64,000 nt of DNA from Candidatus Micrarchaeota archaeon (GTDB lineage Archaea > Micrarchaeota > Micrarchaeia > Micrarchaeales > CABMGC01). The notes beneath the pieces were generated by a model. It saw only the letters and a program-made list of their open reading frames with translations. It did not search any database and had not been told where the DNA came from. The DNA is taken from contig JAKATZ010000014.1 of assembly GCA_021827925.1 (NCBI GenBank), positions 3,551 to 67,550 of the forward strand. Reading direction: 5' to 3'. How positions within the stretch are numbered: the first letter of the stretch is position 1; the number at the start of each line of letters is the position of its first letter. Both the position numbers and the translations under genes were made by a program. Below are positions 1-64,000 of this stretch, one piece after another.

Positions 1-2
1 TG

Positions 3-731
3 GCTCCGGAGATATCGGTCGCCGAGGTTATTTCAGGCTCTTTTGGGATTTTGATTTCAAGGCCATTGACTTTTGTAGCCAACATTTTGGGCAGCGTCAT
101 TTTCGCCATTTATCTCTTTGCGGCTCTGTCAACCTTGCCGGTCCTCGATCTGCTTTTGTATGCGGCAATGTTTTTCATACTGGAGATAATAGTCGTAGCT
201 CCGCTTACTGCTGTTTCAAGGGCTAAGCTCGCGAATATCAAGAGGGCGAGCGCGTCCGGGCCTATGCTCATTGCATTTAACTACCTTGAGCCAATCGTAC
301 CAATTCTCTACATTGCAGGGGCAGTTCTTGCGGTGGAGCTTGTGCAGAGCCCATCGTGGGAGTTGCTTGGAGGTGCCGCCGTAGTACTGGTGCTTGCGTT
401 TATACTTCAGATAATGAACCTTGACTCTTCAATCTCAGTTTATATGTATTACGATAAAAAACTTGACAGGGCCACGGCGATGAGCAGAAGCTGGTTCTTT
501 CTCAGCGGCCAATCGGTCAGGATCCTCTGCGTGAGCACGGTTGCCTTTCTGCCGCTTATAGTAGCTGTGCTCCTGGATATCTGCCTAAGGAATACAGGGC
601 AGGTATGGTACATGATCCCCTTGGTTCTCCTGGTTGCGGACTTCTGCTATTCGTGGTGGGACGCCTGCACTGCGTACATATACGGAGAGACTGCAAAGAA
701 GGCCAAGCCGATGCCGTACTCAAGGCTTTGA
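3..731 (+). CDS. Polytopic membrane protein, probably 5'-truncated by the window edge
   Basis: The frame stays open to position 3, and the track start at 51 is TTG. The protein has several long hydrophobic segments. No family was recognised. Confidence 0.45.
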   Translation, partial: APEISVAEVISGSFGILISRPLTFVANILGSVIFAIYLFAALSTLPVLDLLLYAAMFFILEIIVVAPLTAVSRAKLANIKRASASGPMLIAFNYLEPIVPILYIAGAVLAVELVQSPSWELLGGAAVVLVLAFILQIMNLDSSISVYMYYDKKLDRATAMSRSWFFLSGQSVRILCVSTVAFLPLIVAVLLDICLRNTGQVWYMIPLVLLVADFCYSWWDACTAYIYGETAKKAKPMPYSRL

Positions 732-870
732 AGCAGATGCATTGCAGTGGAATGAGAAGCAGAGTATGCTGCGGAAGCGCAGGGTGTGCACTTATGGCTG
801 CCTTGAATATGACATGGATGATGGTGGAATTAAAAGAAAGTAGGGCAAGGCGTCTACGGGGAAGCGGGGA

Positions 871-1689
871 TCATCGCGCGAGGGCCCACCTCACAAACGC
901 TCCGAGCGCTTTCTTTGCCAAGCCGATGCCGTGATCTTCGTTGTACAGTCGCAGGGTCAGCGACTCTCGCTTTTTATTAGGAAATGCTGATCGCAGCATG
1001 CGATAATAGGATACTGACCTATGGAAATTGATGCTTTTGTCATGCCTTCCGTGTGCGATGAATATCCTAGCGTCTCCCATCGATTGCACATTTGATAGAG
1101 GGGCCATATCGTCTTTATCGGAGAGGTGTATCCTCCATTCGCGCGAGATCCTCCCTTTATGGAAGAAACCCCGATATAGATTTGAATATCCGTCCTTACC
1201 CATGCATCTCAAGAAATCCTTTATGCTTTCCTCTTCAATGTATGCGTTCCCGTATGATCCGGTCTCAAGCGCAGGACATATGAGCGCCAGATCGGATACG
1301 TCAGGTTCGAACTTCGGAAGCAGAGAGATGTACCTGCCGCCGAAACTTTTTCCTGCGAATAATATGCGGTCATACCTAAGGCGCAGCCTTAGCCCTCTGA
1401 AATTATTGACTGCAGAACATCCGCCCATGAAGGATCTTCGCAGGCGCAGGAAAGTCTCCACGCAGTTTATAGGCCTGAAGAATCCCGTACTGCGGCCGTA
1501 GCCTATGTAATCAGGTACAAAGAGATCTATCCCCTTTCTGATCACGCTGTCGGCTTCTTTGAGGGCTCCTGAATCAGGAATTGCCGGAGCCCCAATGCCG
1601 TACACAAGTATGGTACTGGAATTATGGTATGAGGGATAGAAGCATCCGGATATTCCACCTATACGCAGCTGCACGTAAGCTCTGTGCAT
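871..1689 (-). CDS. Alpha/beta-fold hydrolase (S9/dienelactone-hydrolase-like)
   Basis: Nucleophile elbow G-K-S-F-G-G and a C-terminal IAHGRHD histidine motif. Size is 272 aa. Confidence 0.55.
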   Translation of the reverse strand: MHRAYVQLRIGGISGCFYPSYHNSSTILVYGIGAPAIPDSGALKEADSVIRKGIDLFVPDYIGYGRSTGFFRPINCVETFLRLRRSFMGGCSAVNNFRGLRLRLRYDRILFAGKSFGGRYISLLPKFEPDVSDLALICPALETGSYGNAYIEEESIKDFLRCMGKDGYSNLYRGFFHKGRISREWRIHLSDKDDMAPLSNVQSMGDARIFIAHGRHDKSINFHRSVSYYRMLRSAFPNKKRESLTLRLYNEDHGIGLAKKALGAFVRWALAR

Positions 1690-1698
1690 AGCACAACC

Positions 1699-2601
1699 CT
1701 ACGCTTCAAGATCTATGCGCACAAGCGTCCTGAGCTCCTCAATAAGGTTTGGTATCTTTAGGAAAGGGACGAACCGCTCTGCCTGCAGGAATATCCCTTC
1801 CTTCCCAACAATACTAGGTATAGATTCCTGGAAGATTAGATAGTTAGCAGTAAGCCTTAGGATAGCGGGAGGAGGCAAGCCCTTGTTTGTCAGCAGTTGT
1901 ACGACGTTCCCGCGGGTGCGTGAGTTGTCCTTCACGCGGAGGCTCGAGCCCGAAGTGGCAAGATGCTCGTTTATAATGCTTATTGCATCAGAAGGGCTTT
2001 CCGGGGAAGGTGTTTCGCTGCTCGTGTCCACGAATCCCGGAACGTTGAGTCCTATGCCGCTGAAGGCCTCGTACACATAACGCATCGCATGCGCTTTGGC
2101 TACCTTATCAATCTCTGCTATATAGGTGGAGCTGTGAAGACGCAGGCGTTTGATATCCTCTTCGGAGGGAGGAAGCGGAAGCAGCACTCCCCTGTCCGCA
2201 AACAAGAATGTCGGTTTCAGTTCCAATCCGGAAGAAGACAGGCGGTCGGCCATTGCACCCAACACTGCCGCGTAAGCCGTCATCTTCCCACCGACCCTTG
2301 ATTCCGCTATGGAAGGAGCCTCGAGAAGCGCGGAGCTTCTCAGCGGACCATGACCATAGAGTGGGCAGAGAACGGCAAGTACCTGCACTGGATTTGGCAG
2401 TTTTGAAGCAAAGTTTATTGCCGTTGCCTTCTCGCCTGCAACCCGTTTCACTTCTCTTAGAAGGTCTTTTCCGACCTTATGAAGGCTGCTGCGCGAATCC
2501 GTTGTTAGATAAGGATTAGTGCCAGGGAAGATTATTGCGGATCCCTGTGGTAGGAGACAGTACAGTTGCGCCTTGTGGTTCTTTCTTTGTATCCGTGGCA
2601 T
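1699..2601 (-). CDS. Hypothetical protein (300 aa)
   Basis: A long ORF tightly packed with its neighbours. No motif recognised. Confidence 0.4.
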   Translation of the reverse strand: MPRIQRKNHKAQLYCLLPQGSAIIFPGTNPYLTTDSRSSLHKVGKDLLREVKRVAGEKATAINFASKLPNPVQVLAVLCPLYGHGPLRSSALLEAPSIAESRVGGKMTAYAAVLGAMADRLSSSGLELKPTFLFADRGVLLPLPPSEEDIKRLRLHSSTYIAEIDKVAKAHAMRYVYEAFSGIGLNVPGFVDTSSETPSPESPSDAISIINEHLATSGSSLRVKDNSRTRGNVVQLLTNKGLPPPAILRLTANYLIFQESIPSIVGKEGIFLQAERFVPFLKIPNLIEELRTLVRIDLEA

Positions 2602-2798
2602 TTTTAGTCGTTTCGTGCATCCGATTCACCATTGAATAAATATGAAGCCGGAGATATATTAAGGAAACGGGCAGGTATGCCTGCCTTACCTCTTTGAGCA
2701 GACATGCATGCAAAGAGCCACATTACTCTGAGCGCCGTGTTTTGCCAGTTGTTGCAGGCACAGGATTGAACATCAGGCGAGCACGTCACAGAGACTGA

Positions 2799-3395
2799 TC
2801 AGAGCTTTCCTATGTCATTGACTATGTCTATGTCAAGCGCCCTTTTTCCAAGCCTCCAGTTTGCTGGCACGGCACATACATGCCCTGCCGAGGCAGGAGT
2901 ATCACGGACATACTTCAGGCCCATGAACGCAGTGAATATGTGATCCACGTCCTTGCCGAGGGCATCACTGTGTATTGCAAAATACTGTACAATGCCGTCC
3001 GGGTCTATTATGACTGTCCCTCTTCTTGCTGCTCCTGAGTCCGTATTTATGAATCCGTAATCCGAGGATATCTTCTTATTGAAATCCTCGACCAGCGGTA
3101 TCCTGCTCTTCTTCACACGCGGAGATGTCTCGCTCCACGCCTTGTGGGAGAATACACTGTCGGTGCTTATCGCGACCACCTCGGCCCCGTTCTTCTCGAA
3201 CTGCTCGTAATTCTCCATGAATGCTTCTATGTCTGTAGCGCAGACGAATGTGAAATCTCCGGGATAGAAAGCCAATATTACCCATTTCCCCTTCTGCGCG
3301 GAGAGTTTGAACTCGTCTATTTTGCCTTCCTTAGGAAGCCATGCCTTCGCCCTTATCTCTGGGGCTCGTTCCCCTATGGTCCACAGACTCTGCAT
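2799..3395 (-). CDS. Peroxiredoxin (AhpC/TSA family)
   Basis: DFTFVCATD matches the peroxidatic-Cys motif FTFVCPTE. The C-terminal VCAVPANW block is also present. Confidence 0.8.
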   Translation of the reverse strand: MQSLWTIGERAPEIRAKAWLPKEGKIDEFKLSAQKGKWVILAFYPGDFTFVCATDIEAFMENYEQFEKNGAEVVAISTDSVFSHKAWSETSPRVKKSRIPLVEDFNKKISSDYGFINTDSGAARRGTVIIDPDGIVQYFAIHSDALGKDVDHIFTAFMGLKYVRDTPASAGHVCAVPANWRLGKRALDIDIVNDIGKL

Positions 3396-3456
3396 ATTAT
3401 CTCCAGTTATCTCTTGGTTCGCAAAACATAAAGAGTTATGGCGTAACGCCCTCTGC

Positions 3457-4134
3457 TCATTTGAATAGAGTCTTAAGTATCTGGCGCTTTTCCCTGAAGG
3501 TTTTGATCATCAGATCGGGTTTTGCATCCTGAAAATCGGAGGCATCGTGCCTGCCAAGCATACAGCCTATTGAGAATATGCCGGTCTCTTTTGCAGCCTT
3601 TACCGTTTTAGGGGACCCGGATATGAATATACCGTCGTACACAGGCAGGCTAGACCCGGAAACTGCCCGCTTGGCCGCGATCCCTATTATCTCGCCCATA
3701 TCCTCGCTTTCTTCGCCGTAGGATCCAAACGCGAAATATGAATCGAGCCCGGCTTTCCTTAGCCTCATCCTGGTCACCTTCTCGGAATCGCCAGTGGCTA
3801 TGCCGAGAAGCGCACCGTTTTCCCTGAGCTCGTCGAGAAGCGTCTTGGCCCCCTCTGATACCACTATCCTGTCGCTCCAGGCGACGTTATAGTATGAGTA
3901 AGGAAGGTCTTCCATGTACCGGTCCAGGCGTGGATCTATCTCCGTTTCCATGATGCCGTACTCATTCAAAACCAACCTTGCAATCTCCTTTGCAGTACAG
4001 CCTTCGTAGCGGCTCAAGTCCACCTTGACTATTACCCCGTATATGTTGCGTATCGACTCTGCAACGTAATCCGAGACGTCCTTCGCGTCGCTGACCAGCG
4101 TGCCGCATGCATCGAAAATCGCAAACTTCGCCAT
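3457..4134 (-). CDS. HAD-superfamily hydrolase-like protein with degenerate catalytic motifs
   Basis: The N-terminal IFDACGTL resembles HAD motif I (DxDGT) but has Cys at D+2. GIATGDS is motif II-like. FISGSPKTVKAAKETG sits where motif IV (GDxxxD) is expected. Confidence 0.55.
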   Translation of the reverse strand: MAKFAIFDACGTLVSDAKDVSDYVAESIRNIYGVIVKVDLSRYEGCTAKEIARLVLNEYGIMETEIDPRLDRYMEDLPYSYYNVAWSDRIVVSEGAKTLLDELRENGALLGIATGDSEKVTRMRLRKAGLDSYFAFGSYGEESEDMGEIIGIAAKRAVSGSSLPVYDGIFISGSPKTVKAAKETGIFSIGCMLGRHDASDFQDAKPDLMIKTFREKRQILKTLFK

Positions 4135-4243
4135 GGTATCAAGGGCATGCCTAATGCAGGATAGCCCCGAAACTATATGCCTTAGATGTTTATTATATCT
4201 TTCCGGAGAACTGCTGAATGAGAATTCAATACGTAACCATGTT

Positions 4244-4852
4244 TCAGTACTTGATTATGGCGAATGTTATCCACAGCGTGATCCACGCAGGAGGTAGCGA
4301 CTCCAGAGTCGCAGATGCCTCGCCTGCTGCGAATACCCCTATGAAGAAGAGCGCAAAGAGGAGGGAAGTGATTCCAAGGAGCATTGAGGCCTTGCCGAAC
4401 ATGACCATCTTTGACCTGAATAAGGAGTATCCGATGACCAATATGCCTATCGGAGTCAGTATAAGATACATTGCGGAGAAGAGCAGATGAAGAGTCTGGT
4501 AGTGCTCCGTAAATATGCCTATTAGGGATGTAGAAGCTGCGCCAACGCTCGCTATTATACCGCCAGATGCCATGTGTGCCTTGCCTGCGTTTTTGATAGC
4601 GAATAATGCTATGAATATTGCAACCAATGCGGCACCTAGGAAAAGTGTGGAATTGAAGAGCAAGGATACACGGCTAAGACCTAAATCGCTTAGGGTGTTT
4701 GTGTGCCAGTTAAAGCTTCCGTTAGGAGCCCATCCGTTCCCCGAGCCGCAGCCGGGGCCACAGAGAGCAGCGGAGATAAGCATGCCTAGAATTGCTATGA
4801 TGATTCCGGATGCGCCAATGGACTTTGCGATTATGTCGCCGCGTGTAAGCAT
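4244..4852 (-). CDS. Integral membrane protein
   Basis: About six hydrophobic helices in 202 aa. No family recognised. Confidence 0.45.
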   Translation of the reverse strand: MLTRGDIIAKSIGASGIIIAILGMLISAALCGPGCGSGNGWAPNGSFNWHTNTLSDLGLSRVSLLFNSTLFLGAALVAIFIALFAIKNAGKAHMASGGIIASVGAASTSLIGIFTEHYQTLHLLFSAMYLILTPIGILVIGYSLFRSKMVMFGKASMLLGITSLLFALFFIGVFAAGEASATLESLPPAWITLWITFAIIKY

Positions 4853-4893
4853 GAAGTCATATATACGTTAAGTTTTAATTACCATGCGATAGC

Positions 4894-5214
4894 GTGCACA
4901 AAGAGAAGAAGGTCATAGAGCATATTGCAAAGGAGAGGATCGTACTGCTTTTCTCCATGGCGGAGAAGATGGCCAAGGAAGGAGGCAGCAAGGAGCTTTC
5001 CAGGCGTTATGTTCGGCTTGTGCGGGAAATAGGCATGCACTATAGGGTCGGGATTCCAAGGAACATAGCGGATAGGATATGCAAGGCTTGCAACAATCCG
5101 CTTGTGCCAGGTGAAAACTGCAGAGTAAGGATAACAGGCGGTGCCGTAGTTAGCATATGCGAATGCGGAGAAGAAAGAAGGAGGCACATAACTGCAGGAT
5201 CACTTGGCGCCTAG
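4894..5214 (+). CDS. rnp4: RNase P protein component 4 (Rpp21/Rpr2)
   Basis: An N-terminal helical ERI..L...A block is followed by the zinc ribbon CKACNNPLVPGENCRVRI...CECG, as in Rpr2/Rpp21. Confidence 0.8.
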   Translation: MHKEKKVIEHIAKERIVLLFSMAEKMAKEGGSKELSRRYVRLVREIGMHYRVGIPRNIADRICKACNNPLVPGENCRVRITGGAVVSICECGEERRRHITAGSLGA

Positions 5215-5721
5215 CCTCTCGACGAGCGTATCTGCGAGAGCCTCGGCAGAGTCGTGGTTTCCTGCGGTGAGTATGTTTTTGTCGAACTCTAGACCGTTCT
5301 CTGTCACTATGCCCTTGAACAAAACCACGAGCCGCGCTGTCTCCTTGTCAGGAGGTAGTGCCACCTTTGTACTTCCCAGAACACTTGCCCTGGCAAGTAT
5401 CTTGAGAGCATTGCCTATGCCTGCGATTATCCTCCCGCGCTCCTTGAATATCTGCACTGTATCAAGAAGCTGCCTTAAATCATAGAGCTTGAAGGAGTCG
5501 ACGCCCTTCCCATCTATGAGAAGCAGGGCATCGAATTCTTCTGGAGAAAGCTTTGACGCGTTGATCTGGATCTTGTAAACGGCGCCGTGACTGCCAACAC
5601 AATCCTTTGAGGTGTAGCTGGTCATTACGGCTTCTATACCCCACCTTTCAAGGATCCGCTTTGTCCTTGAGACCGACTCGTCCTTGAATTCCATCGGAGA
5701 TATGAATACAGCGACGCGCAT
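5200..5721 (-). CDS. DJ-1/PfpI-like domain protein lacking the nucleophile Cys
   Basis: The layout MRVAVFISP..F.D.E, LLIDGKG and IIAGIGNA parallels DJ-1/PfpI, where the last block is normally AAIC(H/A)G. Confidence 0.5.
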   Translation of the reverse strand: MRVAVFISPMEFKDESVSRTKRILERWGIEAVMTSYTSKDCVGSHGAVYKIQINASKLSPEEFDALLLIDGKGVDSFKLYDLRQLLDTVQIFKERGRIIAGIGNALKILARASVLGSTKVALPPDKETARLVVLFKGIVTENGLEFDKNILTAGNHDSAEALADTLVERLGAK

Positions 5722-5751
5722 GATCCAATTGCCACGAGAAAGGATAAAATA

Positions 5752-7788
5752 CTAACTATCCTTGCCTTTGTATGCACGGGCAAGGTGCGCGTTGTATGGG
5801 ATTGCCCGTTTCCTGTGATGCCTGTTGGCTAACTCATGTATGAGGACAGAAGCGGCTATGACAACCGCGAATACAAGCAAGTCGAATGGGGAAATGAATA
5901 TCGCAGTCGCAGCGGCTCCGCCGTATGTGTTGACAGGCATGCTGAGCAGGAAATAGCCGAGGCTGCCTTTCGCGACACCTAAAGGCACGTCCTGCAGGCG
6001 TATGCTTCCGGAACTCCCCGAACTGATTTTCATCTCCGTTCCGTTTTCAAAAGCCAGGGTTCCTGAAGCGTTCACAGGTATTCCAAAGATGTCCGTAGTG
6101 AGCACGGTGACATTGTAGACAGGCAGGCGCACATACATGCTGCCTGCCTGCGATACGGATACGGGTACGTTCATGGGCATGAATGTGCCTTTGTAGTATG
6201 ATCCGGTGAAGGTGTAGGTTTTGTTCTCGAATAGGAAGATGCTCTGCTGTGAGGGTGCCCCGTCAATATATAGGACCGCGCCTGAGAGTGGCATGCCGCT
6301 GGAATCTACAGGGAGCAGGTGCGTCACGTATTGCTCCCTGAAAAGAGCGCGCACCCGTTCAGGAGAATCCACAGTTATGCTTGTTGTACTAGAGTTTGAT
6401 CCTGTGCTCCATGAGTAAAAGGCAAACCTTTCGTTATTGCTGATGTTTATTTCCGCGGGACTTACTCCGAGCGTGACGGACGTGCCTTCGGTGTGCCATC
6501 CCGATCTGGTGGCATTCCCATAATCTGAGGATACGTTAAGAAAATACTGGCGCTGCCACGTAGCCGCTATGCTCATAGGCCCATTGACATAGGCAGTGTG
6601 TTTGCTTGAAGCCTGGCCGTTGCTCCACCCCGAGAATACATATCTGACAGTGCTGTTCTCATACGCTACGGTGCTGTTTATGGAATAGGAGAACTCGGAC
6701 CCGGCATTATGCCACCCTGAGCCCGAAGCATCATTGTGTGCAGAGGATATGTTCGCGAGATACTGCAGTTGCCATTCAGCGGCCTCGGTTATGTTTGAAC
6801 CTAGCACCACAGAGGTCTTGTTGGCACTGCCGGAGTATGAACCTACCCCTGTGCCGCGCCATCCAGTGAACAAAACGCGGGCAGTATCATTGAGATACTC
6901 TGCCGCTGGCGCAGATATTTCCACCCTTGAGTAAGCAAGGTATCCCGTGTCGCGCGAGATGTTCCCGTATTCTGACTCTACGTGAATGTAGTAGCCTATG
7001 CTCCATAGCTGGGTGCCGTTCCTGGGCTGCGCAAGGCCAGAACCCACCCTGAAGAGGTTGACCTGACTGTCTGCAAGGCTTACCCCATAGGGATTTTTGA
7101 GATTTGTGAGGCTGCCAACACCATAACCTATGTAGGCATAGCCCCGCCTTGCAGGTATTAGAAGCGAACCCGCATAGTAGGAGAGGTTTGCCATTATGAC
7201 TGGATGCACATAAGTATCTGCGTTGGATGCGTTTGCAAGTTCTCCGAAGGCAACGGGAAAGTTGGATCCGGATGAGGAGGCACGAAGCTGCACGCTGCCT
7301 ATTTGCGCTCCGTTCAGGAGGAAACGCCAGGCGCTTCCCGAATAATATATGGAGTAGGTATTTATTGTGCCGTTAGGACCTGCGGAGTCCAATGGGCCCA
7401 CTCTCCCGAGAAACTGAGATCCTGAGTAATTTCCGGGAAAGTATTCATAGAACCATTCTGGCTGTCCGGCAGTCAGATATTCGTAGCCGCTGCACCCGGA
7501 GATGGTGCATACTGAAGGGTATCTGCCAGACTGGTTCTCAATCACATACCCTTCCTGAAGGAATGATCCGTCGCTCAGGTCCTCACCGACCCAGAAGGCC
7601 AGGGAGCCGCTGGAAATGTTCTGCGGAGAGATGGTCTGTATCTGAAGGCTGGTGCCGTTGTTGTAGGCTGAAAGGCCACCAGCCCTCACCCCGTATTGGA
7701 ACCAGTACTGAGAATGCGCACTGCCAAGTAGAAAGGCCGTGAAAATGGCCAGAAGCAGAGGATTACACCTTCTCATACTCAATACCAA
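5752..7788 (-). CDS. Secreted, C-terminally membrane-anchored surface glycoprotein (possible S-layer or protease-like protein)
   Basis: Signal peptide MRRCNPLLLAIFTAFLLGSAHS, a C-terminal TM helix and an HRKR tail. I count about 23 N-x-S/T sequons. Internal repeats follow the pattern QYxLNVSS..G.(A/T)..SGWH..G. Confidence 0.7.
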   Translation of the reverse strand: MVLSMRRCNPLLLAIFTAFLLGSAHSQYWFQYGVRAGGLSAYNNGTSLQIQTISPQNISSGSLAFWVGEDLSDGSFLQEGYVIENQSGRYPSVCTISGCSGYEYLTAGQPEWFYEYFPGNYSGSQFLGRVGPLDSAGPNGTINTYSIYYSGSAWRFLLNGAQIGSVQLRASSSGSNFPVAFGELANASNADTYVHPVIMANLSYYAGSLLIPARRGYAYIGYGVGSLTNLKNPYGVSLADSQVNLFRVGSGLAQPRNGTQLWSIGYYIHVESEYGNISRDTGYLAYSRVEISAPAAEYLNDTARVLFTGWRGTGVGSYSGSANKTSVVLGSNITEAAEWQLQYLANISSAHNDASGSGWHNAGSEFSYSINSTVAYENSTVRYVFSGWSNGQASSKHTAYVNGPMSIAATWQRQYFLNVSSDYGNATRSGWHTEGTSVTLGVSPAEINISNNERFAFYSWSTGSNSSTTSITVDSPERVRALFREQYVTHLLPVDSSGMPLSGAVLYIDGAPSQQSIFLFENKTYTFTGSYYKGTFMPMNVPVSVSQAGSMYVRLPVYNVTVLTTDIFGIPVNASGTLAFENGTEMKISSGSSGSIRLQDVPLGVAKGSLGYFLLSMPVNTYGGAAATAIFISPFDLLVFAVVIAASVLIHELANRHHRKRAIPYNAHLARAYKGKDS

Positions 7789-8569
7789 TGCCTGATAGTA
7801 TTTTTATTGCTTCGGAGCGCACAGGAGAAGGCAGCCCTTTCCAGTCTATAACTGCCTTCTCTGCCTTGACACTGCTCCGTTCTATTGCTGCAGATATCAT
7901 GTCAAGGTTAGAGCTGCCATCAGTGTTTGTTGTGGCGTACTTTGGGAGTATGTGAGAAAAGGCATACCCATTTTCAACGGCCAGCTTTGAGAACTTTGAT
8001 GGATAATGGCCGCCGCCTATCCCTATGACCACGCAGGAGTAATCGCATGACTCCGCAGATGCTGCCCTGTGTATCGTGTCGCCTATGCGCGCTGCGAAGG
8101 CTGTGTTCGCAAGAGCCTCTTCACTGCCGCCCAGTTCGACAAAAACCGAAGGAGTCTCGAGTAGCGGGCCGTGATGGGTTGCTTCGTACGTCTTCTCCAC
8201 TGTTGCTTCATCAGAAGAGAATATCATCCTGATCACATTGAGCATTTCTGCCGGAGCTGCGACAGAAAGAGATTTTGGGCGGCCGCCGAGTTTTGCTTCT
8301 TGAGTCCAGTTTCCCGTAGAATGCGCAGTGAATGATGCTATTCCAGCGGCACTGCGGTGCCTGCTTGCAAAATAGATCATGGAGAAGCCCAATGAATCGA
8401 GAAACTCGGAATTTATCAGCTTCTCTTCGGATGCAAGAACTGCAATATCTCCGCTCACGAAACACTTCCTGCCTTTCCATTCACCCGGCTTGAACCCGTG
8501 CGTTTCTACTATGTAATGGGCTATGTTGTAGGAAGCCGTATCCTCGTCGCTGTATACTATGCCTATCAT
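7763..8569 (-). CDS. dtdA: D-aminoacyl-tRNA deacylase, archaeal type (DtdA)
   Basis: The blocks FASRHRS, HSTGNW, YEATHHGP, VELGGSEE, IGIGGGHY, HILPKYA and DWKG match archaeal DtdA as I remember it from Pyrococcus. Confidence 0.8.
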   Translation of the reverse strand: MIGIVYSDEDTASYNIAHYIVETHGFKPGEWKGRKCFVSGDIAVLASEEKLINSEFLDSLGFSMIYFASRHRSAAGIASFTAHSTGNWTQEAKLGGRPKSLSVAAPAEMLNVIRMIFSSDEATVEKTYEATHHGPLLETPSVFVELGGSEEALANTAFAARIGDTIHRAASAESCDYSCVVIGIGGGHYPSKFSKLAVENGYAFSHILPKYATTNTDGSSNLDMISAAIERSSVKAEKAVIDWKGLPSPVRSEAIKILSGIGIEYEKV

Positions 8570-8687
8570 GAGAATTAATCATGCGTGAAGCGTTAAATAT
8601 CTGTTGCGCTGCGATATCTCTGGCCGCCTTAGGTAGAGTATATATTATTATCGCTGCATAATAGTAGCATCCTTGTGGAGTGATTTT

Positions 8688-9431
8688 GTGTTCGAAATAC
8701 GGATAGACAATGCAAAGTATTGGAAGGATTGCGTTGGGGCCATAGTAAGCCTTGTTGATGAGGGCCTGTTTTCCATAACAAATGATGGGATAGGGCTCAA
8801 AGCCATGGATCCGTCCAGCATAAGCATGATATCATTCTTCATGCCGAACAAGGCCTTCTCTAAATTCGAGATAGAGAAGAGTACAGGAATAGGGGTGAAT
8901 CTCGAAAACCTTGACAAGATATTGTCAAGGACTAGGGATGGAGAAGCCTTGGTTATGAAGGATGTTGATGGCAAGCTCTCGCTGGAGTTCATAGGCGCGG
9001 ACAGCAGGAGAAGGTATAGGCTTCAACTTATAGACGTCAAGAAAAGCGTTGAGAAGGAGCCAAACGTCGAGTTTGATGCTCACGTGGAGATAAACGGCGA
9101 CCCGCTCAAAGACATAATAAAGGACGCCAGCCTTATCTCCTCGTATATTTCATTCAGGGCGGCGAAGGAGCAGTTTTCGGTTAGCGCAAGAGGGGATTCA
9201 GGTGAGCTTGAGGAGCTTCACGAGGCGAACGGCATGATAGCGAAGAAGGTTGAACTGGCCAAAAATGCAGAATCCACGTTCAACCTTGAGTTCTTGGAGA
9301 ATATGGTTAAGTCATGTCCGGCAGGCACGGGCATTACAGTCTCGCTCAAATCAAATGAACCGCTTAAACTTAGGTATAACATCGGAGACGCAGAAGTCAC
9401 TTATTATCTTGCGCCTTATATGGAAGAGTGA
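8688..9431 (+). CDS. pcn: DNA polymerase sliding clamp PCNA
   Basis: FEIRIDNAKYWKDCVGAIVSLVDEGLFSITNDGIGLKAMDPS is typical of the PCNA N-terminus. Size is ~250 aa. The likely start is GTG 8688; the track start is TTG 8673. Confidence 0.85.
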   Translation: MFEIRIDNAKYWKDCVGAIVSLVDEGLFSITNDGIGLKAMDPSSISMISFFMPNKAFSKFEIEKSTGIGVNLENLDKILSRTRDGEALVMKDVDGKLSLEFIGADSRRRYRLQLIDVKKSVEKEPNVEFDAHVEINGDPLKDIIKDASLISSYISFRAAKEQFSVSARGDSGELEELHEANGMIAKKVELAKNAESTFNLEFLENMVKSCPAGTGITVSLKSNEPLKLRYNIGDAEVTYYLAPYMEE

Positions 9432-9463
9432 GCGTCTCTGTGGCTTGCGTGAGGCAATTGCAG

Positions 9464-9721
9464 ATGGAGATAGAGCATAGGATTGCCAAGGATATTAGGA
9501 TATTCTCGGAGAACATTAAAAAGATAGAGAGAACGGGCCTTAGCCCTGCCGAGGCAGGCGTAGTAAGCCTGGCCGAGATGTATGCTTCAGATTCGAAAGC
9601 CTTCCTTGAGAAGAGAGACTACTATACCTCTTTCTCCAGCATAGCATATGCGCATGGACTTCTGGATGCGATATTGAAGATAAAAGGTGCGTACGGGGAT
9701 GAAGGAGATAAGGGAAGGTAG
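9464..9721 (+). CDS. DUF357-family small protein
   Basis: YASDSKAFLEKRDYYTSFSSIAYAHGLLDA matches the DUF357 Y..D...F...D.....YAHGWLDA pattern. The start is taken at the first ATG. Confidence 0.55.
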   Translation: MEIEHRIAKDIRIFSENIKKIERTGLSPAEAGVVSLAEMYASDSKAFLEKRDYYTSFSSIAYAHGLLDAILKIKGAYGDEGDKGR

Positions 9722-10790
9722 CGCGGAGATAGAGGTTTGGGATGGCGTCTTCTTCAACCCGAGAATGAAAGGGCTCAGAGACCTTTCGGCGCTGTTCGTT
9801 TCAGAGGCATCTGGAAATGGCAGGCTTCTTGACTGTACAGCCGCAACAGGAATAAGGGGCATAAGGTACGCAAAGGAAGCAGGAATGGAGAATGCTGTTT
9901 TGCTCGACATGAACAGGCGGGCCTATGAGAACTCTGCAATCAATGTCAGGAAGAATGGGCTAGTACTTGATACAAGGAATGAGAGCGTGCAGAGATTCGC
10001 CAACACTTCCGATGGTTCTTTTGATGTTATAGACTTGGATCCTTTCGGATCGCCGGCTCCAGAACTGTACGACATAATGAAAGTTTCGAGGAATGACACG
10101 CTCCTGATGGTGACTGCTACAGATACGGCAGTCCTGTGCGGCGCGCACAGCAGCGCATGCCTTAAGATCTACGGGGCGAAGGCACTCCATAGTGTACACT
10201 GCAAGGAGGCTGGAATAAGGATTCTGATCGGTTATATTATAAGGACGGCCGCCCAGTTCAACTTCGGATGCGAAGCAATGCTTAGCGTGTCGGATATGCA
10301 CTACATGAGAGCATTCGTAAAGCTAGGTGCGGGAGCGGGGGCGGCGGTGGCTTCGGTCAAGAAGCTAGGTTTTGGGACATACTGCAGAAACTGCGTATTT
10401 GCACAGGCCGGCGCGGGAAATACGCCTCGCCTTCGGGATAAATGCGAACATTGCGGAGGAAAGACCGAGGCATTCGGCCCTCTTTTCACTGGCAGGCTTA
10501 AGTCGGATGAGCTGCTCGCAAGAATGGAAAAGAGTAATAGCGAAGCAGGACTTGCAAAGAAGCTCTCGGAACTGCGCTCCGAGATCGATGCTCTGTTCTT
10601 TTTTAACATACCTGCCGTTACGAAGAGCATGGGCATCAGTTCTGTCTCCCCTTCAGCAGTGATGGAAAAGCTGGCAGAGAACGGATATTCTTCAAGCTCC
10701 ACGCAATTCAGCAAGGACAGCATAAAAACCGAGGCTGGACCGGCTGATTTGAAGAGGGCAGTGCGCGAGGCTAGGGAGTCACTACGGTAG
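9699..10790 (+). CDS. trm1: tRNA (guanine26-N2)-dimethyltransferase Trm1
   Basis: FFNPRM..LRDLS, LDCTAATGIRGIRYA and IDLDPFGSPAP, plus a C-terminal Cys cluster CRNC...CEHCG. Confidence 0.85.
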   Translation: MKEIREGSAEIEVWDGVFFNPRMKGLRDLSALFVSEASGNGRLLDCTAATGIRGIRYAKEAGMENAVLLDMNRRAYENSAINVRKNGLVLDTRNESVQRFANTSDGSFDVIDLDPFGSPAPELYDIMKVSRNDTLLMVTATDTAVLCGAHSSACLKIYGAKALHSVHCKEAGIRILIGYIIRTAAQFNFGCEAMLSVSDMHYMRAFVKLGAGAGAAVASVKKLGFGTYCRNCVFAQAGAGNTPRLRDKCEHCGGKTEAFGPLFTGRLKSDELLARMEKSNSEAGLAKKLSELRSEIDALFFFNIPAVTKSMGISSVSPSAVMEKLAENGYSSSSTQFSKDSIKTEAGPADLKRAVREARESLR

Positions 10791-11640
10791 ACTTGAGGCG
10801 CAGTGCGGCATACGGATCGGATATGCTCCCTATGGCTGCCTTCTTTCCCGTCCTGCGGGCGAAGTCCACACATGCCCTCACTTTCGGCAGCATGCTCCCT
10901 TCCTCGAATTCGCCTTCCCTTATCATTCTCTCCGCTTCTTCGGCGCGCACCGTGTTGATCATGAGTTGAGATCTGCTGCCAAAATCAAGATAGGCTCCGT
11001 CCACGTTTGTCAGTATCACCATCCTGTCCACACCGGCCAGAGAGGCGAGCAGAGAGGATATATAATCTTTGTCTATCACTGCGTCAGAGTATACTTCTCG
11101 TTTTCCTCTGCGCTTCATTGCAACTCCGCCGCCTCCTGCGGCGATGACTATATGGCCCCCTGAGAGAAGCTCTTTTATCACGCCTAGACCCGCAATGTCC
11201 AGAGGTTTTGGGGAAGGGACTACCCTGCGAAGACCACCCTTCAGTTTCTTTATCGAGAAGCCGCGCTCTCGCATCACTTTCGCTTCTCTTGGCGTAAGGA
11301 ACTTTCCTATGGGTTTTGTCGGCTCCCTGAATTCATCGTCATTGCCATCTACCAGCACAGGGGTTATCATTATGACCACGTCGTTTTTCAGCCCTTTTTT
11401 ACCAAGCTCGTCGATCAAGCTGCTGCGTATCTCAAGCCCTATCTCCGCTTCTGTTTGCGCGGTGAGCAAGGCTAGGCTCTTATTCTCCTCCAAGGCCAGT
11501 TCCCCCACCTGGGGGCCATTGCCATGTGTTAGGATTATGCTGTTTCCCTCTTTCCTGAGACGAGCTATCGCTTCAGAAACTTTTCCGAGCTTCTTTTCAG
11601 AGGTTATAGCATTACCGCCCATCGCAACAAGGTATCTCAT
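10771..11640 (-). CDS. arcC: Carbamate kinase-like protein
   Basis: MRYLVAMGGNAI and THGNGPQVG are hallmark carbamate kinase motifs, and GGGG(V/I) is present near the C-terminus. Start taken at ATG 11640. Confidence 0.75.
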   Translation of the reverse strand: MRYLVAMGGNAITSEKKLGKVSEAIARLRKEGNSIILTHGNGPQVGELALEENKSLALLTAQTEAEIGLEIRSSLIDELGKKGLKNDVVIMITPVLVDGNDDEFREPTKPIGKFLTPREAKVMRERGFSIKKLKGGLRRVVPSPKPLDIAGLGVIKELLSGGHIVIAAGGGGVAMKRRGKREVYSDAVIDKDYISSLLASLAGVDRMVILTNVDGAYLDFGSRSQLMINTVRAEEAERMIREGEFEEGSMLPKVRACVDFARRTGKKAAIGSISDPYAALRLKSTVVTP

Positions 11641-11678
11641 GCTCCCACACACGGCTGTTGCGTATGAAGGTATATATG

Positions 11679-12710
11679 TTAGCGCCCTCCTGCGTTTTCC
11701 TCAGATGTCCTTTTATTGACTTGGACCTTTCTCAGAACGGTAAGCAGGGCTTTGCCGTTCCAGTGGCCATTTGCGAGGTTCAGTCCGGAGTGCTCTCGCT
11801 GTGCCGCTCTGAACCTTCCGTGCGGCCTGGATATCTCAAGCTCCGGAGCGACTCCGAGATGCGCATATACTGCATTGGAGAACTCTCCCTTAAAGGCAGT
11901 ACCAGGGCTGGGATTCGCTGACCTAAACCTTAGTGCAAGCTCTTCGGAAGCATAGGCAGCCGTATCCGCTCTGAACAATAAAAGCAGATCGGGCATCTTT
12001 CCGAAGAAATCAGGATTGGTGCCAGAGATAGAACCCGTATCAAGTGTTTTAACTCCGGAGGTTACCCCCGGGTCTAGCTTTTCGATGAGACGCAACAGAT
12101 GCTCATGGCGAAAGTCTTCTTGATTCTCAGTGGCAGGAGAAAGCGCAATTGAAGCATAGCCGCACCGCCTAAGCTCTGAAGCCGCCTCTGCGGCAGGAGC
12201 GAGATATTCGAAATGCAGGTCTGCCCATTCGGTTGAGGATAGTCTAAGGGATTTTAACTTGAGGAGAAGACCTGTAAGAAACCCCATGTCCTCTTTCAGA
12301 GCGGCGATGCCGTGAGCCTCTGGCTTGTGATGCTCGTTGGCGAACCATCGTTCCAGAAGGTCCGTTGCTTTCTTTTCTTTTCCATCGAGATAGAAGAGTG
12401 TGGCATTTGCGATTGCAGGACCAAGGAGAAGGCGCGCTGGAGTGCGCTTAGTTCCGAAGGATCTGAGGTGCAGCAGTGTGATCCCCGGGAGGATGGATTT
12501 CAGCTCCAATGATTCGGCTTCGCTTACAGGCCTGGCGTAAATCACGTATCCCTGATGGAGTAGCATATCGCGGATTGCAGCCACGCTGCTTGACGCATGG
12601 ACTAGGCGCTTTGCATCTGTCACAGTAGTATCAGGGCGCCGCTGTGCGGCTAGGAACTGTAGCCTTTTGTCCGGAACCTTTTGCCTCATGCCAGGATTTA
12701 TCGCTGCCAT
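11679..12710 (-). CDS. Hypothetical protein (343 aa)
   Basis: A long ORF with no recognised motif. Confidence 0.4.
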   Translation of the reverse strand: MAAINPGMRQKVPDKRLQFLAAQRRPDTTVTDAKRLVHASSSVAAIRDMLLHQGYVIYARPVSEAESLELKSILPGITLLHLRSFGTKRTPARLLLGPAIANATLFYLDGKEKKATDLLERWFANEHHKPEAHGIAALKEDMGFLTGLLLKLKSLRLSSTEWADLHFEYLAPAAEAASELRRCGYASIALSPATENQEDFRHEHLLRLIEKLDPGVTSGVKTLDTGSISGTNPDFFGKMPDLLLLFRADTAAYASEELALRFRSANPSPGTAFKGEFSNAVYAHLGVAPELEISRPHGRFRAAQREHSGLNLANGHWNGKALLTVLRKVQVNKRTSEENAGGR

Positions 12711-12752
12711 CCTGATTTACCTTTGAAACAGGCAATCGCAGAAAGGTGCATT

Positions 12753-13484
12753 TTACTTCTTCTGCTGTGCCTTCGAATCGGAGAATATCATGTGAGTATT
12801 TGACTCGAAGCCTATTGCAGACTTAAATGCATCAGCATCTATAGTTATGGTGCTGTCGGAATAAGGGTCATTGATATAGAACGCATCCTTGTCGTATCCC
12901 TTTACGACAACCCAGTGTGGGGATGAATCGAGGTAGGAATTTATCAGATTTGCATCTATCAGGACTATCGGGATGTAATTTGCAGATAGCGCCTTCTTGA
13001 TCGTCTGTGCCGTAACAACTCCGTGATCTTCGTCCACTTCGGAGGATACAGACTTCTGCCGTATCTCGTTGAATGACGCTGCAAGAGTATCAAGGTTGAC
13101 ATTCTCGTATACGGCCATCTTCTTATCATAGCCTTCATCCTTTGTGTTGCTCAGTATCCCTACCTTGGCGCCTCTTTTCGAAAGTGCGTATGCTATGCCA
13201 TACTTTGACCCATGCCATACGCTACCATTCACAGCTTCCTGCCATATGCTGTACTCGTTCTCCTTCCTGAACTTGAACTCGGGATCGATGTACTTGAGCA
13301 CCATCATGGCGCATGCCGCGGAACTGGTGAACTCTTCCGTCTGGGGGTAATGCGGCACTTCGAAGTGCACCTTTTCCTTTATCTTGACCTTCTTGAGCTT
13401 GCCTATGAACTTGCTCTTCGTATTTTTCACTGCGGGCTTCTTTCCTTTTGACTCTTTTTTACTATTCGACAATTTTTTCGCCAT
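12753..13484 (-). CDS. Peptidase C39-like (papain-fold) domain protein with a Lys-rich N-terminus
   Basis: VPHYPQ...SSAACAMMVLKY (Cys block) and SPHWVVVKGYD (His block) follow the Peptidase_C39_2 pattern. The first ~40 aa are very K-rich. Confidence 0.6.
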   Translation of the reverse strand: MAKKLSNSKKESKGKKPAVKNTKSKFIGKLKKVKIKEKVHFEVPHYPQTEEFTSSAACAMMVLKYIDPEFKFRKENEYSIWQEAVNGSVWHGSKYGIAYALSKRGAKVGILSNTKDEGYDKKMAVYENVNLDTLAASFNEIRQKSVSSEVDEDHGVVTAQTIKKALSANYIPIVLIDANLINSYLDSSPHWVVVKGYDKDAFYINDPYSDSTITIDADAFKSAIGFESNTHMIFSDSKAQQKK

Positions 13485-13511
13485 AATACCAGCCGTTCAT
13501 AAGATAGCATG

Positions 13512-13612
13512 TGCAGGGGGAGAGATTTGCTCGGATTGCATTTTGAACTCTCGTAGGCCTAAGCCAACAGATCTTGAGTCTGCCGCATTTGACCAAGCTC
13601 TGCCACCCCTGC
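13512..13612 (-). tRNA. tRNA-Leu (anticodon CAA), class II, with a putative 16-nt intron in the T-loop
   Basis: Folded by hand. The acceptor stem GCAGGGG/CCCCTGC is perfect. The anticodon arm is GCAGA-CUCAAGA-UCUGU and there is a long variable arm. The T stem is GAGAG/CUCUC, but the loop is 23 nt (UUCAAA-AUGCAAUCCGAGCAAA-U) instead of UUCAAAU. The insert lies at about 13526-13541. Confidence 0.75.
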
Positions 13613-13691
13613 AGCAGCAACTTATTGACATAAACACATAATTAAATCTTTCACCTTAGATGGTTTTCTTCTCATATTTAATACTTTCTAT

Positions 13692-14501
13692 TTAGTTCTG
13701 CTGCTGATTTGCGTCGACAAAAAGGAATCCCATGACCCCGCCTACCTTCGCAAGATAGACAGAATAAGTATCGCTCGTATCATAATGTGCATTCATAAGT
13801 CCCAGTATCCATGCATCGAAATTGCTCGTGTTTCTTGCGCCAGAGTAACTTGGCTCGCTTAGAAGCTTGATGAAGTACGCTCCGAATGATTCTATCGAGT
13901 TGAAGTCAGACCAACCGTTGACAGGGCCCCTGAGTCCTCCGAAGTCTAAGTTTTGGACTGCTAGAGGGGAAGTGAAATATCCCGTTTCTTCAGCCCAGAG
14001 AGAAAAGATAAACCTCCAAGGAACATCCAGTGCTGAGGCACAATTCTGGGCGGTGACTATGATCTTAAGCACTTCGGACTGCTCGGAAAGATATGAAGGC
14101 ACCCCCTGGCCCTGAGGCAATGCGCCGCCGTTGCCGGATTGAATCGCTCCCTTCTTTATCTCTTGCGAGAGCCTTGACGCCTCGGAAGACAGCTCTTCTG
14201 CATCCATTTGGCGTTGCAGCTTCACATTCGGAGATGCGGAAGTGGAAGGAACTGTTGGAGTTGCTGCGGAAGAGTGCTCTGCGGTGGTTGACGAAGGGAC
14301 TGGACGTTGGATGGCAGGTCCAGCAGGACTCACTTCGGTCGTTACAGCTTCCTTCCTCAGAAGGTCTGCAAGGCCCACCGTGGCACCGATTATGGCCACT
14401 CTGAAGAAGGAACCTGCCGCGAGCGCTTTGATTGCAGTGGCCCTCGTGACCTTCGGTGGGGCGGCTTGCTCCGGATAGAGCTTTTCTCTCGTATTGGGCA
14501 T
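13692..14501 (-). CDS. Membrane-anchored secreted protein with a C-terminal GH73/glucosaminidase-like domain
   Basis: An N-terminal signal-anchor helix is followed by a Ser/Thr/Pro-rich linker. Then LWAEETGYFTSPLAVQNLDFGGLRG...FNSIESFGAYFIKLL...NAHYDTSDTY parallels the glucosaminidase consensus A.LESGWG.S.LA..NNLFGIK...S.E.S..DY..LL...YATDP.Y. Confidence 0.5.
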   Translation of the reverse strand: MPNTREKLYPEQAAPPKVTRATAIKALAAGSFFRVAIIGATVGLADLLRKEAVTTEVSPAGPAIQRPVPSSTTAEHSSAATPTVPSTSASPNVKLQRQMDAEELSSEASRLSQEIKKGAIQSGNGGALPQGQGVPSYLSEQSEVLKIIVTAQNCASALDVPWRFIFSLWAEETGYFTSPLAVQNLDFGGLRGPVNGWSDFNSIESFGAYFIKLLSEPSYSGARNTSNFDAWILGLMNAHYDTSDTYSVYLAKVGGVMGFLFVDANQQQN

Positions 14502-14693
14502 GGTATCGGTCGTTGCTTCTGCTCCTTAAGGAACCGCGGCGCAGTGGTGGCTGCGCCATAAGCATTAGTATGCATATTATGTGCTAGATAATATTTAGCC
14601 TTTGCGTTACTGGACTGTGGCGGTATGCAATCTCGTAAAACGCTCGTGCATAATATATACCTATTCTGAGCATTACAAGGCAAAGGAGTTAAG

Positions 14694-16133
14694 ATGGAGC
14701 TGAAGAAGATTTCTGAAGTGAAATTTGAGATTGAAAAGGGAGCCGTGCTTGGAATGAACACAGGAGTTACCGTGTACAGCACTGAAAACATGCTGCATAA
14801 GATAATGCAGGACAGGACTCTCCAGCAAGCCGCGAATGCTGCCACTCTTCCAGGCCTTGCGGGTAACGTGCTTGTAATGCCCGATGGGCACGAGGGCTAC
14901 GGTTTCCCGGTAGGAGGAGTAGCTGCCTTCGATGCGGAAGACGGCATCATATCCCCGGGAATGATAGGATTCGATATTAACTGCGGAATACGCGTTATAA
15001 AGACCAACCTGGTTGAAAAAGAGATCAGGGACAATGCCAAGAAACTCGCGGATGCCCTTTTCGAGAATGTTCCCAGCGGGGTAGGGAGCAAGAGGAATAC
15101 AGGCATAGGGGAGAGAGATCTCCAGAAGGTAGCCGAGGAGGGAGTGGGGTTCATGATAGGCAGGGGTTTCGGTCGCACGGACGATCCAGAGAACCTGGAA
15201 GAGAAAGGACACATGCTCGGAGCCGACTTCTCCAAGGTGAGCAGGGAAGCAAAGGCAAGGGGTCTCAATCAGCTAGGCACATTAGGCGCGGGAAACCATT
15301 TCCTTGAAGTACAGGAAGTCGAGAAGGTTTTTGACGAGGGCATAGCCAGAGCGTACGGCCTGCATGAGGGAGAGGTTGTAGTGATGGTGCACACTGGCTC
15401 AAGAGGATTCGGACACCAGATATGCAGCGATTACCTCAGGAGCCTTCTCACATACCAGAAGGAGCACGGGATAACGCTTGTTGACAAGGAGCTGAGCTAT
15501 GCAAGGATAGGTAGCCGCGAAGCTTCTGATTATCTTGCTGCAATGAAATGCGGAGTTAATTATGCATTTACAAACAGGCAGATAATCACAGATTCCATAA
15601 GAAAGAGCTTTGAGCAAGTTTTCGGAAAGAGCTCCGATGCGCTTGGAATGGATATACTTTACGATGTTGCGCATAACATAGCCAAGCTTGAGGAGCATAG
15701 AGTCGCTAACAGTAGGAGGAAGGTTTATGTACACAGGAAGGGCGCTACAAGAGCTTTTCCGAAAGACATGGGTGAGGTGCCTAAGAAGTACAGACACATT
15801 GGGCAGCCTGTCCTGATACCCGGAAGCATGAGCACAGGCAGTTACATACTCTGCGGCATGGAAGGCTCCATGAGCGAGAGTTTTGGATCCTCATGCCACG
15901 GATCCGGACGGGTGATGTCAAGGCACCAGGCACTCAGGGAGATACCTTCGTCTAAAACCTTCGGGGTACTGAAGAGAAAGAACGTAGAGATAAGGATAAA
16001 GACCAGAAAGCTCGTCAGCGAGGAGGCGGAGTGGGCGTACAAGAGCGTCGATGAAGTAGTAGGAGTTGTAGAGAAGGCAGGCATATCAAGGATAGTCTCA
16101 AGAAACGTACCGCTGATAGTTATAAAGGGCTGA
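14694..16133 (+). CDS. rtcB: RNA-splicing ligase RtcB
   Basis: PDGHEGYGFPVGG, GFDINCG, GAGNHFLEVQ, HTGSRGFGHQ, HRKGATRA and SSCHGSGR. Confidence 0.95.
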   Translation: MELKKISEVKFEIEKGAVLGMNTGVTVYSTENMLHKIMQDRTLQQAANAATLPGLAGNVLVMPDGHEGYGFPVGGVAAFDAEDGIISPGMIGFDINCGIRVIKTNLVEKEIRDNAKKLADALFENVPSGVGSKRNTGIGERDLQKVAEEGVGFMIGRGFGRTDDPENLEEKGHMLGADFSKVSREAKARGLNQLGTLGAGNHFLEVQEVEKVFDEGIARAYGLHEGEVVVMVHTGSRGFGHQICSDYLRSLLTYQKEHGITLVDKELSYARIGSREASDYLAAMKCGVNYAFTNRQIITDSIRKSFEQVFGKSSDALGMDILYDVAHNIAKLEEHRVANSRRKVYVHRKGATRAFPKDMGEVPKKYRHIGQPVLIPGSMSTGSYILCGMEGSMSESFGSSCHGSGRVMSRHQALREIPSSKTFGVLKRKNVEIRIKTRKLVSEEAEWAYKSVDEVVGVVEKAGISRIVSRNVPLIVIKG

Positions 16134-16134
16134 A

Positions 16135-16947
16135 TTACATCTCTGTCTTCTTTATGAAATCGTCGACCCTGACAGAGAAACTTGCGGCCATTGGCATGCG
16201 GATTTTCTCAGATAGCTTCTGCAGTATCATCCGCGCTTCGGCGTATTTGCCCCTGCGGAAGAGACTCCTTGAAAGATAATAGTATGAATTAGGAGAACCG
16301 CGGATGAGCATTGGCGAAAGAAGACTTTCCGGATTACCGGAAGAATACTCAACCGCGTACACCATGCGTGCGTACTGCAGGGACAGTATCACGGTGCCCG
16401 ATGATTCAAGAAGGTCAAGGGATCTCTTTGCGTATAGCCTTCTCTTTAGCCTCACATTGGTTATGAATCTTAGATATTCTACGCTCCTATAAGGAGATGA
16501 CTTCTGCTTCTCCGCAGAGAGACGGAGGAATTTGAACGCCGATTCTTTCTCTTTAGAGACCAGATCGAGTGACGCGTAAACGTTTGATGAGTTCTCCTCC
16601 ATGAATCCGGAGCGGTTATAATCCCTGTCGTAGTAACGTGCGTCAGAAGCTGCAGCGTAGATCGCGAAGGAGCCGAATAGAACGCGAAGGTCCGTTGCTT
16701 TCGAGGATAATGCATCGGTAGCCTTAAGCGCGTCTTCGAAGCTTGATGAGCTTATGAGTTTCTGTATCACAGATAGCTTGGCGTACGTTTCATCGGCCTT
16801 TATCGCTTCCTCCGCCGTATTAACGTATGCTTCGCAGAAGTGGCAGATCGTATCCTTGGAGGATATTGCGTATGTTATTGAGCCGCAATAGCCACATGCT
16901 AGCTCAGAGAACTCCCTATCGAGGGCGGAGTATTCAGAACGTGGCAT
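16135..16947 (-). CDS. Hypothetical protein with an N-terminal zinc ribbon and a helical C-terminal region
   Basis: CGYCGS...CHFCEA sits at the N-terminus. The rest is predicted helical. No family recognised. Confidence 0.4.
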   Translation of the reverse strand: MPRSEYSALDREFSELACGYCGSITYAISSKDTICHFCEAYVNTAEEAIKADETYAKLSVIQKLISSSSFEDALKATDALSSKATDLRVLFGSFAIYAAASDARYYDRDYNRSGFMEENSSNVYASLDLVSKEKESAFKFLRLSAEKQKSSPYRSVEYLRFITNVRLKRRLYAKRSLDLLESSGTVILSLQYARMVYAVEYSSGNPESLLSPMLIRGSPNSYYYLSRSLFRRGKYAEARMILQKLSEKIRMPMAASFSVRVDDFIKKTEM

Positions 16948-16998
16948 GATGTGGATTCTAGCTTTATGCTTTTATTATTATCTCCGCGGATAATGTCA

Positions 16999-18120
16999 TT
17001 AGTCCTTAAGCATGAATTCGTCCATCCTGCCGCGAAGCGCTTCCATTCTCTTCCTGTGTTCGTCGAGCATGGCGTTTATGCGTTTGGCCAGGTCAGCCTT
17101 GTGTTCGCCTGCGAGCATGCTGCCATCGCGTTCGGCGGCAAATATCTTTGCAAGTTTCTCGTCTGAAGGTTCGAAAAAGTACTTGTAGTACTGACAAACC
17201 GCACATTTTTCCGGATCCCCGCCGTACTTCTTCTGGAGCTCTGCAGTAGACTGCTGGCCTGTTATTGCACGGTTGACCTTCTTTGTTACCGTATCGCGCG
17301 AATCTGACAGGTATATCGTATTGTCGGGATCGCTGGCCGACATTTTAGGATTGCCCTTCAGCCCAGGCATGAACTTGCTGTGCATTATTGCAGGCTTGTA
17401 ATAGCCGATTTTTTCAGTGACATCCCTTGCCAGCCTGAAGTGCACGTCCTGGTCTATTCCGAGCGGTACCAAGCAGGGCACGTTCCTTCCATCTATTGCC
17501 GACTTTAGGAATGACCCTACGGCCTGCAGGCTCGTATAGAATAGCGCACCGATGTTTGTATCGTTCCCAAACCCGAAGGCGTCCTTTGTCTGCGAGAAGG
17601 TTATGTGCTTTGCTACGCGGATAGCCTGCTTGTATAAGGTATTCGCATTTTCTGTGTCTATGTAGAATTTTGTCTTCTTCGGGTCAAATCCCAGTGCGGC
17701 TATGCTAAGCGCATCCTCATGCGCAAAACCGTTTATCTTCTCAAGAGTCAGGCAGGGGTCCTTCTTTGTCAGGAATTTTTCCTCGTCTGGTATCTGTATG
17801 TAGACATCCGCACCGAATTTTTCCTGCAGCCAGAGGGCCATGGTGAAAGGAAGGAGATGCGCTATGGTCATCGTTCCCGAAGGAGCGATGCCGGTGTATA
17901 CATAGAATTTTTTCCCCTTCTCGTATTGGTCGAGAAGCCATCCGAGATCTCTGTGAGAGAAGAATATTTTTCTTCGCAGGAGGAAGTGCTCATCGCCGGC
18001 TATTGCCTTTATTCTCTCTTCCATTGCATTGTCTATGATAGAAACTCCGAAACGTTTGACAAGTTCGTCGTAATCGACCTTTCCCTCCACGTCGTAGGGT
18101 GTTACATTGAAATCCTGCAT
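16999..18120 (-). CDS. trpS: Tryptophanyl-tRNA synthetase (archaeal/eukaryotic type)
   Basis: TPYDVEG.VDYDELVKRFG N-terminus, a class I HIGH-like P-S-G-T-M-T-I-A-H, and KMSAS (KMSKS). Start taken at ATG 18120. Confidence 0.8.
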   Translation of the reverse strand: MQDFNVTPYDVEGKVDYDELVKRFGVSIIDNAMEERIKAIAGDEHFLLRRKIFFSHRDLGWLLDQYEKGKKFYVYTGIAPSGTMTIAHLLPFTMALWLQEKFGADVYIQIPDEEKFLTKKDPCLTLEKINGFAHEDALSIAALGFDPKKTKFYIDTENANTLYKQAIRVAKHITFSQTKDAFGFGNDTNIGALFYTSLQAVGSFLKSAIDGRNVPCLVPLGIDQDVHFRLARDVTEKIGYYKPAIMHSKFMPGLKGNPKMSASDPDNTIYLSDSRDTVTKKVNRAITGQQSTAELQKKYGGDPEKCAVCQYYKYFFEPSDEKLAKIFAAERDGSMLAGEHKADLAKRINAMLDEHRKRMEALRGRMDEFMLKD

Positions 18121-18325
18121 CAGAACTACCAAATGATAACATTCGCTGGCTTAATTTAAAAGCATGATAGTCCGGGCAACAGCCACAAGTTCTGCTTGGA
18201 GCATCCTGTGCATACATCTCAAACTTGTGGGAAAATCCCCCATGTGGGGTTAAACCAATAAATTCTCTCGTCGCAAGCAGTAGGAGGGGTTAATTTTTAT
18301 GTATGAGGTTATTTAAGCGTTTCGG

Positions 18326-18337
18326 ATAAATATATAT
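18326..18337 (+). promoter_or_regulatory. TATA-box-like element upstream of the rpoH operon
   Basis: ATAAATATATAT lies about 55 nt upstream of the rpoH start. Judged by sequence only. Confidence 0.3.
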
Positions 18338-18390
18338 CGTGCCTGTAGTAAGCTCTAGTGGTAGTGCTTTTTTTATGATTAGGTGTATTT

Positions 18391-18621
18391 TTGGCAAATA
18401 AGAGCGATCATGAATTTGTTCCAGTACACGAGATATTGAGTGAAAACGAAGCGAAGGATGTACTGGGATCGATGGGGCTCGAGAAGGAGAACCTGCCGAA
18501 GATAATGAAGAGCGATCCTCAAATCATCAGGATAGGCGGTGAGGAAGGAAAGGTCGTCAAGATAAGCAGGAACGATTACGGCAATGAATATTCTTATTAC
18601 AGACTTATTGTAGAGGGCTGA
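18391..18621 (+). CDS. rpoH: RNA polymerase subunit H (Rpo5)
   Basis: HEFVPVHEILSE.EA..VL and P.I...DP motifs. Size is 76 aa. TTG start. Confidence 0.85.
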   Translation: MANKSDHEFVPVHEILSENEAKDVLGSMGLEKENLPKIMKSDPQIIRIGGEEGKVVKISRNDYGNEYSYYRLIVEG

Positions 18622-18649
18622 AAGGCCACCCTGCATTCAGAGTGATTTT

Positions 18650-20137
18650 ATGAGCAATGAGAACGGCTTGCTTGAGTCTTACCTGAACGCGTCGACTCTG
18701 GTACAGCACCAGATAGAGAGTTTCAACAGGTTCCTTGATACAGGAATAGCGAAGGTCATGGGGAAGCAGAATCTCGTAGAGCCAAGCGTAGAGGGGTTTG
18801 CCCTCAAGCTTGGCAGCGTCAGGGTTGGAAGCCCCTCGATCATAGAGGCGGATAGTTCCAGGAGGACGATAACCCCTAACGAGGCTCGGCTTAGGAATAT
18901 AACATATTCTGCACCAATATTCATAGAGGTAGTCCCGGTGATAAGGGGCATTGAGAAGATGGCCTCATACGGAGAAGTGTTCGTAGGGGAGCTGCCGATA
19001 ATGGTGCGCAGCAATGTATGCGCAATGAAGACAATGGGAAGAAGCCAGCTTATGGAGAACGGAGAAGATCCAGAGGATCCAGGAGGATATTTCATCATAA
19101 AAGGAGTAGAGCGTGTGCTCATAGGGCTGGAGGACGTGGCCTCAAACAGGATAATCACGACAAGGGAGAAGAAGGGAAGTGAGGTTAAGAGCAGGGTTTT
19201 TTCATCAACTCCGGGATTCAGGGCAAGGTGCGTGGTGACCAGAAACCAGAATGGCGCGTTCACCGTAGATTTCCCCACTGTAAGCAAGAGCCTAGACCTT
19301 GCGCTGCTGATGAGGGCGCTTGGGTTGAAAGTGGACGAGATGCTAGATCATGCAAGCGATCTTTTATACTTCAAGAACGATATGCTGCTAAACCTTGAAT
19401 CTAGCCCACTTAACGAAGCTCCGGAGATGCAGCCTGCGGAGGCACTTCTCGAGATTGGGAAGTTTGCCGCTCCGGGACAGGCAAAGGAGTATCAGGTAAG
19501 GAGAGCTGAGATGCAGCTTGACAGCTACTTGCTGCCGCACATAGGCAACGAAAGCTCTTCGAGAAAGGAAAAGGCGCTTTATCTGATGCAGATGGCAAGG
19601 AAGAGCACGATAGTGTCCAACAAGCTCGCGAAGCAGGACGATAAGGACCACTATGCAAACAAGAGGGTGAGGTTCGCTGGGGAGCTCATGGAAGAGCTAT
19701 TCGCATACGCATTCAGGTTCTTCCTTAAAGAGGTGAAGTATCAGATCGAGAGGATGAGCGCAAGGGGCAGGAGGCTGAGCATGCAATCGATAATAAGCCC
19801 AGATACCCTGACGGAGAAAATAGCTTACGCTATGGGAACCGGAACTTGGGTTGCAGGGCAGACAGGAGTGTCGCAGGTGCTAGACAGGACCAACCTCATA
19901 AGCACATATGCCCACCTGAGGAGAGTGAAGTCGCCACTTGCTAAGAAGCACCCCCACTTCAAGGCTAGGGATGTGCACGGCACGCAGTGGGGCAAAATAT
20001 GTCCTTCCGAGAGCCCGGAGGGGCAGGAGGTAGGGCTTACGAAATACCTTGCCCTCATGTCGAAAGTAACAGTAGGTGCAGATGAGACTATGACTATGGA
20101 AGAGCTGAAGAAGATCTCCGATATAAAGCCGCTTTGA
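18650..20137 (+). CDS. rpoB2: RNA polymerase subunit B'' (N-terminal half of Rpo2)
   Basis: Q.ESFN.FL, GYFIIKG.ERV, ANKR and GQEVGLTK-type blocks. It sits between rpoH and rpoB'. Confidence 0.95.
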   Translation: MSNENGLLESYLNASTLVQHQIESFNRFLDTGIAKVMGKQNLVEPSVEGFALKLGSVRVGSPSIIEADSSRRTITPNEARLRNITYSAPIFIEVVPVIRGIEKMASYGEVFVGELPIMVRSNVCAMKTMGRSQLMENGEDPEDPGGYFIIKGVERVLIGLEDVASNRIITTREKKGSEVKSRVFSSTPGFRARCVVTRNQNGAFTVDFPTVSKSLDLALLMRALGLKVDEMLDHASDLLYFKNDMLLNLESSPLNEAPEMQPAEALLEIGKFAAPGQAKEYQVRRAEMQLDSYLLPHIGNESSSRKEKALYLMQMARKSTIVSNKLAKQDDKDHYANKRVRFAGELMEELFAYAFRFFLKEVKYQIERMSARGRRLSMQSIISPDTLTEKIAYAMGTGTWVAGQTGVSQVLDRTNLISTYAHLRRVKSPLAKKHPHFKARDVHGTQWGKICPSESPEGQEVGLTKYLALMSKVTVGADETMTMEELKKISDIKPL

Positions 20138-20149
20138 ATTGTGATCATC

Positions 20150-21973
20150 ATGGAGGAAAAAAATAGATGTTATCTTTATCTCAATGGGAAGGCCATAGGG
20201 TGCATAGAGGATCCGGAAAAATTCGTGGAAGAGACGAAAAGCGCAAGGAGGAGGGGAGTCATATCCGGAGAGATAAACATAGCATACATAAGCAAGCTTA
20301 ACGAAGTAAGGATAAACACTGACAGAGGCAGGCTCAGGAAGCCCTACATAATAGTAGAGGGGGGGAAATCGAAGCTTACGCAGGAAATTAGGGAGAGGCT
20401 TGCAAAGAAGGAGATCAACTTTGCTTACCTGCTAAGGAACGGCATAGTCGAATATCTCGATGGGGAAGAGGAAGAGAACTCATTCGTTGCCTTCAATGAA
20501 AAGGAAATTAAGGACAAGACAACGCACATCGACATAGACCTTTCTGCTATCTTCGGCACTACGCTTAACACGTCACCGTTCCCAGAGCACAATGCGCTGG
20601 CAAGGCATGCAATGAGCGCCAACTTCATAAAGCAGGCGGAAGGACTATACGCGACAAACTTCAATAGGAGGTTTGACTCGAGGAGCTACCTTCTATTCTA
20701 CCCGCAGGTTCCGATAGTATCAACAAAAGCCTATGATCTTGCTGAGCTGAAAAAACACCCTAGCGGACAGAACTTCGTTGTAGCGATATCCACTTATTAC
20801 GGGTACAACATGGCAGACGCAATAGTCATAAACAAGGCTGCCGTTGACAGGGGGCTTGGAAGGAGCATATTCTATAAGTCGTATACTGACGAGGAAAGAA
20901 GATATCCTGGAGGCCAGAGGGACCGGTTCAAGATCCCACCGCCGACAGCGGAGGGGTACATGGGTGAGCACGCCTATTCCAAGCTTAGCGATGATGGAGT
21001 CATAGAGCCGGAGATGAATGTAGAGGAGGGGGAGGCGCTGATAGGAAAGGTCGCCCCGCCAAGATTCCTTGAGGAGAACATAGGGGCTAGCGGCCTTGAA
21101 GAGAAGATGCGTGACGACTCAGTACTGCTTAAAGCAGGAGAGAATGGAATTGTCGATAGTGTGGTATTCACAGAGACAACAGGGGCCACGCGGATAGTGA
21201 AAGTGAGGATAAGAACGCTCAGGATACCAGAGAAGGGAGACAAGTTCGCGAGCAGGCACGGGCAGAAAGGAGTCATAGCGCTTATAGTCAACCCGGAGGA
21301 CATGCCTTTCACACAGGAGGGGATAGTACCGGATTTGCTGCTTAACCCGCACAGCATACCGACAAGGCTTACGTTTGGCCATCTGCTTGAGATGCTTGCA
21401 GGTAAGTCTGGAGCAGTTATGGGCAAGCATGTCGATGGCACTGCTTTCGCAACAAGCGGGAAGGAGAGGCTGGAGTCCTATGGAAAGGAACTTGAGCAGA
21501 ACGGCTTCGACAAGCATGGGGAGGAGGTGCTCTATGATGGAATGACCGGAAGGCCATTCAAGGCAAAGATATTCACAGGAGTGGTGTATTATAACAGGCT
21601 TTACCATATGGTAAGCAATAAGATGCAGGTTAGGAGCAGAGGTAAGGTACAGATACTCACGCACCAGCCGACAGAGGGCAAGGCAAGGCAGGGAGCCCTC
21701 AGATTCGGAGAGATGGAAAGGGACGCGCTGATAGGCCATGGAGCCAGCCTATTGCTTAAGGAGAGGATGCTCGACCAGAGCGACAAGACTGCGGTGCTTA
21801 TCTGCAAGCAGTGCGGAGGCATGGGCTACTATGATTACATTAAGAGGGTGGCGATATGCCCGCTGTGCGGAAGCAGCTACATAGCTGATGTCGAGATAAG
21901 CTACGCGTTTAAGGTGCTCCTTGACGAGATAAAGTCCTTGCACATCCTTCCTAGCGTGAAGATAAACGAGTGA
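20150..21973 (+). CDS. rpoB1: RNA polymerase subsubunit B' (C-terminal half of Rpo2)
   Basis: GDKFASRHGQKG, NPHSIPTR.T.G, RFGEMERD and the C-terminal zinc ribbon CKQCG...CPLCG. Start at ATG 20150, or alternatively GTG 20141. Confidence 0.95.
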   Translation: MEEKNRCYLYLNGKAIGCIEDPEKFVEETKSARRRGVISGEINIAYISKLNEVRINTDRGRLRKPYIIVEGGKSKLTQEIRERLAKKEINFAYLLRNGIVEYLDGEEEENSFVAFNEKEIKDKTTHIDIDLSAIFGTTLNTSPFPEHNALARHAMSANFIKQAEGLYATNFNRRFDSRSYLLFYPQVPIVSTKAYDLAELKKHPSGQNFVVAISTYYGYNMADAIVINKAAVDRGLGRSIFYKSYTDEERRYPGGQRDRFKIPPPTAEGYMGEHAYSKLSDDGVIEPEMNVEEGEALIGKVAPPRFLEENIGASGLEEKMRDDSVLLKAGENGIVDSVVFTETTGATRIVKVRIRTLRIPEKGDKFASRHGQKGVIALIVNPEDMPFTQEGIVPDLLLNPHSIPTRLTFGHLLEMLAGKSGAVMGKHVDGTAFATSGKERLESYGKELEQNGFDKHGEEVLYDGMTGRPFKAKIFTGVVYYNRLYHMVSNKMQVRSRGKVQILTHQPTEGKARQGALRFGEMERDALIGHGASLLLKERMLDQSDKTAVLICKQCGGMGYYDYIKRVAICPLCGSSYIADVEISYAFKVLLDEIKSLHILPSVKINE

Positions 21974-21978
21974 TTTGC

Positions 21979-24570
21979 ATGCAAGCCGAAGTAATAAATT
22001 ATATTAGATTCGGGATAATCTCTCCTGAAGAGATCAAGAAGATGACAGTAGCGAAGCTTACTGTTCCGGATACGTACAATGAGGACGGCTATCCCATAGA
22101 TGGCGGGCTTCTCGATCAAAGACTTGGGGTCATAGATCCAGGGCTGGTGTGCAAGACCTGTGGGGCTAGGGCGAAGACCTGCCCGGGGCACTTCGGACAC
22201 ATAGAATTGGTCAGGCCTGTAGTGCACTCGGAGTTCTCGAAGATAATATACCTGATACTACAATCGACATGCCAGGATTGCCATAGGGTACTGATAGATG
22301 ACAAGCACATAGATGCGATAAAGAAGCTCGCCCTGGAGGATGAGGCCGAAGGCGTACAGGCAAACGTGCAAGGCGTGGAGCAAGCCCAGGCTGCTGAGAG
22401 CAACTTGCAGAAGAGCAAGGGAGGTAGGATAAAAAACCGGCTTACAAAGAAAGTAAGCAGCGCAAAGAAGTGCCCGCACTGCGGAGCGGCGCAGAAGAAG
22501 ATAAAATTCTCGCAGCCGACGTATTTTTATGTGGAAGACAGAAGGTTAAAGCCGGATGAGATAAGGGATATGCTCTCGAAGGTAAGCGATGATGACCTGA
22601 AGCTTATGAACATAGACCCGGCAATAAGCAGGCCGGGATGGCTTGTGCTCAGTTCACTGCTTGTGCCTCCAGTGAATGTAAGGCCTTCAATAACACTCGA
22701 GTCAGGAGAAAGAAGCGAGGATGACCTGACCCACAAACTAGTCGACATAATGAGGATAAACCAGAGGCTGGAACAGAACATAAACGCCGGAGCTCCGCAG
22801 ATCATAATAGACGACCTCTGGGAGCTGCTGCAGTACCACGTTACCGCGTATTTCAATAACGAGACTTCCGGAATACCTCCGGCGAGGCACAGGAGCGGAA
22901 GAGCACTTAAGACCATAGCACAAAGGCTGAAGGGCAAGGAAGGCAGATTCAGGTACAACCTTAGCGGTAAGAGGGTTAACTATTCCGCCAGAACGGTCAT
23001 AAGCGTTGACCCTTACATAGACATAGACCAGGTGGGGGTGCCGCAGGACATTGCTGCGAAGCTGACCGTACCGTTCTATGTTACCGCGTGGAACATCGAG
23101 AAGGCAAGGGAACTGCTGGGCAACACCGAGTACCCAATGGTAATAAACATAATAAGCAAGGATGGAAAGAGGAAGCGCGTGTTAGACGCTAACAGGGAGG
23201 ATTCTCTCAAGACAATAGCAGTCGGGGACATACTCGAAAGGCAGCTTATGGACGATGACATAGTGCTGTTCAACAGGCAGCCTTCACTGCACAGAATATC
23301 GATAATGGCGCACAGGGTCAAGGTTCTTCCAGGTAAGACTTTCAGGATAAATTACTGCACAACCGCGCCTTACAACGCAGACTTTGACGGTGACGAGATG
23401 AATCTGCACGTGCCGCAGACCCTTGAGGCGCAGGCGGAGGCAAGATACCTCATGCAGGTGCATTATCAGGTTTTCTCGCCGAGAGACGGAGATGCAATAA
23501 TAACAAACAGCGAGGACGGTATAAGCGGCATGTACGCGCTAACCAAGAACGATACGTACCTTACGCGCGACGAGGCGACATACCTGCTAGGCATATCTGG
23601 AGTGTTGGAGTTGCCAAAGCCCGAGAAGAACGGCCTGTACAAGGGCAGGGACGTGTTCTCCATGATACTGCCGAAGGATCTCGATTTTGAGATTAAAACA
23701 AGCGGCGGGTCGTTCGTGATAAAGAAGGGCAAGCTTGTCGAGGGAGTCATAACGAAGGAGACTTATGGGAGGGACAACAGGCTCGCAGTCAAGATAGCGC
23801 TTGACTATGGATATGATGAACTGAAGCGCTTCACGTTTGTTTCCTCAAAGCTTGCCGATGCGTATGTAACGCTCGCAGGCATAACCGTCGGAGTGAAGGA
23901 GTATGCGGTTGACAGGAGGATAGAGGAAGAGAGGGACTCGATAATAAGGGATACGTTCCAGAAAGTTGAATCCCTTATAGAACAGTATAAGAAGAAGAAG
24001 CTCGAGGCGCTAATAGGATACACGCTGAGGGAATCGCTGGAGCGCATGATAATAGCAGAGCTGAACGTGGCAAGAAGCAAGGCCGGAGACGTGCTCGCTA
24101 AGAATGAAGACAGCGGAAACAGCGCAGTGGAGATGGCAAGGTCCGGGTCTAGGGGGAGTATACTCAACCTTGAGCAGATGTCTATGTTCCTTGGACAGCA
24201 GGCAACGCTTAGCGGCGGCAGAATAAAGAGGGGTTACTACACGAACCGTCTGTTGCCACACATTATGCCTGGAGACGTCGGACCCAAGGCTCGCGGATTC
24301 ATCACGACAAACTACTACTCTGGCCTTGCGCCGATCGACCTGTTCATGCACGCCGTAGGCTCAAGAGGATCGGAGGTATACAAGGCGCTGCTAACAGGAA
24401 GGAGCGGATACCTGTATAGAAGGCTTTCAAACGCCTTACAGGACTACTATGCGTACGAGGATTACAGCGTTAGGGACGTTAACAATAACATAATTCAGAC
24501 AGTGTACGGAGGCGATGCCGTGAGCCCCGTGCTTACGCAGTTCGTGAAGGCGGCCGAAGAGGAAGAATGA
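21979..24570 (+). CDS. rpoA1: RNA polymerase subunit A' (Rpo1N)
   Basis: Zinc motifs CKTCG...CPGHFGH and CPHCG, and the catalytic [10 protein letters not shown]. Confidence 0.95.
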
Positions 24571-24574
24571 GGAG

Positions 24575-25624
24575 ATGACTATGGCCAAAAAAGATAGCGC
24601 AAAGGACAAGTTCGCCGTGCACTATGGTGAACCCGTGGGCATGATAGCGGCGCAGTCGATAGGAGAACCCGGAACACAGATGATCCTAAGAACTTTCCAC
24701 TATGCAGGGATAGAAGCCACCATCGCAACGTCAGGGCTGCCCAGAATAGTCGAGCTGGTGGACGCGAAGAAGAAGCCTGCGACGCCAATAACTTACGTGT
24801 ACCTTAACAATGATATTAAAAGGAGCTTTGAGAAATCCGAGGCAGTGCTTAAGAAGATAAACGAGGTAAAGATGAGCGGCATAGTCAAGAGGATAATGGA
24901 GAACTTCTCGAAGGGTACGATAAAGATAGTATTCGACAGGCAGGCCCTTGAGGCTGCAGAGCTTACCCCAGGACAGGTGGCTGCAAAAATAGCAAAGGTC
25001 ATGGAGGCCGAGGCGAAGGTCGAGGAGGGCTCTGTGGTGATGAAGCTGAAGGCCAAGAAGCCGAAGGAAGTGAGGGCAGCAAGCGTAAAGATAATGAGAA
25101 AGGTAATACAGGGGATAGAGGGAGCAGGAAAGGCCATCATACAGCAGGACAAGGAAGGTGATTTCTACATCATAGCAGCTGGCAGCAATATCGAGGATAT
25201 AATAAAGGTTGACGGAGTAGACAAATCGCGGCTTTACACTAACGACGTTTTCGCGATGTACAGGCTCTTTGGCGTGGAGGCCGCAAGGAACACACTTGCC
25301 AACGAGCTTAAGAAGACGCTCAACGAGCAGAAGATAGCCGTCGATGACAGGCATCTGCTCCTTGTAGCTGACGCGATGACTTACAGCGGAGACATAAGAG
25401 GTGTCGGAAGGCATGGACTCAGCGGCCAGAAGAGTTCCGTATTTGCGAGGGCTGCTTATGAAGAGACGGTAAAGCACCTTGTCAACGCGGCAGTACTCGG
25501 TGAAATAGACAATATGCGCGGAGTCACGGAGAACATACTTGTAGGGAAACAAATACCGATAGGTACGGGTTCGGTGAAGCTTGGCATGAAGAAGGAGGAT
25601 ATGAGGAAGACCAGACCGAAATAA
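24575..25624 (+). CDS. rpoA2: RNA polymerase subunit A'' (Rpo1C)
   Basis: [26 protein letters not shown] and a C-terminal ENI(L)VG...P.GTG block. Confidence 0.95.
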
Positions 25625-25771
25625 GCGCAACAGGGAAACTTATTATGCCGGTTCAAGTATAAGAAGCGATGCTTACGTTAAGGGAGTTTGGCTTCCGCAT
25701 GGGAAAGTAATATAAATCAGTATCGACAGATTTTCCCCTAACTCATCAATGCAACTGTTTCTGGTAAGATC

Positions 25772-26719
25772 ATGGGAAATCTTTTCAAAGGTAGAGGTGT
25801 AAGCGCAAGCGCATCAGCGGAAGCGGCACTTCAGTCGCTTCTCAGAGGCAGGCCGATATCTGGCCAGTCGCTGCGGATGGCGAAGGAGATACTTCCTTCT
25901 TTCGTTGATAGGCTGGATACTGCAAAAGGAGAAGTCCTCCTTGTCGCAGGTAGCAACGGAGGAGGGCAGTTCTCGGAGATGCTGAGCGATACGGATGTGA
26001 TAGCCGTAGGCTCGGCAGATCGCAGGCTTGATATTGATACTCTTGAGAGGTTCAGCGGCGCGGTGAGGGAAGCGGCAAAAAGGCTTGCTCAGGAAGGAAT
26101 ACGCGTTGCTGCGTTCGCAACAGCGCAGAACGAGAGTTATGTTGAGGGCATTGTAAGGCAGAGAATACGCAGCCGTTGGGGTTTACGTAAGGAAAGCGTA
26201 CAGCTCCTGCACCTTCTTTTCTATCCGTCAGAGGAATCCGTGCTTGCATGGGAGCCAGAAAGACTGGCGAGGGCGCTGTTCACCAATAGCACTACGGTGA
26301 TCGGGGATGACAGCATCAGGGTAGGCATAATAGAGAGGGCTGCGTCAGGAAGGGCCATCGCAGGGGATCGTGTGCTCTTTGAAGCTGAGAAAGCAATAGC
26401 CTATTCTTTCATCACGTACAGGTCGAACACTCCGCATTTCCCCATAGAGGTATCTTTTAATGAAGGCTTCAGGAAGATAAAACTCGCACTGCTCGACGTT
26501 GGCAGGCTCATACTCGAAGAGAAGGGAGTTAGGGTAGATTCATGGGCAGATGTTATAGGTAATGCGAGCGCGCTGCCGGCAGGAATGGTTCCTGCTGTTG
26601 AAGAAGTAGGCAGGATAAAGCACATGAGAGGGCTGCTGCGTGATGAGGGTACCCTTACTAAACTGCACATAATGGGAAGCGAAGCCGTTCACTGTGCAGC
26701 AGAAGCAAGAAGAGCATGA
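25772..26719 (+). CDS. Pol-beta-superfamily nucleotidyltransferase-like protein, paralogue 1 of 3
   Basis: LLVAGSNGGGQFSEMLSDTDVIAV matches the G-S...D-x-D minimal NTase signature. The protein aligns by eye over its full length with the next two ORFs. Confidence 0.6.
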   Translation: MGNLFKGRGVSASASAEAALQSLLRGRPISGQSLRMAKEILPSFVDRLDTAKGEVLLVAGSNGGGQFSEMLSDTDVIAVGSADRRLDIDTLERFSGAVREAAKRLAQEGIRVAAFATAQNESYVEGIVRQRIRSRWGLRKESVQLLHLLFYPSEESVLAWEPERLARALFTNSTTVIGDDSIRVGIIERAASGRAIAGDRVLFEAEKAIAYSFITYRSNTPHFPIEVSFNEGFRKIKLALLDVGRLILEEKGVRVDSWADVIGNASALPAGMVPAVEEVGRIKHMRGLLRDEGTLTKLHIMGSEAVHCAAEARRA

Positions 26720-26907
26720 GCGCCCCCTTCCAGCTATTAACCTATCATAGGTCGTAGGTAATATAAAAGGTTTTCCATATCGCTTATGTAGACGGAATAC
26801 CGCTGCGAAAATTATATAAATCAAGAGCCGCGCTAATTAATTGCGCCCTTGACCGCTACCGAAATGGGGTTCCGTGCGGAATCATAAATGGAACCCGATG
26901 TTTGGAT

Positions 26908-27870
26908 ATGGTTAGCTTAGTGTGGGCGCCGTTGGTCCCCATGAACACCTTAAGAAAGGACGGAGCAGGAGCTTTGCAGGGAGGAAGGAAGGAGATTGAG
27001 AAAGCTCTCAGAGGAGCCGGAGTCACTGAAAGCGCAGTGCACATTCTTGGCCAGATAGTTGAAGCCCATAGTAGAAGAGGCCTTGATGAATCCCTGTTTC
27101 TCGCGGGAAGCACAAACGGGAGGAAGCATTACTCCGCAGTGGTAAGCGACATTGATATGGTAGCCATAGGGAATGGAACGAGAAGGCTTGATCTGGGGGT
27201 ACTTAACGCGATCTGTTCTGCGACAAGGGAAGCGATAGCAAAACTCGGGGAGGAAGGAGTATTCGTCGTTGGGTTCCCTACGTTCAGAGCCGAGACCCCA
27301 ATTGAAGACCTCGCAAGGTATACCATAGCGCACAGGCAAGGAAAGAATCCGGACAATATAGAGGTAAAGCTGCTGCACACTCTATTCTATTCCTCGATTG
27401 ATGCGCTTAGGGCGTTTGAACCCATAAGCCTGGCCGAGTCGCTGATCATGACCAGCATATCAATAATGGGAGAGGACAAGAAGGATGCACTGCTTTCTGC
27501 TTTGAGAGACGGCACGGTGCCGGTGAAGAGCTACATAATAGACGCCGAGACGACCCTGGCATATTCATACATGGGCATTATGTCAAATGTACATCTACCG
27601 GAAGAGACAGGAAGGAAAGAAGCCCTTAGGAAGGTGCAGTACGCACTGCTCCAGGCAGCGAAAGGCTTCCTCACCCAGAGGAACGTCCCCGTGTACTCTT
27701 TTGAGGGCGTAGTTACAAACGCAGGCCAGCTCCCGAGCATAAGCAGGGGGGTGGTGATGGATATAAACTCTGCAAAGAATAGCGCAGGGCTGCTTAGCAT
27801 GGAGAGTGCAGTTGCGCTGCACACGATGGGGGCGAGAGCCATCTGCGAGATTGAGAAGGAAGCCGTGTGA
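26908..27870 (+). CDS. Pol-beta-superfamily nucleotidyltransferase-like protein, paralogue 2 of 3
   Basis: LFLAGSTNGRKHYSAVVSDIDMVAI, plus the shared RRLD, LLHTLFYSS, ETTLAYSY and LHTMG blocks. The start is uncertain: TTG 26902, ATG 26908 or ATG 26941. Confidence 0.6.
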   Translation: MVSLVWAPLVPMNTLRKDGAGALQGGRKEIEKALRGAGVTESAVHILGQIVEAHSRRGLDESLFLAGSTNGRKHYSAVVSDIDMVAIGNGTRRLDLGVLNAICSATREAIAKLGEEGVFVVGFPTFRAETPIEDLARYTIAHRQGKNPDNIEVKLLHTLFYSSIDALRAFEPISLAESLIMTSISIMGEDKKDALLSALRDGTVPVKSYIIDAETTLAYSYMGIMSNVHLPEETGRKEALRKVQYALLQAAKGFLTQRNVPVYSFEGVVTNAGQLPSISRGVVMDINSAKNSAGLLSMESAVALHTMGARAICEIEKEAV

Positions 27871-28057
27871 TTGGGACAATGCCCAAACAGCTATTGGAGC
27901 GCATATGATATAAAAGGCTTGCGCAGAGGAGACGCTGGCGCTGCAATAGAACTGAAATGCTTATAAAGCTGAGCCGAGAATTGTATTATGGAATCTTCAC
28001 CAAGGTTATCCGTTTCTTCTGCGCCTTTGGCGCGTGCTGTTTGTGCTGGTGTTGTGC

Positions 28058-29056
28058 ATGACCGTTGTACGCAATAATACTTTAGCGGAGGCTAGAGGAA
28101 GATCTGCACAGGTGATTGAGGCTGTGTTCGGCTCTCTCAGGAGAGAATTCCCTAACGATAATCTGTTTGGAATGGCGACAGGAAGCAACGGCAGGGAGGA
28201 GGGTAAGAACTATGTCTCGCACCGCGTTAGCGATACAGACATAGTAGTTGTTTTGGCAAGGAATAGGGAAGGGCAGAATTATGGGGAACGGCTGGACATC
28301 GATACGCTCACACGCATGCTTAACGCGATCAGATCTGCTGCACTTGAGCTAGGACCCGCAGACAGGGCACCTTTGCTCCCTAGGGCCAGAAACTGGGTTG
28401 CAGGCTTGTTTGCCCCTGAACGTAGCATGTATGTTGCCCCTTTTGCAACGGCCCCTACAGAGACCCTTGTGAAAGAATTAACAAGGCTCTCTATAATTGA
28501 TGCTACCGGAAGGAGGCTTGGGAGCGGGAACATCTTTCCGCTTCACTGCCTTGTATATCCAAACCCTGCCGCCTTATGGGGTTGGGAAGACAGGTCCGTA
28601 GCCACACACCTGCTTAGCAGCGGCAGGGTTCTTTACGGCGGGGAGCTTAGGGAGCGTATAGAAGAAGGCATAGACTCGAAGAAAGCAATGGATGATGGAA
28701 CCAGGAGGATGATAAGGGCAGAGACAGGAATAGTATATTCATATACGTTGCTCATCGCAAATCCTTACCTTCGCACCGAATTGCTTGCGGAGGACGGCAT
28801 ATCGAAGATGAAGTACGCAGCGATAATAGCCGCGGAAGTCTTCTTTGGCGAAAAGCTTGATGTTAGGGATTTTGGAGTGATACTCAAAAACAGAGATGCT
28901 CTCCCACAGGAACTCAGGGATTTCGTCGAGAGAGTGAAGGAGCTCAGGGAAAGATCCACTCTTCCGGGAAGGGATGAGCTTGTGGACCTGCATTTTCATG
29001 GGGCCAGAGCTATAAACGAAATCAATGGAATGCTTGCGAGGGAGAGGCGCACATGA
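28058..29056 (+). CDS. Pol-beta-superfamily nucleotidyltransferase-like protein, paralogue 3 of 3
   Basis: MATGSNGREEGKNYVSHRVSDTDIVVV, plus the shared ERLDIDTL, PLHCLVYPN, ETGIVYSY and LHFHG blocks. It carries two insertions relative to paralogues 1 and 2. Start at ATG 28058; the track start is GTG 28034. Confidence 0.6.
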   Translation: MTVVRNNTLAEARGRSAQVIEAVFGSLRREFPNDNLFGMATGSNGREEGKNYVSHRVSDTDIVVVLARNREGQNYGERLDIDTLTRMLNAIRSAALELGPADRAPLLPRARNWVAGLFAPERSMYVAPFATAPTETLVKELTRLSIIDATGRRLGSGNIFPLHCLVYPNPAALWGWEDRSVATHLLSSGRVLYGGELRERIEEGIDSKKAMDDGTRRMIRAETGIVYSYTLLIANPYLRTELLAEDGISKMKYAAIIAAEVFFGEKLDVRDFGVILKNRDALPQELRDFVERVKELRERSTLPGRDELVDLHFHGARAINEINGMLARERRT

Positions 29057-29104
29057 GGTTTGGTGCTGTGCTGCAGTGCAATAAACACGATATTGGGTGT
29101 CATA

Positions 29105-30394
29105 ATGATACGCAGGGATGACGAAAATTCACTGCTTAAATTATGGAATGGGGGTGTGAAACCAGCATATGGAGGCAGATGCTTATCCGACATTCCTGCG
29201 AGTATTGCGCACATTCTCGGAGTGGCAGGAGAGGGAAAAGGGCTCGACAGTTCGCTTCTTGGGGGAATTGACTGCAGCGGTGTGGAGAATGTGGTGCTGC
29301 TTCTCATCGATGGCCTTGGATACGAGATGCTGCTTCCCTCGGTTGGAAGAGAAGGATTCTTCAAGAAATTTGCAGATGAAGGCAGCATATCGCCAATAAC
29401 TTCGGTATTTCCATCAACCACTGCGGCAGGCATTACCTCCGTGTCCACCGGCCTGACCACGCAGGAGCATGCCCTTCCGGAATGGAAAGTCTATTTCAGA
29501 GAGATAGATATGGTGATAGATACGCTGCCTTTTGCTTCTGTGGAGCATAAGAACCTCTATGAAATACTTGGGGATGGTGCTGATCCGAAGATGCTCTACA
29601 ATGGAAGTACTCTCAGCGAGCGCCTTTCCGATTCAGGTGTAGAGGCATTCAACGTGACCTGGAAAAATATACAGAAATCCGCATACAATAGCATCATAAA
29701 GAGAGGGAGTGCAGGCATTCCTTACACTAAGAACTCCGATGCTGCAATAATACTGAGGAGGATTATTGAGAGCAGGAGGGGAGGCCGTGCTTACATAGAT
29801 TTTTACACAGATTCGGTTGATTCGGTGACACACACGTACGGGCCGGGATCAGAGGAATCAGCTGCTGAGATCGCTGATCTCTCTGACATTTTGGACAGGG
29901 AACTGCTAGGGAAGATAAGCAGGGAGGATGCAATGAAAACCCTGCTAGTAATGACTGCTGACCATGGACATGCAAGAATACGACCGGAGAAAACAGTGTA
30001 CCTTAACGATTATCCCGAGATAATTGGCTCTTTCGAAATCGGTCTTTCAGGAAGGCCTATACCGCCGACAGGCAGCTGCAGGGACGTGTTCCTGCATATC
30101 AAAAGGGAATTTCTCGATAGAACAATCGAGATGCTCACTGAAGAGTTCGGAAGCTTTGCCAAAGTTGTACGGACGGAGGACGCGATAAAGGAGGGGCTTT
30201 TCGGATTGAATTCGCCTAAAAAGGAATTCTATGATAGGGTTGGAAACGTCATGCTCCTCCCGGATGCGGAGCGGCCTATATGGTACGAATTCGTACAAGG
30301 AAAGAAGATGGAAGACAAGGGCATGCACGGAGGTCTTAGCAGACAGGAGATGATGATACCGTTTGGGATGGCGAGGCTCTCAGATCTGCTATGA
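29105..30394 (+). CDS. Alkaline-phosphatase-superfamily type I phosphodiesterase/nucleotide pyrophosphatase-like protein
   Basis: VVLLLIDGLGYE (metal Asp), SVFPSTTAAGITSVSTG (Thr nucleophile region), FYTDSVDSVTHTYGP and LLVMTADHGH. Start at ATG 29105, or TTG 29060 only 4 nt after the preceding stop. Confidence 0.7.
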   Translation: MIRRDDENSLLKLWNGGVKPAYGGRCLSDIPASIAHILGVAGEGKGLDSSLLGGIDCSGVENVVLLLIDGLGYEMLLPSVGREGFFKKFADEGSISPITSVFPSTTAAGITSVSTGLTTQEHALPEWKVYFREIDMVIDTLPFASVEHKNLYEILGDGADPKMLYNGSTLSERLSDSGVEAFNVTWKNIQKSAYNSIIKRGSAGIPYTKNSDAAIILRRIIESRRGGRAYIDFYTDSVDSVTHTYGPGSEESAAEIADLSDILDRELLGKISREDAMKTLLVMTADHGHARIRPEKTVYLNDYPEIIGSFEIGLSGRPIPPTGSCRDVFLHIKREFLDRTIEMLTEEFGSFAKVVRTEDAIKEGLFGLNSPKKEFYDRVGNVMLLPDAERPIWYEFVQGKKMEDKGMHGGLSRQEMMIPFGMARLSDLL

Positions 30395-30405
30395 TCGGCG
30401 CACAC

Positions 30406-31899
30406 CTATGCCTTTTCTGGCATGACCTTTTTGAAAAGATATTCGCCTTTTCGCGGCCTTCCCCTGAATTCTCCGAATTTGCAGTACTCGATGCCCTCCC
30501 TATCTACACCAAGCTGCCTGCGCAGCCTTTCGGAAGTTTCTGGCATGAATGGATATATTAGTATTGATATTATCCGGAGTGATTCGAGGAGATTGTAGAG
30601 AATCCCTGAGAGCTCATCGCCTTTCTTCTTCCATGCCTCCTTATCATTCACGTACTTGTTCGCAGCCCTGATGAATGACCATATTTCCCCGAGGGCTTTG
30701 AATGTATCCAGTTTCTCCATGTACTTTTCTATTGAAGGAAGATGCAGCTGCTCCTCAAGCTCAGGCTTACCTTTTATCTTTACGCCAGATTTCTCCGCCA
30801 GAGTGAGTACGCGGTTTGCAAGATTGCCAAGGTCATCGACAAGCTCTCCGTTTATCCTTGCCACCAGAGCCTTTTCGGAAAAATCGCCGTCCTCACCGAA
30901 GGGTATCTCTCTTGCGAGGAAGTACCGCAGGGCATCAGTACCGTATTTGGATGTGATGTCCTTCGGATTTATTGCATTGCCAAAAGACTTACTCATCTTT
31001 CTGCCCTCTATGGTCCACCATCCATGCGCAAAGACGCGGCGTGGAACTGCTATGCCAGCAGATAGGAGCATCGCGGGCCATATTACAGAATGGAACCAGT
31101 TGATCTCCTTGCCGACCACATGAACGTCAGCAGGCCAGAGCTCTTCGAATCTACCCTTAGGCCATCCTATCGCGCTCAGGTAATTTATTAGCGCGTCAAC
31201 CCAGACGTACACCGTGTGCTTTTCATCTCCTGGGAATGGCAGCGCCCATTCCACGGTAGTACGCGTTATGCTTATGTCATTCAGGCCCGCTTCCACCCTG
31301 TTTATAATCTCCTGTGACCTGAATTGCGGAGAAAGGAACTCTGGATTCTCCTTATAGTGATTAAGCAGTTTCTCACGGTACTTGCTAAGCTTGAAGAAGT
31401 AGGACTCCTCATTTACGAGCTTCACTTCCCTTCCGCACTGCGGACACTTCCCTTCCTTGAGCTGGAGAGCCGTGAAGAAGGTCTCGTCAGGGGTGCAGTA
31501 CCATCCTTCGTAGGCTCCCTTGTAAATATCGCCGCTCTCCTTGAGCCTTTTTATGAATTCTGCTACAGTGTTTTCGTGCCTCTTCTCGGTTGTGCGTATG
31601 AAATCATCGTTGGATATCTCGAGGATTTTCCACATCTCTTCGAACTGCGAGACTATGCCGTCCACGAATTCCTTTGGACTCTTGCCTGCGCCAGATGCGG
31701 CCTTTGCAATCTTCTCCCCGTGCTCATCTGTGCCAGTAAGGAAGAATACTTTTTCCCCATTGAGCGCATGCCATCTTGCTATGATGTCCGACATGACCAT
31801 CGTGTACGCGTGGCCTATGTGGGGCTTGTCGTTTACATAGAATATAGGCGTAGTGATGTAGAATTCTGGCAAAGCATCATCAGATGGGAAGCAGTGCAC
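30406..31899 (-). CDS. metG: Methionyl-tRNA synthetase
   Basis: ITTPIFYVNDKPHIGHAY (HIGH), the zinc knuckle CPQCG and KMSKSFGN. The track start at 32097 would overlap mcm, so I place the start at in-frame GTG 31899. Confidence 0.85.
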   Translation of the reverse strand: MHCFPSDDALPEFYITTPIFYVNDKPHIGHAYTMVMSDIIARWHALNGEKVFFLTGTDEHGEKIAKAASGAGKSPKEFVDGIVSQFEEMWKILEISNDDFIRTTEKRHENTVAEFIKRLKESGDIYKGAYEGWYCTPDETFFTALQLKEGKCPQCGREVKLVNEESYFFKLSKYREKLLNHYKENPEFLSPQFRSQEIINRVEAGLNDISITRTTVEWALPFPGDEKHTVYVWVDALINYLSAIGWPKGRFEELWPADVHVVGKEINWFHSVIWPAMLLSAGIAVPRRVFAHGWWTIEGRKMSKSFGNAINPKDITSKYGTDALRYFLAREIPFGEDGDFSEKALVARINGELVDDLGNLANRVLTLAEKSGVKIKGKPELEEQLHLPSIEKYMEKLDTFKALGEIWSFIRAANKYVNDKEAWKKKGDELSGILYNLLESLRIISILIYPFMPETSERLRRQLGVDREGIEYCKFGEFRGRPRKGEYLFKKVMPEKA

Positions 31900-31956
31900 C
31901 CATAGATTCTTTTTTATGCCTTTAGAGCTAAATAATGTACTGCCGGAGGTGGAGAT

Positions 31957-34020
31957 ATGGAAGAGGCTGAGGCTGACCTTGAACTGATAGACAAATTCAC
32001 TGATTTCTTCAACGCCTATTATCTGGACCATCTGAACAGCATGTTCATAGGCTACCCCAAGATCAGGAGCGTGTACGTGGACTTGAGGGACCTGCAACGG
32101 TTTGACGCTGACCTTGCTTCCGAGTTGATGGAGAACCCTGACGGTGTGCTTAAGAGTGCGAATCTGGCGCTCTCAAAGCTCAATCCTAACCCAAATGCCA
32201 CCGAGCCTGTGTACACCCGGTTTCACAGCTCTTACGCGAGCTCGCCGCTCATACAGGACGTTGGATCGGAAAACATCGGCAAGCTTCTTACGCTAGATTC
32301 GCTTGTGGTCAAGAGGTCGGAGATAACGCCCAGAGTGAGCATAGGCGTATTCAAGTGCTCATTCTGTGGCACCACGATAAAGGTGAGAGTGGAGAGGGAG
32401 AGCGCTACAGACATTTGCCCGCAGTGCAAGAGAAGATCGCTCAAGCAGGACAATGCGGAGTCGAGGTTCAGCAATCTGCAGCGAATAGCAGTGCAGGACC
32501 CCCTTGAGAAACTCAAGGGAAACATACCAACCTGGCAGCTTGAGGTCTGGCTTGAAGACGACATGGTTAATACAGTGATACCAGGAGACAGGATAGAGAT
32601 AACCGGCATACTGAGGATAAAGCCGCGTAAGTCTTCCAAGGGCAAGGAAGACAAGTTCCTCTTCACGATGTTCCTTGATGCTGTCTCGCTTATGGCAAAG
32701 CAGCGTGAGTTTACCGAGATAGAGATAAGCAGGGAGGACGAAAAGACCATAAAGGAGCTCGGCAGCGATCCCAAGATATTCGAGAAGATCGCGAAGTCCA
32801 TAGCGCCGTCGATATATGGATACGATGAGATAAAGAAGGCGCTTGCGCTGCAGCTTTTTGGAGGAACGCCTGAAAAGAAACTTGTCGACGGCGGAAGAAT
32901 AAGGAGCGATATACACATGCTACTGATAGGAGACCCTGGCAGCGCTAAGACAAGGTTGTTGCAAGCGGTTACGGAGATCGTGCCGAAGGGCATATACGTG
33001 AGTGGGAAGTCTACCAGCGGCGCAGGGCTTACGGCCGCTGCGGAGAGGGATGAATTCTCAGAGGGAGGATGGACTCTGAAAGCCGGGGCTCTTGTACTAG
33101 GCTCTGGAGGGCAAGTGAGCATAGACGAGTTTGACAAGATAGGGGAGGAGGACAGATCATCCATGCTTGAGGCACTTGAATCGCAGACCATAAGCGTAGC
33201 CAAGGCAGGAATAGTTGCGAAGTTCAATGCCAGAACATCTGTTCTTGCGGCGGCGAACCCCAGGTACGGAAGGTTTGACCCGAATGTCTATCCCGCAGAG
33301 CAGTTCGACATACCTCCCGCGTTGCTATCAAGGTTCGATCTTATATTCCCTATAAAGGATGTACTCGATGATGAGAAGGACAAGATGATAGCGCAGCACA
33401 TACTAACACAGCACAAAGCAGCAGGAGCACAGATAGCTGAGATCACTGACTATGAACAGGTAGAGAGCCCGCCGATTAGCTCCGATATTCTTCGCAAGTA
33501 TGTCGCATACGCGAAGAAGAACATCAAGCCAAGGCTCACGGAGGAGGCAAGCGCCAAGTTCTCTGAATATTATGTTGACCTGAGAAGGCTAGGGGTTAAG
33601 CAGGGCGCTACCCCAATAACTCCGCGGCAGATAGAGGGCCTGGTTAGACTTGCAGAGGGAAGCGCCAAGGCGAGGCTCTCTCAAGTGATAGAAACAGGAG
33701 ACTCCGAGCTTGCCATAGCGCTTTTTGAGTACATGCTGAACACCCTGGCTGTTGACAGGGGCGGTCGCAAGGACATAGACGCGCTACTCACAGGAATGCC
33801 GCGCGAGAAAGTCAATAAAATAAATGCGATACTGGGGCTGATAAAAGATCTTGAAGAGAGGGAAAACGGGGCGAAAGTTGTAAGGATACTTGAGGAAGCG
33901 GAGAAGCAGGGAATTGACAGGGCCACCACTACCAAGTACGTGAACGAGCTCGAGAGGAGCGGCGATGTATTCAGTCCCAGGCCTGGAGTGCTGCACGTTG
34001 TTAAACGGGACGAGGAGTAA
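31957..34020 (+). CDS. mcm: MCM replicative helicase
   Basis: Zinc finger CSFCG...CPQC, Walker A LLIGDPGSAKT, Walker B SIDEFDK, arginine finger SRFDLIF, and a C-terminal wHTH region. Confidence 0.95.
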   Translation: MEEAEADLELIDKFTDFFNAYYLDHLNSMFIGYPKIRSVYVDLRDLQRFDADLASELMENPDGVLKSANLALSKLNPNPNATEPVYTRFHSSYASSPLIQDVGSENIGKLLTLDSLVVKRSEITPRVSIGVFKCSFCGTTIKVRVERESATDICPQCKRRSLKQDNAESRFSNLQRIAVQDPLEKLKGNIPTWQLEVWLEDDMVNTVIPGDRIEITGILRIKPRKSSKGKEDKFLFTMFLDAVSLMAKQREFTEIEISREDEKTIKELGSDPKIFEKIAKSIAPSIYGYDEIKKALALQLFGGTPEKKLVDGGRIRSDIHMLLIGDPGSAKTRLLQAVTEIVPKGIYVSGKSTSGAGLTAAAERDEFSEGGWTLKAGALVLGSGGQVSIDEFDKIGEEDRSSMLEALESQTISVAKAGIVAKFNARTSVLAAANPRYGRFDPNVYPAEQFDIPPALLSRFDLIFPIKDVLDDEKDKMIAQHILTQHKAAGAQIAEITDYEQVESPPISSDILRKYVAYAKKNIKPRLTEEASAKFSEYYVDLRRLGVKQGATPITPRQIEGLVRLAEGSAKARLSQVIETGDSELAIALFEYMLNTLAVDRGGRKDIDALLTGMPREKVNKINAILGLIKDLEERENGAKVVRILEEAEKQGIDRATTTKYVNELERSGDVFSPRPGVLHVVKRDEE

Positions 34021-34072
34021 CGAGGTACTTTTGTTGGAACGAAGGATAGAAAGTAGGCAGTTGCTTAACATA

Positions 34073-35104
34073 ATGACGCTGTTCCTTATCGCGCAGTTTG
34101 GAGGACTCTTTCTTATATTCGTATCTTTTCTACCATCGTATGCTTACATAGCGGCGCAGCCGATCGGGCAGGGCAGCTATTTGAACCCCACAGATATCGT
34201 GGTGAACCTCGTTACGGCGATCCTTTTCGTATACATAATAATAAGGTTTTATAGGGCAGACGCACTCTTCCAGCTCTTCGAGTTCTTCTTCGTTATAATA
34301 GGGTCTTTCTTCTTCTTTATTTTCGTTGTCGGAGATCTCCTACCAAACATCAGCACACTCGCGTCGTGGGCGTTGCCCCTCTTCCTTGCCCTTCTGCTAC
34401 TAGGCGCAAAGAGGAAGTACGGCAGGCTCAGGAATATGGTTACGATAATAAGCAGCATAGGGTACGGCATACTGATAGGCATAGCCCTTGTGGTACAACT
34501 GGGATTCATAGCTGTTTATGCATTCATGGCTATCGTCGCGGTGTATGATTATATCGCCGTCTTCGTGCTGAAGTTTATGATACCTTTCGCAAGGCGTGCA
34601 TCCAGCATGAATCTCTCAATGATGATAGGCTCTGCGAATGTTGAGTTCGTTCCAGGTAGGAGGATAGGAAGGAAGGAGGCACGGGAGTACAGAAAAATGG
34701 ATTTCGGACCTATAGACAAGACGGTGAAGGGAATGATATCCAAGGGCAATGCACCCATGATATCAAGCATGCTTCTGGGAAATGGAGACATAATGCTGCC
34801 CATTGCTGTTGCTGTAGGAGCGTACATAGCATATTTCAGCTACTTCGTCAGCGTGATGATAGCGTTGGGCGCGGCGATGGGTCTTCTCTTCACTACCGCG
34901 CTGCTTAAGAAGTACAAGGTAGGCCTACCCGCAATACCTCCGCTCTTTGCATTTGTTAATATATTTCTTGCGATAGCTTTTGCATTTACCAGACCTTGGG
35001 ATACAGCGTATATCGTAATTTTCGTCGTGGCATCACTGCTATCGATATTGGCAATGCTTCTTACGCTTAGGAAAATGTTTGGTATGAATAAGGCTAGGAC
35101 TTGA
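34073..35104 (+). CDS. Presenilin/signal-peptide-peptidase homologue (GxGD aspartyl intramembrane protease, family A22)
   Basis: A polytopic membrane protein with VYDYIAVF (YD), LLGNGDIMLP (GxGD) and LPAIPPL (PAL-like) in the canonical order. Start at ATG 34073. Confidence 0.7.
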   Translation: MTLFLIAQFGGLFLIFVSFLPSYAYIAAQPIGQGSYLNPTDIVVNLVTAILFVYIIIRFYRADALFQLFEFFFVIIGSFFFFIFVVGDLLPNISTLASWALPLFLALLLLGAKRKYGRLRNMVTIISSIGYGILIGIALVVQLGFIAVYAFMAIVAVYDYIAVFVLKFMIPFARRASSMNLSMMIGSANVEFVPGRRIGRKEAREYRKMDFGPIDKTVKGMISKGNAPMISSMLLGNGDIMLPIAVAVGAYIAYFSYFVSVMIALGAAMGLLFTTALLKKYKVGLPAIPPLFAFVNIFLAIAFAFTRPWDTAYIVIFVVASLLSILAMLLTLRKMFGMNKART

Positions 35105-35996
35105 TCTTGCGTATCAGGTGCTCGACTATCTTTTCTGCGGGATTGATCCCCGTTGCCTTTTTGAAACCCTGCCATGAGATGGTGGGATTCGTTTCAAGCA
35201 CGTAGTAGCCGTCCTTTGTCTCAGCGATGTCTACGCCAACGTAATCAAGGCCTAGAATCTCTGCGGACTTTACAGCCATCTCGCGCATCTCCGCAGGCAT
35301 CTTTGTTGCCATCGGCTTCGCGCCTTGCGCTACATTGCTTTTCCAGTTTAGGCCTTTCCTGAACTCGGCGCCTATTGCCTCTCCGCCAACCACAATTACA
35401 CGGTAATCTCCGCCGCGCCGCTTATTGAGGTATTTCTGAACGTATAGGGGCTTGTTCAGGTTTATGAAGTAGCTGAATACCTGGAACGCAACGTCAGGAT
35501 CGTCTATCCGGAAGACCCCGAAGCCCATATTGCTCCTTAGCTGCTTTATCACTACGTGCCCGAATTCCTTAACTGCGTCGTAGCCTATGAACATATGCTC
35601 GCTTGATATAGTGTCAGGAACAGGTATCCCGCTCTTTGCTAGCGCTGCGAGAGCTGCCAGCTTATCTCCTGCAGCAAGCCAGGAGAGAACCGGATTTATT
35701 ACGCGTATGCCTTTCTGCTCCATCGCCCTTACCGCCCAGATCCTGTGTCCGAATTGTTCGAAGTCCTTTATTAGGCCGAGATGACGCATTATGGCCCCGT
35801 CTACTTCGATTGGTGTCCTTTCCGACCTGGAGAGCGTCTGGTATATGCTGATTCCGTCCTTTCCGAGCTTTATCCCGAGCATATCGACATACACCATCGA
35901 TACCCCATGGCCTTGCGCTCGTATATAATTGTCAAGGTCTATGATGTCCTTGTTGTTGTACTCTATCTCGTATGGCCGTATGAGCCCGATCTCCAT
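35094..35996 (-). CDS. RimK/LysX-type ATP-grasp ligase
   Basis: ~300 aa with an ATP-grasp layout: VIKQLRSNMGFGV, YRVIVVGGE, and VGVDI.E...G.YVLE.N. Confidence 0.6.
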   Translation of the reverse strand: MEIGLIRPYEIEYNNKDIIDLDNYIRAQGHGVSMVYVDMLGIKLGKDGISIYQTLSRSERTPIEVDGAIMRHLGLIKDFEQFGHRIWAVRAMEQKGIRVINPVLSWLAAGDKLAALAALAKSGIPVPDTISSEHMFIGYDAVKEFGHVVIKQLRSNMGFGVFRIDDPDVAFQVFSYFINLNKPLYVQKYLNKRRGGDYRVIVVGGEAIGAEFRKGLNWKSNVAQGAKPMATKMPAEMREMAVKSAEILGLDYVGVDIAETKDGYYVLETNPTISWQGFKKATGINPAEKIVEHLIRKIKS

Positions 35997-36119
35997 TAAA
36001 ACACCGCACTAATGATATTGCCCGTTTCTTATTATAAGGACTTCGTTCCTGCTTTTCATTCGGAGCGCACAGAAGGTATATGAATATTAGATCGCCATAA
36101 GTCACCGGGAGGTTTTTTG

Positions 36120-37460
36120 ATGGGAATTGATGCGATTAGGCAGGAGGATCCTGAGATTCTTGGGTACATTGAAAGGGAGCTCGTGCGACAGAGGGAAGGG
36201 CTTGAGATGATACCTTCGGAGAATTTTGCCAGCATTGCCGTGATGGAAGCCCAGGGGACGGTGCTCACAAACAAATACTCCGAGGGCTATCCGGGAAAAA
36301 GGTATTACGGAGGAAATGATTTCATAGACGGGATTGAGAGGCTTGCAGTGGAGCGCGCAAAAGCACTTTTCGGCACACCTCATGCTAACGTACAGCCTTA
36401 TTCCGGATCTCCTGCAAATCTCGCAGTGTACCTCGCAGTGTGCAAGCCAGGAGATACAATAATGGGGCAGAACCTTACAGACGGAGGGCACCTCACCCAT
36501 GGATGGAAGACGAGTGTCACAGGACAGCTCTTCAAGAGCATACCGTATCACGTCAGGGAGGACGGATACATAGACATGGAAGAGGTAAGGAAACTTGCGA
36601 TTGAAAGCAGGCCCAGGCTGATCTGGGTCGGCTCTACAGCGTATACCAGGAGGTTTCCTTTCAGGGAATTCGGGGAGATAGCAAGGGAAGCGGACGCATA
36701 TCTTGCCGCAGACATTTCACACATTGCGGGGCTTGTTGCAGGAGGAGTGCACGAGAGCCCGAAGGAGTATGCAGATATAATAACAACAACCACCCACAAG
36801 ACCCTAAGAGGCCCCAGAGGAGCCATGGTAATGGTTACAGAGAAAGGACTCAAGAAGGACCCTGAGTTGGGGGAAAAGATAGACAGGACCATATTCCCGG
36901 GAATGCAGGGAGGCCCGCATGACCACACCACCGCAGGGATAGCCGTCGCGCTTCTCGAGGCCGGGAAGCCTGAGTTCAAAGAATATGCGTCGCGGATAGT
37001 CAGAAACTCGGAGGTGCTTGCAGCAAGTCTCGCAAAAAGAGGATTCAAGCTAGTTACGGGAGGCACAGAAAACCATATGATACTTATGGACCTTACGAAT
37101 CAAGGCATCGGGCTTGGAGTCTTTGCCCAGGAAGCTCTTGGGGCCGCAGGCATAACCGTAAACAAAAACACGATACCGAGAGATCCGTCATCGCCATTCT
37201 ACCCGAGCGGTATACGCATAGGAACCCCCGCGATTACTTCGAGAGGCATGGGAGAAGGCGAGATGGAAGAGATAGCAGACTTCTACCGTGATGCTTTGGA
37301 AGAGATAAATGGTTGCTCATTGCCACAAGAGAAGGGAGAGAGGAAGGAGTGCATAAGGAGATTTAGAGAGAATATTTCCAAAAATGATAAAATTGCCGAG
37401 GTGAGGAGGAAGGTTTCCCTACTCTGCGAGAAGTTTCCACTCTATCCGGAGCTTGGCTGA
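36120..37460 (+). CDS. glyA: Serine hydroxymethyltransferase
   Basis: LEMIPSENF, NKYSEGYPGKRYYGG and the PLP-Lys block TTTTHKTLRGPRG. Confidence 0.95.
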   Translation: MGIDAIRQEDPEILGYIERELVRQREGLEMIPSENFASIAVMEAQGTVLTNKYSEGYPGKRYYGGNDFIDGIERLAVERAKALFGTPHANVQPYSGSPANLAVYLAVCKPGDTIMGQNLTDGGHLTHGWKTSVTGQLFKSIPYHVREDGYIDMEEVRKLAIESRPRLIWVGSTAYTRRFPFREFGEIAREADAYLAADISHIAGLVAGGVHESPKEYADIITTTTHKTLRGPRGAMVMVTEKGLKKDPELGEKIDRTIFPGMQGGPHDHTTAGIAVALLEAGKPEFKEYASRIVRNSEVLAASLAKRGFKLVTGGTENHMILMDLTNQGIGLGVFAQEALGAAGITVNKNTIPRDPSSPFYPSGIRIGTPAITSRGMGEGEMEEIADFYRDALEEINGCSLPQEKGERKECIRRFRENISKNDKIAEVRRKVSLLCEKFPLYPELG

Positions 37461-37553
37461 ATCATGGTGCAGCGCAGGGCATGCTGCCCTGACCAGCAGC
37501 CTTTTATATTTGAACTGGGATAACATAATGAAAGGGAGTGTGATGAACCGCCA

Positions 37554-37874
37554 ATGGCACGCGATAGGGAAGTTGTTCGCCTATCTATATTACGTGGCAG
37601 GTTCCTGAAGCCTATTATTTTAAGGGCACTCAATACGAACCAGATACTGATTTTATCTGAGCTGAGGAAGAACTACAACAGGGGGATCTCTGCTGTGGTG
37701 CGTGATCTCTCAGAGGAGCATGGCATAGCGGAATCTACGCTGAAACTTAACGCGAGGATATTGAAGGATCTTAGCCTCGCGGATTTTGGTGACAGGATAG
37801 AGCGGAAACCTGCAGTGCTCACTGAATTCGGAAGAGGAGTTATAGAGGTGATATTCGGTGAAATCAGTGGCTAG
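37554..37874 (+). CDS. Small winged-helix DNA-binding protein (putative regulator)
   Basis: The ILRAL....ILILSELRK......SAVVRDL pattern resembles ArsR/MarR-type wHTH proteins. Size is 106 aa. Confidence 0.4.
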   Translation: MARDREVVRLSILRGRFLKPIILRALNTNQILILSELRKNYNRGISAVVRDLSEEHGIAESTLKLNARILKDLSLADFGDRIERKPAVLTEFGRGVIEVIFGEISG

Positions 37875-38574
37875 ACTTGAAGTTAGCTTGATAAACAATC
37901 CGCGCAGTTCAGTTGAGATAGACTTGAAGGGACTTGTAAGAATAGCAAAAAGCGGATTCGGCCCACAGATGACCGAAGCGGATGTGCGCGTACACGTGCT
38001 TGGAGGAGACTTTGTGCATCTGCTTCGCGTGGATAAGAAAGAGGTAGGATTTGCCGCATACAGAAGATTTGAGGCAGGGGAGGGGAAGAATAAGGAAGGA
38101 CCAGGACAGGAGAGGGAAGGAACGATCCTGTATCTCGCAGGGATAGTTGTAGATGGAGAACATCAGGGGATGGGATTGTTTGGTCTTTCGTTAGGAAACG
38201 CAATACGCGAGAATAGGCCATCTTATGTGGCCCTGCGCACACAGAATCCCGTTGTTTACCATAGATTGCTCAGGTCGGAGCACATATCAGCGGTTTATCC
38301 GAACGTCTCCGGAGAGCTGGCATCCCCGATGATAATGCAGGTTGCAGAGATTGTAGCCGAGAGACTTGGGATGGAAGGGATGGACAGACATACGTTTGTT
38401 GAAAGGGGCACTTATGGCCAGTCACTTTATCAGAATAATCCTGTCTCCAGCAATGAAGCCGCGAATGATTTCTTCAGAAGCAGGTTGGGTATCAAAGTTG
38501 GCAGGGGAGACTCTGTGCTTCTGATAGGGCAGGTTGGTGGAAGTGAGACAGAGAAATATGGAGACTTCGCATAG
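37858..38574 (+). CDS. GNAT-family acetyltransferase-like protein
   Basis: LYLAGIVVDGEHQGMGLFG matches GNAT motif A (Q/R-x-x-G-x-G/A). The start is uncertain: GTG 37858 or ATG 37969. Confidence 0.5.
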   Translation: MKSVARLEVSLINNPRSSVEIDLKGLVRIAKSGFGPQMTEADVRVHVLGGDFVHLLRVDKKEVGFAAYRRFEAGEGKNKEGPGQEREGTILYLAGIVVDGEHQGMGLFGLSLGNAIRENRPSYVALRTQNPVVYHRLLRSEHISAVYPNVSGELASPMIMQVAEIVAERLGMEGMDRHTFVERGTYGQSLYQNNPVSSNEAANDFFRSRLGIKVGRGDSVLLIGQVGGSETEKYGDFA

Positions 38575-38636
38575 CTACCTTAGTAACAGCCAGATGGGTT
38601 TTAAAGTTGTAAGTGTATCGCTTGATAGGTATTCCA

Positions 38637-39407
38637 ATGAAGGTATTTGATCTGGTAGAGAGCCCGGAAGTGGGCATTGTTGGCTGCTTACATGGAAATG
38701 AGAAGCTAGGAGCGCAGGTGATTAGAACGCTCTCGTCAAGAGAGAAAAAACTTCCGATACGTACGGTAATAGCGAACGAGGAGGCCATGAAGAGAGACGT
38801 GCGTTACATTGATACTGATCTAAACAGAAGCTTTCCAGGAGGCCAGGGAGGAGGGATAGAGGAGAGGCTTGCACCGAAGATACTCAAAGCTCTTGAAGGG
38901 TGTAGGTATATTATAGACATTCATTCGACAACATCAGGAATGGCTGACTGTGTAGTGACAACAACGGACAGCTTCAGGAAGAGGAAGGTAAGAGAGCTCA
39001 TCGAAGCGGTGCCCATAGGGAAGGTGGTCATAATGAACAAAAGTATCGGAAAAAGAAGGTCACTGATAGATCATGTCAGGTGTGGTGTATCTATCGAGTT
39101 CAGTCAAGACAGGGCAGCAGAGTCTGTTGCCGCTATAGTGGAGAGGAGCATAAGGAACTTTGGGGAGGACAGGAGGAGGCATTCACGCAAGGAGTATTTC
39201 AAGGTATTGCGCCCTTTGAAGATCAAGGACAGTTCTAAACTAATGATGAAGGATTTCAGGAGGGTGGCAAAAGGCAGCGCATTTGCAGTAGCAGCAGGCA
39301 AAAAGATCAGGGCAGACTACGACTTCTATCCAATATTCATAAATGAACGCGGCTATAAAGATACAACATGCATAATTGCAAAGAAGATCGTACTGGGAAA
39401 ACGTTAG
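38637..39407 (+). CDS. Succinylglutamate desuccinylase/aspartoacylase (AstE/AspA) family zinc deacylase
   Basis: VGIVGCLHGNE.LG (zinc His/Glu), DLNRSFPG and IDIHSTTSG. Confidence 0.65.
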   Translation: MKVFDLVESPEVGIVGCLHGNEKLGAQVIRTLSSREKKLPIRTVIANEEAMKRDVRYIDTDLNRSFPGGQGGGIEERLAPKILKALEGCRYIIDIHSTTSGMADCVVTTTDSFRKRKVRELIEAVPIGKVVIMNKSIGKRRSLIDHVRCGVSIEFSQDRAAESVAAIVERSIRNFGEDRRRHSRKEYFKVLRPLKIKDSSKLMMKDFRRVAKGSAFAVAAGKKIRADYDFYPIFINERGYKDTTCIIAKKIVLGKR

Positions 39408-40522
39408 AACTTCCAGAAACGCTTCTTTGGGTCCCCTTCGCTGCCATCCCTCAGGGTCCTGAATCTCTCGATAAGGTCGCGTTCTTCAGCGGAAAGGACC
39501 TTTGGCATCTCCACGTTTATGGTCACGATCTCATCTCCGTACGAACTGCCCCTGAACCTTCTTACACCGTGACCTTTTATCAGTAACCCCACGTTTGGCT
39601 GTGTTCCGGGCTCGATAAAAACTTTTTTCCCGCCTTTCAAGGTGGGAACTTCGGCTTCGCCTCCGAGTATAGCAAGGTAAAATGGGATTGTGACTGAAGC
39701 AAGGATGTTGTCGCCGTCTCTTTTGAAGGTTGTGTGAGGCAGAGTATTTATCTCGATATAAAGATCGCCCTTGCCGTATCTCGAATAGTCGCCCATTCCT
39801 TCAAGTCGTAGTCGCATGCCATCGCTTACACCTGCAGGGATATCCACATTCACCTTCTCTGTCGCAACTTCGCCGCCTGTTCCGCCACAATGCCTACAGC
39901 TCTTCTCATGCACCTTCCCAGTGCCGCTGCATCTATCGCATGCTGAGACAACTTGCACCTGACCGAACAGAGTATTGCTGGTACGTCTTACTCTGCCGGC
40001 ACCTCTGCATTCATTACACTTTATAACCTTTGACCCGGGCTCGGCCCCTGAGCCGCCGCAAGAACCGCATGCTCTGACATGCTTTACTGAGATGTCTTTC
40101 TTGGCTCCTTCAGCGACCTCTTCAAGGCGAAGATCCAAGCGATACAGGAGGCTGCGCCCTTGCTCTGGCCCTGGCTGCTGCCCGAAGAACCGGGAGAACA
40201 TGCCGCCGGGATCCGACCCCATTCCAAAATCCACATTAAGGCCGATATCTCTGAAGATGTCCTGAAAGTTGAACCCCCTGAAGATGTCCTCTTCGCTGTA
40301 TCTCTGGCCGAATTGTTCCGGTCCGTAAGTGTCGTACCGCTGCCTCTTTTCGGGATTTCCGAGAACGGCATATGCCTCGTTGATCTCCTTGAGTTTGGAC
40401 TCTGCGTCTGCAGACTTGTTCCTGTCAGGATGATACTTTAGCGCAAGGTCACGGTACGCTTTCTTTATCTGATCCTGCGTTGACGCCTTTGGCACTCCTA
40501 GTACGTCATAATAGTCCCGCAT
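39404..40522 (-). CDS. dnaJ: Chaperone DnaJ
   Basis: J domain DYYDVLGV...YHPDRN and four CxxCxGxG repeats. Confidence 0.95.
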   Translation of the reverse strand: MRDYYDVLGVPKASTQDQIKKAYRDLALKYHPDRNKSADAESKLKEINEAYAVLGNPEKRQRYDTYGPEQFGQRYSEEDIFRGFNFQDIFRDIGLNVDFGMGSDPGGMFSRFFGQQPGPEQGRSLLYRLDLRLEEVAEGAKKDISVKHVRACGSCGGSGAEPGSKVIKCNECRGAGRVRRTSNTLFGQVQVVSACDRCSGTGKVHEKSCRHCGGTGGEVATEKVNVDIPAGVSDGMRLRLEGMGDYSRYGKGDLYIEINTLPHTTFKRDGDNILASVTIPFYLAILGGEAEVPTLKGGKKVFIEPGTQPNVGLLIKGHGVRRFRGSSYGDEIVTINVEMPKVLSAEERDLIERFRTLRDGSEGDPKKRFWKF

Positions 40523-40532
40523 GCTGATCTGC

Positions 40533-42392
40533 TTATTTTTCTACCTTGAAATCGGTATTTACGGCATCTGAGCCGTCAGGGCTCTGTCCAGCAGAGCCCG
40601 CGCCATCCTCAGGACCAGGGGTTCCAACGCCCTCCCCTGCCTGGGGAGGCTGCCCGTATATGTTGGAGCCTATCTCCTTCAGGGCATCAGAGAGCTTTGA
40701 GACCTTCTCACGTATCTCATCGGTGCTTTCCCCCTTGACAGCTTCTGAGAGTTCGCTTTTTGCATCCTCGACCTTCTTGCGTACATCTTCGGGTATCTTG
40801 TCCTTGAATTCCTTGAGAGTGTTGTCCGCACTGTAGATGAGTGATTCGGCTTCGTTCTTTGACTGTATCTTCTCGAACTCCTCCTTGTCCCTCTGTGCAT
40901 ACTCCTCTGCCTCCTTGAGCTTCTTCTCAAGATCTGATTTGTCCATCTTGTTCGGAGCGATCACCTGCATGCTCTGCTCCTTCCCCGTCTTTGTGTCCTT
41001 TGCAGTGACATGCAGTATTCCGTTTGCATCTATATCGAAGGTGACCTCTATTTGCGGCACTCCTCTCGGAGCTGGAGGTATTCCCTTGAGCTGGAACCTT
41101 CCAAGCTCCACGTTGTCTTTTGAGAGCTTCCTCTCCCCCTGAAGGATATGTATATCTACCTCAGGTTGGTTGTCAGCTGCCGTTGTGAATACCTGCGACT
41201 TCTTTATAGGTATAGTAGTGTTGCGCTCTATAAGCGGAGTCATAACGCTTCCGAGAGTCTCTAGACCGAGAGAAAGCGGAGTCACATCGAGTAGGACTAT
41301 ATCCTTTACCTCACCGGTAAGGACCCCCGCCTGGATTGCTGCTCCGAAAGCGACAGCCTCCATCGGATCTACCCCGCGCTCTATCTTCTTGCCGAAAAGC
41401 TGCTCAACGTACCTCTGCACTAAGGGCATGCGTGTCGGCCCTCCCACAAGTATTATCCTGTCGATGTCCTTGGGCTCGAGCTTCGCATCCTTGAGTGCCT
41501 GCAGAGCCGGTTTTGTAGTTCTCTGCACTATGGGGAGGACGACATCCTCGAGCTTTGCACGCGTGAGGGAGTAAGAGAAGTTTATTGGGGTCTTGTTTGC
41601 GTCAAGCGCAAGGAAAGGAAGATTCACCTCGCTTGTAAGCGTTGTGGACAGCTCTATCTTGGCCTTCTCAGCGGCTTCCCTGAGCCTCTGCATAGCTTGC
41701 TTGTCTTTTGTGACGTCGATGGCGTGCTTCGAAGATATCTCTTTTGAGAGGAACTCTATTAGAGCATTGTCCATGTCTGTCCCTCCGAGCTGTGTATCTC
41801 CATTGGTTGACTTTACCTCGAACACCCCGTTGCCGAACTCCATTATAGTAACGTCAAGCGTTCCTCCTCCGAAGTCGTACACGAGAATCTTCATGTCTTT
41901 GCCCTGCTTGTCTATCCCATATGCGAGAGATGCCGCAGTAGGCTCGTTGACCAGCCGCACTACCTCAAGGCCCGCTATCTCCCCTGCGTCTTTTGTGGCC
42001 TGGCGCTGATTGTCATTGAAGTAGGCCGGAACCGTTATCACTGCCTTTTTGACTTCTTCGCCGAGGAATGCCTCTGCGTCCTTCTTTATCTTCTGCAGCA
42101 CCATTGCAGATAGCTCCTGCGGAGTGTAATCCTTGCCGTACACTTTGTACTTCGAGTCGGTACCCATTTTTCTCTTGAAGGCATAGAGTGTGCCTTCCGG
42201 ATTTGCGATCGCCTGGCGTTTCGCAGGCTCGCCGATAAGTCTGCTGCTGTCCTTTGTAAAAGCAACATAGCTGGGGAAGGACTTTCCATAAAGCGATGTG
42301 CCCTCAGCGCTGGGTATCAGCACTGGCCTTCCTGCCTCAAGTACGGCTGCAGCAGAATTCGATGTCCCAAGGTCTATTCCTATTATCTTCAT
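40533..42392 (-). CDS. dnaK: Chaperone DnaK (Hsp70)
   Basis: [19 protein letters not shown] and VGGPTRMP signatures. Confidence 0.97.
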
Positions 42393-42396
42393 GTTA

Positions 42397-42894
42397 TCAC
42401 GTTGTTTTTCCTTGCTCCTGTTTTGTCTCTTTCGAGACTACAACCGAAGCAGGCCTTAGCATAATCTCATTGAGCATGTATCCCTTCCTTATGGTTTCTA
42501 TGATAGTGCCATCAGACTCCTGACTCTCCCTTGTCAGCACTATCTCATGTTTGTAAGGATCGAACCTTCCTTGTGAATTGATCTCACGTAGCCCATCCTT
42601 CCGGAGAGTATCGCTCAGATTTGAAAATATCAGCGCTATCCCCTTCTCGCTCTCACTTTTCAGCGCCATCGACTCTATCGCTATCTCGAATTCATCAAGA
42701 ACCGGAAGCAGATGTGATACGCATTCAGCCTTGCCGATGCCTTTTGCGCCTTCTAGTTCCTTTGCAGTCCTTTTCTTGTAGTTATCGAACTCAGCAGCAA
42801 GGCGAAGGAACCTGTCCTTCATCTCCTCTCGTTCTTTCTCCCATGCCTGCTTTCCAGCAGAGGCGGTTTCTTCAGAAGCCTTCTTATCGTCCAT
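42397..42894 (-). CDS. grpE: Nucleotide exchange factor GrpE
   Basis: [11 protein letters not shown] and FDP..HE motifs, positioned upstream of dnaK. Confidence 0.9.
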
Positions 42895-43294
42895 TCATCT
42901 CCTCCTCCAATATCTCATCCATTTTCTCTGCAAATTCCAGGAGCTTCTTGAACTCCATCATAAGATCCGACTGTAGTTCTGTGATGGTGCCAGTCATGTC
43001 TCCAGAGCGCAGGTAGTACTTTCTGCCCTTCCTTATTATTATTCCAGAATATATGAAACGGTTTAGATGGTATATGACTGTACTGCGAGGTATGGACAGT
43101 TTCTCGTTGAGTTTCTTGCTCGTTACCCCATTGCCGCTCATGCTGCTCTCTGCTATCTCCTTGAGCAGTGCGGGTTCGGAATCATTGCCAGACAGATCGA
43201 ATACTTCGCAGAATAGCGCAGTAAGGCCATCGATGCCGTCTTTGCGTGGCCTGTTCATTGCCCGCTTGATGACCAGCTTTTCCACGTTTGACAT
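42884..43294 (-). CDS. Winged-helix transcription regulator heading the grpE-dnaK-dnaJ operon
   Basis: LSIPRSTVIYHLNRF..SGII.RKGRKYYL is a wHTH recognition helix plus wing. It overlaps the grpE start by 11 nt. Confidence 0.6.
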   Translation of the reverse strand: MSNVEKLVIKRAMNRPRKDGIDGLTALFCEVFDLSGNDSEPALLKEIAESSMSGNGVTSKKLNEKLSIPRSTVIYHLNRFIYSGIIIRKGRKYYLRSGDMTGTITELQSDLMMEFKKLLEFAEKMDEILEEEMNGR

Positions 43295-43316
43295 ATGATC
43301 AATGTTTAACCTATTA

Positions 43317-43328
43317 AATATATAAACA
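43317..43328 (-). promoter_or_regulatory. TATA-box-like element for the HTH-grpE-dnaK-dnaJ operon
   Basis: GTTTATATATTT on the minus strand, about 25-35 nt upstream of ATG 43294. Confidence 0.3.
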
Positions 43329-43449
43329 TTTGCTTTTTTACAACAAAATATTGTAAATTTTCATAATGAAGTTGAATAGCCAGCATCATCCATTGCAGAG
43401 GCAATTGTGCAATTGCATGTATATATTTGTTTGCTGGATTATCTACATC

Positions 43450-43764
43450 ATGCCGGACTTCTCAATGATCATAACGACTTTCCCGCGCAAGAAGGATGCT
43501 GAGAGGATCGCGAAGGAGCTTGTGAAAAGAAGGCTTGCCGCCTGCGTGCAGATAATTCCCGCAAACAGCGTGTACCGATGGAATGGCAGCATTAAGAATG
43601 ACAGGGAGGTGATCTGCATGATTAAGGGGAGGAGGAAGGATTTTGAAAGGGTAGAATGCGCAATAAAGGAGTTGCACAGTTACGAGGTGCCGGAGATAAT
43701 TTCGGTCAGAATGGATGGCGGCAGCAGGGATTACATGGCGTGGCTTGCAGACTCTACTGGATGA
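43450..43764 (+). CDS. cutA: Divalent-cation tolerance protein CutA
   Basis: RLAACVQI.P..S.Y.W.G.I...E....IK and H.YEVPEI are typical of CutA1. Start at ATG 43450. Confidence 0.8.
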   Translation: MPDFSMIITTFPRKKDAERIAKELVKRRLAACVQIIPANSVYRWNGSIKNDREVICMIKGRRKDFERVECAIKELHSYEVPEIISVRMDGGSRDYMAWLADSTG

Positions 43765-44387
43765 TAAGCATGGGAGAGGAGACACTTATGCCTTCGTTCT
43801 CATTCGTAGGCAGGATGGCTAGCGGTAAGAGCACATATGCAGATGAGATGGCCAGGAAGATGAGCTCCGAGCTAGGGATACGGATTTACAGGGCTTCATT
43901 ATCGGCGAAGATATCTGAGGTTGCAAAAGAGCTCTTTGGTATGGAGGGAAAGGACAGAAGGCTTCTACAGAAGATAGGCACCAAGATGCGCGAAATAGAT
44001 CCCGAGGTGTGGGCTAGGCTGCTAGTGCAGAATGCAATTGCCTTTAAGACCATGCCGATGATTATCGACGGAATCAGAACGCATGGAGAAGAGGCTGTCA
44101 TCAGGGAAGGAATACCCGGAATGTTCATAGTAAGGCTTGAGACAAGGGAACATGAGAGGCTTGCTGCATTCGAAGCCGAGCATGGGAGGCGTCCTACAGA
44201 GGAAGAGCTTAATGATATTACTGAAGAAGGCATAGCAAGCATAAGGGAAGATATTACCATGTCAAATCCTTATCGCAGGGACCTGATGGAGAAGCAGATA
44301 GGCATGCTCGTTGATATGGTCAGAGAAGGCAGGCTGAGCGGATCCGGAAGCACGGATAGGACATTTCAGGCCTGGTCTGTGCCGTGA
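43761..44387 (+). CDS. P-loop nucleotide/nucleoside kinase-like protein
   Basis: Walker A GRMASGKST and a DG(I/V)R block, ~200 aa. The start overlaps the cutA stop (ATGA); ATG 43770 or 43788 are also possible. Confidence 0.45.
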   Translation: MISMGEETLMPSFSFVGRMASGKSTYADEMARKMSSELGIRIYRASLSAKISEVAKELFGMEGKDRRLLQKIGTKMREIDPEVWARLLVQNAIAFKTMPMIIDGIRTHGEEAVIREGIPGMFIVRLETREHERLAAFEAEHGRRPTEEELNDITEEGIASIREDITMSNPYRRDLMEKQIGMLVDMVREGRLSGSGSTDRTFQAWSVP

Positions 44388-45712
44388 TCCCTGCGCCCTA
44401 TGCCGAAATAATCGAGAACTGCAGGCGCCACATCAAGGACACAGGGATTTGATGGCATAACTGCAGAGCTGGAAGGATGTATGCCTATTATGCCATGGCG
44501 CGTATGATCTCCGCTCTTGGAATCCTCCGGCTTCAGGAAATTGCTATCAGAGAAACTGAATATGTCTATGACGTATCCTTCTTTCGCCTGGACGAATATG
44601 TCAGGTGCTATGAATTTCGTAGTGCCCAGGTAGTAATCTTTGGCATCAATTACCTCACAGAACACCTTGTCGCCTTCCGCACTTCTTGCGGCGCGCAGGA
44701 GGTCCATAAGCTCGGCTTTCACACTGGGGCGCTCTTCTTCAGGGACTGCGCCTGATTCGAATCTTTTATCATTTATCCAGATGGAACATACTGCGCCGTA
44801 TGAAAGTGCCGCGAATGCCTTTGTCCTGGCCATATCAAAATCGAGATGGTGCAGCCTTGAGCCGTTTGCGTTTCCTTTTTGCCGTTCTGGAAGCGAGATG
44901 TAGGAGTGCTTTTCAAGATAGGAGTTTATAAGGAACTTGTTGGCTATCGGTTGTGCCCCATGATCCGATACAAGTAGCAGCGAACCTCCCTCTTTATCAG
45001 AGATGCCGATAAGGTAATTTATGAAGTCGGATATTTCGCGATATACGGAATAGACAAGTGTGCGGCGGTGCGGATCGCTAAGTGCGAAGTGCTGTATCCT
45101 ATCCGTTTCGGTGAAACATACGAAAACGAAGTCATAGCTGCCTGATTCGAGGAGCTCGCGCGAGATGGCTGCGCGCCTTCTTGCACTATCGGCGAGTATG
45201 CCAGCTGCTTGCGCGATGCTTATATCTCTGCTCTTTATCATCTTCTCAACATCGGGCTCGCCGCTGAAATCATGCTTCTCAACTACAGAGGATATTGATG
45301 GGCTTGACTTAGGCTTCAATGGAAATCCCGTGATCATGTCTATATTGCCGTTGTCAGAAAGTTTTGTGTCAGTGGCAGGAGTTATGACCAGGCAGCGGAG
45401 CCCTGATTCGGCAAGAAGCTCCCAGAAGGGCGGATTCTGGCGCGGGTCGTAGAAAATTAGCTGCTGCGAATAGTCCCCCTTTATCTCAAAGAAGTCAGGC
45501 ACACCGTGCTCTCCCGGAGGCAGTCCAGTGTATATGCTGGGCCATGCTGCTCCTGTCATAGGGGGAAGGGTGGATTCCATCTCGGATATACTCCCGTTTT
45601 TCAAGAAGCGCGAAAAGCCGGCAGCTATGCCGTTCTCGGTCAACTCGTTGATAAGCCACAGTGGAGCAGAATCTATACCCACCATGTAAAGTTTTTTGCC
45701 CTTCTTTTCCAT
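44366..45712 (-). CDS. Second alkaline-phosphatase-superfamily phosphodiesterase/nucleotide pyrophosphatase-like protein
   Basis: LYMVGIDSAP, TLPPMTGAAWPSIYTG, CFTETDRIQH and LLLVSDHGA. I place the start at ATG 45712, with a TATA-like element ~35 nt upstream, rather than the track start 45964. Confidence 0.65.
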   Translation of the reverse strand: MEKKGKKLYMVGIDSAPLWLINELTENGIAAGFSRFLKNGSISEMESTLPPMTGAAWPSIYTGLPPGEHGVPDFFEIKGDYSQQLIFYDPRQNPPFWELLAESGLRCLVITPATDTKLSDNGNIDMITGFPLKPKSSPSISSVVEKHDFSGEPDVEKMIKSRDISIAQAAGILADSARRRAAISRELLESGSYDFVFVCFTETDRIQHFALSDPHRRTLVYSVYREISDFINYLIGISDKEGGSLLLVSDHGAQPIANKFLINSYLEKHSYISLPERQKGNANGSRLHHLDFDMARTKAFAALSYGAVCSIWINDKRFESGAVPEEERPSVKAELMDLLRAARSAEGDKVFCEVIDAKDYYLGTTKFIAPDIFVQAKEGYVIDIFSFSDSNFLKPEDSKSGDHTRHGIIGIHPSSSAVMPSNPCVLDVAPAVLDYFGIGRRDHGTDQA

Positions 45713-45743
45713 GCATAGCGCCGTGCCTTTATTTGGCCGATAA

Positions 45744-45756
45744 GGATATATAATCC
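45744..45756 (-). promoter_or_regulatory. TATA-box-like element upstream of the 44366-45712 gene
   Basis: GGATTATATATCC on the minus strand, 32-44 nt upstream of ATG 45712. Confidence 0.3.
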
Positions 45757-45763
45757 CAATGCT

Positions 45764-45937
45764 ATGAGGACTAATGGGAGTTACATGTGCAAGCACTGCA
45801 ATGTAAACTGCGATTGCGACTGCTCCGGGCAGAGGTCCAAATTCTTCGTCAATTCTGGTTGCAGCATATACCTTTACGATTACACCTGCCCTAAGTGCAG
45901 CCACACTTTTGACATCAGCCTCGACGATGCAAAATAG
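45764..45937 (+). CDS. Possible small (57 aa) zinc-ribbon protein below the ORF-track cutoff
   Basis: Translated by hand: MRTNGSYMCKHCNVNCDCDCSGQRSKFFVNSGCSIYLYDYTCPKCSHTFDISLDDAK. It has CxxC...CPxC pairs plus CxCxC. No convincing promoter spacing is visible. Confidence 0.3.
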   Translation: MRTNGSYMCKHCNVNCDCDCSGQRSKFFVNSGCSIYLYDYTCPKCSHTFDISLDDAK

Positions 45938-47384
45938 TCCGTTTCCCTCTCCCTCTTCCGGCATACAGGGAGAACGTCCTTTCTATAATTTCTGAGGATT
46001 TTCCGAGATACGTCCGGGGGTCGGAAAGTTCTGATATCTCTGAATGAGAGAGAAATCCGGATATATCAACATTCTTAAGAAGAAGATCTGCGTACGCGGT
46101 TCTAGACTTCAAGGCTTCGAGCGCAAGCTGCTGGGAGAGGAGTCTTGCCGCTGACCTGTGCATCCCCTTTGATATCAGCCTGCTCATTATGCGTTGTGCA
46201 GTAACGGCCCCATAGGTGGAACCCAGATTAGAGCGTATGCGATCCTTTTCAGGCTTCACGCGCCTTATAACATTCTCAAGAAGCCTGGCAGAATAGTCTG
46301 CAAGGACAAATGCCTCGGATATGGAGATTCTGTCAGAAAGCGATGCCGTAAGATCCCTGAAGTCTTCGCTGAGCATCGATTCCAGAGAGGTTGATGCGAA
46401 CCCGCGCAATGTCCGAGATATAGAGATACACCTCTCCTCAATGAAAGGGTTTCCGTGCACGTTCTTGTGAGGCATGGCTGAGCTGCTTACGGATTTGCGG
46501 TCCACTGGCTCGATTAGCTCGAGTATCTCGGTACGCCTTAGCGTCTTGATGTATTCGGCTATGCTGGCTATCCTGCCACCGAGTACGGCTATGTCTGTCA
46601 GAATGTAAGATATGTTCTCGCGCGGCGGGGTCTGCATCGATACCGCAGAGGGCCTTATACCCAGCTTGCCGAGGGCGCGACGCTCTATTTCGAAGCCATC
46701 CATGCCCTCGTCTGAAGAGACATCGTAGCTGCCAACGGCTCCTGAAAGCTTTCCTTCGGTGCAGTTCTCAAGGTCATAACGCAGCCTCTCTACGGATTTG
46801 TTTAAGCAGAAACCGAAGAATGCAAACGGCATACCGAAAGAGACAGGTATTGCGTGCTGCCCATGGGTTCTTGCTATAGCTGCAATGGCTTTCCATTCAA
46901 CTGATACTGCGAGACATGAATCGCGTAGGCTTTCAGTTGTCTCGAGCAGGATCGCAAGCCCTTTTCGCATCTGAACTGCTTTGGCGGTCTCTATGACGTC
47001 TGCTGAAGTCAGGGAGTAGTGTACGTAGGCTCCGCTCTTGCCGGCTTGCTTTGAAAGCTCTTTTATTATGGCTGCTGTTTCGTGGTGGGTCTCGCGGGCC
47101 TCTATCCTGTGGACTTCGTCAGGCTTCACGCGCCTTACGCTTGCGGCCTTGCGTATGCTTCTGGCCGCAGATGGAGGCACCTTGCCAGGATAAAGCTCGG
47201 ATATTGCTGTTGAAGCGGCAGATTCAGCATCCAGTATTGATTGGAGATAACCTGACTCTCCAAATATACGAGTCATGCGCGTGCCATACCTGACCCCTGT
47301 TGGAGAAACGTTCTCTGAATGAACTGAACCATAGGAGACATCCAGCTTGGGTCCGGTTTTACTACTGCGCTCGGTGCGGGGCAT
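45915..47384 (-). CDS. purB: Adenylosuccinate lyase
   Basis: Fumarate-lyase-family layout with RY..R.M..IF, TSADV and SSSAMPHK...NP signature (with a small insertion). Its start is 2 nt from the purA stop. Confidence 0.8.
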   Translation of the reverse strand: MPRTERSSKTGPKLDVSYGSVHSENVSPTGVRYGTRMTRIFGESGYLQSILDAESAASTAISELYPGKVPPSAARSIRKAASVRRVKPDEVHRIEARETHHETAAIIKELSKQAGKSGAYVHYSLTSADVIETAKAVQMRKGLAILLETTESLRDSCLAVSVEWKAIAAIARTHGQHAIPVSFGMPFAFFGFCLNKSVERLRYDLENCTEGKLSGAVGSYDVSSDEGMDGFEIERRALGKLGIRPSAVSMQTPPRENISYILTDIAVLGGRIASIAEYIKTLRRTEILELIEPVDRKSVSSSAMPHKNVHGNPFIEERCISISRTLRGFASTSLESMLSEDFRDLTASLSDRISISEAFVLADYSARLLENVIRRVKPEKDRIRSNLGSTYGAVTAQRIMSRLISKGMHRSAARLLSQQLALEALKSRTAYADLLLKNVDISGFLSHSEISELSDPRTYLGKSSEIIERTFSLYAGRGRGKRTILHRRG

Positions 47385-47386
47385 GC

Positions 47387-48403
47387 TTATCGCCCCGATA
47401 TCTTCTCATCGCGCAGATCTATGATGTCGTAGACGTCCTCCCCGGTACCTATCAGTGTAACAGGTATTCCGACCTCTTTTTCAATCTTTTCGATCCAACG
47501 TTTGGCCTCAGAAGGCAGTTTTTCGTACCTTTTTATGCCGTTCACGTTCTTGAATCGTATATCAAGCTTTGTTATCGCTATCTGCGTAGCCGAGTTTATG
47601 GAAGCCACGTCCTTGGCCAACTCTGCATCGAAATCGGCAACACGGCGTCGCCTTCCCGTGACAGTCCCATACTCTACCATGCCCATCTTGTCGGCATCCG
47701 TAGGCGATAGTTCGCCTTCAAGCGGACCCGCACCTACCCGCGTTATGAATGATTTGAATACCAGTATTACATTTCCGACATATTTAGGGCCTACACCGAC
47801 CTCGCTCAATACTCCCGAAGAGGTGGCATTTCGGCTTGTTACGTAAGGATAAGCGCCGTGATACAGGCTGAGAAGATGGCCTTGCGTTCCTTCAACAAGC
47901 ACACCCTTCCCCTTTGCAAGAGCCTTTGTGAGTTCAAGAGGTACGTCCTTTATGAATCCGCTTATCTCAGGATAATCTTTTGCAAGCTTGAGTCTGCGCA
48001 GAATTCGCTTTGACTCGGCACTGCCGACTCCCTGCACGGTGCTGCCGACTTCACCGCTTAGAAACTTGTTGCTCTTCTCCTCGTTTACCTCTTCTTCTGT
48101 TATGACGGCTGCATGGCCGTCTATGATGACTCTGTTCTTTGATCCTGTTTCATCCATCTCCTTGAAAAGGACGTCAAGCTTGATCAGAGCGCCAGGGGGT
48201 ATTGCCAGTTTTGATTTCCTGTTTACGAATGCCGAAGGGATGGTCCTGAGCGGATACTTTTTCTCCTCGAAAACCACGGTATGGCCCGCGTTGATCCCGC
48301 CGGTTCGGAGCGAGAATGCAGGAGCGTCATTCAGCGCAAGATACGATGCCACTTTTCCCTTCCCCTCGTCACCGTAGAATCCGCCTACGACAAGATCTAT
48401 CAC
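47387..48403 (-). CDS. purA: Adenylosuccinate synthetase (short archaeal form)
   Basis: [13 protein letters not shown] and [10 protein letters not shown] place the start at GTG 48403 because a TATA-like element lies inside the track N-terminal extension. Confidence 0.85.
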
Positions 48404-48433
48404 GCAGACACCAAGGATGAATCGATGGCCTCG

Positions 48434-48443
48434 TTTATATAAT
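48434..48443 (-). promoter_or_regulatory. TATA-box-like element for purA-purB
   Basis: AAATTATATAAACG on the minus strand, ~30-40 nt upstream of GTG 48403. Confidence 0.3.
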
Positions 48444-48456
48444 TTACGCACAGGCC

Positions 48457-49575
48457 TCAGGAGAGGCGCTGTTTGTAATCTTCATAACCGAATCTCCTGA
48501 GTATCTCCGTTTTTTGCTTTCTGGAGTTGTAAAATGCTATCGAAGGCAGACGGACTCCGTTGAACGTGGTGGTCTTTACCATCGTATATAAGGACATATC
48601 AAGGAAGACTATCCTGCTTCCGGCCTTGAGAGGGCTGTCGAACGAATAATCGCCTATGACGTCGCCTGCGAGGCAGGTCATCCCTCTCAGATGGTAGCCG
48701 TATTTCTTCTCGTCTTTCTCTCCGGCACCGATGATGTCGGGTTTGTATGGCATTGCAAGAACGTCAGGCATATGGGCCTCTGCGGATGTGTCAAGGATGG
48801 CAACAGCCATGCCCTCCCCTTTCCCAAGTGCCGTTTCATGAACAACGTCAAGTACGGTGGATATCAGCACGCCGGTATTTAGCACTACGGCTTCTCCAGG
48901 TTCGAGATGCACCTGCACGCCGTAACGTTTCTTGAAATCTTTTACCAGCCTGACAAGAAGGCCCACATTGTAGTCAGTGCGCGTTATGTGATGACCCCCG
49001 CCGAAGTTGACCCATTTCATTTTTGAGATATGCCTCCCGTAAAATTTCTCGAAATGTTTCAGTACATGCGACAACGCTTCTGCGTTGTTCTCGCATAAGG
49101 CATGAAAATGCAAACCGTCTATGCCTTCAAGGTCTTCGCCTTCAAGTTCTCCTGGAAGTACCCCCAGACCGGCGCCAGGCAGAGAGGGATTGTACAGGTC
49201 GGACTTGATTTCGGAATACATCGGGTTTACCCTAAGCCCTACCTCTATTTTCCTGCCGCTTTTTGCTATAGTTTTCCTGTATTTCTTCCACTGCCGTAGG
49301 GAATTGAAGATTATAACGTCAGAGTATTTCAGCAGCTTGCCCAGGTCCTCTTCCGAATATGCAGGCCCAAAGGTATGTACCTCCTTGCCAAAGATCTCCC
49401 TGCCTAGCTGCGCCTCTATGGGCCCGCTTGCGCATACGCCGTCCAGATACTCCCTTATAATAGGAAATGTTCTGTACATCGCGAATGATTTGAGGGCTAT
49501 TAAGACTTTTGCGCCTGTCCTCTTCTTTACTGAAGCCAGGAGCTCCAGGTTCCTTCTTAGTGGCTCTTCGCTCAC
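48457..49575 (-). CDS. nspC: Carboxy(nor)spermidine decarboxylase
   Basis: ALKSF, C.SGP.E and GGGH blocks, and the C-terminal [11 protein letters not shown] closely resembles bacterial NspC as I remember it. The true start may lie upstream of 49575 (see findings). Confidence 0.75.
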
Positions 49576-49711
49576 TAGGAAGCATGGAGTTTCAGCGATC
49601 TCCCCTGTTATTGATGCTGGAAAATCTTTCTTGGCGTCCCTCCTGGCGGCTGCGCGCGCAGTGCGGCTGAGATAATGTACTGGAGAACGGTTGGTGTTTT
49701 TGCTTATGCTA

Positions 49712-50944
49712 TCAACTATCAGGAAGTTTTCCGGTAAATGTTATATTTTCCCAGGGCAGACCGTACTTGTTAAGCGCTTCCATGAAAGCATCAGGATCGA
49801 GCTGCTCCATGTTGAATACGCCTGCTTCTTTCCATATGCCCTTGATCACCATCATGGCGCCTATCATCGCAGGGACACCAGTAGTGTAGGATATTGCCTG
49901 TGCGCCGACTTCTCTGAATGATTCGGCATGATCGCAGACGTTGTACAGGTACACTGATTTTTGCTTTCCGCTTTTCATGCCGGTGATCACGTTGCCTATC
50001 ACGGTCTTGCCAGTATAGTTGGTGCCGAGCGAGGCTGGGTCTGGAAGAAGCGATTTCAGGAACTTTAGCGGCACTATCTTCTTGCCTTCGTAATCTACCT
50101 CGTCTATTCTGGTCATGCCGATGTTCTTTAGGATCCTGAGGTGAGTCAGATAGTTCTCTGAAAATGTCATCCAGAAGCGAATCCGTTTGAGGCCCTTTAT
50201 GTTCTTGGCAAGCGATTCCAGCTCTTCGTGGTAGAGCAAATAGCTCTCCTTCGGACCTGCCACAGGATAATCAAATGTAAAGTGCACGCACTTTGGATCC
50301 AATATAGCGGGCGTTTCTACCCATCGCCCCTGTTCCCAGTATCGCGCCGGCTGGGTTACCTCCCTTATGTTTATCTCAGGATTGAAATTTGTGGCAAATG
50401 GATGGCCGTGGCTGCCCGCATTGCAGTCGAGTATGTCGATGTAGTTTATCTCGTCGAAAAGATGCTTCTGTGCATATGCGCTGAATACATTTGATACGCC
50501 AGGATCGAAACCGCATCCCAGGACAGCGATGATGCCTTTGCTCCTGAACTTCTCCTTGTAAGCCCATTGCCAGCTGTACTCGAAATGAGCAACGTCCTTG
50601 GGCTCGTAGTTTGCAGTGTCAAGATAGTTGACTCCGGCTTCAAGGCATGCGTCCATTATCTTAAGGTCTTGATAAGGCAGCGCAACGTTTACCACCAGAT
50701 CAGGGTGGAACTCTCTTATCAAGGAAACAAGCGAGGGGGTATCGTCAGCGTCAACCATTGCCGTAAGTATCTCCCTTCCTGTTCGCTCCAGTATGTCCTT
50801 CTTTATATGCTCGCATTTTGAGATGGTCCTGCTCGCGAGCATGATCTTATCAAACACTTCTGGCAACTGCGCACATTTGTGGGCTACGACGCTGCCGACT
50901 CCGCCGGCGCCTATGATTAGTATCTTTCCCATTTCACTTCGCAT
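49712..50944 (-). CDS. Carboxy(nor)spermidine dehydrogenase/synthase (saccharopine dehydrogenase family)
   Basis: Rossmann GKILIIGAGGVGSVVAHK, ~400 aa, directly upstream of nspC. The start could instead be ATG 50932. Confidence 0.7.
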   Translation of the reverse strand: MRSEMGKILIIGAGGVGSVVAHKCAQLPEVFDKIMLASRTISKCEHIKKDILERTGREILTAMVDADDTPSLVSLIREFHPDLVVNVALPYQDLKIMDACLEAGVNYLDTANYEPKDVAHFEYSWQWAYKEKFRSKGIIAVLGCGFDPGVSNVFSAYAQKHLFDEINYIDILDCNAGSHGHPFATNFNPEINIREVTQPARYWEQGRWVETPAILDPKCVHFTFDYPVAGPKESYLLYHEELESLAKNIKGLKRIRFWMTFSENYLTHLRILKNIGMTRIDEVDYEGKKIVPLKFLKSLLPDPASLGTNYTGKTVIGNVITGMKSGKQKSVYLYNVCDHAESFREVGAQAISYTTGVPAMIGAMMVIKGIWKEAGVFNMEQLDPDAFMEALNKYGLPWENITFTGKLPDS

Positions 50945-50980
50945 ATATCTATGCGTTCAGATTAATAAATATGTTCCCTA

Positions 50981-52171
50981 TTGAATAGAATAGAGCGTTG
51001 TATCAGTAGGCTACCGGTGCATGTTTTGGATGGAAAGATACGGAAAGGGACGATACTGATAATCATAATAGGTTTTGTGAGTCTTTTTGGAGATTTTACC
51101 TACGAAGGCGCGCGCAGCATAATACCGCAGTATTTCACTTCGCTTGGAGGTTCCGTCTTCCTTCTCGGGATTGTTCTTGGAGTCAGCGAATTTGCAGGGT
51201 ATGCATTCAGGCTGGTTAGCGGGAAGATTGCAGACAGGACGAAAAGGTACTGGCCGATGATGTTTGTAGGGTATGCTATTAATTTATTTGCCGTTCCGCT
51301 GCTGGCCCTTGCCGGAAACTACATTGGTGCTGCTGTGCTGATATTCCTTGAGAGGCTTGGAAAAGGCACGCGCACGCCGCCCAGGGATTACGTGATATCT
51401 TCTGCGGCTGCGGAGGGGAAGACTGGAAAGGCATTCGCGATAGAGGAAGGCCTTGACCAGGCAGGGGCAATAGTCGGACCGCTAGTAGTGGCGATGGTGC
51501 TCTTGTACAGGGGCACTTACAAGGAAGCATTCGCTTTCCTTGCCTTCCCTGCCGTTTCGGCAATGGTAGTGCTTTTCGCTGCTTACAGATACTACGGAAG
51601 AGCAAACCTCAAGAGACACAAGGAGATGCACACAAGCATTATGTCCTCAAGAAAATTTCTTATGTACTCAGTCGCGGTTGCGATAAGTGCAGCGGGATTA
51701 TATCAGGTCGCCTTCATGCTTTACGGGGCGCAGGGACGCATAGCCGCATACTTGATACCGATAATATTCCTCACTGCGATGGCTGGGGAGGGCGCGTTTG
51801 GCTTCGCATTCGGGCTTCTATACGACAGAATAGGCAGGAAGCTTGTTTACAGTGGCCTCATGGTTTCCCTGCTGATCCCCATCATACTGCTTGGAGGAAC
51901 ACCTGAATACCTATTTATTGCGGCTTTGGCGTACGGGGCAGTGCTTGGCATACAGGACACGGTAATGAGGGCAGTTGTAGGCTCGATGATAAAGCACAAG
52001 GAGAGAGGCTCGGCTTTCGGCATATTCAATGCTTTCTACGGATTCGGGCTGCTCGCATCCGGGGCGATAGTAGGCTACCTTTATTTTTCCATCGATGCCG
52101 TGATAGCTTACGTGTTTGTCGCGCAGGCGATAGCTTTTGTACTTTTAAGCGCCTCGTTCACAGAAAAGTAG
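50981..52171 (+). CDS. MFS transporter
   Basis: About 12 hydrophobic helices, with MFS motif-A-like GKIADRTKRY and LLYDRIGRKL after TM2 and TM8. TTG start, uncertain. Confidence 0.7.
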   Translation: MNRIERCISRLPVHVLDGKIRKGTILIIIIGFVSLFGDFTYEGARSIIPQYFTSLGGSVFLLGIVLGVSEFAGYAFRLVSGKIADRTKRYWPMMFVGYAINLFAVPLLALAGNYIGAAVLIFLERLGKGTRTPPRDYVISSAAAEGKTGKAFAIEEGLDQAGAIVGPLVVAMVLLYRGTYKEAFAFLAFPAVSAMVVLFAAYRYYGRANLKRHKEMHTSIMSSRKFLMYSVAVAISAAGLYQVAFMLYGAQGRIAAYLIPIIFLTAMAGEGAFGFAFGLLYDRIGRKLVYSGLMVSLLIPIILLGGTPEYLFIAALAYGAVLGIQDTVMRAVVGSMIKHKERGSAFGIFNAFYGFGLLASGAIVGYLYFSIDAVIAYVFVAQAIAFVLLSASFTEK

Positions 52172-52305
52172 GAATTCATCAGATGTCATTGCGATGAATG
52201 CGTGCACAAGAGCACGAGCCCTTTGCCCCACTTAGCGGATTGGCGCAAGGTATCTGGAGAGGACGGGGATGACACATGGAGAAACGGGGAACCGATAAAA
52301 GAAGA

Positions 52306-52403
52306 TGGACTCCGCGGGATTTTCATAACTTCTCGCGAAGTTTATTTTGAACCCGCAACCTCCTGCATGCCATGCAGGCGCGCTACCGTTGCGCTAGGAG
52401 CCC
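52306..52403 (-). tRNA. tRNA-Ala (anticodon GGC) with a putative 26-nt intron in the T-loop
   Basis: Folded by hand. The acceptor stem GGGCUCC/GGAGUCC includes the G3:U70 Ala identity pair. D stem GCGC/GCGC; anticodon arm CCUGC-AUGGCAU-GCAGG. The T stem is GCGGG/CCCGC but the loop is 33 nt (UUCAAA-AUAAACUUCGCGAGAAGUUAUGAAAA-U). The insert lies at about 52320-52345. Confidence 0.8.
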
Positions 52404-52440
52404 ATCAGCAGAAGATATGTCCACACTGATGTATAAAGCT

Positions 52441-52674
52441 TTATGCCGGAGAAACAAAGAGTATGTTGCCTCCTCGCAGCAGTATGGTGCCGAGCTTCGC
52501 CTTGGTGTTGCCCCCTCCCTCAAGCTCCTCGGCGCCGTCGAGCACAAGGTTCATGTGCACGTCAAATGAAACTATCTTGCCCCTTATGTCGTCGCCGTTC
52601 TTCAGCCTTATTAGTACCTGCTGTCCTATGGACTTGTTAAGCAAGTCGAAAGGCCTTTCATGCACTGTGTTCAT
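52441..52674 (-). CDS. Sm-like archaeal protein (SmAP/LSm)
   Basis: Sm1 motif V.I.LK.G....G.L..FD.HMNLVL and Sm2 motif ILLRG.NI. Size is 77 aa. Confidence 0.9.
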   Translation of the reverse strand: MNTVHERPFDLLNKSIGQQVLIRLKNGDDIRGKIVSFDVHMNLVLDGAEELEGGGNTKAKLGTILLRGGNILFVSPA

Positions 52675-52733
52675 TTTTTCACCGAGTGATATCTATTGGA
52701 TAATCAAGTTTATAAATCCCCCTCTGCAGATGC

Positions 52734-53306
52734 TCAGGTATACTTTGTGTAGAAAGACGCGATTAGCTGCGTGACCCTCACGCTGGTTCCGGGGATTGAA
52801 TAGTTAAGCCAGATGTATCCGTTTATGCCGCTGCCTAGTGATCTTGTCGATGCGGGGGATTTGCCGTTATAGCAGTAAAGGTTGAAGTCGGCGGTGCCGC
52901 TGCTCTGCACAAGCGTGCCATCGGAGTTTCCCGAGCCGTACTCCGGATAACTGTTAGTGGGATAATACAGGTAATTTCCGGTGACGTACGCATTACCGAA
53001 CGCGGGGGTGTAGCTGTTGGGATCGATTGCCGTGGCGCATGCAACGCCTTTGACAGATATAGGCGCGCCTGTTGCCTGAGACATCTGCAGGGTTAGCACG
53101 CCTGATTGATTCATCCCGTAGAAATTGCACGCGAAGCCAGGAGATGGCGTGCAGTAAGGAGTGAACACGTCCTGGCCAGATATGCTGAGCTTATAAATGA
53201 TGGCGAGAGCTGCCATTATTATGATTAGGGCTACGCCATAAGAGGCCATAAAGTCTACGGCAGCCTGTCCTTTTGTTTTTCCGCATCGCCGACGGCCAAA
53301 GAGCAA
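52734..53306 (-). CDS. Archaeal type IV pilin-like protein (class III signal peptide)
   Basis: The N-terminus KGQAAVDFMASYGVALIIIMAALAIIY matches the archaeal pilin/DUF361 pattern KGQ.A.E(Y/F)L..YG.AIL.I. The TTG start directly abuts the rps2 stop. Confidence 0.55.
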   Translation of the reverse strand: MLFGRRRCGKTKGQAAVDFMASYGVALIIIMAALAIIYKLSISGQDVFTPYCTPSPGFACNFYGMNQSGVLTLQMSQATGAPISVKGVACATAIDPNSYTPAFGNAYVTGNYLYYPTNSYPEYGSGNSDGTLVQSSGTADFNLYCYNGKSPASTRSLGSGINGYIWLNYSIPGTSVRVTQLIASFYTKYT

Positions 53307-54008
53307 TTACTTCGCCTTTATCTCGGTCTTAACCTCGAAATCCGAGAGTTTGTAATTGAATTCCTCGTTAGCCTTTATTAAGCCTTTCTCCTTCATGAAC
53401 TCCCTTGCAAGAAGGAAGTATATTAGCGAGAGCGATCTCCTACCCTTGTTGTTGCAGGGTATTACAAGGTCAACGAACTTTATCCAGTTGTCGGTATCGC
53501 ATAGAGCTATTGAAGGTATGCTCGTTTTATTGGCCTCCTTGACTGCCTGACGTTCGTTGCGGTTATCGCTTATGAGTATTACCTCAGGCTCCATGAAGTC
53601 TCCCCTGTTGGGGTTTGTGAATATACCAGGCATTACCCTGCCGGTTATTATTTTTGCCCCTATTATCTCGGCAAACTTAGAAGCGGAGGATATCGCGTAT
53701 ATTCTAGATGCCGTTACGACTATATCCTTGGGCTCGTACTGTGCCAGAAGCTTCGCTGCAAGCTTGAGCCGCTGGTCTATGGTGTTAAGATCAAGCAGGT
53801 ACAGGCCGTCCTCCCTTACCTTGTAGATGTAGCGCTTCATTCCGGGGGTCTTTACCTTAGTGCCTATGTGTATTCCTGCTTCAAGGTATTCGGCTTGGTC
53901 TACAAGCAACTCATTTGACATTTCTTCACCATAATCGGGGTCGCCGAGATTTTCAATCGCTTTTGGTATTTTTCGTTTTTGAACTCGGGTCATGTGCTCC
54001 CTAAGCAC
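53307..54008 (-). CDS. rps2: Ribosomal protein uS2
   Basis: YLEAGIHIGT, the REDGLYLLDL block and I.SIALCDTD. The true start may be an internal ATG (for example 53918). Confidence 0.9.
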   Translation of the reverse strand: MLREHMTRVQKRKIPKAIENLGDPDYGEEMSNELLVDQAEYLEAGIHIGTKVKTPGMKRYIYKVREDGLYLLDLNTIDQRLKLAAKLLAQYEPKDIVVTASRIYAISSASKFAEIIGAKIITGRVMPGIFTNPNRGDFMEPEVILISDNRNERQAVKEANKTSIPSIALCDTDNWIKFVDLVIPCNNKGRRSLSLIYFLLAREFMKEKGLIKANEEFNYKLSDFEVKTEIKAK

Positions 54009-54081
54009 AGAGCCTAACCAGGCTAGCAGACGACCCCGCGCTTAGTTTATTGCATATAATGTTATTTATATCCTTCTCTAA

Positions 54082-54282
54082 TTATTTCCTTCCGTAGCTT
54101 ATTATGTCATCTATGAGATCCGCATGTCCTGTGAGCATTCTCCTGCAGCAGTAGCGCTTGACGCCAAGCTCTTCGAGTACCTTCTTGCCGTCCTCGCCGC
54201 TTTTGTTGACGCGCCTGTCGTACTCATCCCATTTGTCAGCAACCACTTGGCCGCACGAAAAACATCTCACAGGTATCATCAT
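54082..54282 (-). CDS. rpoN: RNA polymerase subunit N (Rpo10)
   Basis: [10 protein letters not shown] and RYCCRRM. Size is 66 aa. Confidence 0.95.
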
Positions 54283-54292
54283 TGGTATTACC

Positions 54293-54865
54293 TCATCTGT
54301 ATGAAGTCTGGAACCTCGCCCTCGCCTTGGGACCCTTGAATTTCTTAGGCTCTATCCTCCTGTAATCATCAACGAGCATGCTCCTGTCGTAATCCATGAA
54401 AAACTTCCTCAGTGAATCGTCACCTGAAGCTTCAACTATCACCTTGGCTATTGCGCTTCTTGATGCCTGCGCCCTTCCGCTTGTGCCGCCGCCACGTACA
54501 TTGATCCATATGCGTGACCCTTTGGCAATGTCCGCGGCAATGGAATTGAGCTTCGTAGGCTCGAGTATAAGTTCGCGTATCTCGCGCGGGGTTATCAAGC
54601 TGGCATCCAGGCCGTTTATGTACACCTCTCCGGAACCGTCAGTAAGGCTTGCCCTGGCTATTGCGCGCTTGCGTTTGCCACGTGAGGTTATGATGCGGCT
54701 CTTGGCTTTTTTGGTTTTGCCTGTCCTCGCCCTTTTTGTTCCTGCTTTCTTGGCAATTGGAGCAACCTGCTTCACAGGTAGGCTCTCGTTAAACTCGCTT
54801 AGTGCTTTGTCAAGGTTCTTCATGCCCCTGGAATCCGGTTCATTGATATTGCTTTCTTCTGCCAT
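54293..54865 (-). CDS. rps9: Ribosomal protein uS9 with a ~55-aa N-terminal extension
   Basis: The [10 protein letters not shown]...G.G...ING core and the C-terminal [11 protein letters not shown]. No canonical start codon lies between Met15 and the conserved core. Confidence 0.9.
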
Positions 54866-54869
54866 ACAC

Positions 54870-55316
54870 TCACTTATATCCCAGAAACTCCGATAGCTCT
54901 CCTACTGTGATCGAATCTTCGAAAGTTTCTTTGGAGCTCTTGATCTTAATATCATTCGTCTTTTTGTCTTTTAAGCCTTCTGGAACGCCGACGTACACCC
55001 GCAGGTGCTTGAAAGCAGCCTTCCCACGGGGCCTCTGGTAAGGAAGCATGCCCCGTATTACCCTCTTTACGAAGAAGTCTGGTCTTCTTGATATGTAAGG
55101 AGAATGCTCAGGGTTGGCCTTGTCCTTTAGCTCTACCTTTCGCTTGTATTTCTGCACTATATCCCGCCTATGACCGCTAATCATAGCTTTCTCAGCGTTC
55201 AGAAGGATTACATCATTTCCATCGAGAAGAAGCTTGGCTGCATTACTGGCAACCCTTCCAAGAACCTTTCCTTTTGCATCTAGTACATATTCTGCCATAT
55301 AGCTCACGTCAGACAA
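54870..55316 (-). CDS. rpl13: Ribosomal protein uL13
   Basis: DA.G.VLGR.AS..AK.LL.G and IRGMLP blocks, at the operon position between L18e and S9. Confidence 0.9.
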   Translation of the reverse strand: MSDVSYMAEYVLDAKGKVLGRVASNAAKLLLDGNDVILLNAEKAMISGHRRDIVQKYKRKVELKDKANPEHSPYISRRPDFFVKRVIRGMLPYQRPRGKAAFKHLRVYVGVPEGLKDKKTNDIKIKSSKETFEDSITVGELSEFLGYK

Positions 55317-55659
55317 TTATCCTTGCCCCTTTCCTGCCGAGCATCTCCTTTAGCTCGACAATGCTACATTTGGCGGCCTTGAGCTTCTCGGCTGCGCTCT
55401 CCGAATACTCGATTGCGGATATGCTGAAGCTCTTTGTAACGCTTCCTACTCCTAACACCTTGCCAGGCACTATTATGTTCTCGGATGGCTTCACGTGCTT
55501 ATCCAGCTTGTCAAGGTTTACCGAAACTCTGCCGCGCCTGGGCTTGGAAGCAATCTTCGAGAGCTGCGAGGCGAGGCCGTGGCCCTTCGCTTCGCTGAGC
55601 ACATCATGCCACTTTTTCACACTTGTCTTCTCTGCAATTCTCTTCATAAAAATCACCAA
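55309..55659 (-). CDS. rpl18e: Ribosomal protein eL18 (L18e)
   Basis: RRGRV.VNL..L, V.PGKVLG.G and A...SA..K....G blocks. Conserved position between rpoD and L13. Confidence 0.8.
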   Translation of the reverse strand: MVIFMKRIAEKTSVKKWHDVLSEAKGHGLASQLSKIASKPRRGRVSVNLDKLDKHVKPSENIIVPGKVLGVGSVTKSFSISAIEYSESAAEKLKAAKCSIVELKEMLGRKGARIIV

Positions 55660-55746
55660 TGCGGGGGGTGAGATTTGAACTCACGCAAGCACTAAAGCTA
55701 CTGACCCCTCAAGCCAGCGCATTTGACCAAGCTCTGCCACCCCCGC
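55660..55746 (-). tRNA. tRNA-Leu (anticodon GAG), class II, no intron
   Basis: Folded by hand: acceptor stem GCGGGGG/CCCCCGC, anticodon arm CUGGC-UUGAGGG-GUCAG, a long variable arm and T arm GUGAG-UUCAAAU-CUCAC. No CCA is encoded. Confidence 0.9.
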
Positions 55747-55750
55747 ATCA

Positions 55751-56323
55751 CTACTTTTTAAGCTCCTTGTACATCTCCTTGAGGCTTTCGCTTATTATAC
55801 CTAGCGTTCGGGTAATGATCTCAAGGGCAGGCATCTGGCCAAATGTCTCAACATAAAACTCGAATTCGTCACCTTTTTCATTAGCCTTGTAAGATACTAT
55901 GCCTGGTTGGAACTTTGAACTTCTTGTACCGGTACCCATTATTGCCTTTGCCTCTATCCTTAGCGACTGGCCGTCGGCGAGCTTCATTATTGGTATGTTC
56001 TCGTTTGCGACCTTCACGTCTTTCTCGTTGCTCTTGAGGTCCTTTGAGTATGCAATGGCAGGACCATCGGCATGCATTGAGAATAAAACCTCGTCATTCT
56101 CGCCATAGCCTTTTGGGGTAAGTATAGGCACGAGACCGAGCCTGTGCGCTATGTACTCGTCGAATATTGAAGTGGAATTCTCGTAAAAAGTTACAGTGTC
56201 TATCGCCATGCTGCCCACGCTGTTTGTGGCTATGCGCCTTATCGCGTTTGCAGAGTTGAAGCTGGCGTCGCTTAACATGAACCGGAATACGTTCGGTGCA
56301 TTCTCTAGTACACTGAGCTTCAT
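55751..56323 (-). CDS. rpoD: RNA polymerase subunit D (Rpo3), short form
   Basis: ANA.RR......V...AID.V....N.S...DE..AHRLGL.P. 190 aa with no Cys-rich Fe-S domain. Confidence 0.85.
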   Translation of the reverse strand: MKLSVLENAPNVFRFMLSDASFNSANAIRRIATNSVGSMAIDTVTFYENSTSIFDEYIAHRLGLVPILTPKGYGENDEVLFSMHADGPAIAYSKDLKSNEKDVKVANENIPIMKLADGQSLRIEAKAIMGTGTRSSKFQPGIVSYKANEKGDEFEFYVETFGQMPALEIITRTLGIISESLKEMYKELKK

Positions 56324-56415
56324 AAAACCAGCCAGAAATAAGCAGCTGTAACGTTATAGGTAAAAGATATTTATGCAGCAAACATATTTAAATATTAGTC
56401 ATCACAGAGAAGGTT

Positions 56416-57003
56416 ATGGATTTCTGGGAGGTCTTCAGGGAAAAGGCTAGACTGGAGGATTTTGGAAAAGAACGCCTACTTATGAGGACAGCCGAGAGAC
56501 ATAATTCAAGCCTGGATTGGGTTGAAGACAGGAGCATAGAACTTGAGGAGGGAAGGGCCTTTTCGGCAGGTTACACTGAAGAAAAGAGGTACGTAATAGC
56601 AAAGAATCTCTCCTTCGGACTTGTCGTCACAGTTTACGATGTGAATTCCGGAAGCATTATAGCGCTCAGAAGCCCGTCTGCGCTTGGCACGGAGGCTGCG
56701 GAGGAGATAAAAAGAAGGGTAAAGAGGCTGGAGAACCCGAACATCGAGGTGAGGGCGATAGGACTCCAGGATGGTGACATTGAGATGGCGGAAAGTCTTG
56801 CCTCGTTAAGAGGCGCGGTTAATGGGGGAAGGCTTGTTGAGCTTGACCTGTTCGGAAACGAGACACGGAACATAGTCATAGACATCAAGACCGGCAGTTC
56901 GTTCAACCTTCTCCTGCTAAACAGGATATACAAGCCAGGGGAGCTGGTGAACAGCGGGAAGAAGGCACCTGCTGCTGGAAAATCAGAACTTCGCTTCGTA
57001 TAG
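56416..57003 (+). CDS. Hypothetical protein (195 aa)
   Basis: The ORF has plausible coding character. No family was confidently recognised. Confidence 0.4.
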   Translation: MDFWEVFREKARLEDFGKERLLMRTAERHNSSLDWVEDRSIELEEGRAFSAGYTEEKRYVIAKNLSFGLVVTVYDVNSGSIIALRSPSALGTEAAEEIKRRVKRLENPNIEVRAIGLQDGDIEMAESLASLRGAVNGGRLVELDLFGNETRNIVIDIKTGSSFNLLLLNRIYKPGELVNSGKKAPAAGKSELRFV

Positions 57004-57525
57004 ATTTTTGTATTCCGGCCCTGATGCGGCGAGCCTGCTCCCCACAAGACTTATTGAGCTGGCGTTGAAGCTGCCTACCGCGTAGTTTGAATGTTCTCCT
57101 ATCTCCTTCAGGAGAGGTTTCGGGTCGGCCCATCGCCCGACCCTTGCGATGGTGACGTGCGGCACGTAAGATCCCCTGGCTTCATAAGCTATGCCGAGCT
57201 TACGCAGCGAACCGTCTATTCCATAGTATATGTGCTTCAGTTCATCTGCGCCATCCGCGATGCATGCGAATATAATGCGCAGACTTGAAAGAGAGAAGCA
57301 TGATACCCCGATTATCCCTATTTTGAATCGGGGCACGATGTTCTCGTTCATGGCTTCGCATACCTTCTCCTGCTGCAATATGCCCATATCGCCAAGAAAC
57401 TGCAGCGTTATGTGGTACGCTTCCTCTTTTACAAGAGTGACTCCGGTTGAGGCAAAACTGCAGGACAGCTCTGCAAGGCGGACCCGGATAGGACCCGGGA
57501 GATCTATTGCAATGAAGGAGCGCAT
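56983..57525 (-). CDS. thpR: RNA 2',3'-cyclic phosphodiesterase / 2'-5' RNA ligase (2H phosphoesterase, ThpR/LigT)
   Basis: Two H-x-T-x motifs, YHITLQF and PHVTIAR, at the expected spacing. Size is 180 aa. Confidence 0.8.
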   Translation of the reverse strand: MRSFIAIDLPGPIRVRLAELSCSFASTGVTLVKEEAYHITLQFLGDMGILQQEKVCEAMNENIVPRFKIGIIGVSCFSLSSLRIIFACIADGADELKHIYYGIDGSLRKLGIAYEARGSYVPHVTIARVGRWADPKPLLKEIGEHSNYAVGSFNASSISLVGSRLAASGPEYKNLYEAKF

Positions 57526-57586
57526 GCATTTACTAATTCAGGCAGATTATTATTCCTAGCGCGGAGTGCACCGCGTTCAAGAATCT

Positions 57587-57943
57587 TCAGGCCTTCTTCG
57601 CGATCTCGCCTATTACCGGAATGTGCAGCGTGCTGCCCAAGTATCCGGAATAACCTATGTACATCCCGTACAGCCACGCAAACAGCATGACGAATGGTAT
57701 GAAGAATCCGAAGAAAGGCATCCATATGAATAAGGAGTAGACTATGAGCATTGCTATGCCGTAAAGGACCGACTGGACGGAATGGAACCGCAGCTCCTTG
57801 CTCCTATGAGCGAATAGCAGATAGACTGCAAGTCCGGTGAATATCGGTATGATATATGCAAAGAGTATCCACGCCCTGTCTTCGTTGTTCTTTGCAGACT
57901 TCATGAAAGCACCATGCATCCTTGAACCTGTATTGGATATCAA
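57587..57943 (-). CDS. Small membrane protein (3-4 TM helices)
   Basis: Hydrophobic helices only. No family recognised. Confidence 0.45.
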   Translation of the reverse strand: MISNTGSRMHGAFMKSAKNNEDRAWILFAYIIPIFTGLAVYLLFAHRSKELRFHSVQSVLYGIAMLIVYSLFIWMPFFGFFIPFVMLFAWLYGMYIGYSGYLGSTLHIPVIGEIAKKA

Positions 57944-57985
57944 TATTTATATATCACATATGAACCTTACTGTTTGGCTGAGCCG

Positions 57986-58315
57986 ATGGCCACAATAGAC
58001 GATTTTAAGAAGTTAGAGGTAAGAATAGGCAGGATAGCGAAGGTTTCTGAGATAGAAGGGGCGAAAAGCCCGGTTTACAGGCTTTCCGTGCAGTTCGGAG
58101 GGGAGATAGGCGAAAGGACCATAGTGGCCGGGATCAGAGGTGCTTATACACCGGAGATGCTAATGGAAAAGAAGATTGCATGCATACTCAATCTTGAGCC
58201 GAAGAGTGTCGCAGGGGTTGTTTCAGAGGGCATGCTACTTGCTGCCGACGGAGAGAATGGCCCTGTTCTCCTTGTGCCGGACGGGGATGCAGAAGAAGGA
58301 AGCCTAGTCAGGTGA
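57986..58315 (+). CDS. tRNA-binding domain protein (CsaA/Trbp111-like OB fold)
   Basis: DF.KL..R.G.I..V..I....K.Y.L.V..G...R.IV.G......E.L....I....NL.P......S.GMLLAA. Confidence 0.75.
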   Translation: MATIDDFKKLEVRIGRIAKVSEIEGAKSPVYRLSVQFGGEIGERTIVAGIRGAYTPEMLMEKKIACILNLEPKSVAGVVSEGMLLAADGENGPVLLVPDGDAEEGSLVR

Positions 58316-58325
58316 AGGTGTCTAA

Positions 58326-58880
58326 ATGATAATATGTTTAACTGGACTTCCAGGATCAGGAAAGACCGAAGCTGCGACAATTCTGGTCAGAAGGGGCTTT
58401 GCCGTTTTCGAAATGAGCAGCGTTCTTAAGGAGATGATGAAAGAACGCGGAATTGAAGTTAGCTCTTCGAGCCTTGAGCATTTTGCAAAGGAGATAAAAG
58501 AGGAAAAAGGAGAGGACATAGTGGCCGTTGAGCTTCTGAAGAATATCAGGAAGAGTGAAAAGATAGACATAGTCATATCTGGGGCGAGAAACAGGGACGA
58601 GATAGAATACATAAGGAAAAACCTGGAAAGTGTGTATGTGATTGCAATCATTGCACCGCAGGAGACAAGATTCGGCAGGCTTGTAAGGCAGAGGAGAGAG
58701 GGCGGCATAAGAACGTATGAGGAGTTTCTCTACAGGGAACAGAACAACAAGAAGAACCTGCACATAGATGGGGCGATAGGCATGGCAGATTACACTATAG
58801 AGAACACAGGCACGAAGAGGCAGTTTGAGGAGAAGATAGACAAGGCAGTTGCAGAACTCGAGGAGAGACCATCGTCTTAG
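58326..58880 (+). CDS. P-loop nucleotide kinase-like protein (archaeal UPF0200/dephospho-CoA-kinase-like)
   Basis: MIICLTGLPGSGKT Walker A. ~185 aa with a kinase-like layout. Confidence 0.5.
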   Translation: MIICLTGLPGSGKTEAATILVRRGFAVFEMSSVLKEMMKERGIEVSSSSLEHFAKEIKEEKGEDIVAVELLKNIRKSEKIDIVISGARNRDEIEYIRKNLESVYVIAIIAPQETRFGRLVRQRREGGIRTYEEFLYREQNNKKNLHIDGAIGMADYTIENTGTKRQFEEKIDKAVAELEERPSS

Positions 58881-58894
58881 TGCGTATGCGTGCA

Positions 58895-59248
58895 TCAAGC
58901 GACTTTGAGTAGGATAGGTTCCCTTAACTCGGCATGATCGTGCCTTGCTGCCGTCTTCTGGGTTTGCTTTCTGAGCACCATCACGCCGTGCCTGGTAAGC
59001 GAGAGCGGCCTGTACTCCTCACCTTTCTCGGTAAAATCAAGTATGCCAAGCTTCTTCAGCTTCTTGAGAGTGTACCATATGCCGCTAGGAGATGCAGAGT
59101 ATTTAGAGGATATAAACTCGACAAAGCTTGTCGCAGTGGGAATCTGATCGAATCCTATCTCGGAGAGCATCGCTAGCTCCTTTTCGCTTACCCGAAGGCC
59201 GTCATGGCCTTCAAAAGCACCCCTAACTATAAGTTTTGACGTCTGCAT
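58895..59248 (-). CDS. Winged-helix transcription regulator
   Basis: A YTLKKLKKLGILDF-type recognition helix and wing. Start taken at ATG 59248 (MQTSK) rather than the track start 59323. Confidence 0.5.
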   Translation of the reverse strand: MQTSKLIVRGAFEGHDGLRVSEKELAMLSEIGFDQIPTATSFVEFISSKYSASPSGIWYTLKKLKKLGILDFTEKGEEYRPLSLTRHGVMVLRKQTQKTAARHDHAELREPILLKVA

Positions 59249-59481
59249 ACGAGCACCAGAAAAAAGAAGGAGAACTTTTATGCCCTTATGCAGCCGATCC
59301 CTATAAGACCGTTTATCATGCACCTTACAGCTACGGCTATCAATGATGTTGGCATCCCTGCCTTAAAGCCGAACTCTTCCAGGTGCATGGATAACACTTT
59401 GCTGAATTCCTAATTTTCTATTATCTTCTACTTATTTAAATCTTTTCTACAAAAAAGTTATGTGGTGCTTTGCTACCATCA

Positions 59482-60336
59482 ATGTTGAGGATAGCAGTGC
59501 TTCTTGCGCTTGCACTCATTTATGCCGCATTTGACATGTTCAACAACAGGAATGTGCCGAACTATTTCGTTTACGCTAGCGTGATTATAGCAGCAGTGAT
59601 AACGCTGACATATCCCCTGCATACCGTCTACGTGAGCGCGCTAGTGGCTATAGTAATATTCGCACTCGGGTACATGATTTACAGGAAGGGGTTCCTTGGT
59701 GCAGGAGACGTATTCGAGTTTGTGGCGATAAGCCTTGTGCTGCCAATTCAACCAGCGCCGATATTGGCAGATGTAAGCCAGTTTGGCCTTCCTTTTATAT
59801 TCTCCGTTTTCGTAACCACAGGATACGCGTCGCTGATAGGCATAGTGATATACTACCTTTTCGTGGCAAGGAGAAGCCCGATGGAAAAGGATTTTCGTAT
59901 CGAGAGGCAGAGAATATCAAGTGCCGCGGTGCTGCTGATCTCGTATATCATAATGCTGGCTTTCGTGTATATGGCATTCAGGATCACCATTGCCGCCCTG
60001 GTGCTAGTGCTTCTCATTGCGGTACCATCCGCGCTGGTCATTGTATACGAAAGGAAGATTAACATGAGGATGGTTGCGATGGTTTACCCTGCAGAACTGG
60101 AGGAAGGAGATATGATAGCTACAAATTTGATGAAAAGAAGTGAGATAAGATATTTCAAGTCAAAGGCCAATGGATTCGGCAGGCTTGCCACAAACAGCCT
60201 TATATCAGAGATTAAGGGAATAAAAAGAAGGCTCCCAGTTTACAGGAACGCTGTGCCTCTCGCGTTTTTCGTGCTAGTGGGAGTAGTGGTATCGTTGATT
60301 GTAGGTAACGTGCTGCTTCTGATAGTGACCCTCTGA
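59482..60336 (+). CDS. Archaeal type IV prepilin/preflagellin peptidase (A24; PibD/FlaK/EppA-like)
   Basis: The first catalytic Asp is in FDMFNNRNVPN (D....R.(I/V)PN) and the second in LGAGDVFEF (GxGD). The protein is polytopic. Confidence 0.7.
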   Translation: MLRIAVLLALALIYAAFDMFNNRNVPNYFVYASVIIAAVITLTYPLHTVYVSALVAIVIFALGYMIYRKGFLGAGDVFEFVAISLVLPIQPAPILADVSQFGLPFIFSVFVTTGYASLIGIVIYYLFVARRSPMEKDFRIERQRISSAAVLLISYIIMLAFVYMAFRITIAALVLVLLIAVPSALVIVYERKINMRMVAMVYPAELEEGDMIATNLMKRSEIRYFKSKANGFGRLATNSLISEIKGIKRRLPVYRNAVPLAFFVLVGVVVSLIVGNVLLLIVTL

Positions 60337-60337
60337 G

Positions 60338-61618
60338 CTACCGGCCGCGATCGAACTGCTTGCCATACCTATTAGGGCGCCCGTGTCCTCCTCCGCGTCT
60401 CTCGAAAGGCCTTCCCCTGAATCCGCCTTCCCTGCGTTGGAATCCGCGGCCTCCTTCGTTGCGGAACCCGTGCCTGAAGTCTCCACGGTCCATTACCTCC
60501 CTGCTGAACTTCTCAGTATTCAGGTGCTGTCTTTCCATCCTTATTTTTGCTACATACTCGATATCCTTTATCAGCTCCGCCTGGTTGGATGTGGCTATGG
60601 TAAATGCCCTTCCCTCTTTCCCCATCCTGGCCGACCTTCCTACGCGGTGTACGTATACGTAAGGATCATCTGGGACATCGAAGTTTATGATGTCAGAAAC
60701 GTCCTTTATGTCTATGCCTCTTGCCGCGACGTTCGTTGCGATCAGGAACTTCGCCCTCCCACGGAAGATCCCCATGGAGCGCTCCCTACTGGCCTGTGTC
60801 AGACCGCCGTGAAGCAGAACCACGTCTATGCCTCTTTTCTGTAACGTGTGGAAAAGGTTATTGGCCTCGTACTTGGTATGTGCAAATATTATCGCCTTGC
60901 TGGGATTGTAATGTTCTATGTACGCGAGCATTGCGGCTAGCTTCTGTTCTCTCCGGGTTATGAAGTACATATGCTTTATCTTTTCAGTAGTGATGTTCTC
61001 CTCTTCGCCTATTGTCATGACCCTTGCATTCCGCATGTACCTGCGCGATATCGAGATTATTTTCTCGGGCATTGTCGCTGAGAAAAGCAGCGTCTGCTTT
61101 GACCTCGGCGTTTGAGAAAGAATATACTCAACGTCCTCTATGAAACCCATGTCGAGCATCGTGTCGGCCTCGTCAAGGACAACATACTTCACGGCGTTTA
61201 TGTTAAGCTCCCTGCGTTTTATCATGTCTATTATCCTTCCAGGAGTGCCTATTACTATCCCAACCCCTCTGCGCAGCTTCTGAGCCTGCACGTTTATAGA
61301 TGCACCGCCGTATATAACGGCTACGTTGATGCGCCGTCTGTTTATCTTGTTTGCCGAGTCCGCTATCTGCAGCGCCAGTTCCCTCGTAGGCGCTATCACA
61401 AGAGCCTCTGGCTCGGATGAAGCAACAACATTCTGCATTATAGGTATAAGGAATGAGTAGGTTTTGCCTGTGCCTGTCTTCGCCCTTACTATGATGTCTT
61501 CTCCTGCAAGCGCGGCGGGAATGGCCTCCTGTTGCACTTCAGTAGGATCCGTTATGTGTATGCCCTTAAGGGTCTCTATTAGCTCTCTGTCCAAATTCAT
61601 CTCTTCAAACTTCTTCAC
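60338..61618 (-). CDS. DEAD-box ATP-dependent RNA helicase with an RGG-rich tail
   Basis: Q motif, AKTGTGKT, PTRELA, DEAD, SAT and HRVGRSAR, with a C-terminal RGG/FRG repeat tail. Confidence 0.95.
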   Translation of the reverse strand: MKKFEEMNLDRELIETLKGIHITDPTEVQQEAIPAALAGEDIIVRAKTGTGKTYSFLIPIMQNVVASSEPEALVIAPTRELALQIADSANKINRRRINVAVIYGGASINVQAQKLRRGVGIVIGTPGRIIDMIKRRELNINAVKYVVLDEADTMLDMGFIEDVEYILSQTPRSKQTLLFSATMPEKIISISRRYMRNARVMTIGEEENITTEKIKHMYFITRREQKLAAMLAYIEHYNPSKAIIFAHTKYEANNLFHTLQKRGIDVVLLHGGLTQASRERSMGIFRGRAKFLIATNVAARGIDIKDVSDIINFDVPDDPYVYVHRVGRSARMGKEGRAFTIATSNQAELIKDIEYVAKIRMERQHLNTEKFSREVMDRGDFRHGFRNEGGRGFQRREGGFRGRPFERRGGGHGRPNRYGKQFDRGR

Positions 61619-61775
61619 TTAAAACACCGGAAACAAGGAGTAGGATTCTACCATCTCTTGTTATAAGTAGTTTAACAATATGACCTTCTACTGTTTACTA
61701 TTTAAAAGTATCTCTGTACTTCTGCTTTCAAGAAACAGATAAGGATATAATGCAGGCTGTCCTATATAAAGCTTT

Positions 61776-62264
61776 CTATAGGCGCGCCGCTCCTGAATAC
61801 AGGCCCTCGGATTTCCCCAGATCAGATACCACAGTATCACAGTAATCGCAGCGGAGGGCGGCGGGCGACTCGCTTACAAGACGGAATGACGCAGGCATAT
61901 TCTCGGCGTTCGTTATACAGGAGACATTTGCACATCTTATTATCCCGGTTATAACCGATGGAAGCTGTGCTTTCCTTTTCTCTATTATCTTATAGTCCTT
62001 TATCACGTTGATTGTAGCTCCGGGAGATACAAGAGCCACGATGTTTGCCTCGGTCTCGTGCAGTGTCTTTCCCTCTATCTTGAGCATGTCCTTTTTGCCC
62101 ATCTTGCCGCTTGGTGCATTGATAAGTATTGCGATGGTCTTGCCAGACTTCGAATCTATGCCCAGTATTTTGGGGATGATAATCCCCTTCCCGGTGGTCA
62201 CATGATCTATGACTATGCCATCCTTTATCTTGTTGACTATGAATGCGTCATCCATCTCGTCCAC
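61776..62264 (-). CDS. pyrI: Aspartate carbamoyltransferase regulatory subunit
   Basis: V.KIKDG.VIDH and the zinc domain C.N..C...(x)..C.YC. It overlaps the pyrB stop. Confidence 0.9.
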   Translation of the reverse strand: MDEMDDAFIVNKIKDGIVIDHVTTGKGIIIPKILGIDSKSGKTIAILINAPSGKMGKKDMLKIEGKTLHETEANIVALVSPGATINVIKDYKIIEKRKAQLPSVITGIIRCANVSCITNAENMPASFRLVSESPAALRCDYCDTVVSDLGKSEGLYSGAARL

Positions 62265-63159
62265 CTATCACTTTCAGGAAGATGGCCATCCTTACGGCAA
62301 CGCCGTACGATGCCTGCTCGAAATATTTCGCCTTTCCGCTGGAGTCAACGGCTCGGTCTATCTCTCCGATTCTTGGAAGCGGGTGCATTATTATCGCATT
62401 GTCTTTGAGCATTTCGGCAGTATCAAGGTCGACAACATAGCTGTTCCTGACCCTCTCGTACTCGGAATCATCAGGGAAGCGCTCCTTCTGGACCCTTGTT
62501 ACGTATAGGACGTCTATGCTATCGGCAGCGTCGGATATAGTCTCGCATTCTTCGTATTCGTAGTTTATATAGGCCTTGTAATCGTCGCGGAGGCTGAGCT
62601 GAGGAGGAGAAACGAGATACACTAGGGAGGGGTTGAACTTTGTGAGCAGGTATATGAGGCTGTGGGCAGCACGCCCATACCTGAGGTCTCCGGCTATCGC
62701 GTACGTAAGCCCGTCCACCTTTCCGAACGATTTTCTTACAGTATAAAGGTCTATTACCGACTGTGTGGGATGTTCATGCTTCCCGTCTCCGGCATTGATC
62801 ACTGGTTTGTCGGTTATCTGCGAGGCCAGCTTGGCTGCACCGTCGTTCGGATGGCGCAGGACTATGCAGTCAGAGTAGGAGCTTAGCATGCGCACCGTGT
62901 CAGAAAGGCTCTCGCCCTTGGAGATAGAACTCTCTCCGGATGATCGTATGCTTGTGGTGTTCATCCCCAGCTTCTTTGCCGCAACATCGAAGCTTGCGAA
63001 CGTTCTGGTACTTGGTTCAAAAAACGCAAGCGAGATCATTCTGCCGGAAAGCATACTGCTCTCGGCGCCGGAACCGAAAGCATCGGCAATACCGAATACA
63101 TCCTCGACCCACTCTCTTCCAATGTCAAGGGAGGAGATGACGTCAGGCATAGCAATCAT
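62248..63159 (-). CDS. pyrB: Aspartate carbamoyltransferase catalytic subunit
   Basis: FFEPSTRT, HPTQ, HPLPR and related motifs. Confidence 0.95.
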   Translation of the reverse strand: MIAMPDVISSLDIGREWVEDVFGIADAFGSGAESSMLSGRMISLAFFEPSTRTFASFDVAAKKLGMNTTSIRSSGESSISKGESLSDTVRMLSSYSDCIVLRHPNDGAAKLASQITDKPVINAGDGKHEHPTQSVIDLYTVRKSFGKVDGLTYAIAGDLRYGRAAHSLIYLLTKFNPSLVYLVSPPQLSLRDDYKAYINYEYEECETISDAADSIDVLYVTRVQKERFPDDSEYERVRNSYVVDLDTAEMLKDNAIIMHPLPRIGEIDRAVDSSGKAKYFEQASYGVAVRMAIFLKVIGGRDG

Positions 63160-63195
63160 TTTATGTTTGCACTTGTTGTTTATATAGTAGCGGGG

Positions 63196-64000
63196 TTACA
63201 TCGCCAGCAGCGGGTTTTCTTTCCTGAATATAAAGTACCTGAAAAATGCGTAGAAGAGGAAGGTTGACGCACCGAAGGCCATGTATCCGAGATATCCCTC
63301 GATCGGCATCTCGAAGAGCCTTATGTTCAGGATTACGCCAGGCAGAGTGTAAACCCATTTTGGGTAGGCCTGGTAGTTCCAGAATTCCCAGAAGAATCCC
63401 ATTATCAGCCCGGCAACGCTGACCTGGAAGAGTATGCTCTTCTTTCCTTCGCTGGCCTTGCGAAGCAGGCTAGGCCTATCCATCAGGTAATTCAGAGGGT
63501 CGAAAAGGAGGCATAGCCCTATCCACATTGATATGAATCCGAGAGGCCCTATGAACAGCGGAAGTAGCGTTATTACAAGACCTAATACTGCAAGCGCCTT
63601 TATTGCCAGCGTGTTTCCTTTCTTTCCCCGTGCCACTCGTACGTCAAGCCTGGAACCGAACCGGAGGGCATGCAGCACTGCGAACGTTTCCAGAACGGCG
63701 GGCAGTATTGTGGCAAAATCGAAGATGTGCACATACCACACATAGTTTATGTACTGCCAGCTGTGCGTGAAAATGTTGTAGAATTCAAATATCAGCCAGA
63801 AAGGAATGGATATCGCAAGCATGAATGCGAACTCCCGCGTGTATGAGCATATGAAGGACTTGCCTTTTATCTTGAACAACAGGCTGTCCACGAATAATAT
63901 GTATCCTGACCACACTATTACTATGTACCACTCCGCGAATGGCTGCACAACAGCGTAGAAGTTAATTTCTGCGAAGAGAATGAGCAGCAAGCCAAGGTAG
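63196..64000 (-). CDS. Polytopic membrane protein, probably 5'-truncated by the window edge
   Basis: The frame stays open to the window end; the track start 63990 is TTG. About seven aromatic-rich hydrophobic helices. No family recognised. Confidence 0.45.
   Translation of the reverse strand, partial: YLGLLLILFAEINFYAVVQPFAEWYIVIVWSGYILFVDSLLFKIKGKSFICSYTREFAFMLAISIPFWLIFEFYNIFTHSWQYINYVWYVHIFDFATILPAVLETFAVLHALRFGSRLDVRVARGKKGNTLAIKALAVLGLVITLLPLFIGPLGFISMWIGLCLLFDPLNYLMDRPSLLRKASEGKKSILFQVSVAGLIMGFFWEFWNYQAYPKWVYTLPGVILNIRLFEMPIEGYLGYMAFGASTFLFYAFFRYFIFRKENPLLAM

Follow-up and report, generated by a model that had tools for sequence, protein, structure and literature searches.

In the window, by which we mean the whole 64,000-nucleotide stretch of Micrarchaeota DNA that was analysed, three tandem genes, P1, P2 and P3, and a phosphodiesterase (PDE) gene occupy the slot that is bordered by the RNA polymerase operon and by metG. 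The best overall explanation, to which we give a probability of roughly 0.6 as a whole, is that P1-P3 belong to a small, fast-evolving and not previously annotated family of Pol-beta nucleotidyltransferases (NTases) confined to Micrarchaeota, that they arose by old duplications in a variable slot, and that the PDE is an older resident of this slot.

Three diverged paralogues behind rpoA''

The layout of the locus is as follows.

24575..25624, + strand: rpoA'', last gene of the rpoH-B''-B'-A'-A'' operon and upstream border of the variable slot
25625..25771, + strand: spacer 1, 147 nt; putative P1 promoter with the BRE/TATA-like element TGGGAAAGTAATATAAATCA at 25700-25719
25772..26719, + strand: putative NTase paralogue P1, 315 aa
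26720..26907, + strand: spacer 2, 188 nt; putative P2 promoter with TATA-like elements at 26757-26770 and 26804-26823
26908..27870, + strand: putative NTase paralogue P2, 320 aa (322 aa if started at TTG 26902)
27871..28057, + strand: spacer 3, 187 nt; putative P3 promoter with TATA-like elements at 27906-27917 and 27960-27968
28058..29056, + strand: putative NTase paralogue P3, 332 aa (28034 and 28112 as other possible starts)
29105..30394, + strand: PDE, AlkP-superfamily (NPP-type) phosphodiesterase/pyrophosphatase, 429 aa (444 aa from TTG 29060)
30406..31899, - strand: metG, methionyl-tRNA synthetase, downstream border of the variable slot

The four plus-strand reading frames of the preliminary description were all recovered at the same coordinates. 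Of the two border genes, rpoA'' was identified through its identical copy in contig L001, which matches PF04998 (RNA_pol_Rpb1_5), and metG likewise through an identical gene that matches Pfam tRNA-synt_1g; the rpoA'' of the window is 67-79% identical to that of related Micrarchaeota contigs.

Pairwise BLASTP aligned the three proteins over nearly their full length, with 32% identity between P1 and P2 (E 1e-43), 29% between P1 and P3 (E 4e-23) and 28% between P2 and P3 (E 3e-23). As judged from this similarity, which is far above chance, they are genuine paralogues, and the end-to-end relationship at low identity proposed earlier thus held. The motif blocks listed at that time are present in the copies apart from two small errors, since P3 has TGS in place of AGS and the block given as E(A/T).. 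actually reads AE..(I/L)(A/V)YS(F/Y). P1 consists of an N-terminal two-helix extension, a Pol-beta-type core with the motif residues G60 S61, D73 x D75 and E121, and a C-terminal helical domain (about residues 180-314). All five motif residues are identical in P1, P2 and P3, as expected from the claim that these are old but intact copies with the NTase signature, and the GS-to-DxD distances are 12, 13 and 16 residues. The C-terminal part, described before as about 150 helical residues, is predicted to be all-helical over about 135 aa. In P3, an insert of 21 residues stands behind the helix that comes next after the DxD strand.

In a neighbour-joining tree P1 and P2 grouped as sisters (bootstrap 88), while P3 grouped with the single NTase of contig L007 (bootstrap 100). 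By sequence, P3 is the orthologue of this lone NTase, which lies in the same slot; the two proteins are 35% identical and the flanking rpoA'' 79%. P2 is 37% identical to a family member in contig L008 (L008_b). Comparison between strains revealed 6 synonymous and 1 nonsynonymous changes in P1, 3 and 7 in P2, and 5 and 0 in P3. Thus P1 and P3, and also the PDE, look constrained, while P2 could be under relaxed constraint, the counts being small. We propose that old duplications gave rise to the triplet, with P3 representing the older lineage that has an orthologue in a related genome and P1 and P2 being sisters that would still have a promoter element in common.

This last point comes from the spacers. 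All TATA-like strings reported before are present at their positions, and additional ones were found at about 25660 and at 27960-27968. The elements at 25700-25719 and 26804-26823 are 85% identical, a score reached by only 1 of 500 dinucleotide shuffles, and significant similarity between spacer elements was limited to the P1 and P2 spacers; that between spacers 3 and 2 was marginal (24 of 500 shuffles reached the score). The spacer elements may act as promoters; each NTase copy appears to have kept a separate one, and the copies may be transcribed independently.

Probable placement of the family in the Pol-beta superfamily

P1, P2 and P3 had no match in Pfam or NCBIfam at threshold or even at E<=1, and none among the PADLOC models, so that no described family or system fits the NTases, in line with the earlier impression of an unrecognised arrangement. 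A word-indexed search of 5.8 billion proteins returned only self-matches, and an exhaustive HMMER search of 1.84 billion yielded 51 cluster representatives, in which every named member is a hypothetical protein of Micrarchaeota or Micrarchaeia; no viral relatives were found. As far as these labels go, the family is restricted to Micrarchaeota, which are DPANN archaea.

The profile searches suggested for the paralogues gave a divided answer: none of the three NTases reaches any family, but an NTase signal came from the relatives and from the family profile. NTP_transf_2 was matched weakly by 10 of the 51 relatives and Polbeta by 3, and the family profile, when run against the PDB, found kanamycin NTase best (E 0.003) and then almost exclusively other NTases. 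The GS...SDxD motif is present in 27 of 32 family members; among the 12 closest, G60, S61, S72, D73, D75, E206 and N219 never vary, and E121 and K237 hardly do.

The predicted structure pointed in the same direction. The AlphaFold model of P1 (pLDDT 90.6, pTM 0.90) shows a strand-GS-loop-strand(DxD) topology followed by the helical C-terminal domain, and its top Foldseek matches were ANT(3'')(9), the GlnE adenylyltransferase domain, AadA, ANT(4') and MntA; the ANT(3'')(9) and MntA matches had probabilities of 0.95-0.97. All structural matches had E > 1e-3, their global TM-scores were low (0.2-0.3), and the core reached a TM of only 0.48 with MntA. The modelling that had been proposed as a check thus puts the GS and DxD residues in an NTase-like strand-loop-strand with NTases as the best neighbours, at low TM. 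Several results, namely the conserved GS...SDxD, the weak NTP_transf_2 matches of relatives and the confident model, therefore place P1-P3 in the Pol-beta superfamily with an aminoglycoside-NTase-like two-domain build, an assignment that depends on converging weak signals.

If this placement is correct, each NTase would be a two-domain enzyme in whose putative catalytic core the G-S loop and D73-x-D75 bind NTP-Mg2+, probably assisted by E121 or residue 147, with a C-terminal helical bundle like that of the aminoglycoside/lincosamide NTases. The enzymes would most likely move an NMP, probably AMP, from NTP to an acceptor hydroxyl; none of the conserved neighbours of the family points to an acceptor.

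The phosphodiesterase is the older resident of the slot

The assignment of the fourth gene to the AlkP-superfamily phosphodiesterases was borne out by a match to Pfam Phosphodiest (E 1e-24), by the motifs LLLIDGLGYE, FPSTTAAG, DSVTHTYGP and TADHGH, and by the metal-ligand positions, which are invariant in the family: D69, T105/T106, D239, H243, D286, H287 and H408 are conserved in all 27 homologues compared. The PDE is cytoplasmic. The alignments with its homologues, 337 of them at 39-51% identity, start at residue 1 of the 429-aa form. The P3 stop codon (29054-29056) is separated by 3 nt from TTG 29060 and by 48 nt from ATG 29105, and the PDE is probably co-transcribed with P3 because this 48-nt gap holds no TATA-like element.

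An orthologous PDE directly follows rpoA'' in six related Micrarchaeota contigs (L014, L020, L025, L026, L108 and L126), and the family occurs in genome contigs of at least 572 species, most of them without such an NTase. Judged by this gene order, a PDE next to rpoA'' is the ancestral state in Micrarchaeota, and the NTases were inserted into an older rpoA''-PDE junction. Consequently, the cluster does sit in an insertion-like position after rpoA'', as first described, but the PDE and the NTases did not arrive together as one unit, and the missing L30e-nusA-S12-S7 genes are a trait of the clade rather than an effect of the cluster. In L011 and L007, the closest relatives with NTases in the same slot, there is no PDE at the locus; in the genome of L011 it is located on a different contig, L023. 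In L011 and L007, too, metG is the border of the slot; in L025 and L026 it is found about 6 kb farther away.

The slot holds one, three or zero family members in related genomes. L007 has one NTase copy and L011 three, including a recent pair of 56% identity; L008-L010 have at least three and L092 two. One family member is located near IS200/TnpB and DDE transposases.

What the NTases may do

The reading that the NTases inactivate antibiotics or toxic metabolites as ANT-like O-nucleotidyltransferases, with expansion broadening the substrate range and the PDE being incidental, is a tentative one, against which we would set the odds at several to one. The best structural and profile neighbours of the family, ANT(3'')(9), AadA, ANT(4') and LinB, are antibiotic-modifying enzymes of the same two-domain build, and lineage-specific copy-number turnover in a variable slot, rapid sequence evolution, the elevated nonsynonymous rate of one paralogue and the transposases near one member would all suit it. 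However, no ANT family membership was detected by sequence (KNTase_C, DUF4111 and the NCBIfam resistance models were unmatched), TM-scores against ANTs are low, efflux or other resistance genes were not found nearby, and the non-random phosphoester hydrolase neighbourhood is left unexplained.

This neighbourhood speaks for the writer and eraser pair put forward in the preliminary description, in which the NTases would nucleotidylate a protein, RNA end or metabolite, the PDE would reverse the modification by hydrolysing the phosphodiester, and the three paralogues would represent different target specificities or hetero-oligomers. An AlkP-type PDE is adjacent or one gene off in 5 of 11 NTase-family contexts: it is the direct neighbour in the window and in L005, L008/L009 and L100, and a single gene intervenes in L017. 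We estimate chance adjacency at below 1% per context for a genome of about 1000 genes with 3-4 PDE genes. These PDEs fall into two families, types A and B, which are 25% identical, type B being a family of its own. Other phosphoester hydrolases also accompany the NTases, in L017 an HD-domain protein (the intervening gene) and in L094 a HAD hydrolase. Elsewhere in Micrarchaeota, a HAD hydrolase and a protein with a Fic domain, which is an AMPylase fold, are linked to the PDE found in the window, and in an unrelated archaeon (L043) a canonical NTP_transf_2 protein stands beside the PDE. Against this, the PDE is ancestral here and follows rpoA'' in six relatives without NTases, is missing at the locus in L011 and L007, and is absent from 6 of the 11 contexts. 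Four of the five adjacencies are convergent and therefore not operons, and since a single phylum stands behind all NTase contexts, inherited synteny inflates the count of 5 in 11. The proposed neighbourhood survey supported the linkage from the NTase side, but of 160 PDE loci no more than 3 had an NTase neighbour (1 strong, 2 weak). NTase-PDE proximity above chance is suggestive, yet the linkage is facultative, and the earlier module is supported in part only. Functional coupling of the two enzymes in this manner seems unlikely to us.

Quite improbable, in our judgement, is a conflict system of the CD-NTase, MNT-HEPN or Hailong HalB kind, with NTases that make a signal or neutralise a toxin and a PDE by which the signal is broken down or adjusted. 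The family's weak resemblance in profile searches to CdnE and CdnD (E 0.03-0.5) as well as to MntA, the presence of HalB among the Foldseek matches, the faint PglZ similarity of the PDE, and rapid evolution at an island-like location are consistent with it, but the NTases have no PADLOC match or viral relatives, effector, Cap, HEPN and BREX partner genes are absent from the window and related loci, the top 50 Foldseek matches include no CD-NTase structure, and the conserved Rx4-6H motif was not seen. Envelope or glycan chemistry, with LicD/fukutin-like phosphotransferases or NTases acting on sugar or alcohol phosphates alongside sugar-1-phosphate nucleotidyltransferases, is very improbable: PF00483 NTP_transferase genes flank the L007 member (two, with a PfkB kinase and glucose-6-phosphate isomerase) and the L017 member, but these two contigs are related and inherited synteny may explain the recurrence, no such genes lie near the window array, and LicD matches 0 of 51 members.

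Comparison with known systems

The preferred reading, a Micrarchaeota-only Pol-beta NTase family beside an older PDE, was set against four groups of known enzymes. The closest are the aminoglycoside/lincosamide NTases ANT(3'')(9)/AadA, ANT(4')/KNTase and LinB, which have in common with P1-P3 the N-terminal Pol-beta core (G-S, D-x-D/E) followed by a C-terminal helical domain, a similar size (250-330 aa), and the rank of best Foldseek and PDB-profile neighbours. P1-P3 differ from them in an extra N-terminal two-helix extension of about 50 residues, a larger C-terminal domain, and their occurrence in tandem diverged arrays of a DPANN archaeon. The catalytic base of AadA, E87, lies about 38 residues past its DxD, while the near-invariant E121 lies 46 residues past D75.

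The MNT proteins (MntA; NTP_transf_2, PF01909) share hG[GS]...[ST]DxD and the weak PF01909 signal of the relatives, and at the level of single domains MntA gave the closest structural match (TMt 0.48, probability 0.97). However, MNTs are proteins of about 100-130 aa with a HEPN toxin partner, whereas P1-P3 have about 320 aa, a fused helical domain, and neither a HEPN partner nor the Rx4-6H motif.

GlnE and GlnD resemble the locus in pairing Pol-beta NMP transfer with hydrolytic removal, by an HD domain in GlnD; the adenylyltransferase domain of GlnE was the third Foldseek match, and an HD-domain gene lies immediately beside one NTase family member. Sequence membership was not detected, with a single GlnD NCBIfam match (E 0.0045) among 51 members, and at this locus a separate hydrolase of AlkP type, facultatively linked, takes the place of an HD or second NTase domain.

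For the PDE, the NPP-type phosphodiesterases (PF01663) are the reference, with Xanthomonas NPP (PDB 2gsn) as the best PDB sequence match (E 0.0085) and the Asp/Thr/Asp-His/Asp-His/His metal and nucleophile positions invariant in the PDE family. The likeness is distant. The PDE of the window belongs to a distinct cytoplasmic clade of about 430 aa, widespread in archaea and CPR bacteria, for which no characterised member was found.

Three tandem paralogues downstream of rpoA''

Immediately 3' of rpoA'', the end of the RNA polymerase operon, four open reading frames follow one another on the same strand:

24575-25624, + strand: rpoA'', directly upstream of the array
25772-26719, + strand: P1, ORF of 315 aa
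26908-27870, + strand: P2, ORF of 320 aa
28058-29056, + strand: P3, ORF of 332 aa
29105-30394, + strand: PDE, ORF of 429 aa, Pfam Phosphodiest

Four public contigs that are identical to this DNA or nearly so, DAHXRA010000015.1 of assembly GCA_027363555.1 among them, have the same starts in their gene calls. The preliminary description had claimed that the first three ORFs are paralogous from end to end, and this paralogy is real, BLASTP aligning them at 28-32% identity with E-values of 1e-43, 4e-23 and 3e-23. The motif blocks quoted there are present, except that P3 reads TGS instead of AGS and one block is off by one residue, and the TATA-like strings reported in the spacers lie where they had been placed.

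The spacers of P1 and P2 share a 20-nt BRE/TATA-like element, the alignment score of which was reached by 1 of 500 shuffles. In the same shuffle test the similarity of the remaining spacer pairs was not significant, so that common ancestry of all three spacers was rejected; a three-way spacer alignment exaggerates the apparent conservation. An Rfam scan of the spacers for structured RNA gave nothing at gathering score. GC content is uniform across the region (0.50-0.51 in the array, the same as its surroundings), and insertion of the array as a mobile element was rejected, as neither flanking repeats nor an integrase nor a GC anomaly was found. At the far border, the longest metG ORF (30406-32097, - strand; 563 aa from a TTG) extends 141 nt into the divergently oriented MCM gene (31957-34020, + strand); with the 497-aa metG of the gene callers (30406-31899, - strand) the overlap is gone and a 57-nt divergent intergenic region is left. 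The region between rpoA'' and metG is called the slot below.

A very small protein family with an intact nucleotidyltransferase signature

When P1-P3 were compared with Pfam, NCBIfam and PADLOC, no match appeared even at E<=1, and the same held for the profiles PF01909 and PF18765. The comparison with NTP_transf_2, KNTase_C, CD-NTase and related profiles that the preliminary description had called for thus places them in no known family. Among 5.8 billion proteins, a word-indexed search recovered solely the window's own, while an exhaustive HMMER search with a P1-P3 profile over 1.84 billion cluster representatives found 51 proteins at E<=1e-3, nine of them at E<=1e-30, three of which are the window's own or near-identical proteins. 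As only 51 proteins were found in an exhaustive search, the family is very small. Its named members are all "hypothetical protein" from Candidatus Micrarchaeota or Micrarchaeia, and in the literature on Micrarchaeota nucleotidyltransferases and on COG1524 we found neither this family nor that of the PDE described.

Weak profile matches point to the nucleotidyltransferases (NTases). Ten of the 51 relatives matched NTP_transf_2 (PF01909) and three matched Polbeta, with a best E-value of 6e-6, the PF01909 matches checked one by one all being below gathering score. The best PDB match of the family profile was kanamycin nucleotidyltransferase (E 0.003), and the other top matches were mostly NTases as well (minimal NTases, CdnE, DrrA, AadA). 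Over all 51 members only D73 and D75 (P1 numbering for all NTase residues) are conserved at 90% or more; in the 12 closest members G60, S61, S72, D73, D75, G178, E206 and N219 are invariant and L86, D87, E121, L146, L223 and K237 nearly so. The string GS...[ST]DxD occurs in 27 of the 32 members examined. Its first part corresponds to the hG[GS] loop, with G60-S61 following a predicted strand (55-59) and being identical in P1-P3, and its second to the [DE]h[DE]h metal-binding pair, with S72-D73-x-D75 at the start of predicted strand 74-79. Candidates for the third carboxylate, named from sequence conservation, are E121 and position 147 (H/Q/E/D) on strand 143-151. The signature had been described as intact in all three copies; indeed, P1, P2 and P3 each retain every family-invariant residue, and hence no copy looks degenerate.

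The predicted structure has an NTase-type fold

An AlphaFold2 model built on the 51-sequence alignment (pLDDT 90.6, pTM 0.90) replaced a shallow model based on three sequences (pLDDT 72.8). It starts with two N-terminal helices, followed by strand 55-59, the G60-S61 loop and strand 74-79 beginning at D73/D75, continues with more alpha/beta elements to residue ~177, and ends in an all-helical domain (180-314), in agreement with the helical C-terminal region proposed earlier. In a Foldseek search of the PDB the best match was ANT(3'')(9) (E 2.9e-3, probability 0.95-0.97), and the GlnE adenylyltransferase domain, AadA, ANT(4') and MntA (core TM 0.48) were also among the top matches; 12 of the 13 matches with a probability of at least 0.5 were NTases. 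The shallow model retrieved the same families together with LinB and Hailong HalB. The NTase fold postulated in the preliminary description is thus recovered, but its support is moderate because no match fell below E 1e-3. A viral origin of the NTases was rejected, no BFVD match lying below E 0.15.

Taken together, we consider it highly probable (about 85%) that P1-P3 are Pol-beta-superfamily nucleotidyltransferases with the two-domain architecture of the aminoglycoside nucleotidyltransferases (ANTs). Judged from the model, the family would be a distinct one to which nothing in the PDB is structurally close. From the fold-level assignment, the conserved G-S and D-x-D and the all-helical C-terminal part we infer, by analogy with ANTs, LinB, GlnE and MntA, that each paralogue would bind Mg-NTP and transfer NMP to a hydroxyl acceptor held by the helical domain. 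E121, E206, N219 and K237 may provide the catalytic base or make contact with the phosphates or the acceptor.

The array combines old subfamilies

In a neighbour-joining tree of 32 family members, the deeper nodes of which are without support, P1 and P2 were sisters (bootstrap 88), while P3 grouped with the single NTase of L007 (bootstrap 100; L numbers denote related contigs or loci, the suffixes _a to _c the NTase copies in a locus, and P00xx single proteins), which occupies the same slot. Bootstrap values of 100 also joined L005_a with L008_c, and the third L011 copy with L094 and P0016; the first two L011 copies are a recent pair, 56% identical. Because of these groupings, and since P2 is slightly nearer to L008_b (37% identity) than to P1 (32%), the array combines two or more old subfamilies. 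The duplication that gave P1 and P2 is old as well, though both spacers keep the common 20-nt element. P3 and its L007 orthologue are 35% identical, against 79% for the flanking rpoA'' genes: the NTase family has a much higher rate of evolution than the housekeeping genes beside it. That arrays in two distant genomes, the window's and that of L008, have each retained several old subfamilies suggests different acceptors or hetero-oligomers.

Comparison with the strain represented by L103 revealed 41 differences in 8.4 kb; the counts per gene are small. Synonymous and nonsynonymous differences numbered 6 and 1 in P1, 5 and 0 in P3, 8 and 4 in PDE, and 3 and 7 in P2 (window 26908-27870 versus L103 1393-2355), the last giving a dN/dS of about 0.7. 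Values of dS were higher in the NTase and PDE genes (0.013-0.028) than in metG and MCM (0.005-0.009), again from small counts. The pattern suggests that P1, P3 and PDE are under constraint, and P2 is possibly evolving in a relaxed or diversifying manner.

The fourth gene belongs to a widespread phosphodiesterase clade

The alkaline-phosphatase-superfamily identity claimed for the fourth gene was borne out by PF01663 (Phosphodiest), which it matched with 88.3 bits (cut-off 23; E 1e-24) over profile positions 1-341 of 342. It has 337 homologues at E<=1e-10, the best 120 of which, aligned almost end to end, are 38-51% identical, and those with names are annotated only "alkaline phosphatase family protein". 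Relatives turned up in at least 572 species in a scan of genomes, including Micrarchaeota (the closest, 43-47%), Aenigmatarchaeota, Bathyarchaeia, Nitrososphaerales, Patescibacteria/CPR and Chloroflexota. The PDE is a bona fide PF01663 member of an uncharacterised, widespread clade. Residues D69, T105/T106, D239, H243, D286, H287 and H408 are invariant in 27 homologues, and Xanthomonas NPP has counterparts of the D..H and DH motifs at the aligned positions; we take these residues to be the AlkP/NPP bimetal site and threonine nucleophile, and activity of the enzyme is probable.

A separate, smaller archaeal family, type B, is 25% identical to that of the PDE, type A, and carries the labels Marsarchaeota, Micrarchaeaceae and Methanothrix; a metagenome scan with the type-B alignment found nothing. 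The window also holds a second Phosphodiest gene (44366-45964, - strand; 532 aa, Pfam E 1.5e-28), which adjoins purB (45915-47384) and purA (47387-48451) and whose kinship with type B and with the PDE at 29105-30394 is only distant.

The rpoA''-PDE junction is older than the NTases within it

In six Micrarchaeota contigs (L014, L020, L025, L026, L108 and L126) a PDE lies directly 3' of rpoA'' on the same strand, with two tandem PDEs in L025 and L026; therefore the rpoA''-PDE junction is the older state, and the NTase genes lie within it in the window's lineage. This contradicts the earlier view of the PDE as part of an inserted module. The cluster is likewise not the cause of the missing L30e-nusA-S12-S7 genes, whose position it had been described as occupying; their absence after rpoA'' is a trait of the clade. 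In the two nearest relatives that carry NTases, the slot reads rpoA''-NTase-NTase-NTase-metG (L011, the PDE of that genome being on another contig, L023) and rpoA''-PfkB-NTase-(two NTP_transferases)-GPI-metG (L007, where PfkB is a kinase and GPI glucose-6-phosphate isomerase).

A three-gene block recurring in Micrarchaeota consists of a PDE orthologue, a ~700-aa Fic-domain/HEAT-repeat protein and a ~300-aa HAD hydrolase:

L020, 6968-11503: PDE-Fic-HAD block, also in L012, L015, L016, L019, L021, L100, L104 and L126

The Fic match is above the Pfam gathering score (motif HPKENGNGRLAR in L021). The block is mostly found just 3' of rpoA'-rpoA'', in the order PDE-Fic-HAD or Fic-HAD-PDE; no Fic or HAD homologue was found in the 64-kb window. 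Genes for a GNAT acetyltransferase and for an M28 peptidase occur as a pair near the block (L100 2012-4808; L126 11617-12577; L020 14673-15236). In L100 this pair directly precedes the NTase gene P0013 on the same strand, suggesting a GNAT-M28-NTase transcription unit.

NTase and PDE genes are associated, but functional coupling is unlikely

Look-ups of 12 exact proteins, the sole source of contexts on the NTase side, gave 11 distinct contexts, in five of which a PDE was adjacent or one gene away.

NTase-PDE contexts
Window: type A PDE, reading in the same direction as the NTases
L100: type A PDE, converging with the NTase across a gap of 3 nt
L005: type B PDE, converging with the NTase
L008/L009/L010: type B PDE, converging with a tandem of at least three NTases
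L017: PDE separated from the NTase by a single HD-domain gene, which is co-directional with the NTase

In L017 (4539-7031, - strand) the NTase, the HD-domain phosphohydrolase (14-nt gap) and a sugar-1-phosphate NTP_transferase are co-directional, and all three converge on the PDE. The six contexts with no PDE were L007, L011, L092 (two convergent paralogues), L094, L097 and L101/L102. A HAD hydrolase gene lies immediately upstream of the NTase member in L094. P0018 (360 aa; L101 3435-4298, L102 5114-6731) overlaps a convergent methyltransferase gene in both genomes; at a distance of 1-1.3 kb, one genome has a DDE transposase and the other an IS200 Y1 transposase paired with TnpB (Cas12f1-like). 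The NTase member P0022 and the PDE homologue P0062, both with a longest contig of 11,810 bp and overlapping sources, may share a contig, which would add one more co-location.

Seen from the PDE, such neighbours were few. The NTase-family HMM was run against the six-frame ORFs of 160 PDE loci, half of them genomic (80) and half metagenomic (80), and picked out one strong (L017) and two weak (L043, L057) neighbours. In L043, from an unclassified archaeon, the PDE orthologue adjoins a convergent 422-aa canonical NTP_transf_2/Polbeta protein outside the family (4435-5700, - strand); in L057, labelled Saccharibacteria, the 281-aa protein right after the PDE (2127-2969, + strand) matched the HMM weakly (E 5e-4) and had no Pfam match. 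Among the PDE loci examined we found no neighbour family common to the whole PDE family.

The NTase-PDE association is non-random, because we estimate chance adjacency at below 1% per context, given a genome of ~1000 genes with few PDE genes, with the caveats that all 11 contexts come from one phylum and that four of the five adjacencies are convergent and not operonic. The base rate is not negligible either, since the window holds its second, unrelated Phosphodiest gene (44366-45964). The synteny history speaks against the module reading, weakening it, and we regard true functional coupling as unlikely. Somewhat more doubtful still is a dedicated system of reversible nucleotidylation in Micrarchaeota, in which the NTases, or elsewhere the Fic/HEAT AMPylase, would mark some cellular target with an NMP and the AlkP-type PDE, ancestrally co-transcribed with the RNA polymerase operon, would erase the mark; by virtue of that co-transcription, such a system could couple either transcription or host dependence to nucleotide status in these reduced symbionts. 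An accessory role of the NTases, possibly related to conflict or detoxification, fits better than core housekeeping on account of the variable copy number, fast evolution, turnover-prone slot and occasional proximity to transposases.

Significance and comparison with known systems

The NTase family has no Pfam or NCBIfam model, figures only as "hypothetical" in public records and is confined to poorly understood ultra-small symbiotic archaea, which retain multiple diverged copies despite their reduced genomes. If the recurrent phosphoester-hydrolase neighbourhood were functional, it would point to a lineage-specific nucleotidylation cycle beside the transcription machinery; the conservative reading still yields a structural model of high confidence and a set of conserved residues that could be mutated. 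Micrarchaeota show a hot-spot of gene turnover in the slot 3' of rpoA'', and both the uncharacterised archaeal/CPR PDE clade and its Fic-HAD partnership are targets for biochemistry.

A CCA-adding enzyme was rejected, as ordinary class-1 CCA enzymes are reported in Micrarchaeota (preprint, 10.64898/2026.05.29.728689) and none was among the fold matches. The PDE matches BREX PglZ over 17 residues only (E 4e-3 to 5e-4) and the window contains no BREX genes, so membership there was likewise rejected. MNT-HEPN membership was rejected because the MNT of that system is small, whereas the window proteins are of ~320 aa, no HEPN gene adjoins the array, and alignments of P1-P3 and the 12 closest relatives contain no conserved Rx4-6H. 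CD-NTase/CBASS membership was rejected since there was no PADLOC match, none of these enzymes was among the top 50 Foldseek matches and the PDB profile matches were only motif-level (E 0.03-0.5); furthermore, no effector or Cap genes lie beside the array (its neighbours being rpoA'', PDE, metG and MCM) or in the related loci examined. The ANTs (ANT(4')/KNTase and ANT(3'')/AadA) share with P1-P3 the build of an NTase core and a C-terminal helical domain, here predicted helices 180-314, and Foldseek alignments with the model span ~300 columns, but neither P1-P3 nor any of the 51 relatives matched KNTase_C, DUF4111 or an NCBIfam resistance model. Thus, the family resembles ANT/MNT/GlnE-type enzymes yet fails sequence-level membership in all of them, as it does in CD-NTases and MNT-HEPN, and we conclude that it represents a new family of a known enzyme type, with a putative link to phosphoester hydrolases.

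What the first reader, a model, noticed from the sequence alone, without database searches (positions are those of the whole stretch)
52306..52403. tRNA-Ala(GGC) interrupted by a 26-nt hairpin insert at the same T-loop position as tRNA-Leu(CAA)
The cloverleaf is otherwise perfect and includes the G3:U70 alanine identity pair. The T-loop, however, is UUCAAA-AUAAACUUCGCGAGAAGUUAUGAAAA-U. The insert folds on itself (AACUUC-GCGA-GAAGUU, 6 bp). Excising 26 nt (about 52320-52345) restores UUCAAAU. The second occurrence has the same junction context (UUCAAA|AU ... AAA|U). This argues for a genuine, recurrent intron class at T-loop position ~59/60 rather than a random disruption. It also implies a splicing endonuclease able to recognise relaxed bulge-helix-bulge structures.
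Basis: partly seen in the sequence, partly recalled or inferred. Interest (0 to 1): 0.6.

Follow-up and report, generated by a model that had tools for sequence, protein, structure and literature searches.

The report
T-loop intron in archaeal alanine tRNA
This is a real alanine tRNA gene of a tiny acid-mine archaeon, interrupted in its T-loop by a 26-base intron of a kind already described in its relative ARMAN-2; new here are its conservation across the order and look-alike introns in several other tRNAs.

Summary
Window 52403..52306 (minus strand) is the genome's only tRNA-Ala(GGC) gene. It has a 58-nt 5' exon, a 26-nt intron (52345..52320) and a 14-nt 3' exon.

- **Motif:** the exon-intron borders form a strict bulge-helix-bulge (BHB) motif that fixes the cuts at position 59/60. 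It is not a relaxed motif.
- **Enzymes:** the genome encodes a full-length three-unit epsilon2 splicing endonuclease (PDB 4fz2, E 1.5e-154). The residues shown to be essential in ARMAN-2 are conserved. An RtcB ligase is also present.
- **Recurrence:** seven tRNA genes of this genome carry a T-loop intron. Three lie in the window.
- **Relatives:** 41 of 59 orthologues in the order carry an intron at the same site. Their central helix shows compensatory changes. The 18 uninterrupted orthologues match the predicted spliced product.
- **RNA evidence:** no RNA data were available, so splicing is inferred.

The kind is known: 59/60 introns and their cleavage by epsilon2 EndA were shown for ARMAN-2 (PMC3239211). 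The added result is an intron sequence family that sits at 59/60 of six tRNA species across the order, with up to 95% identity between different host tRNAs. This suggests the intron spreads between tRNA genes.

The scan noted the sister Leu(CAA) case (e1-3574073) and a mobile BHB intron in another Micrarchaeia genome (e1-5230199).

The parts
52346..52403 (-). 5' exon of tRNA-Ala(GGC), tRNA positions 1-59 (58 nt). It includes G3, the GGC anticodon and U54-A59 of the T-loop.
52320..52345 (-). 26-nt BHB intron at position 59/60
   Evidence: The strict BHB scan followed by ARAGORN after in-silico removal finds it. The uninterrupted orthologues equal the spliced product.
52306..52319 (-). 3' exon, tRNA positions 60-73 (14 nt), with U70 and discriminator A73. 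No CCA is encoded.
52348..52351 (-). 5' strand of the central 4-bp BHB helix, U54-U55-C56-A57
   Evidence: Position 57 covaries with intron position -6.
52322..52325 (-). 3' strand of the central 4-bp helix (UGAA, intron positions -6 to -3). It is followed by the bulge AA|U60 that holds the 3' splice site.
52327..52342 (-). inner helix of the BHB: a 6-bp hairpin with a GCGA tetraloop, plus one further U:A pair outside these coordinates
52432..52437 (-). TTTATA, a candidate archaeal TATA box about 30 nt upstream of G1
   Evidence: Read directly. This is inferred, not tested.
13512..13612 (-). tRNA-Leu(CAA) with a 16-nt T-loop intron. The best motif is a bulge-helix-loop cut at 58/59, using a slipped T-stem.
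53936..54037 (-). tRNA-Pro(AGG) with a 28-nt T-loop intron (53950-53977) at 59/60. ARAGORN and Rfam both miss it.
14826..16130 (+). RtcB RNA ligase gene, the exon-joining enzyme
   Evidence: Pfam PF01139, E 5.1e-161, at G000:C27:18376-19680

Best explanation
The locus is the single functional gene for tRNA-Ala(GGC) of a Micrarchaeum-like (ARMAN-2-related) archaeon. It carries a 26-nt protein-spliced intron between tRNA positions 59 and 60.

In the precursor, U54-U55-C56-A57 of the T-loop pair with UGAA near the 3' end of the intron. This 4-bp helix is flanked by two 3-nt bulges, A58-A59|A and A-A|U60. Outside it lies the T-stem stacked on the acceptor stem. Inside it lies the intron's own hairpin with a GCGA loop. 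Together these form a strict hBHBh' motif.

The homodimeric three-unit epsilon2 EndA encoded on contig C25 would cut in both bulges. RtcB would join the 58-nt and 14-nt exons, and CCA would be added afterwards.

Shown here: the anatomy, the enzymes, conservation, compensatory changes, and identity of the spliced product to uninterrupted orthologues. Inferred: transcription, the actual cleavage and the actual ligation.
For: 1. **Strict BHB at the borders the cloverleaf requires.** ARAGORN calls tRNA-Ala(ggc) after removal. The BHB conformer lies only 0.9 kcal/mol above the minimum free energy, at -43.1 against -44.0.
2. **Orthologues.** In 59 genomes of the same order, 41 have an intron of 13-44 nt at exactly this site and 18 have none. 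In 36 of the 41 the central helix is fully paired. A57 goes with U(-6) 27 times and G57 with C(-6) 9 times, and A57 never occurs with C(-6).
3. **Spliced product.** Uninterrupted orthologues have the predicted spliced sequence and score 64-71 bits on Rfam tRNA.
4. **EndA.** The gene is a 406-aa single ORF carrying two N-terminal-domain and two catalytic-domain Pfam matches. It aligns over its full length to ARMAN-2 epsilon2 EndA (4fz2, E 1.5e-154). In that alignment Y254, H270, K301, R294, W403 and the loop lysine K179 line up with Y236, H251, K282, R275, W384 and K161 (their roles are described in PMC3488258).
5. **RtcB is present**.
6. **Experimental precedent.** ARMAN-2 epsilon2 EndA cleaves a 59/60 T-loop intron in vitro (PMC3239211, PMC3488258).
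7. **The gene is needed.** It is the only GGC copy found, and GCC plus GCU make up 34.5 of every 1000 codons in long ORFs.
8. **Not an assembly artefact.** Contigs from a second, independent study carry the 3' exon, the intron and part of the 5' exon with no difference inside the gene.
Against: - There is no RNA evidence of any kind.
- The minimum-free-energy fold does not form the weak UUCA:UGAA helix on its own.
- The assembly is 93% complete, so a second copy on unassembled DNA cannot be excluded.
- The promoter assignment rests on one TTTATA read by eye.
Confidence: 0.9

Rival explanations
1. The gene is a dead tRNA pseudogene, disrupted by a random insertion or by the remnant of a mobile element. 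Alanine GCC/GCU codons would then be read by another tRNA.
For: Standard tRNA finders reject the locus. Many relatives have an uninterrupted gene.
Against: The insert sits at the same nucleotide in 41 genomes. It keeps a BHB with compensatory changes while the rest of its sequence and its length drift. Both exons are perfectly conserved. No other GGC copy was found.
Confidence: 0.03
2. The insert is never removed, and the mature tRNA carries an enlarged 33-nt T-loop.
For: The inner hairpin is stable.
Against: An enlarged T-loop would abolish the conserved T-loop to D-loop elbow (established tRNA knowledge). It would not explain why the intron's 3' end always complements U54-R57. The cognate endonuclease is present.
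Confidence: 0.03
3. The insert is an assembly or chimera artefact inside a multi-organism metagenome bin.
For: Contigs of all four runs break inside the highly conserved tRNA body at about 52373-52376, where depth rises to thousands.
Against: Contigs from two studies run from unique flanking DNA through the 3' exon and the intron into the 5' exon, without differences there. Forty other genomes have the same arrangement.
Confidence: 0.01

Closest known systems
Non-canonical 59/60 introns of ARMAN-2 (Candidatus Micrarchaeum acidiphilum) pre-tRNA-Cys(GCA) and pre-tRNA-Pro(GGG) (Fujishima et al. 2011, PMC3239211)
   Same: The lineage, the T-loop position 59/60 and the enzyme type (epsilon2 EndA) are the same. 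The Pro(GGG) 59/60 intron also forms a strict hBHBh' motif. The tRNA set is heavily disrupted in both cases.
   Different: The host tRNA here is Ala(GGC), in a different genus. The intron is 26 nt, against 13 nt in Cys. Cys(GCA) is a relaxed hBH motif, whereas this one is strict. Whether ARMAN-2's own Ala(GGC) has this intron could not be checked, because the paper's supplement is not held.
Non-canonical BHB introns of Crenarchaeota and Nanoarchaeota (positions such as 53/54, 56/57 and 59/60; review PMC4090602)
   Same: The motif logic is the same: the exon supplies one strand of the central helix. The set of insertion sites is also the same.
   Different: Those lineages use heterotetrameric (alpha-beta)2 EndA. 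Here the enzyme is the single-chain three-unit epsilon2 type.
[quoted passage not shown] 2010, as summarised in PMC4090602)
   Same: Near-identical introns sit in tRNA genes of different identity (up to 95% identity between an Ala(GGC) host and a Ser(GGA) host).
   Different: The phylum and the endonuclease type differ. Every copy found here sits at one site, 59/60, although the search pattern itself required that site. No paper held in the library pairs 'intron transposition' with Micrarchaeota.

Membership tests
Archaeal protein-spliced (BHB) tRNA intron | Removing the insert yields a canonical cloverleaf tRNA. | tested here: met
   ARAGORN calls tRNA-Ala(ggc) after removal. The product equals the uninterrupted orthologues, which score 64-71 bits on RF00005.
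Archaeal protein-spliced (BHB) tRNA intron | Two 3-nt bulges are separated by a 4-bp helix at the two splice sites and flanked by helices (hBHBh'). | tested here: met
   The central helix has 4 of 4 pairs. The outer helix is the T-stem stacked on the acceptor stem. The inner helix is 1+6 bp.
Archaeal protein-spliced (BHB) tRNA intron | The motif is maintained in evolution while the intron sequence drifts. | tested here: met
   There are 41 orthologous introns of 13-44 nt, 36 with a fully paired central helix. The A57:U to G57:C change is compensatory. The relatives are not independent samples.
Archaeal protein-spliced (BHB) tRNA intron | A splicing endonuclease and an RNA ligase are encoded in the genome. 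| tested here: met
   EndA is at C25:507-1727. RtcB is at window 14826-16130.
Archaeal protein-spliced (BHB) tRNA intron | A spliced RNA with the exact A59-U60 junction is observed. | not testable with these tools
   No RNA run holding this DNA is listed.
epsilon2-type (three-unit) EndA | A single polypeptide carries the alphaN, alpha and betaC units. | tested here: met
   The 406-aa ORF has two PF02778 and two PF01974 stretches. It aligns with 4fz2 residues 11-387 in one stretch.
epsilon2-type (three-unit) EndA | The catalytic Tyr/His/Lys triad and the ARMAN-specific loop lysine are present. | tested here: met
   Y254, H270, K301 and K179 align with Y236, H251, K282 and K161 of ARMAN-2 (read from the alignment; residue roles are from PMC3488258).
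epsilon2-type (three-unit) EndA | The enzyme forms a homodimer and cleaves strict and relaxed motifs. | not tested
   This was shown only for the ARMAN-2 enzyme (PMC3239211, PMC3488258, PMC12397907).

The most novel reading that the evidence does not exclude
The Ala(GGC) intron may be a shortened member of a T-loop-specific intron family that spreads between tRNA genes of Micrarchaeales. The long form is about 40 nt, begins AUAAACUUUU and ends UGAAAA or GGAAAA.

The universal U54-U55-C56-R57 of every tRNA supplies half of the BHB central helix. Position 59/60 would therefore act as a ready-made landing site for any intron ending in YGRR-AA. That would explain why seven tRNAs of one genome, and six tRNA species across the order, carry introns there.
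Probability: 0.5. Interest if true: 0.5.

Novelty: new member of a known kind. Interest (0 to 1): 0.3.

Why it matters
**For annotation.** Standard tRNA finders miss 7 of roughly 45 tRNA genes in this genome, three of them in this window. As a result, Ala GCC/GCU, Leu UUG, Arg AGA/AGG, Pro and two Ser isoacceptors look absent.

**For biology.** The 59/60 intron of tRNA-Ala(GGC) is kept across two families of an order with compensatory changes. The same intron sequence family sits in six different tRNA species. This gives a second lineage, independent of Thermoproteales, in which to study how archaeal tRNA introns are gained and moved. It is also a lineage whose endonuclease has a solved structure and a working in-vitro assay.

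Tried and rejected
- **RNA evidence.** The look-up of sequencing runs listed no RNA holder, so expression and splicing could not be examined. The DNA contigs laid show only that the intron-bearing form exists in two studies.
- **Published ARMAN-2 tRNA table.** The supplementary table of PMC3239211 is not held.
- **Possible second Ala(GGC) gene.** ARAGORN's 'tRNA-Ala(ggc) i(38,12)' on C5 looked like a second copy. Its anticodon loop reads CUGGAAA and it has a long variable arm, so it is tRNA-Ser(GGA) with two introns.
- **59/60 register for Leu(CAA).** This register gives only 2 of 4 central pairs. The 58/59 register with a slipped T-stem gives 4 of 4.
- **Recent copying within this genome.** Apart from the constrained 3' end, I saw no similarity by eye among this genome's seven T-loop introns, so nothing points to recent copying within this genome.
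- **Unresolved partial Rfam hits.** Those at C13:23685-23740 and C20:3675-3732 were not resolved into convincing tRNAs. C31:5617-5712 gave nothing.
- **A slow search.** A fuzzy-regex search timed out and was replaced by blastn.
- **Bacterial promoter scan.** It found nothing, and it does not apply to archaea anyway.

Full report
**What is there.** On the minus strand, window 52403..52306 reads as a tRNA-Ala gene.
- The acceptor stem is GGGCUCC/GGAGUCC with the G3:U70 alanine identity pair.
- There is a 4-bp D-stem, an anticodon arm with GGC, and a 5-nt variable region.
- The T-stem is GCGGG/CCCGC, the discriminator is A73, and no CCA is encoded.
- The T-loop is UUCAAA, then 26 nt, then U.

ARAGORN and Rfam at gathering threshold both miss the gene. 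Rfam at a lax threshold gives a 25.1-bit partial match to model positions 8-63, which stops at the insert.

**Where it is cut.** Flanking A runs allow four registers (56/57 to 59/60) that give the same product. I scanned the whole genome (969 kb, 33 contigs) for the strict archaeal motif. On each strand this motif is four paired bases, then a 3-nt bulge cut after its second base, with flanking helices. I then ran ARAGORN on the in-silico spliced sequences.

The 26-nt deletion at 59/60 passes this test.
- U54-U55-C56-A57 pair with UGAA at intron positions -6 to -3.
- The bulges are A58-A59|A and A-A|U60.
- The outer helix is the T-stem continuing into the acceptor stem.
- The inner helix is one U:A pair plus the 6-bp hairpin with a GCGA loop.

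The strict motif occurs at about 1.5e-4 of all position and length pairs, so a chance fit at these borders is about 6e-4. The minimum-free-energy fold keeps the hairpin but not the weak central helix. With that helix enforced, the energy is -43.1 against -44.0 kcal/mol. This intron is therefore a strict hBHBh' motif at a non-canonical position, not a relaxed one.

**Enzymes.** Pfam searches of the genome find one 406-aa ORF at C25:507-1727 (minus strand). It has two N-terminal-domain and two catalytic-domain matches. It aligns end to end with the ARMAN-2 epsilon2 EndA structure 4fz2 (E 1.5e-154).

In that alignment Y254, H270 and K301 match the catalytic triad Y236, H251 and K282. R294 and W403 match the RNA-recognition residues. 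K179, in GSYKAAER, matches K161 of the ARMAN-specific loop, which confers broad specificity (PMC3488258, PMC12397907).

RtcB lies in the window at 14826-16130. Full-length epsilon-type EndA was found in 59 of 60 sampled relatives of the order. The organism is thus a relative of Candidatus Micrarchaeum. The DNA occurs in mine-drainage and sediment metagenomes.

**Recurrence within the genome.** Two scans gave the same seven tRNA genes with an interrupted T-loop. One was a relaxed BHB scan. The other was independent of any BHB: a T-stem, then TTCRA, then a gap, then the complementary T-stem and a matching acceptor stem.

| tRNA | Intron length | Location |
|---|---|---|
| Ala(GGC) | 26 nt | window 52306-52403 |
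| Pro(AGG) | 28 nt | window 53936-54037 |
| Leu(CAA) | 16 nt | window 13512-13612 |
| Arg(TCT) | 24 nt | contig C6 |
| Arg(CCT) | 34 nt | contig C14 |
| Ser(GGA) | 32 nt, plus a canonical intron | contig C5 |
| Ser(CGA) | 29 nt, plus a second intron | contig C32 |

Five of the seven end in UGAAAA before U60. Arg(TCT) ends in UGGGAU and Leu(CAA) in GAGCAAA. Leu(CAA) is the relaxed case. Only a slipped register, cut at 58/59 with no inner helix, gives four central pairs. No second Ala(GGC) gene was found. GCC and GCU codons are common, at 34.5 per 1000.

**Relatives.** The gene was found in 59 of 60 sampled genomes of the same order, and 58 of these hold the whole gene. Counting this genome as well gives 59 complete genes.
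- 41 have an intron of 13-44 nt (median 28) at exactly this site: 25 in the same family and 16 in a sister family.
- 18 are uninterrupted.
- The central helix is fully paired in 36 of the 41.
- A57 goes with U(-6) 27 times and G57 with C(-6) 9 times. A57 is never seen with C(-6).

The Fisher p-value of 3e-7 overstates the case, because the relatives are not independent. The uninterrupted genes are identical to the predicted spliced product apart from ordinary substitutions. They score 64-71 bits as tRNA, while intron-bearing ones go undetected.

Contigs of a second study carry the flank, the 3' exon, the intron and part of the 5' exon without differences inside the gene. This rules out an assembly artefact.

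**What is known already.** Position 59/60 is on the published list of non-canonical archaeal intron sites (PMC4090602). [quoted passage not shown] The finding is therefore a new member of a known kind.

**Extra observation: an intron sequence family.** Secondary matches led me to other tRNAs of relatives whose T-loop introns begin like this one. I then searched for a pattern made of the T-loop, AUAAAC, a gap and GAAAW. It hit 30 places in 26 of 201 genomes of the order, and none with the reversed control.

The 30 hosts, all interrupted at 59/60, are:
- Arg(TCG), 12
- Ala(GGC), 7
- Ser(GGA), 4
- Arg(CCT), 3
- Arg(TCT), 2
- Lys(TTT), 2

I re-read ARAGORN's labels for the Ser genes by hand.

Introns in different host tRNAs are up to 95% identical over about 40 nt, for example Ala(GGC) in G122 against Ser(GGA) in G112. 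One genome, G112, has family members in three tRNA species. The pattern fixed the first six and roughly the last five bases, but the shared interior (AAAAAGUUUAAUCAAAAG) was not selected for.

The intron studied here shares only its 5' nine and 3' thirteen bases with the family, so its membership is plausible but weaker. This resembles the intron transposition described for Thermoproteales (PMC4090602, citing Fujishima 2010). I found no paper reporting it for Micrarchaeota. An earlier scan note (e1-5230199) describes a related case in another Micrarchaeia genome.

**Limits.** No RNA run holds this DNA, so transcription, cleavage and ligation are all inferred. The promoter is a TTTATA read by eye at 52432-52437. 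The assembly is 93% complete.

Noticed in passing
window 53936-54037 (-): An unannotated tRNA-Pro has anticodon AGG (A at the wobble position) and a 28-nt T-loop intron at 53950-53977. Its D-arm looks irregular. ARMAN-4 and -5 were reported to have tRNA-Pro(AGG), and ARMAN-2 Pro tRNAs have a one-pair D-arm (PMC3239211).
   Followed up: partly
L076-L105 (relatives of the order), with window 52320-52345 as a possible short member: A T-loop intron sequence family (AUAAACUUUU..AAGUUUAAUCAAAAG..UGAAAA) sits at 59/60 of Ala(GGC), Arg(TCG/CCT/TCT), Lys(TTT) and Ser(GGA). Identity between different host tRNAs reaches 95%.
   Followed up: partly
G000:C5:29301-29432 (-) and G000:C32:46105-46231 (-): tRNA-Ser(GGA) and tRNA-Ser(CGA) each carry two introns: one in or beside the anticodon loop and one at 59/60. 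ARAGORN mislabels the first as Ala(ggc).
   Followed up: partly
G000:C13:13244-13348 (-): tRNA-Leu(TAA) has an insert of about 20-24 nt in the D-loop region. No clean BHB register was found.
   Followed up: partly
G000:C27:2251-2347 (+), just outside the window: After removal of a 22-nt canonical intron, ARAGORN calls this gene tRNA-Ile(TAT). This matches the report that ARMAN genomes use tRNA-Ile(UAU) instead of the agmatidine route (PMC3239211).
   Followed up: no
window 52346-52405: In all four metagenome runs the summed contig depth over the 5' exon rises to thousands, and contigs break at about 52373-52376. The tRNA body is shared by many community members.
   Followed up: no
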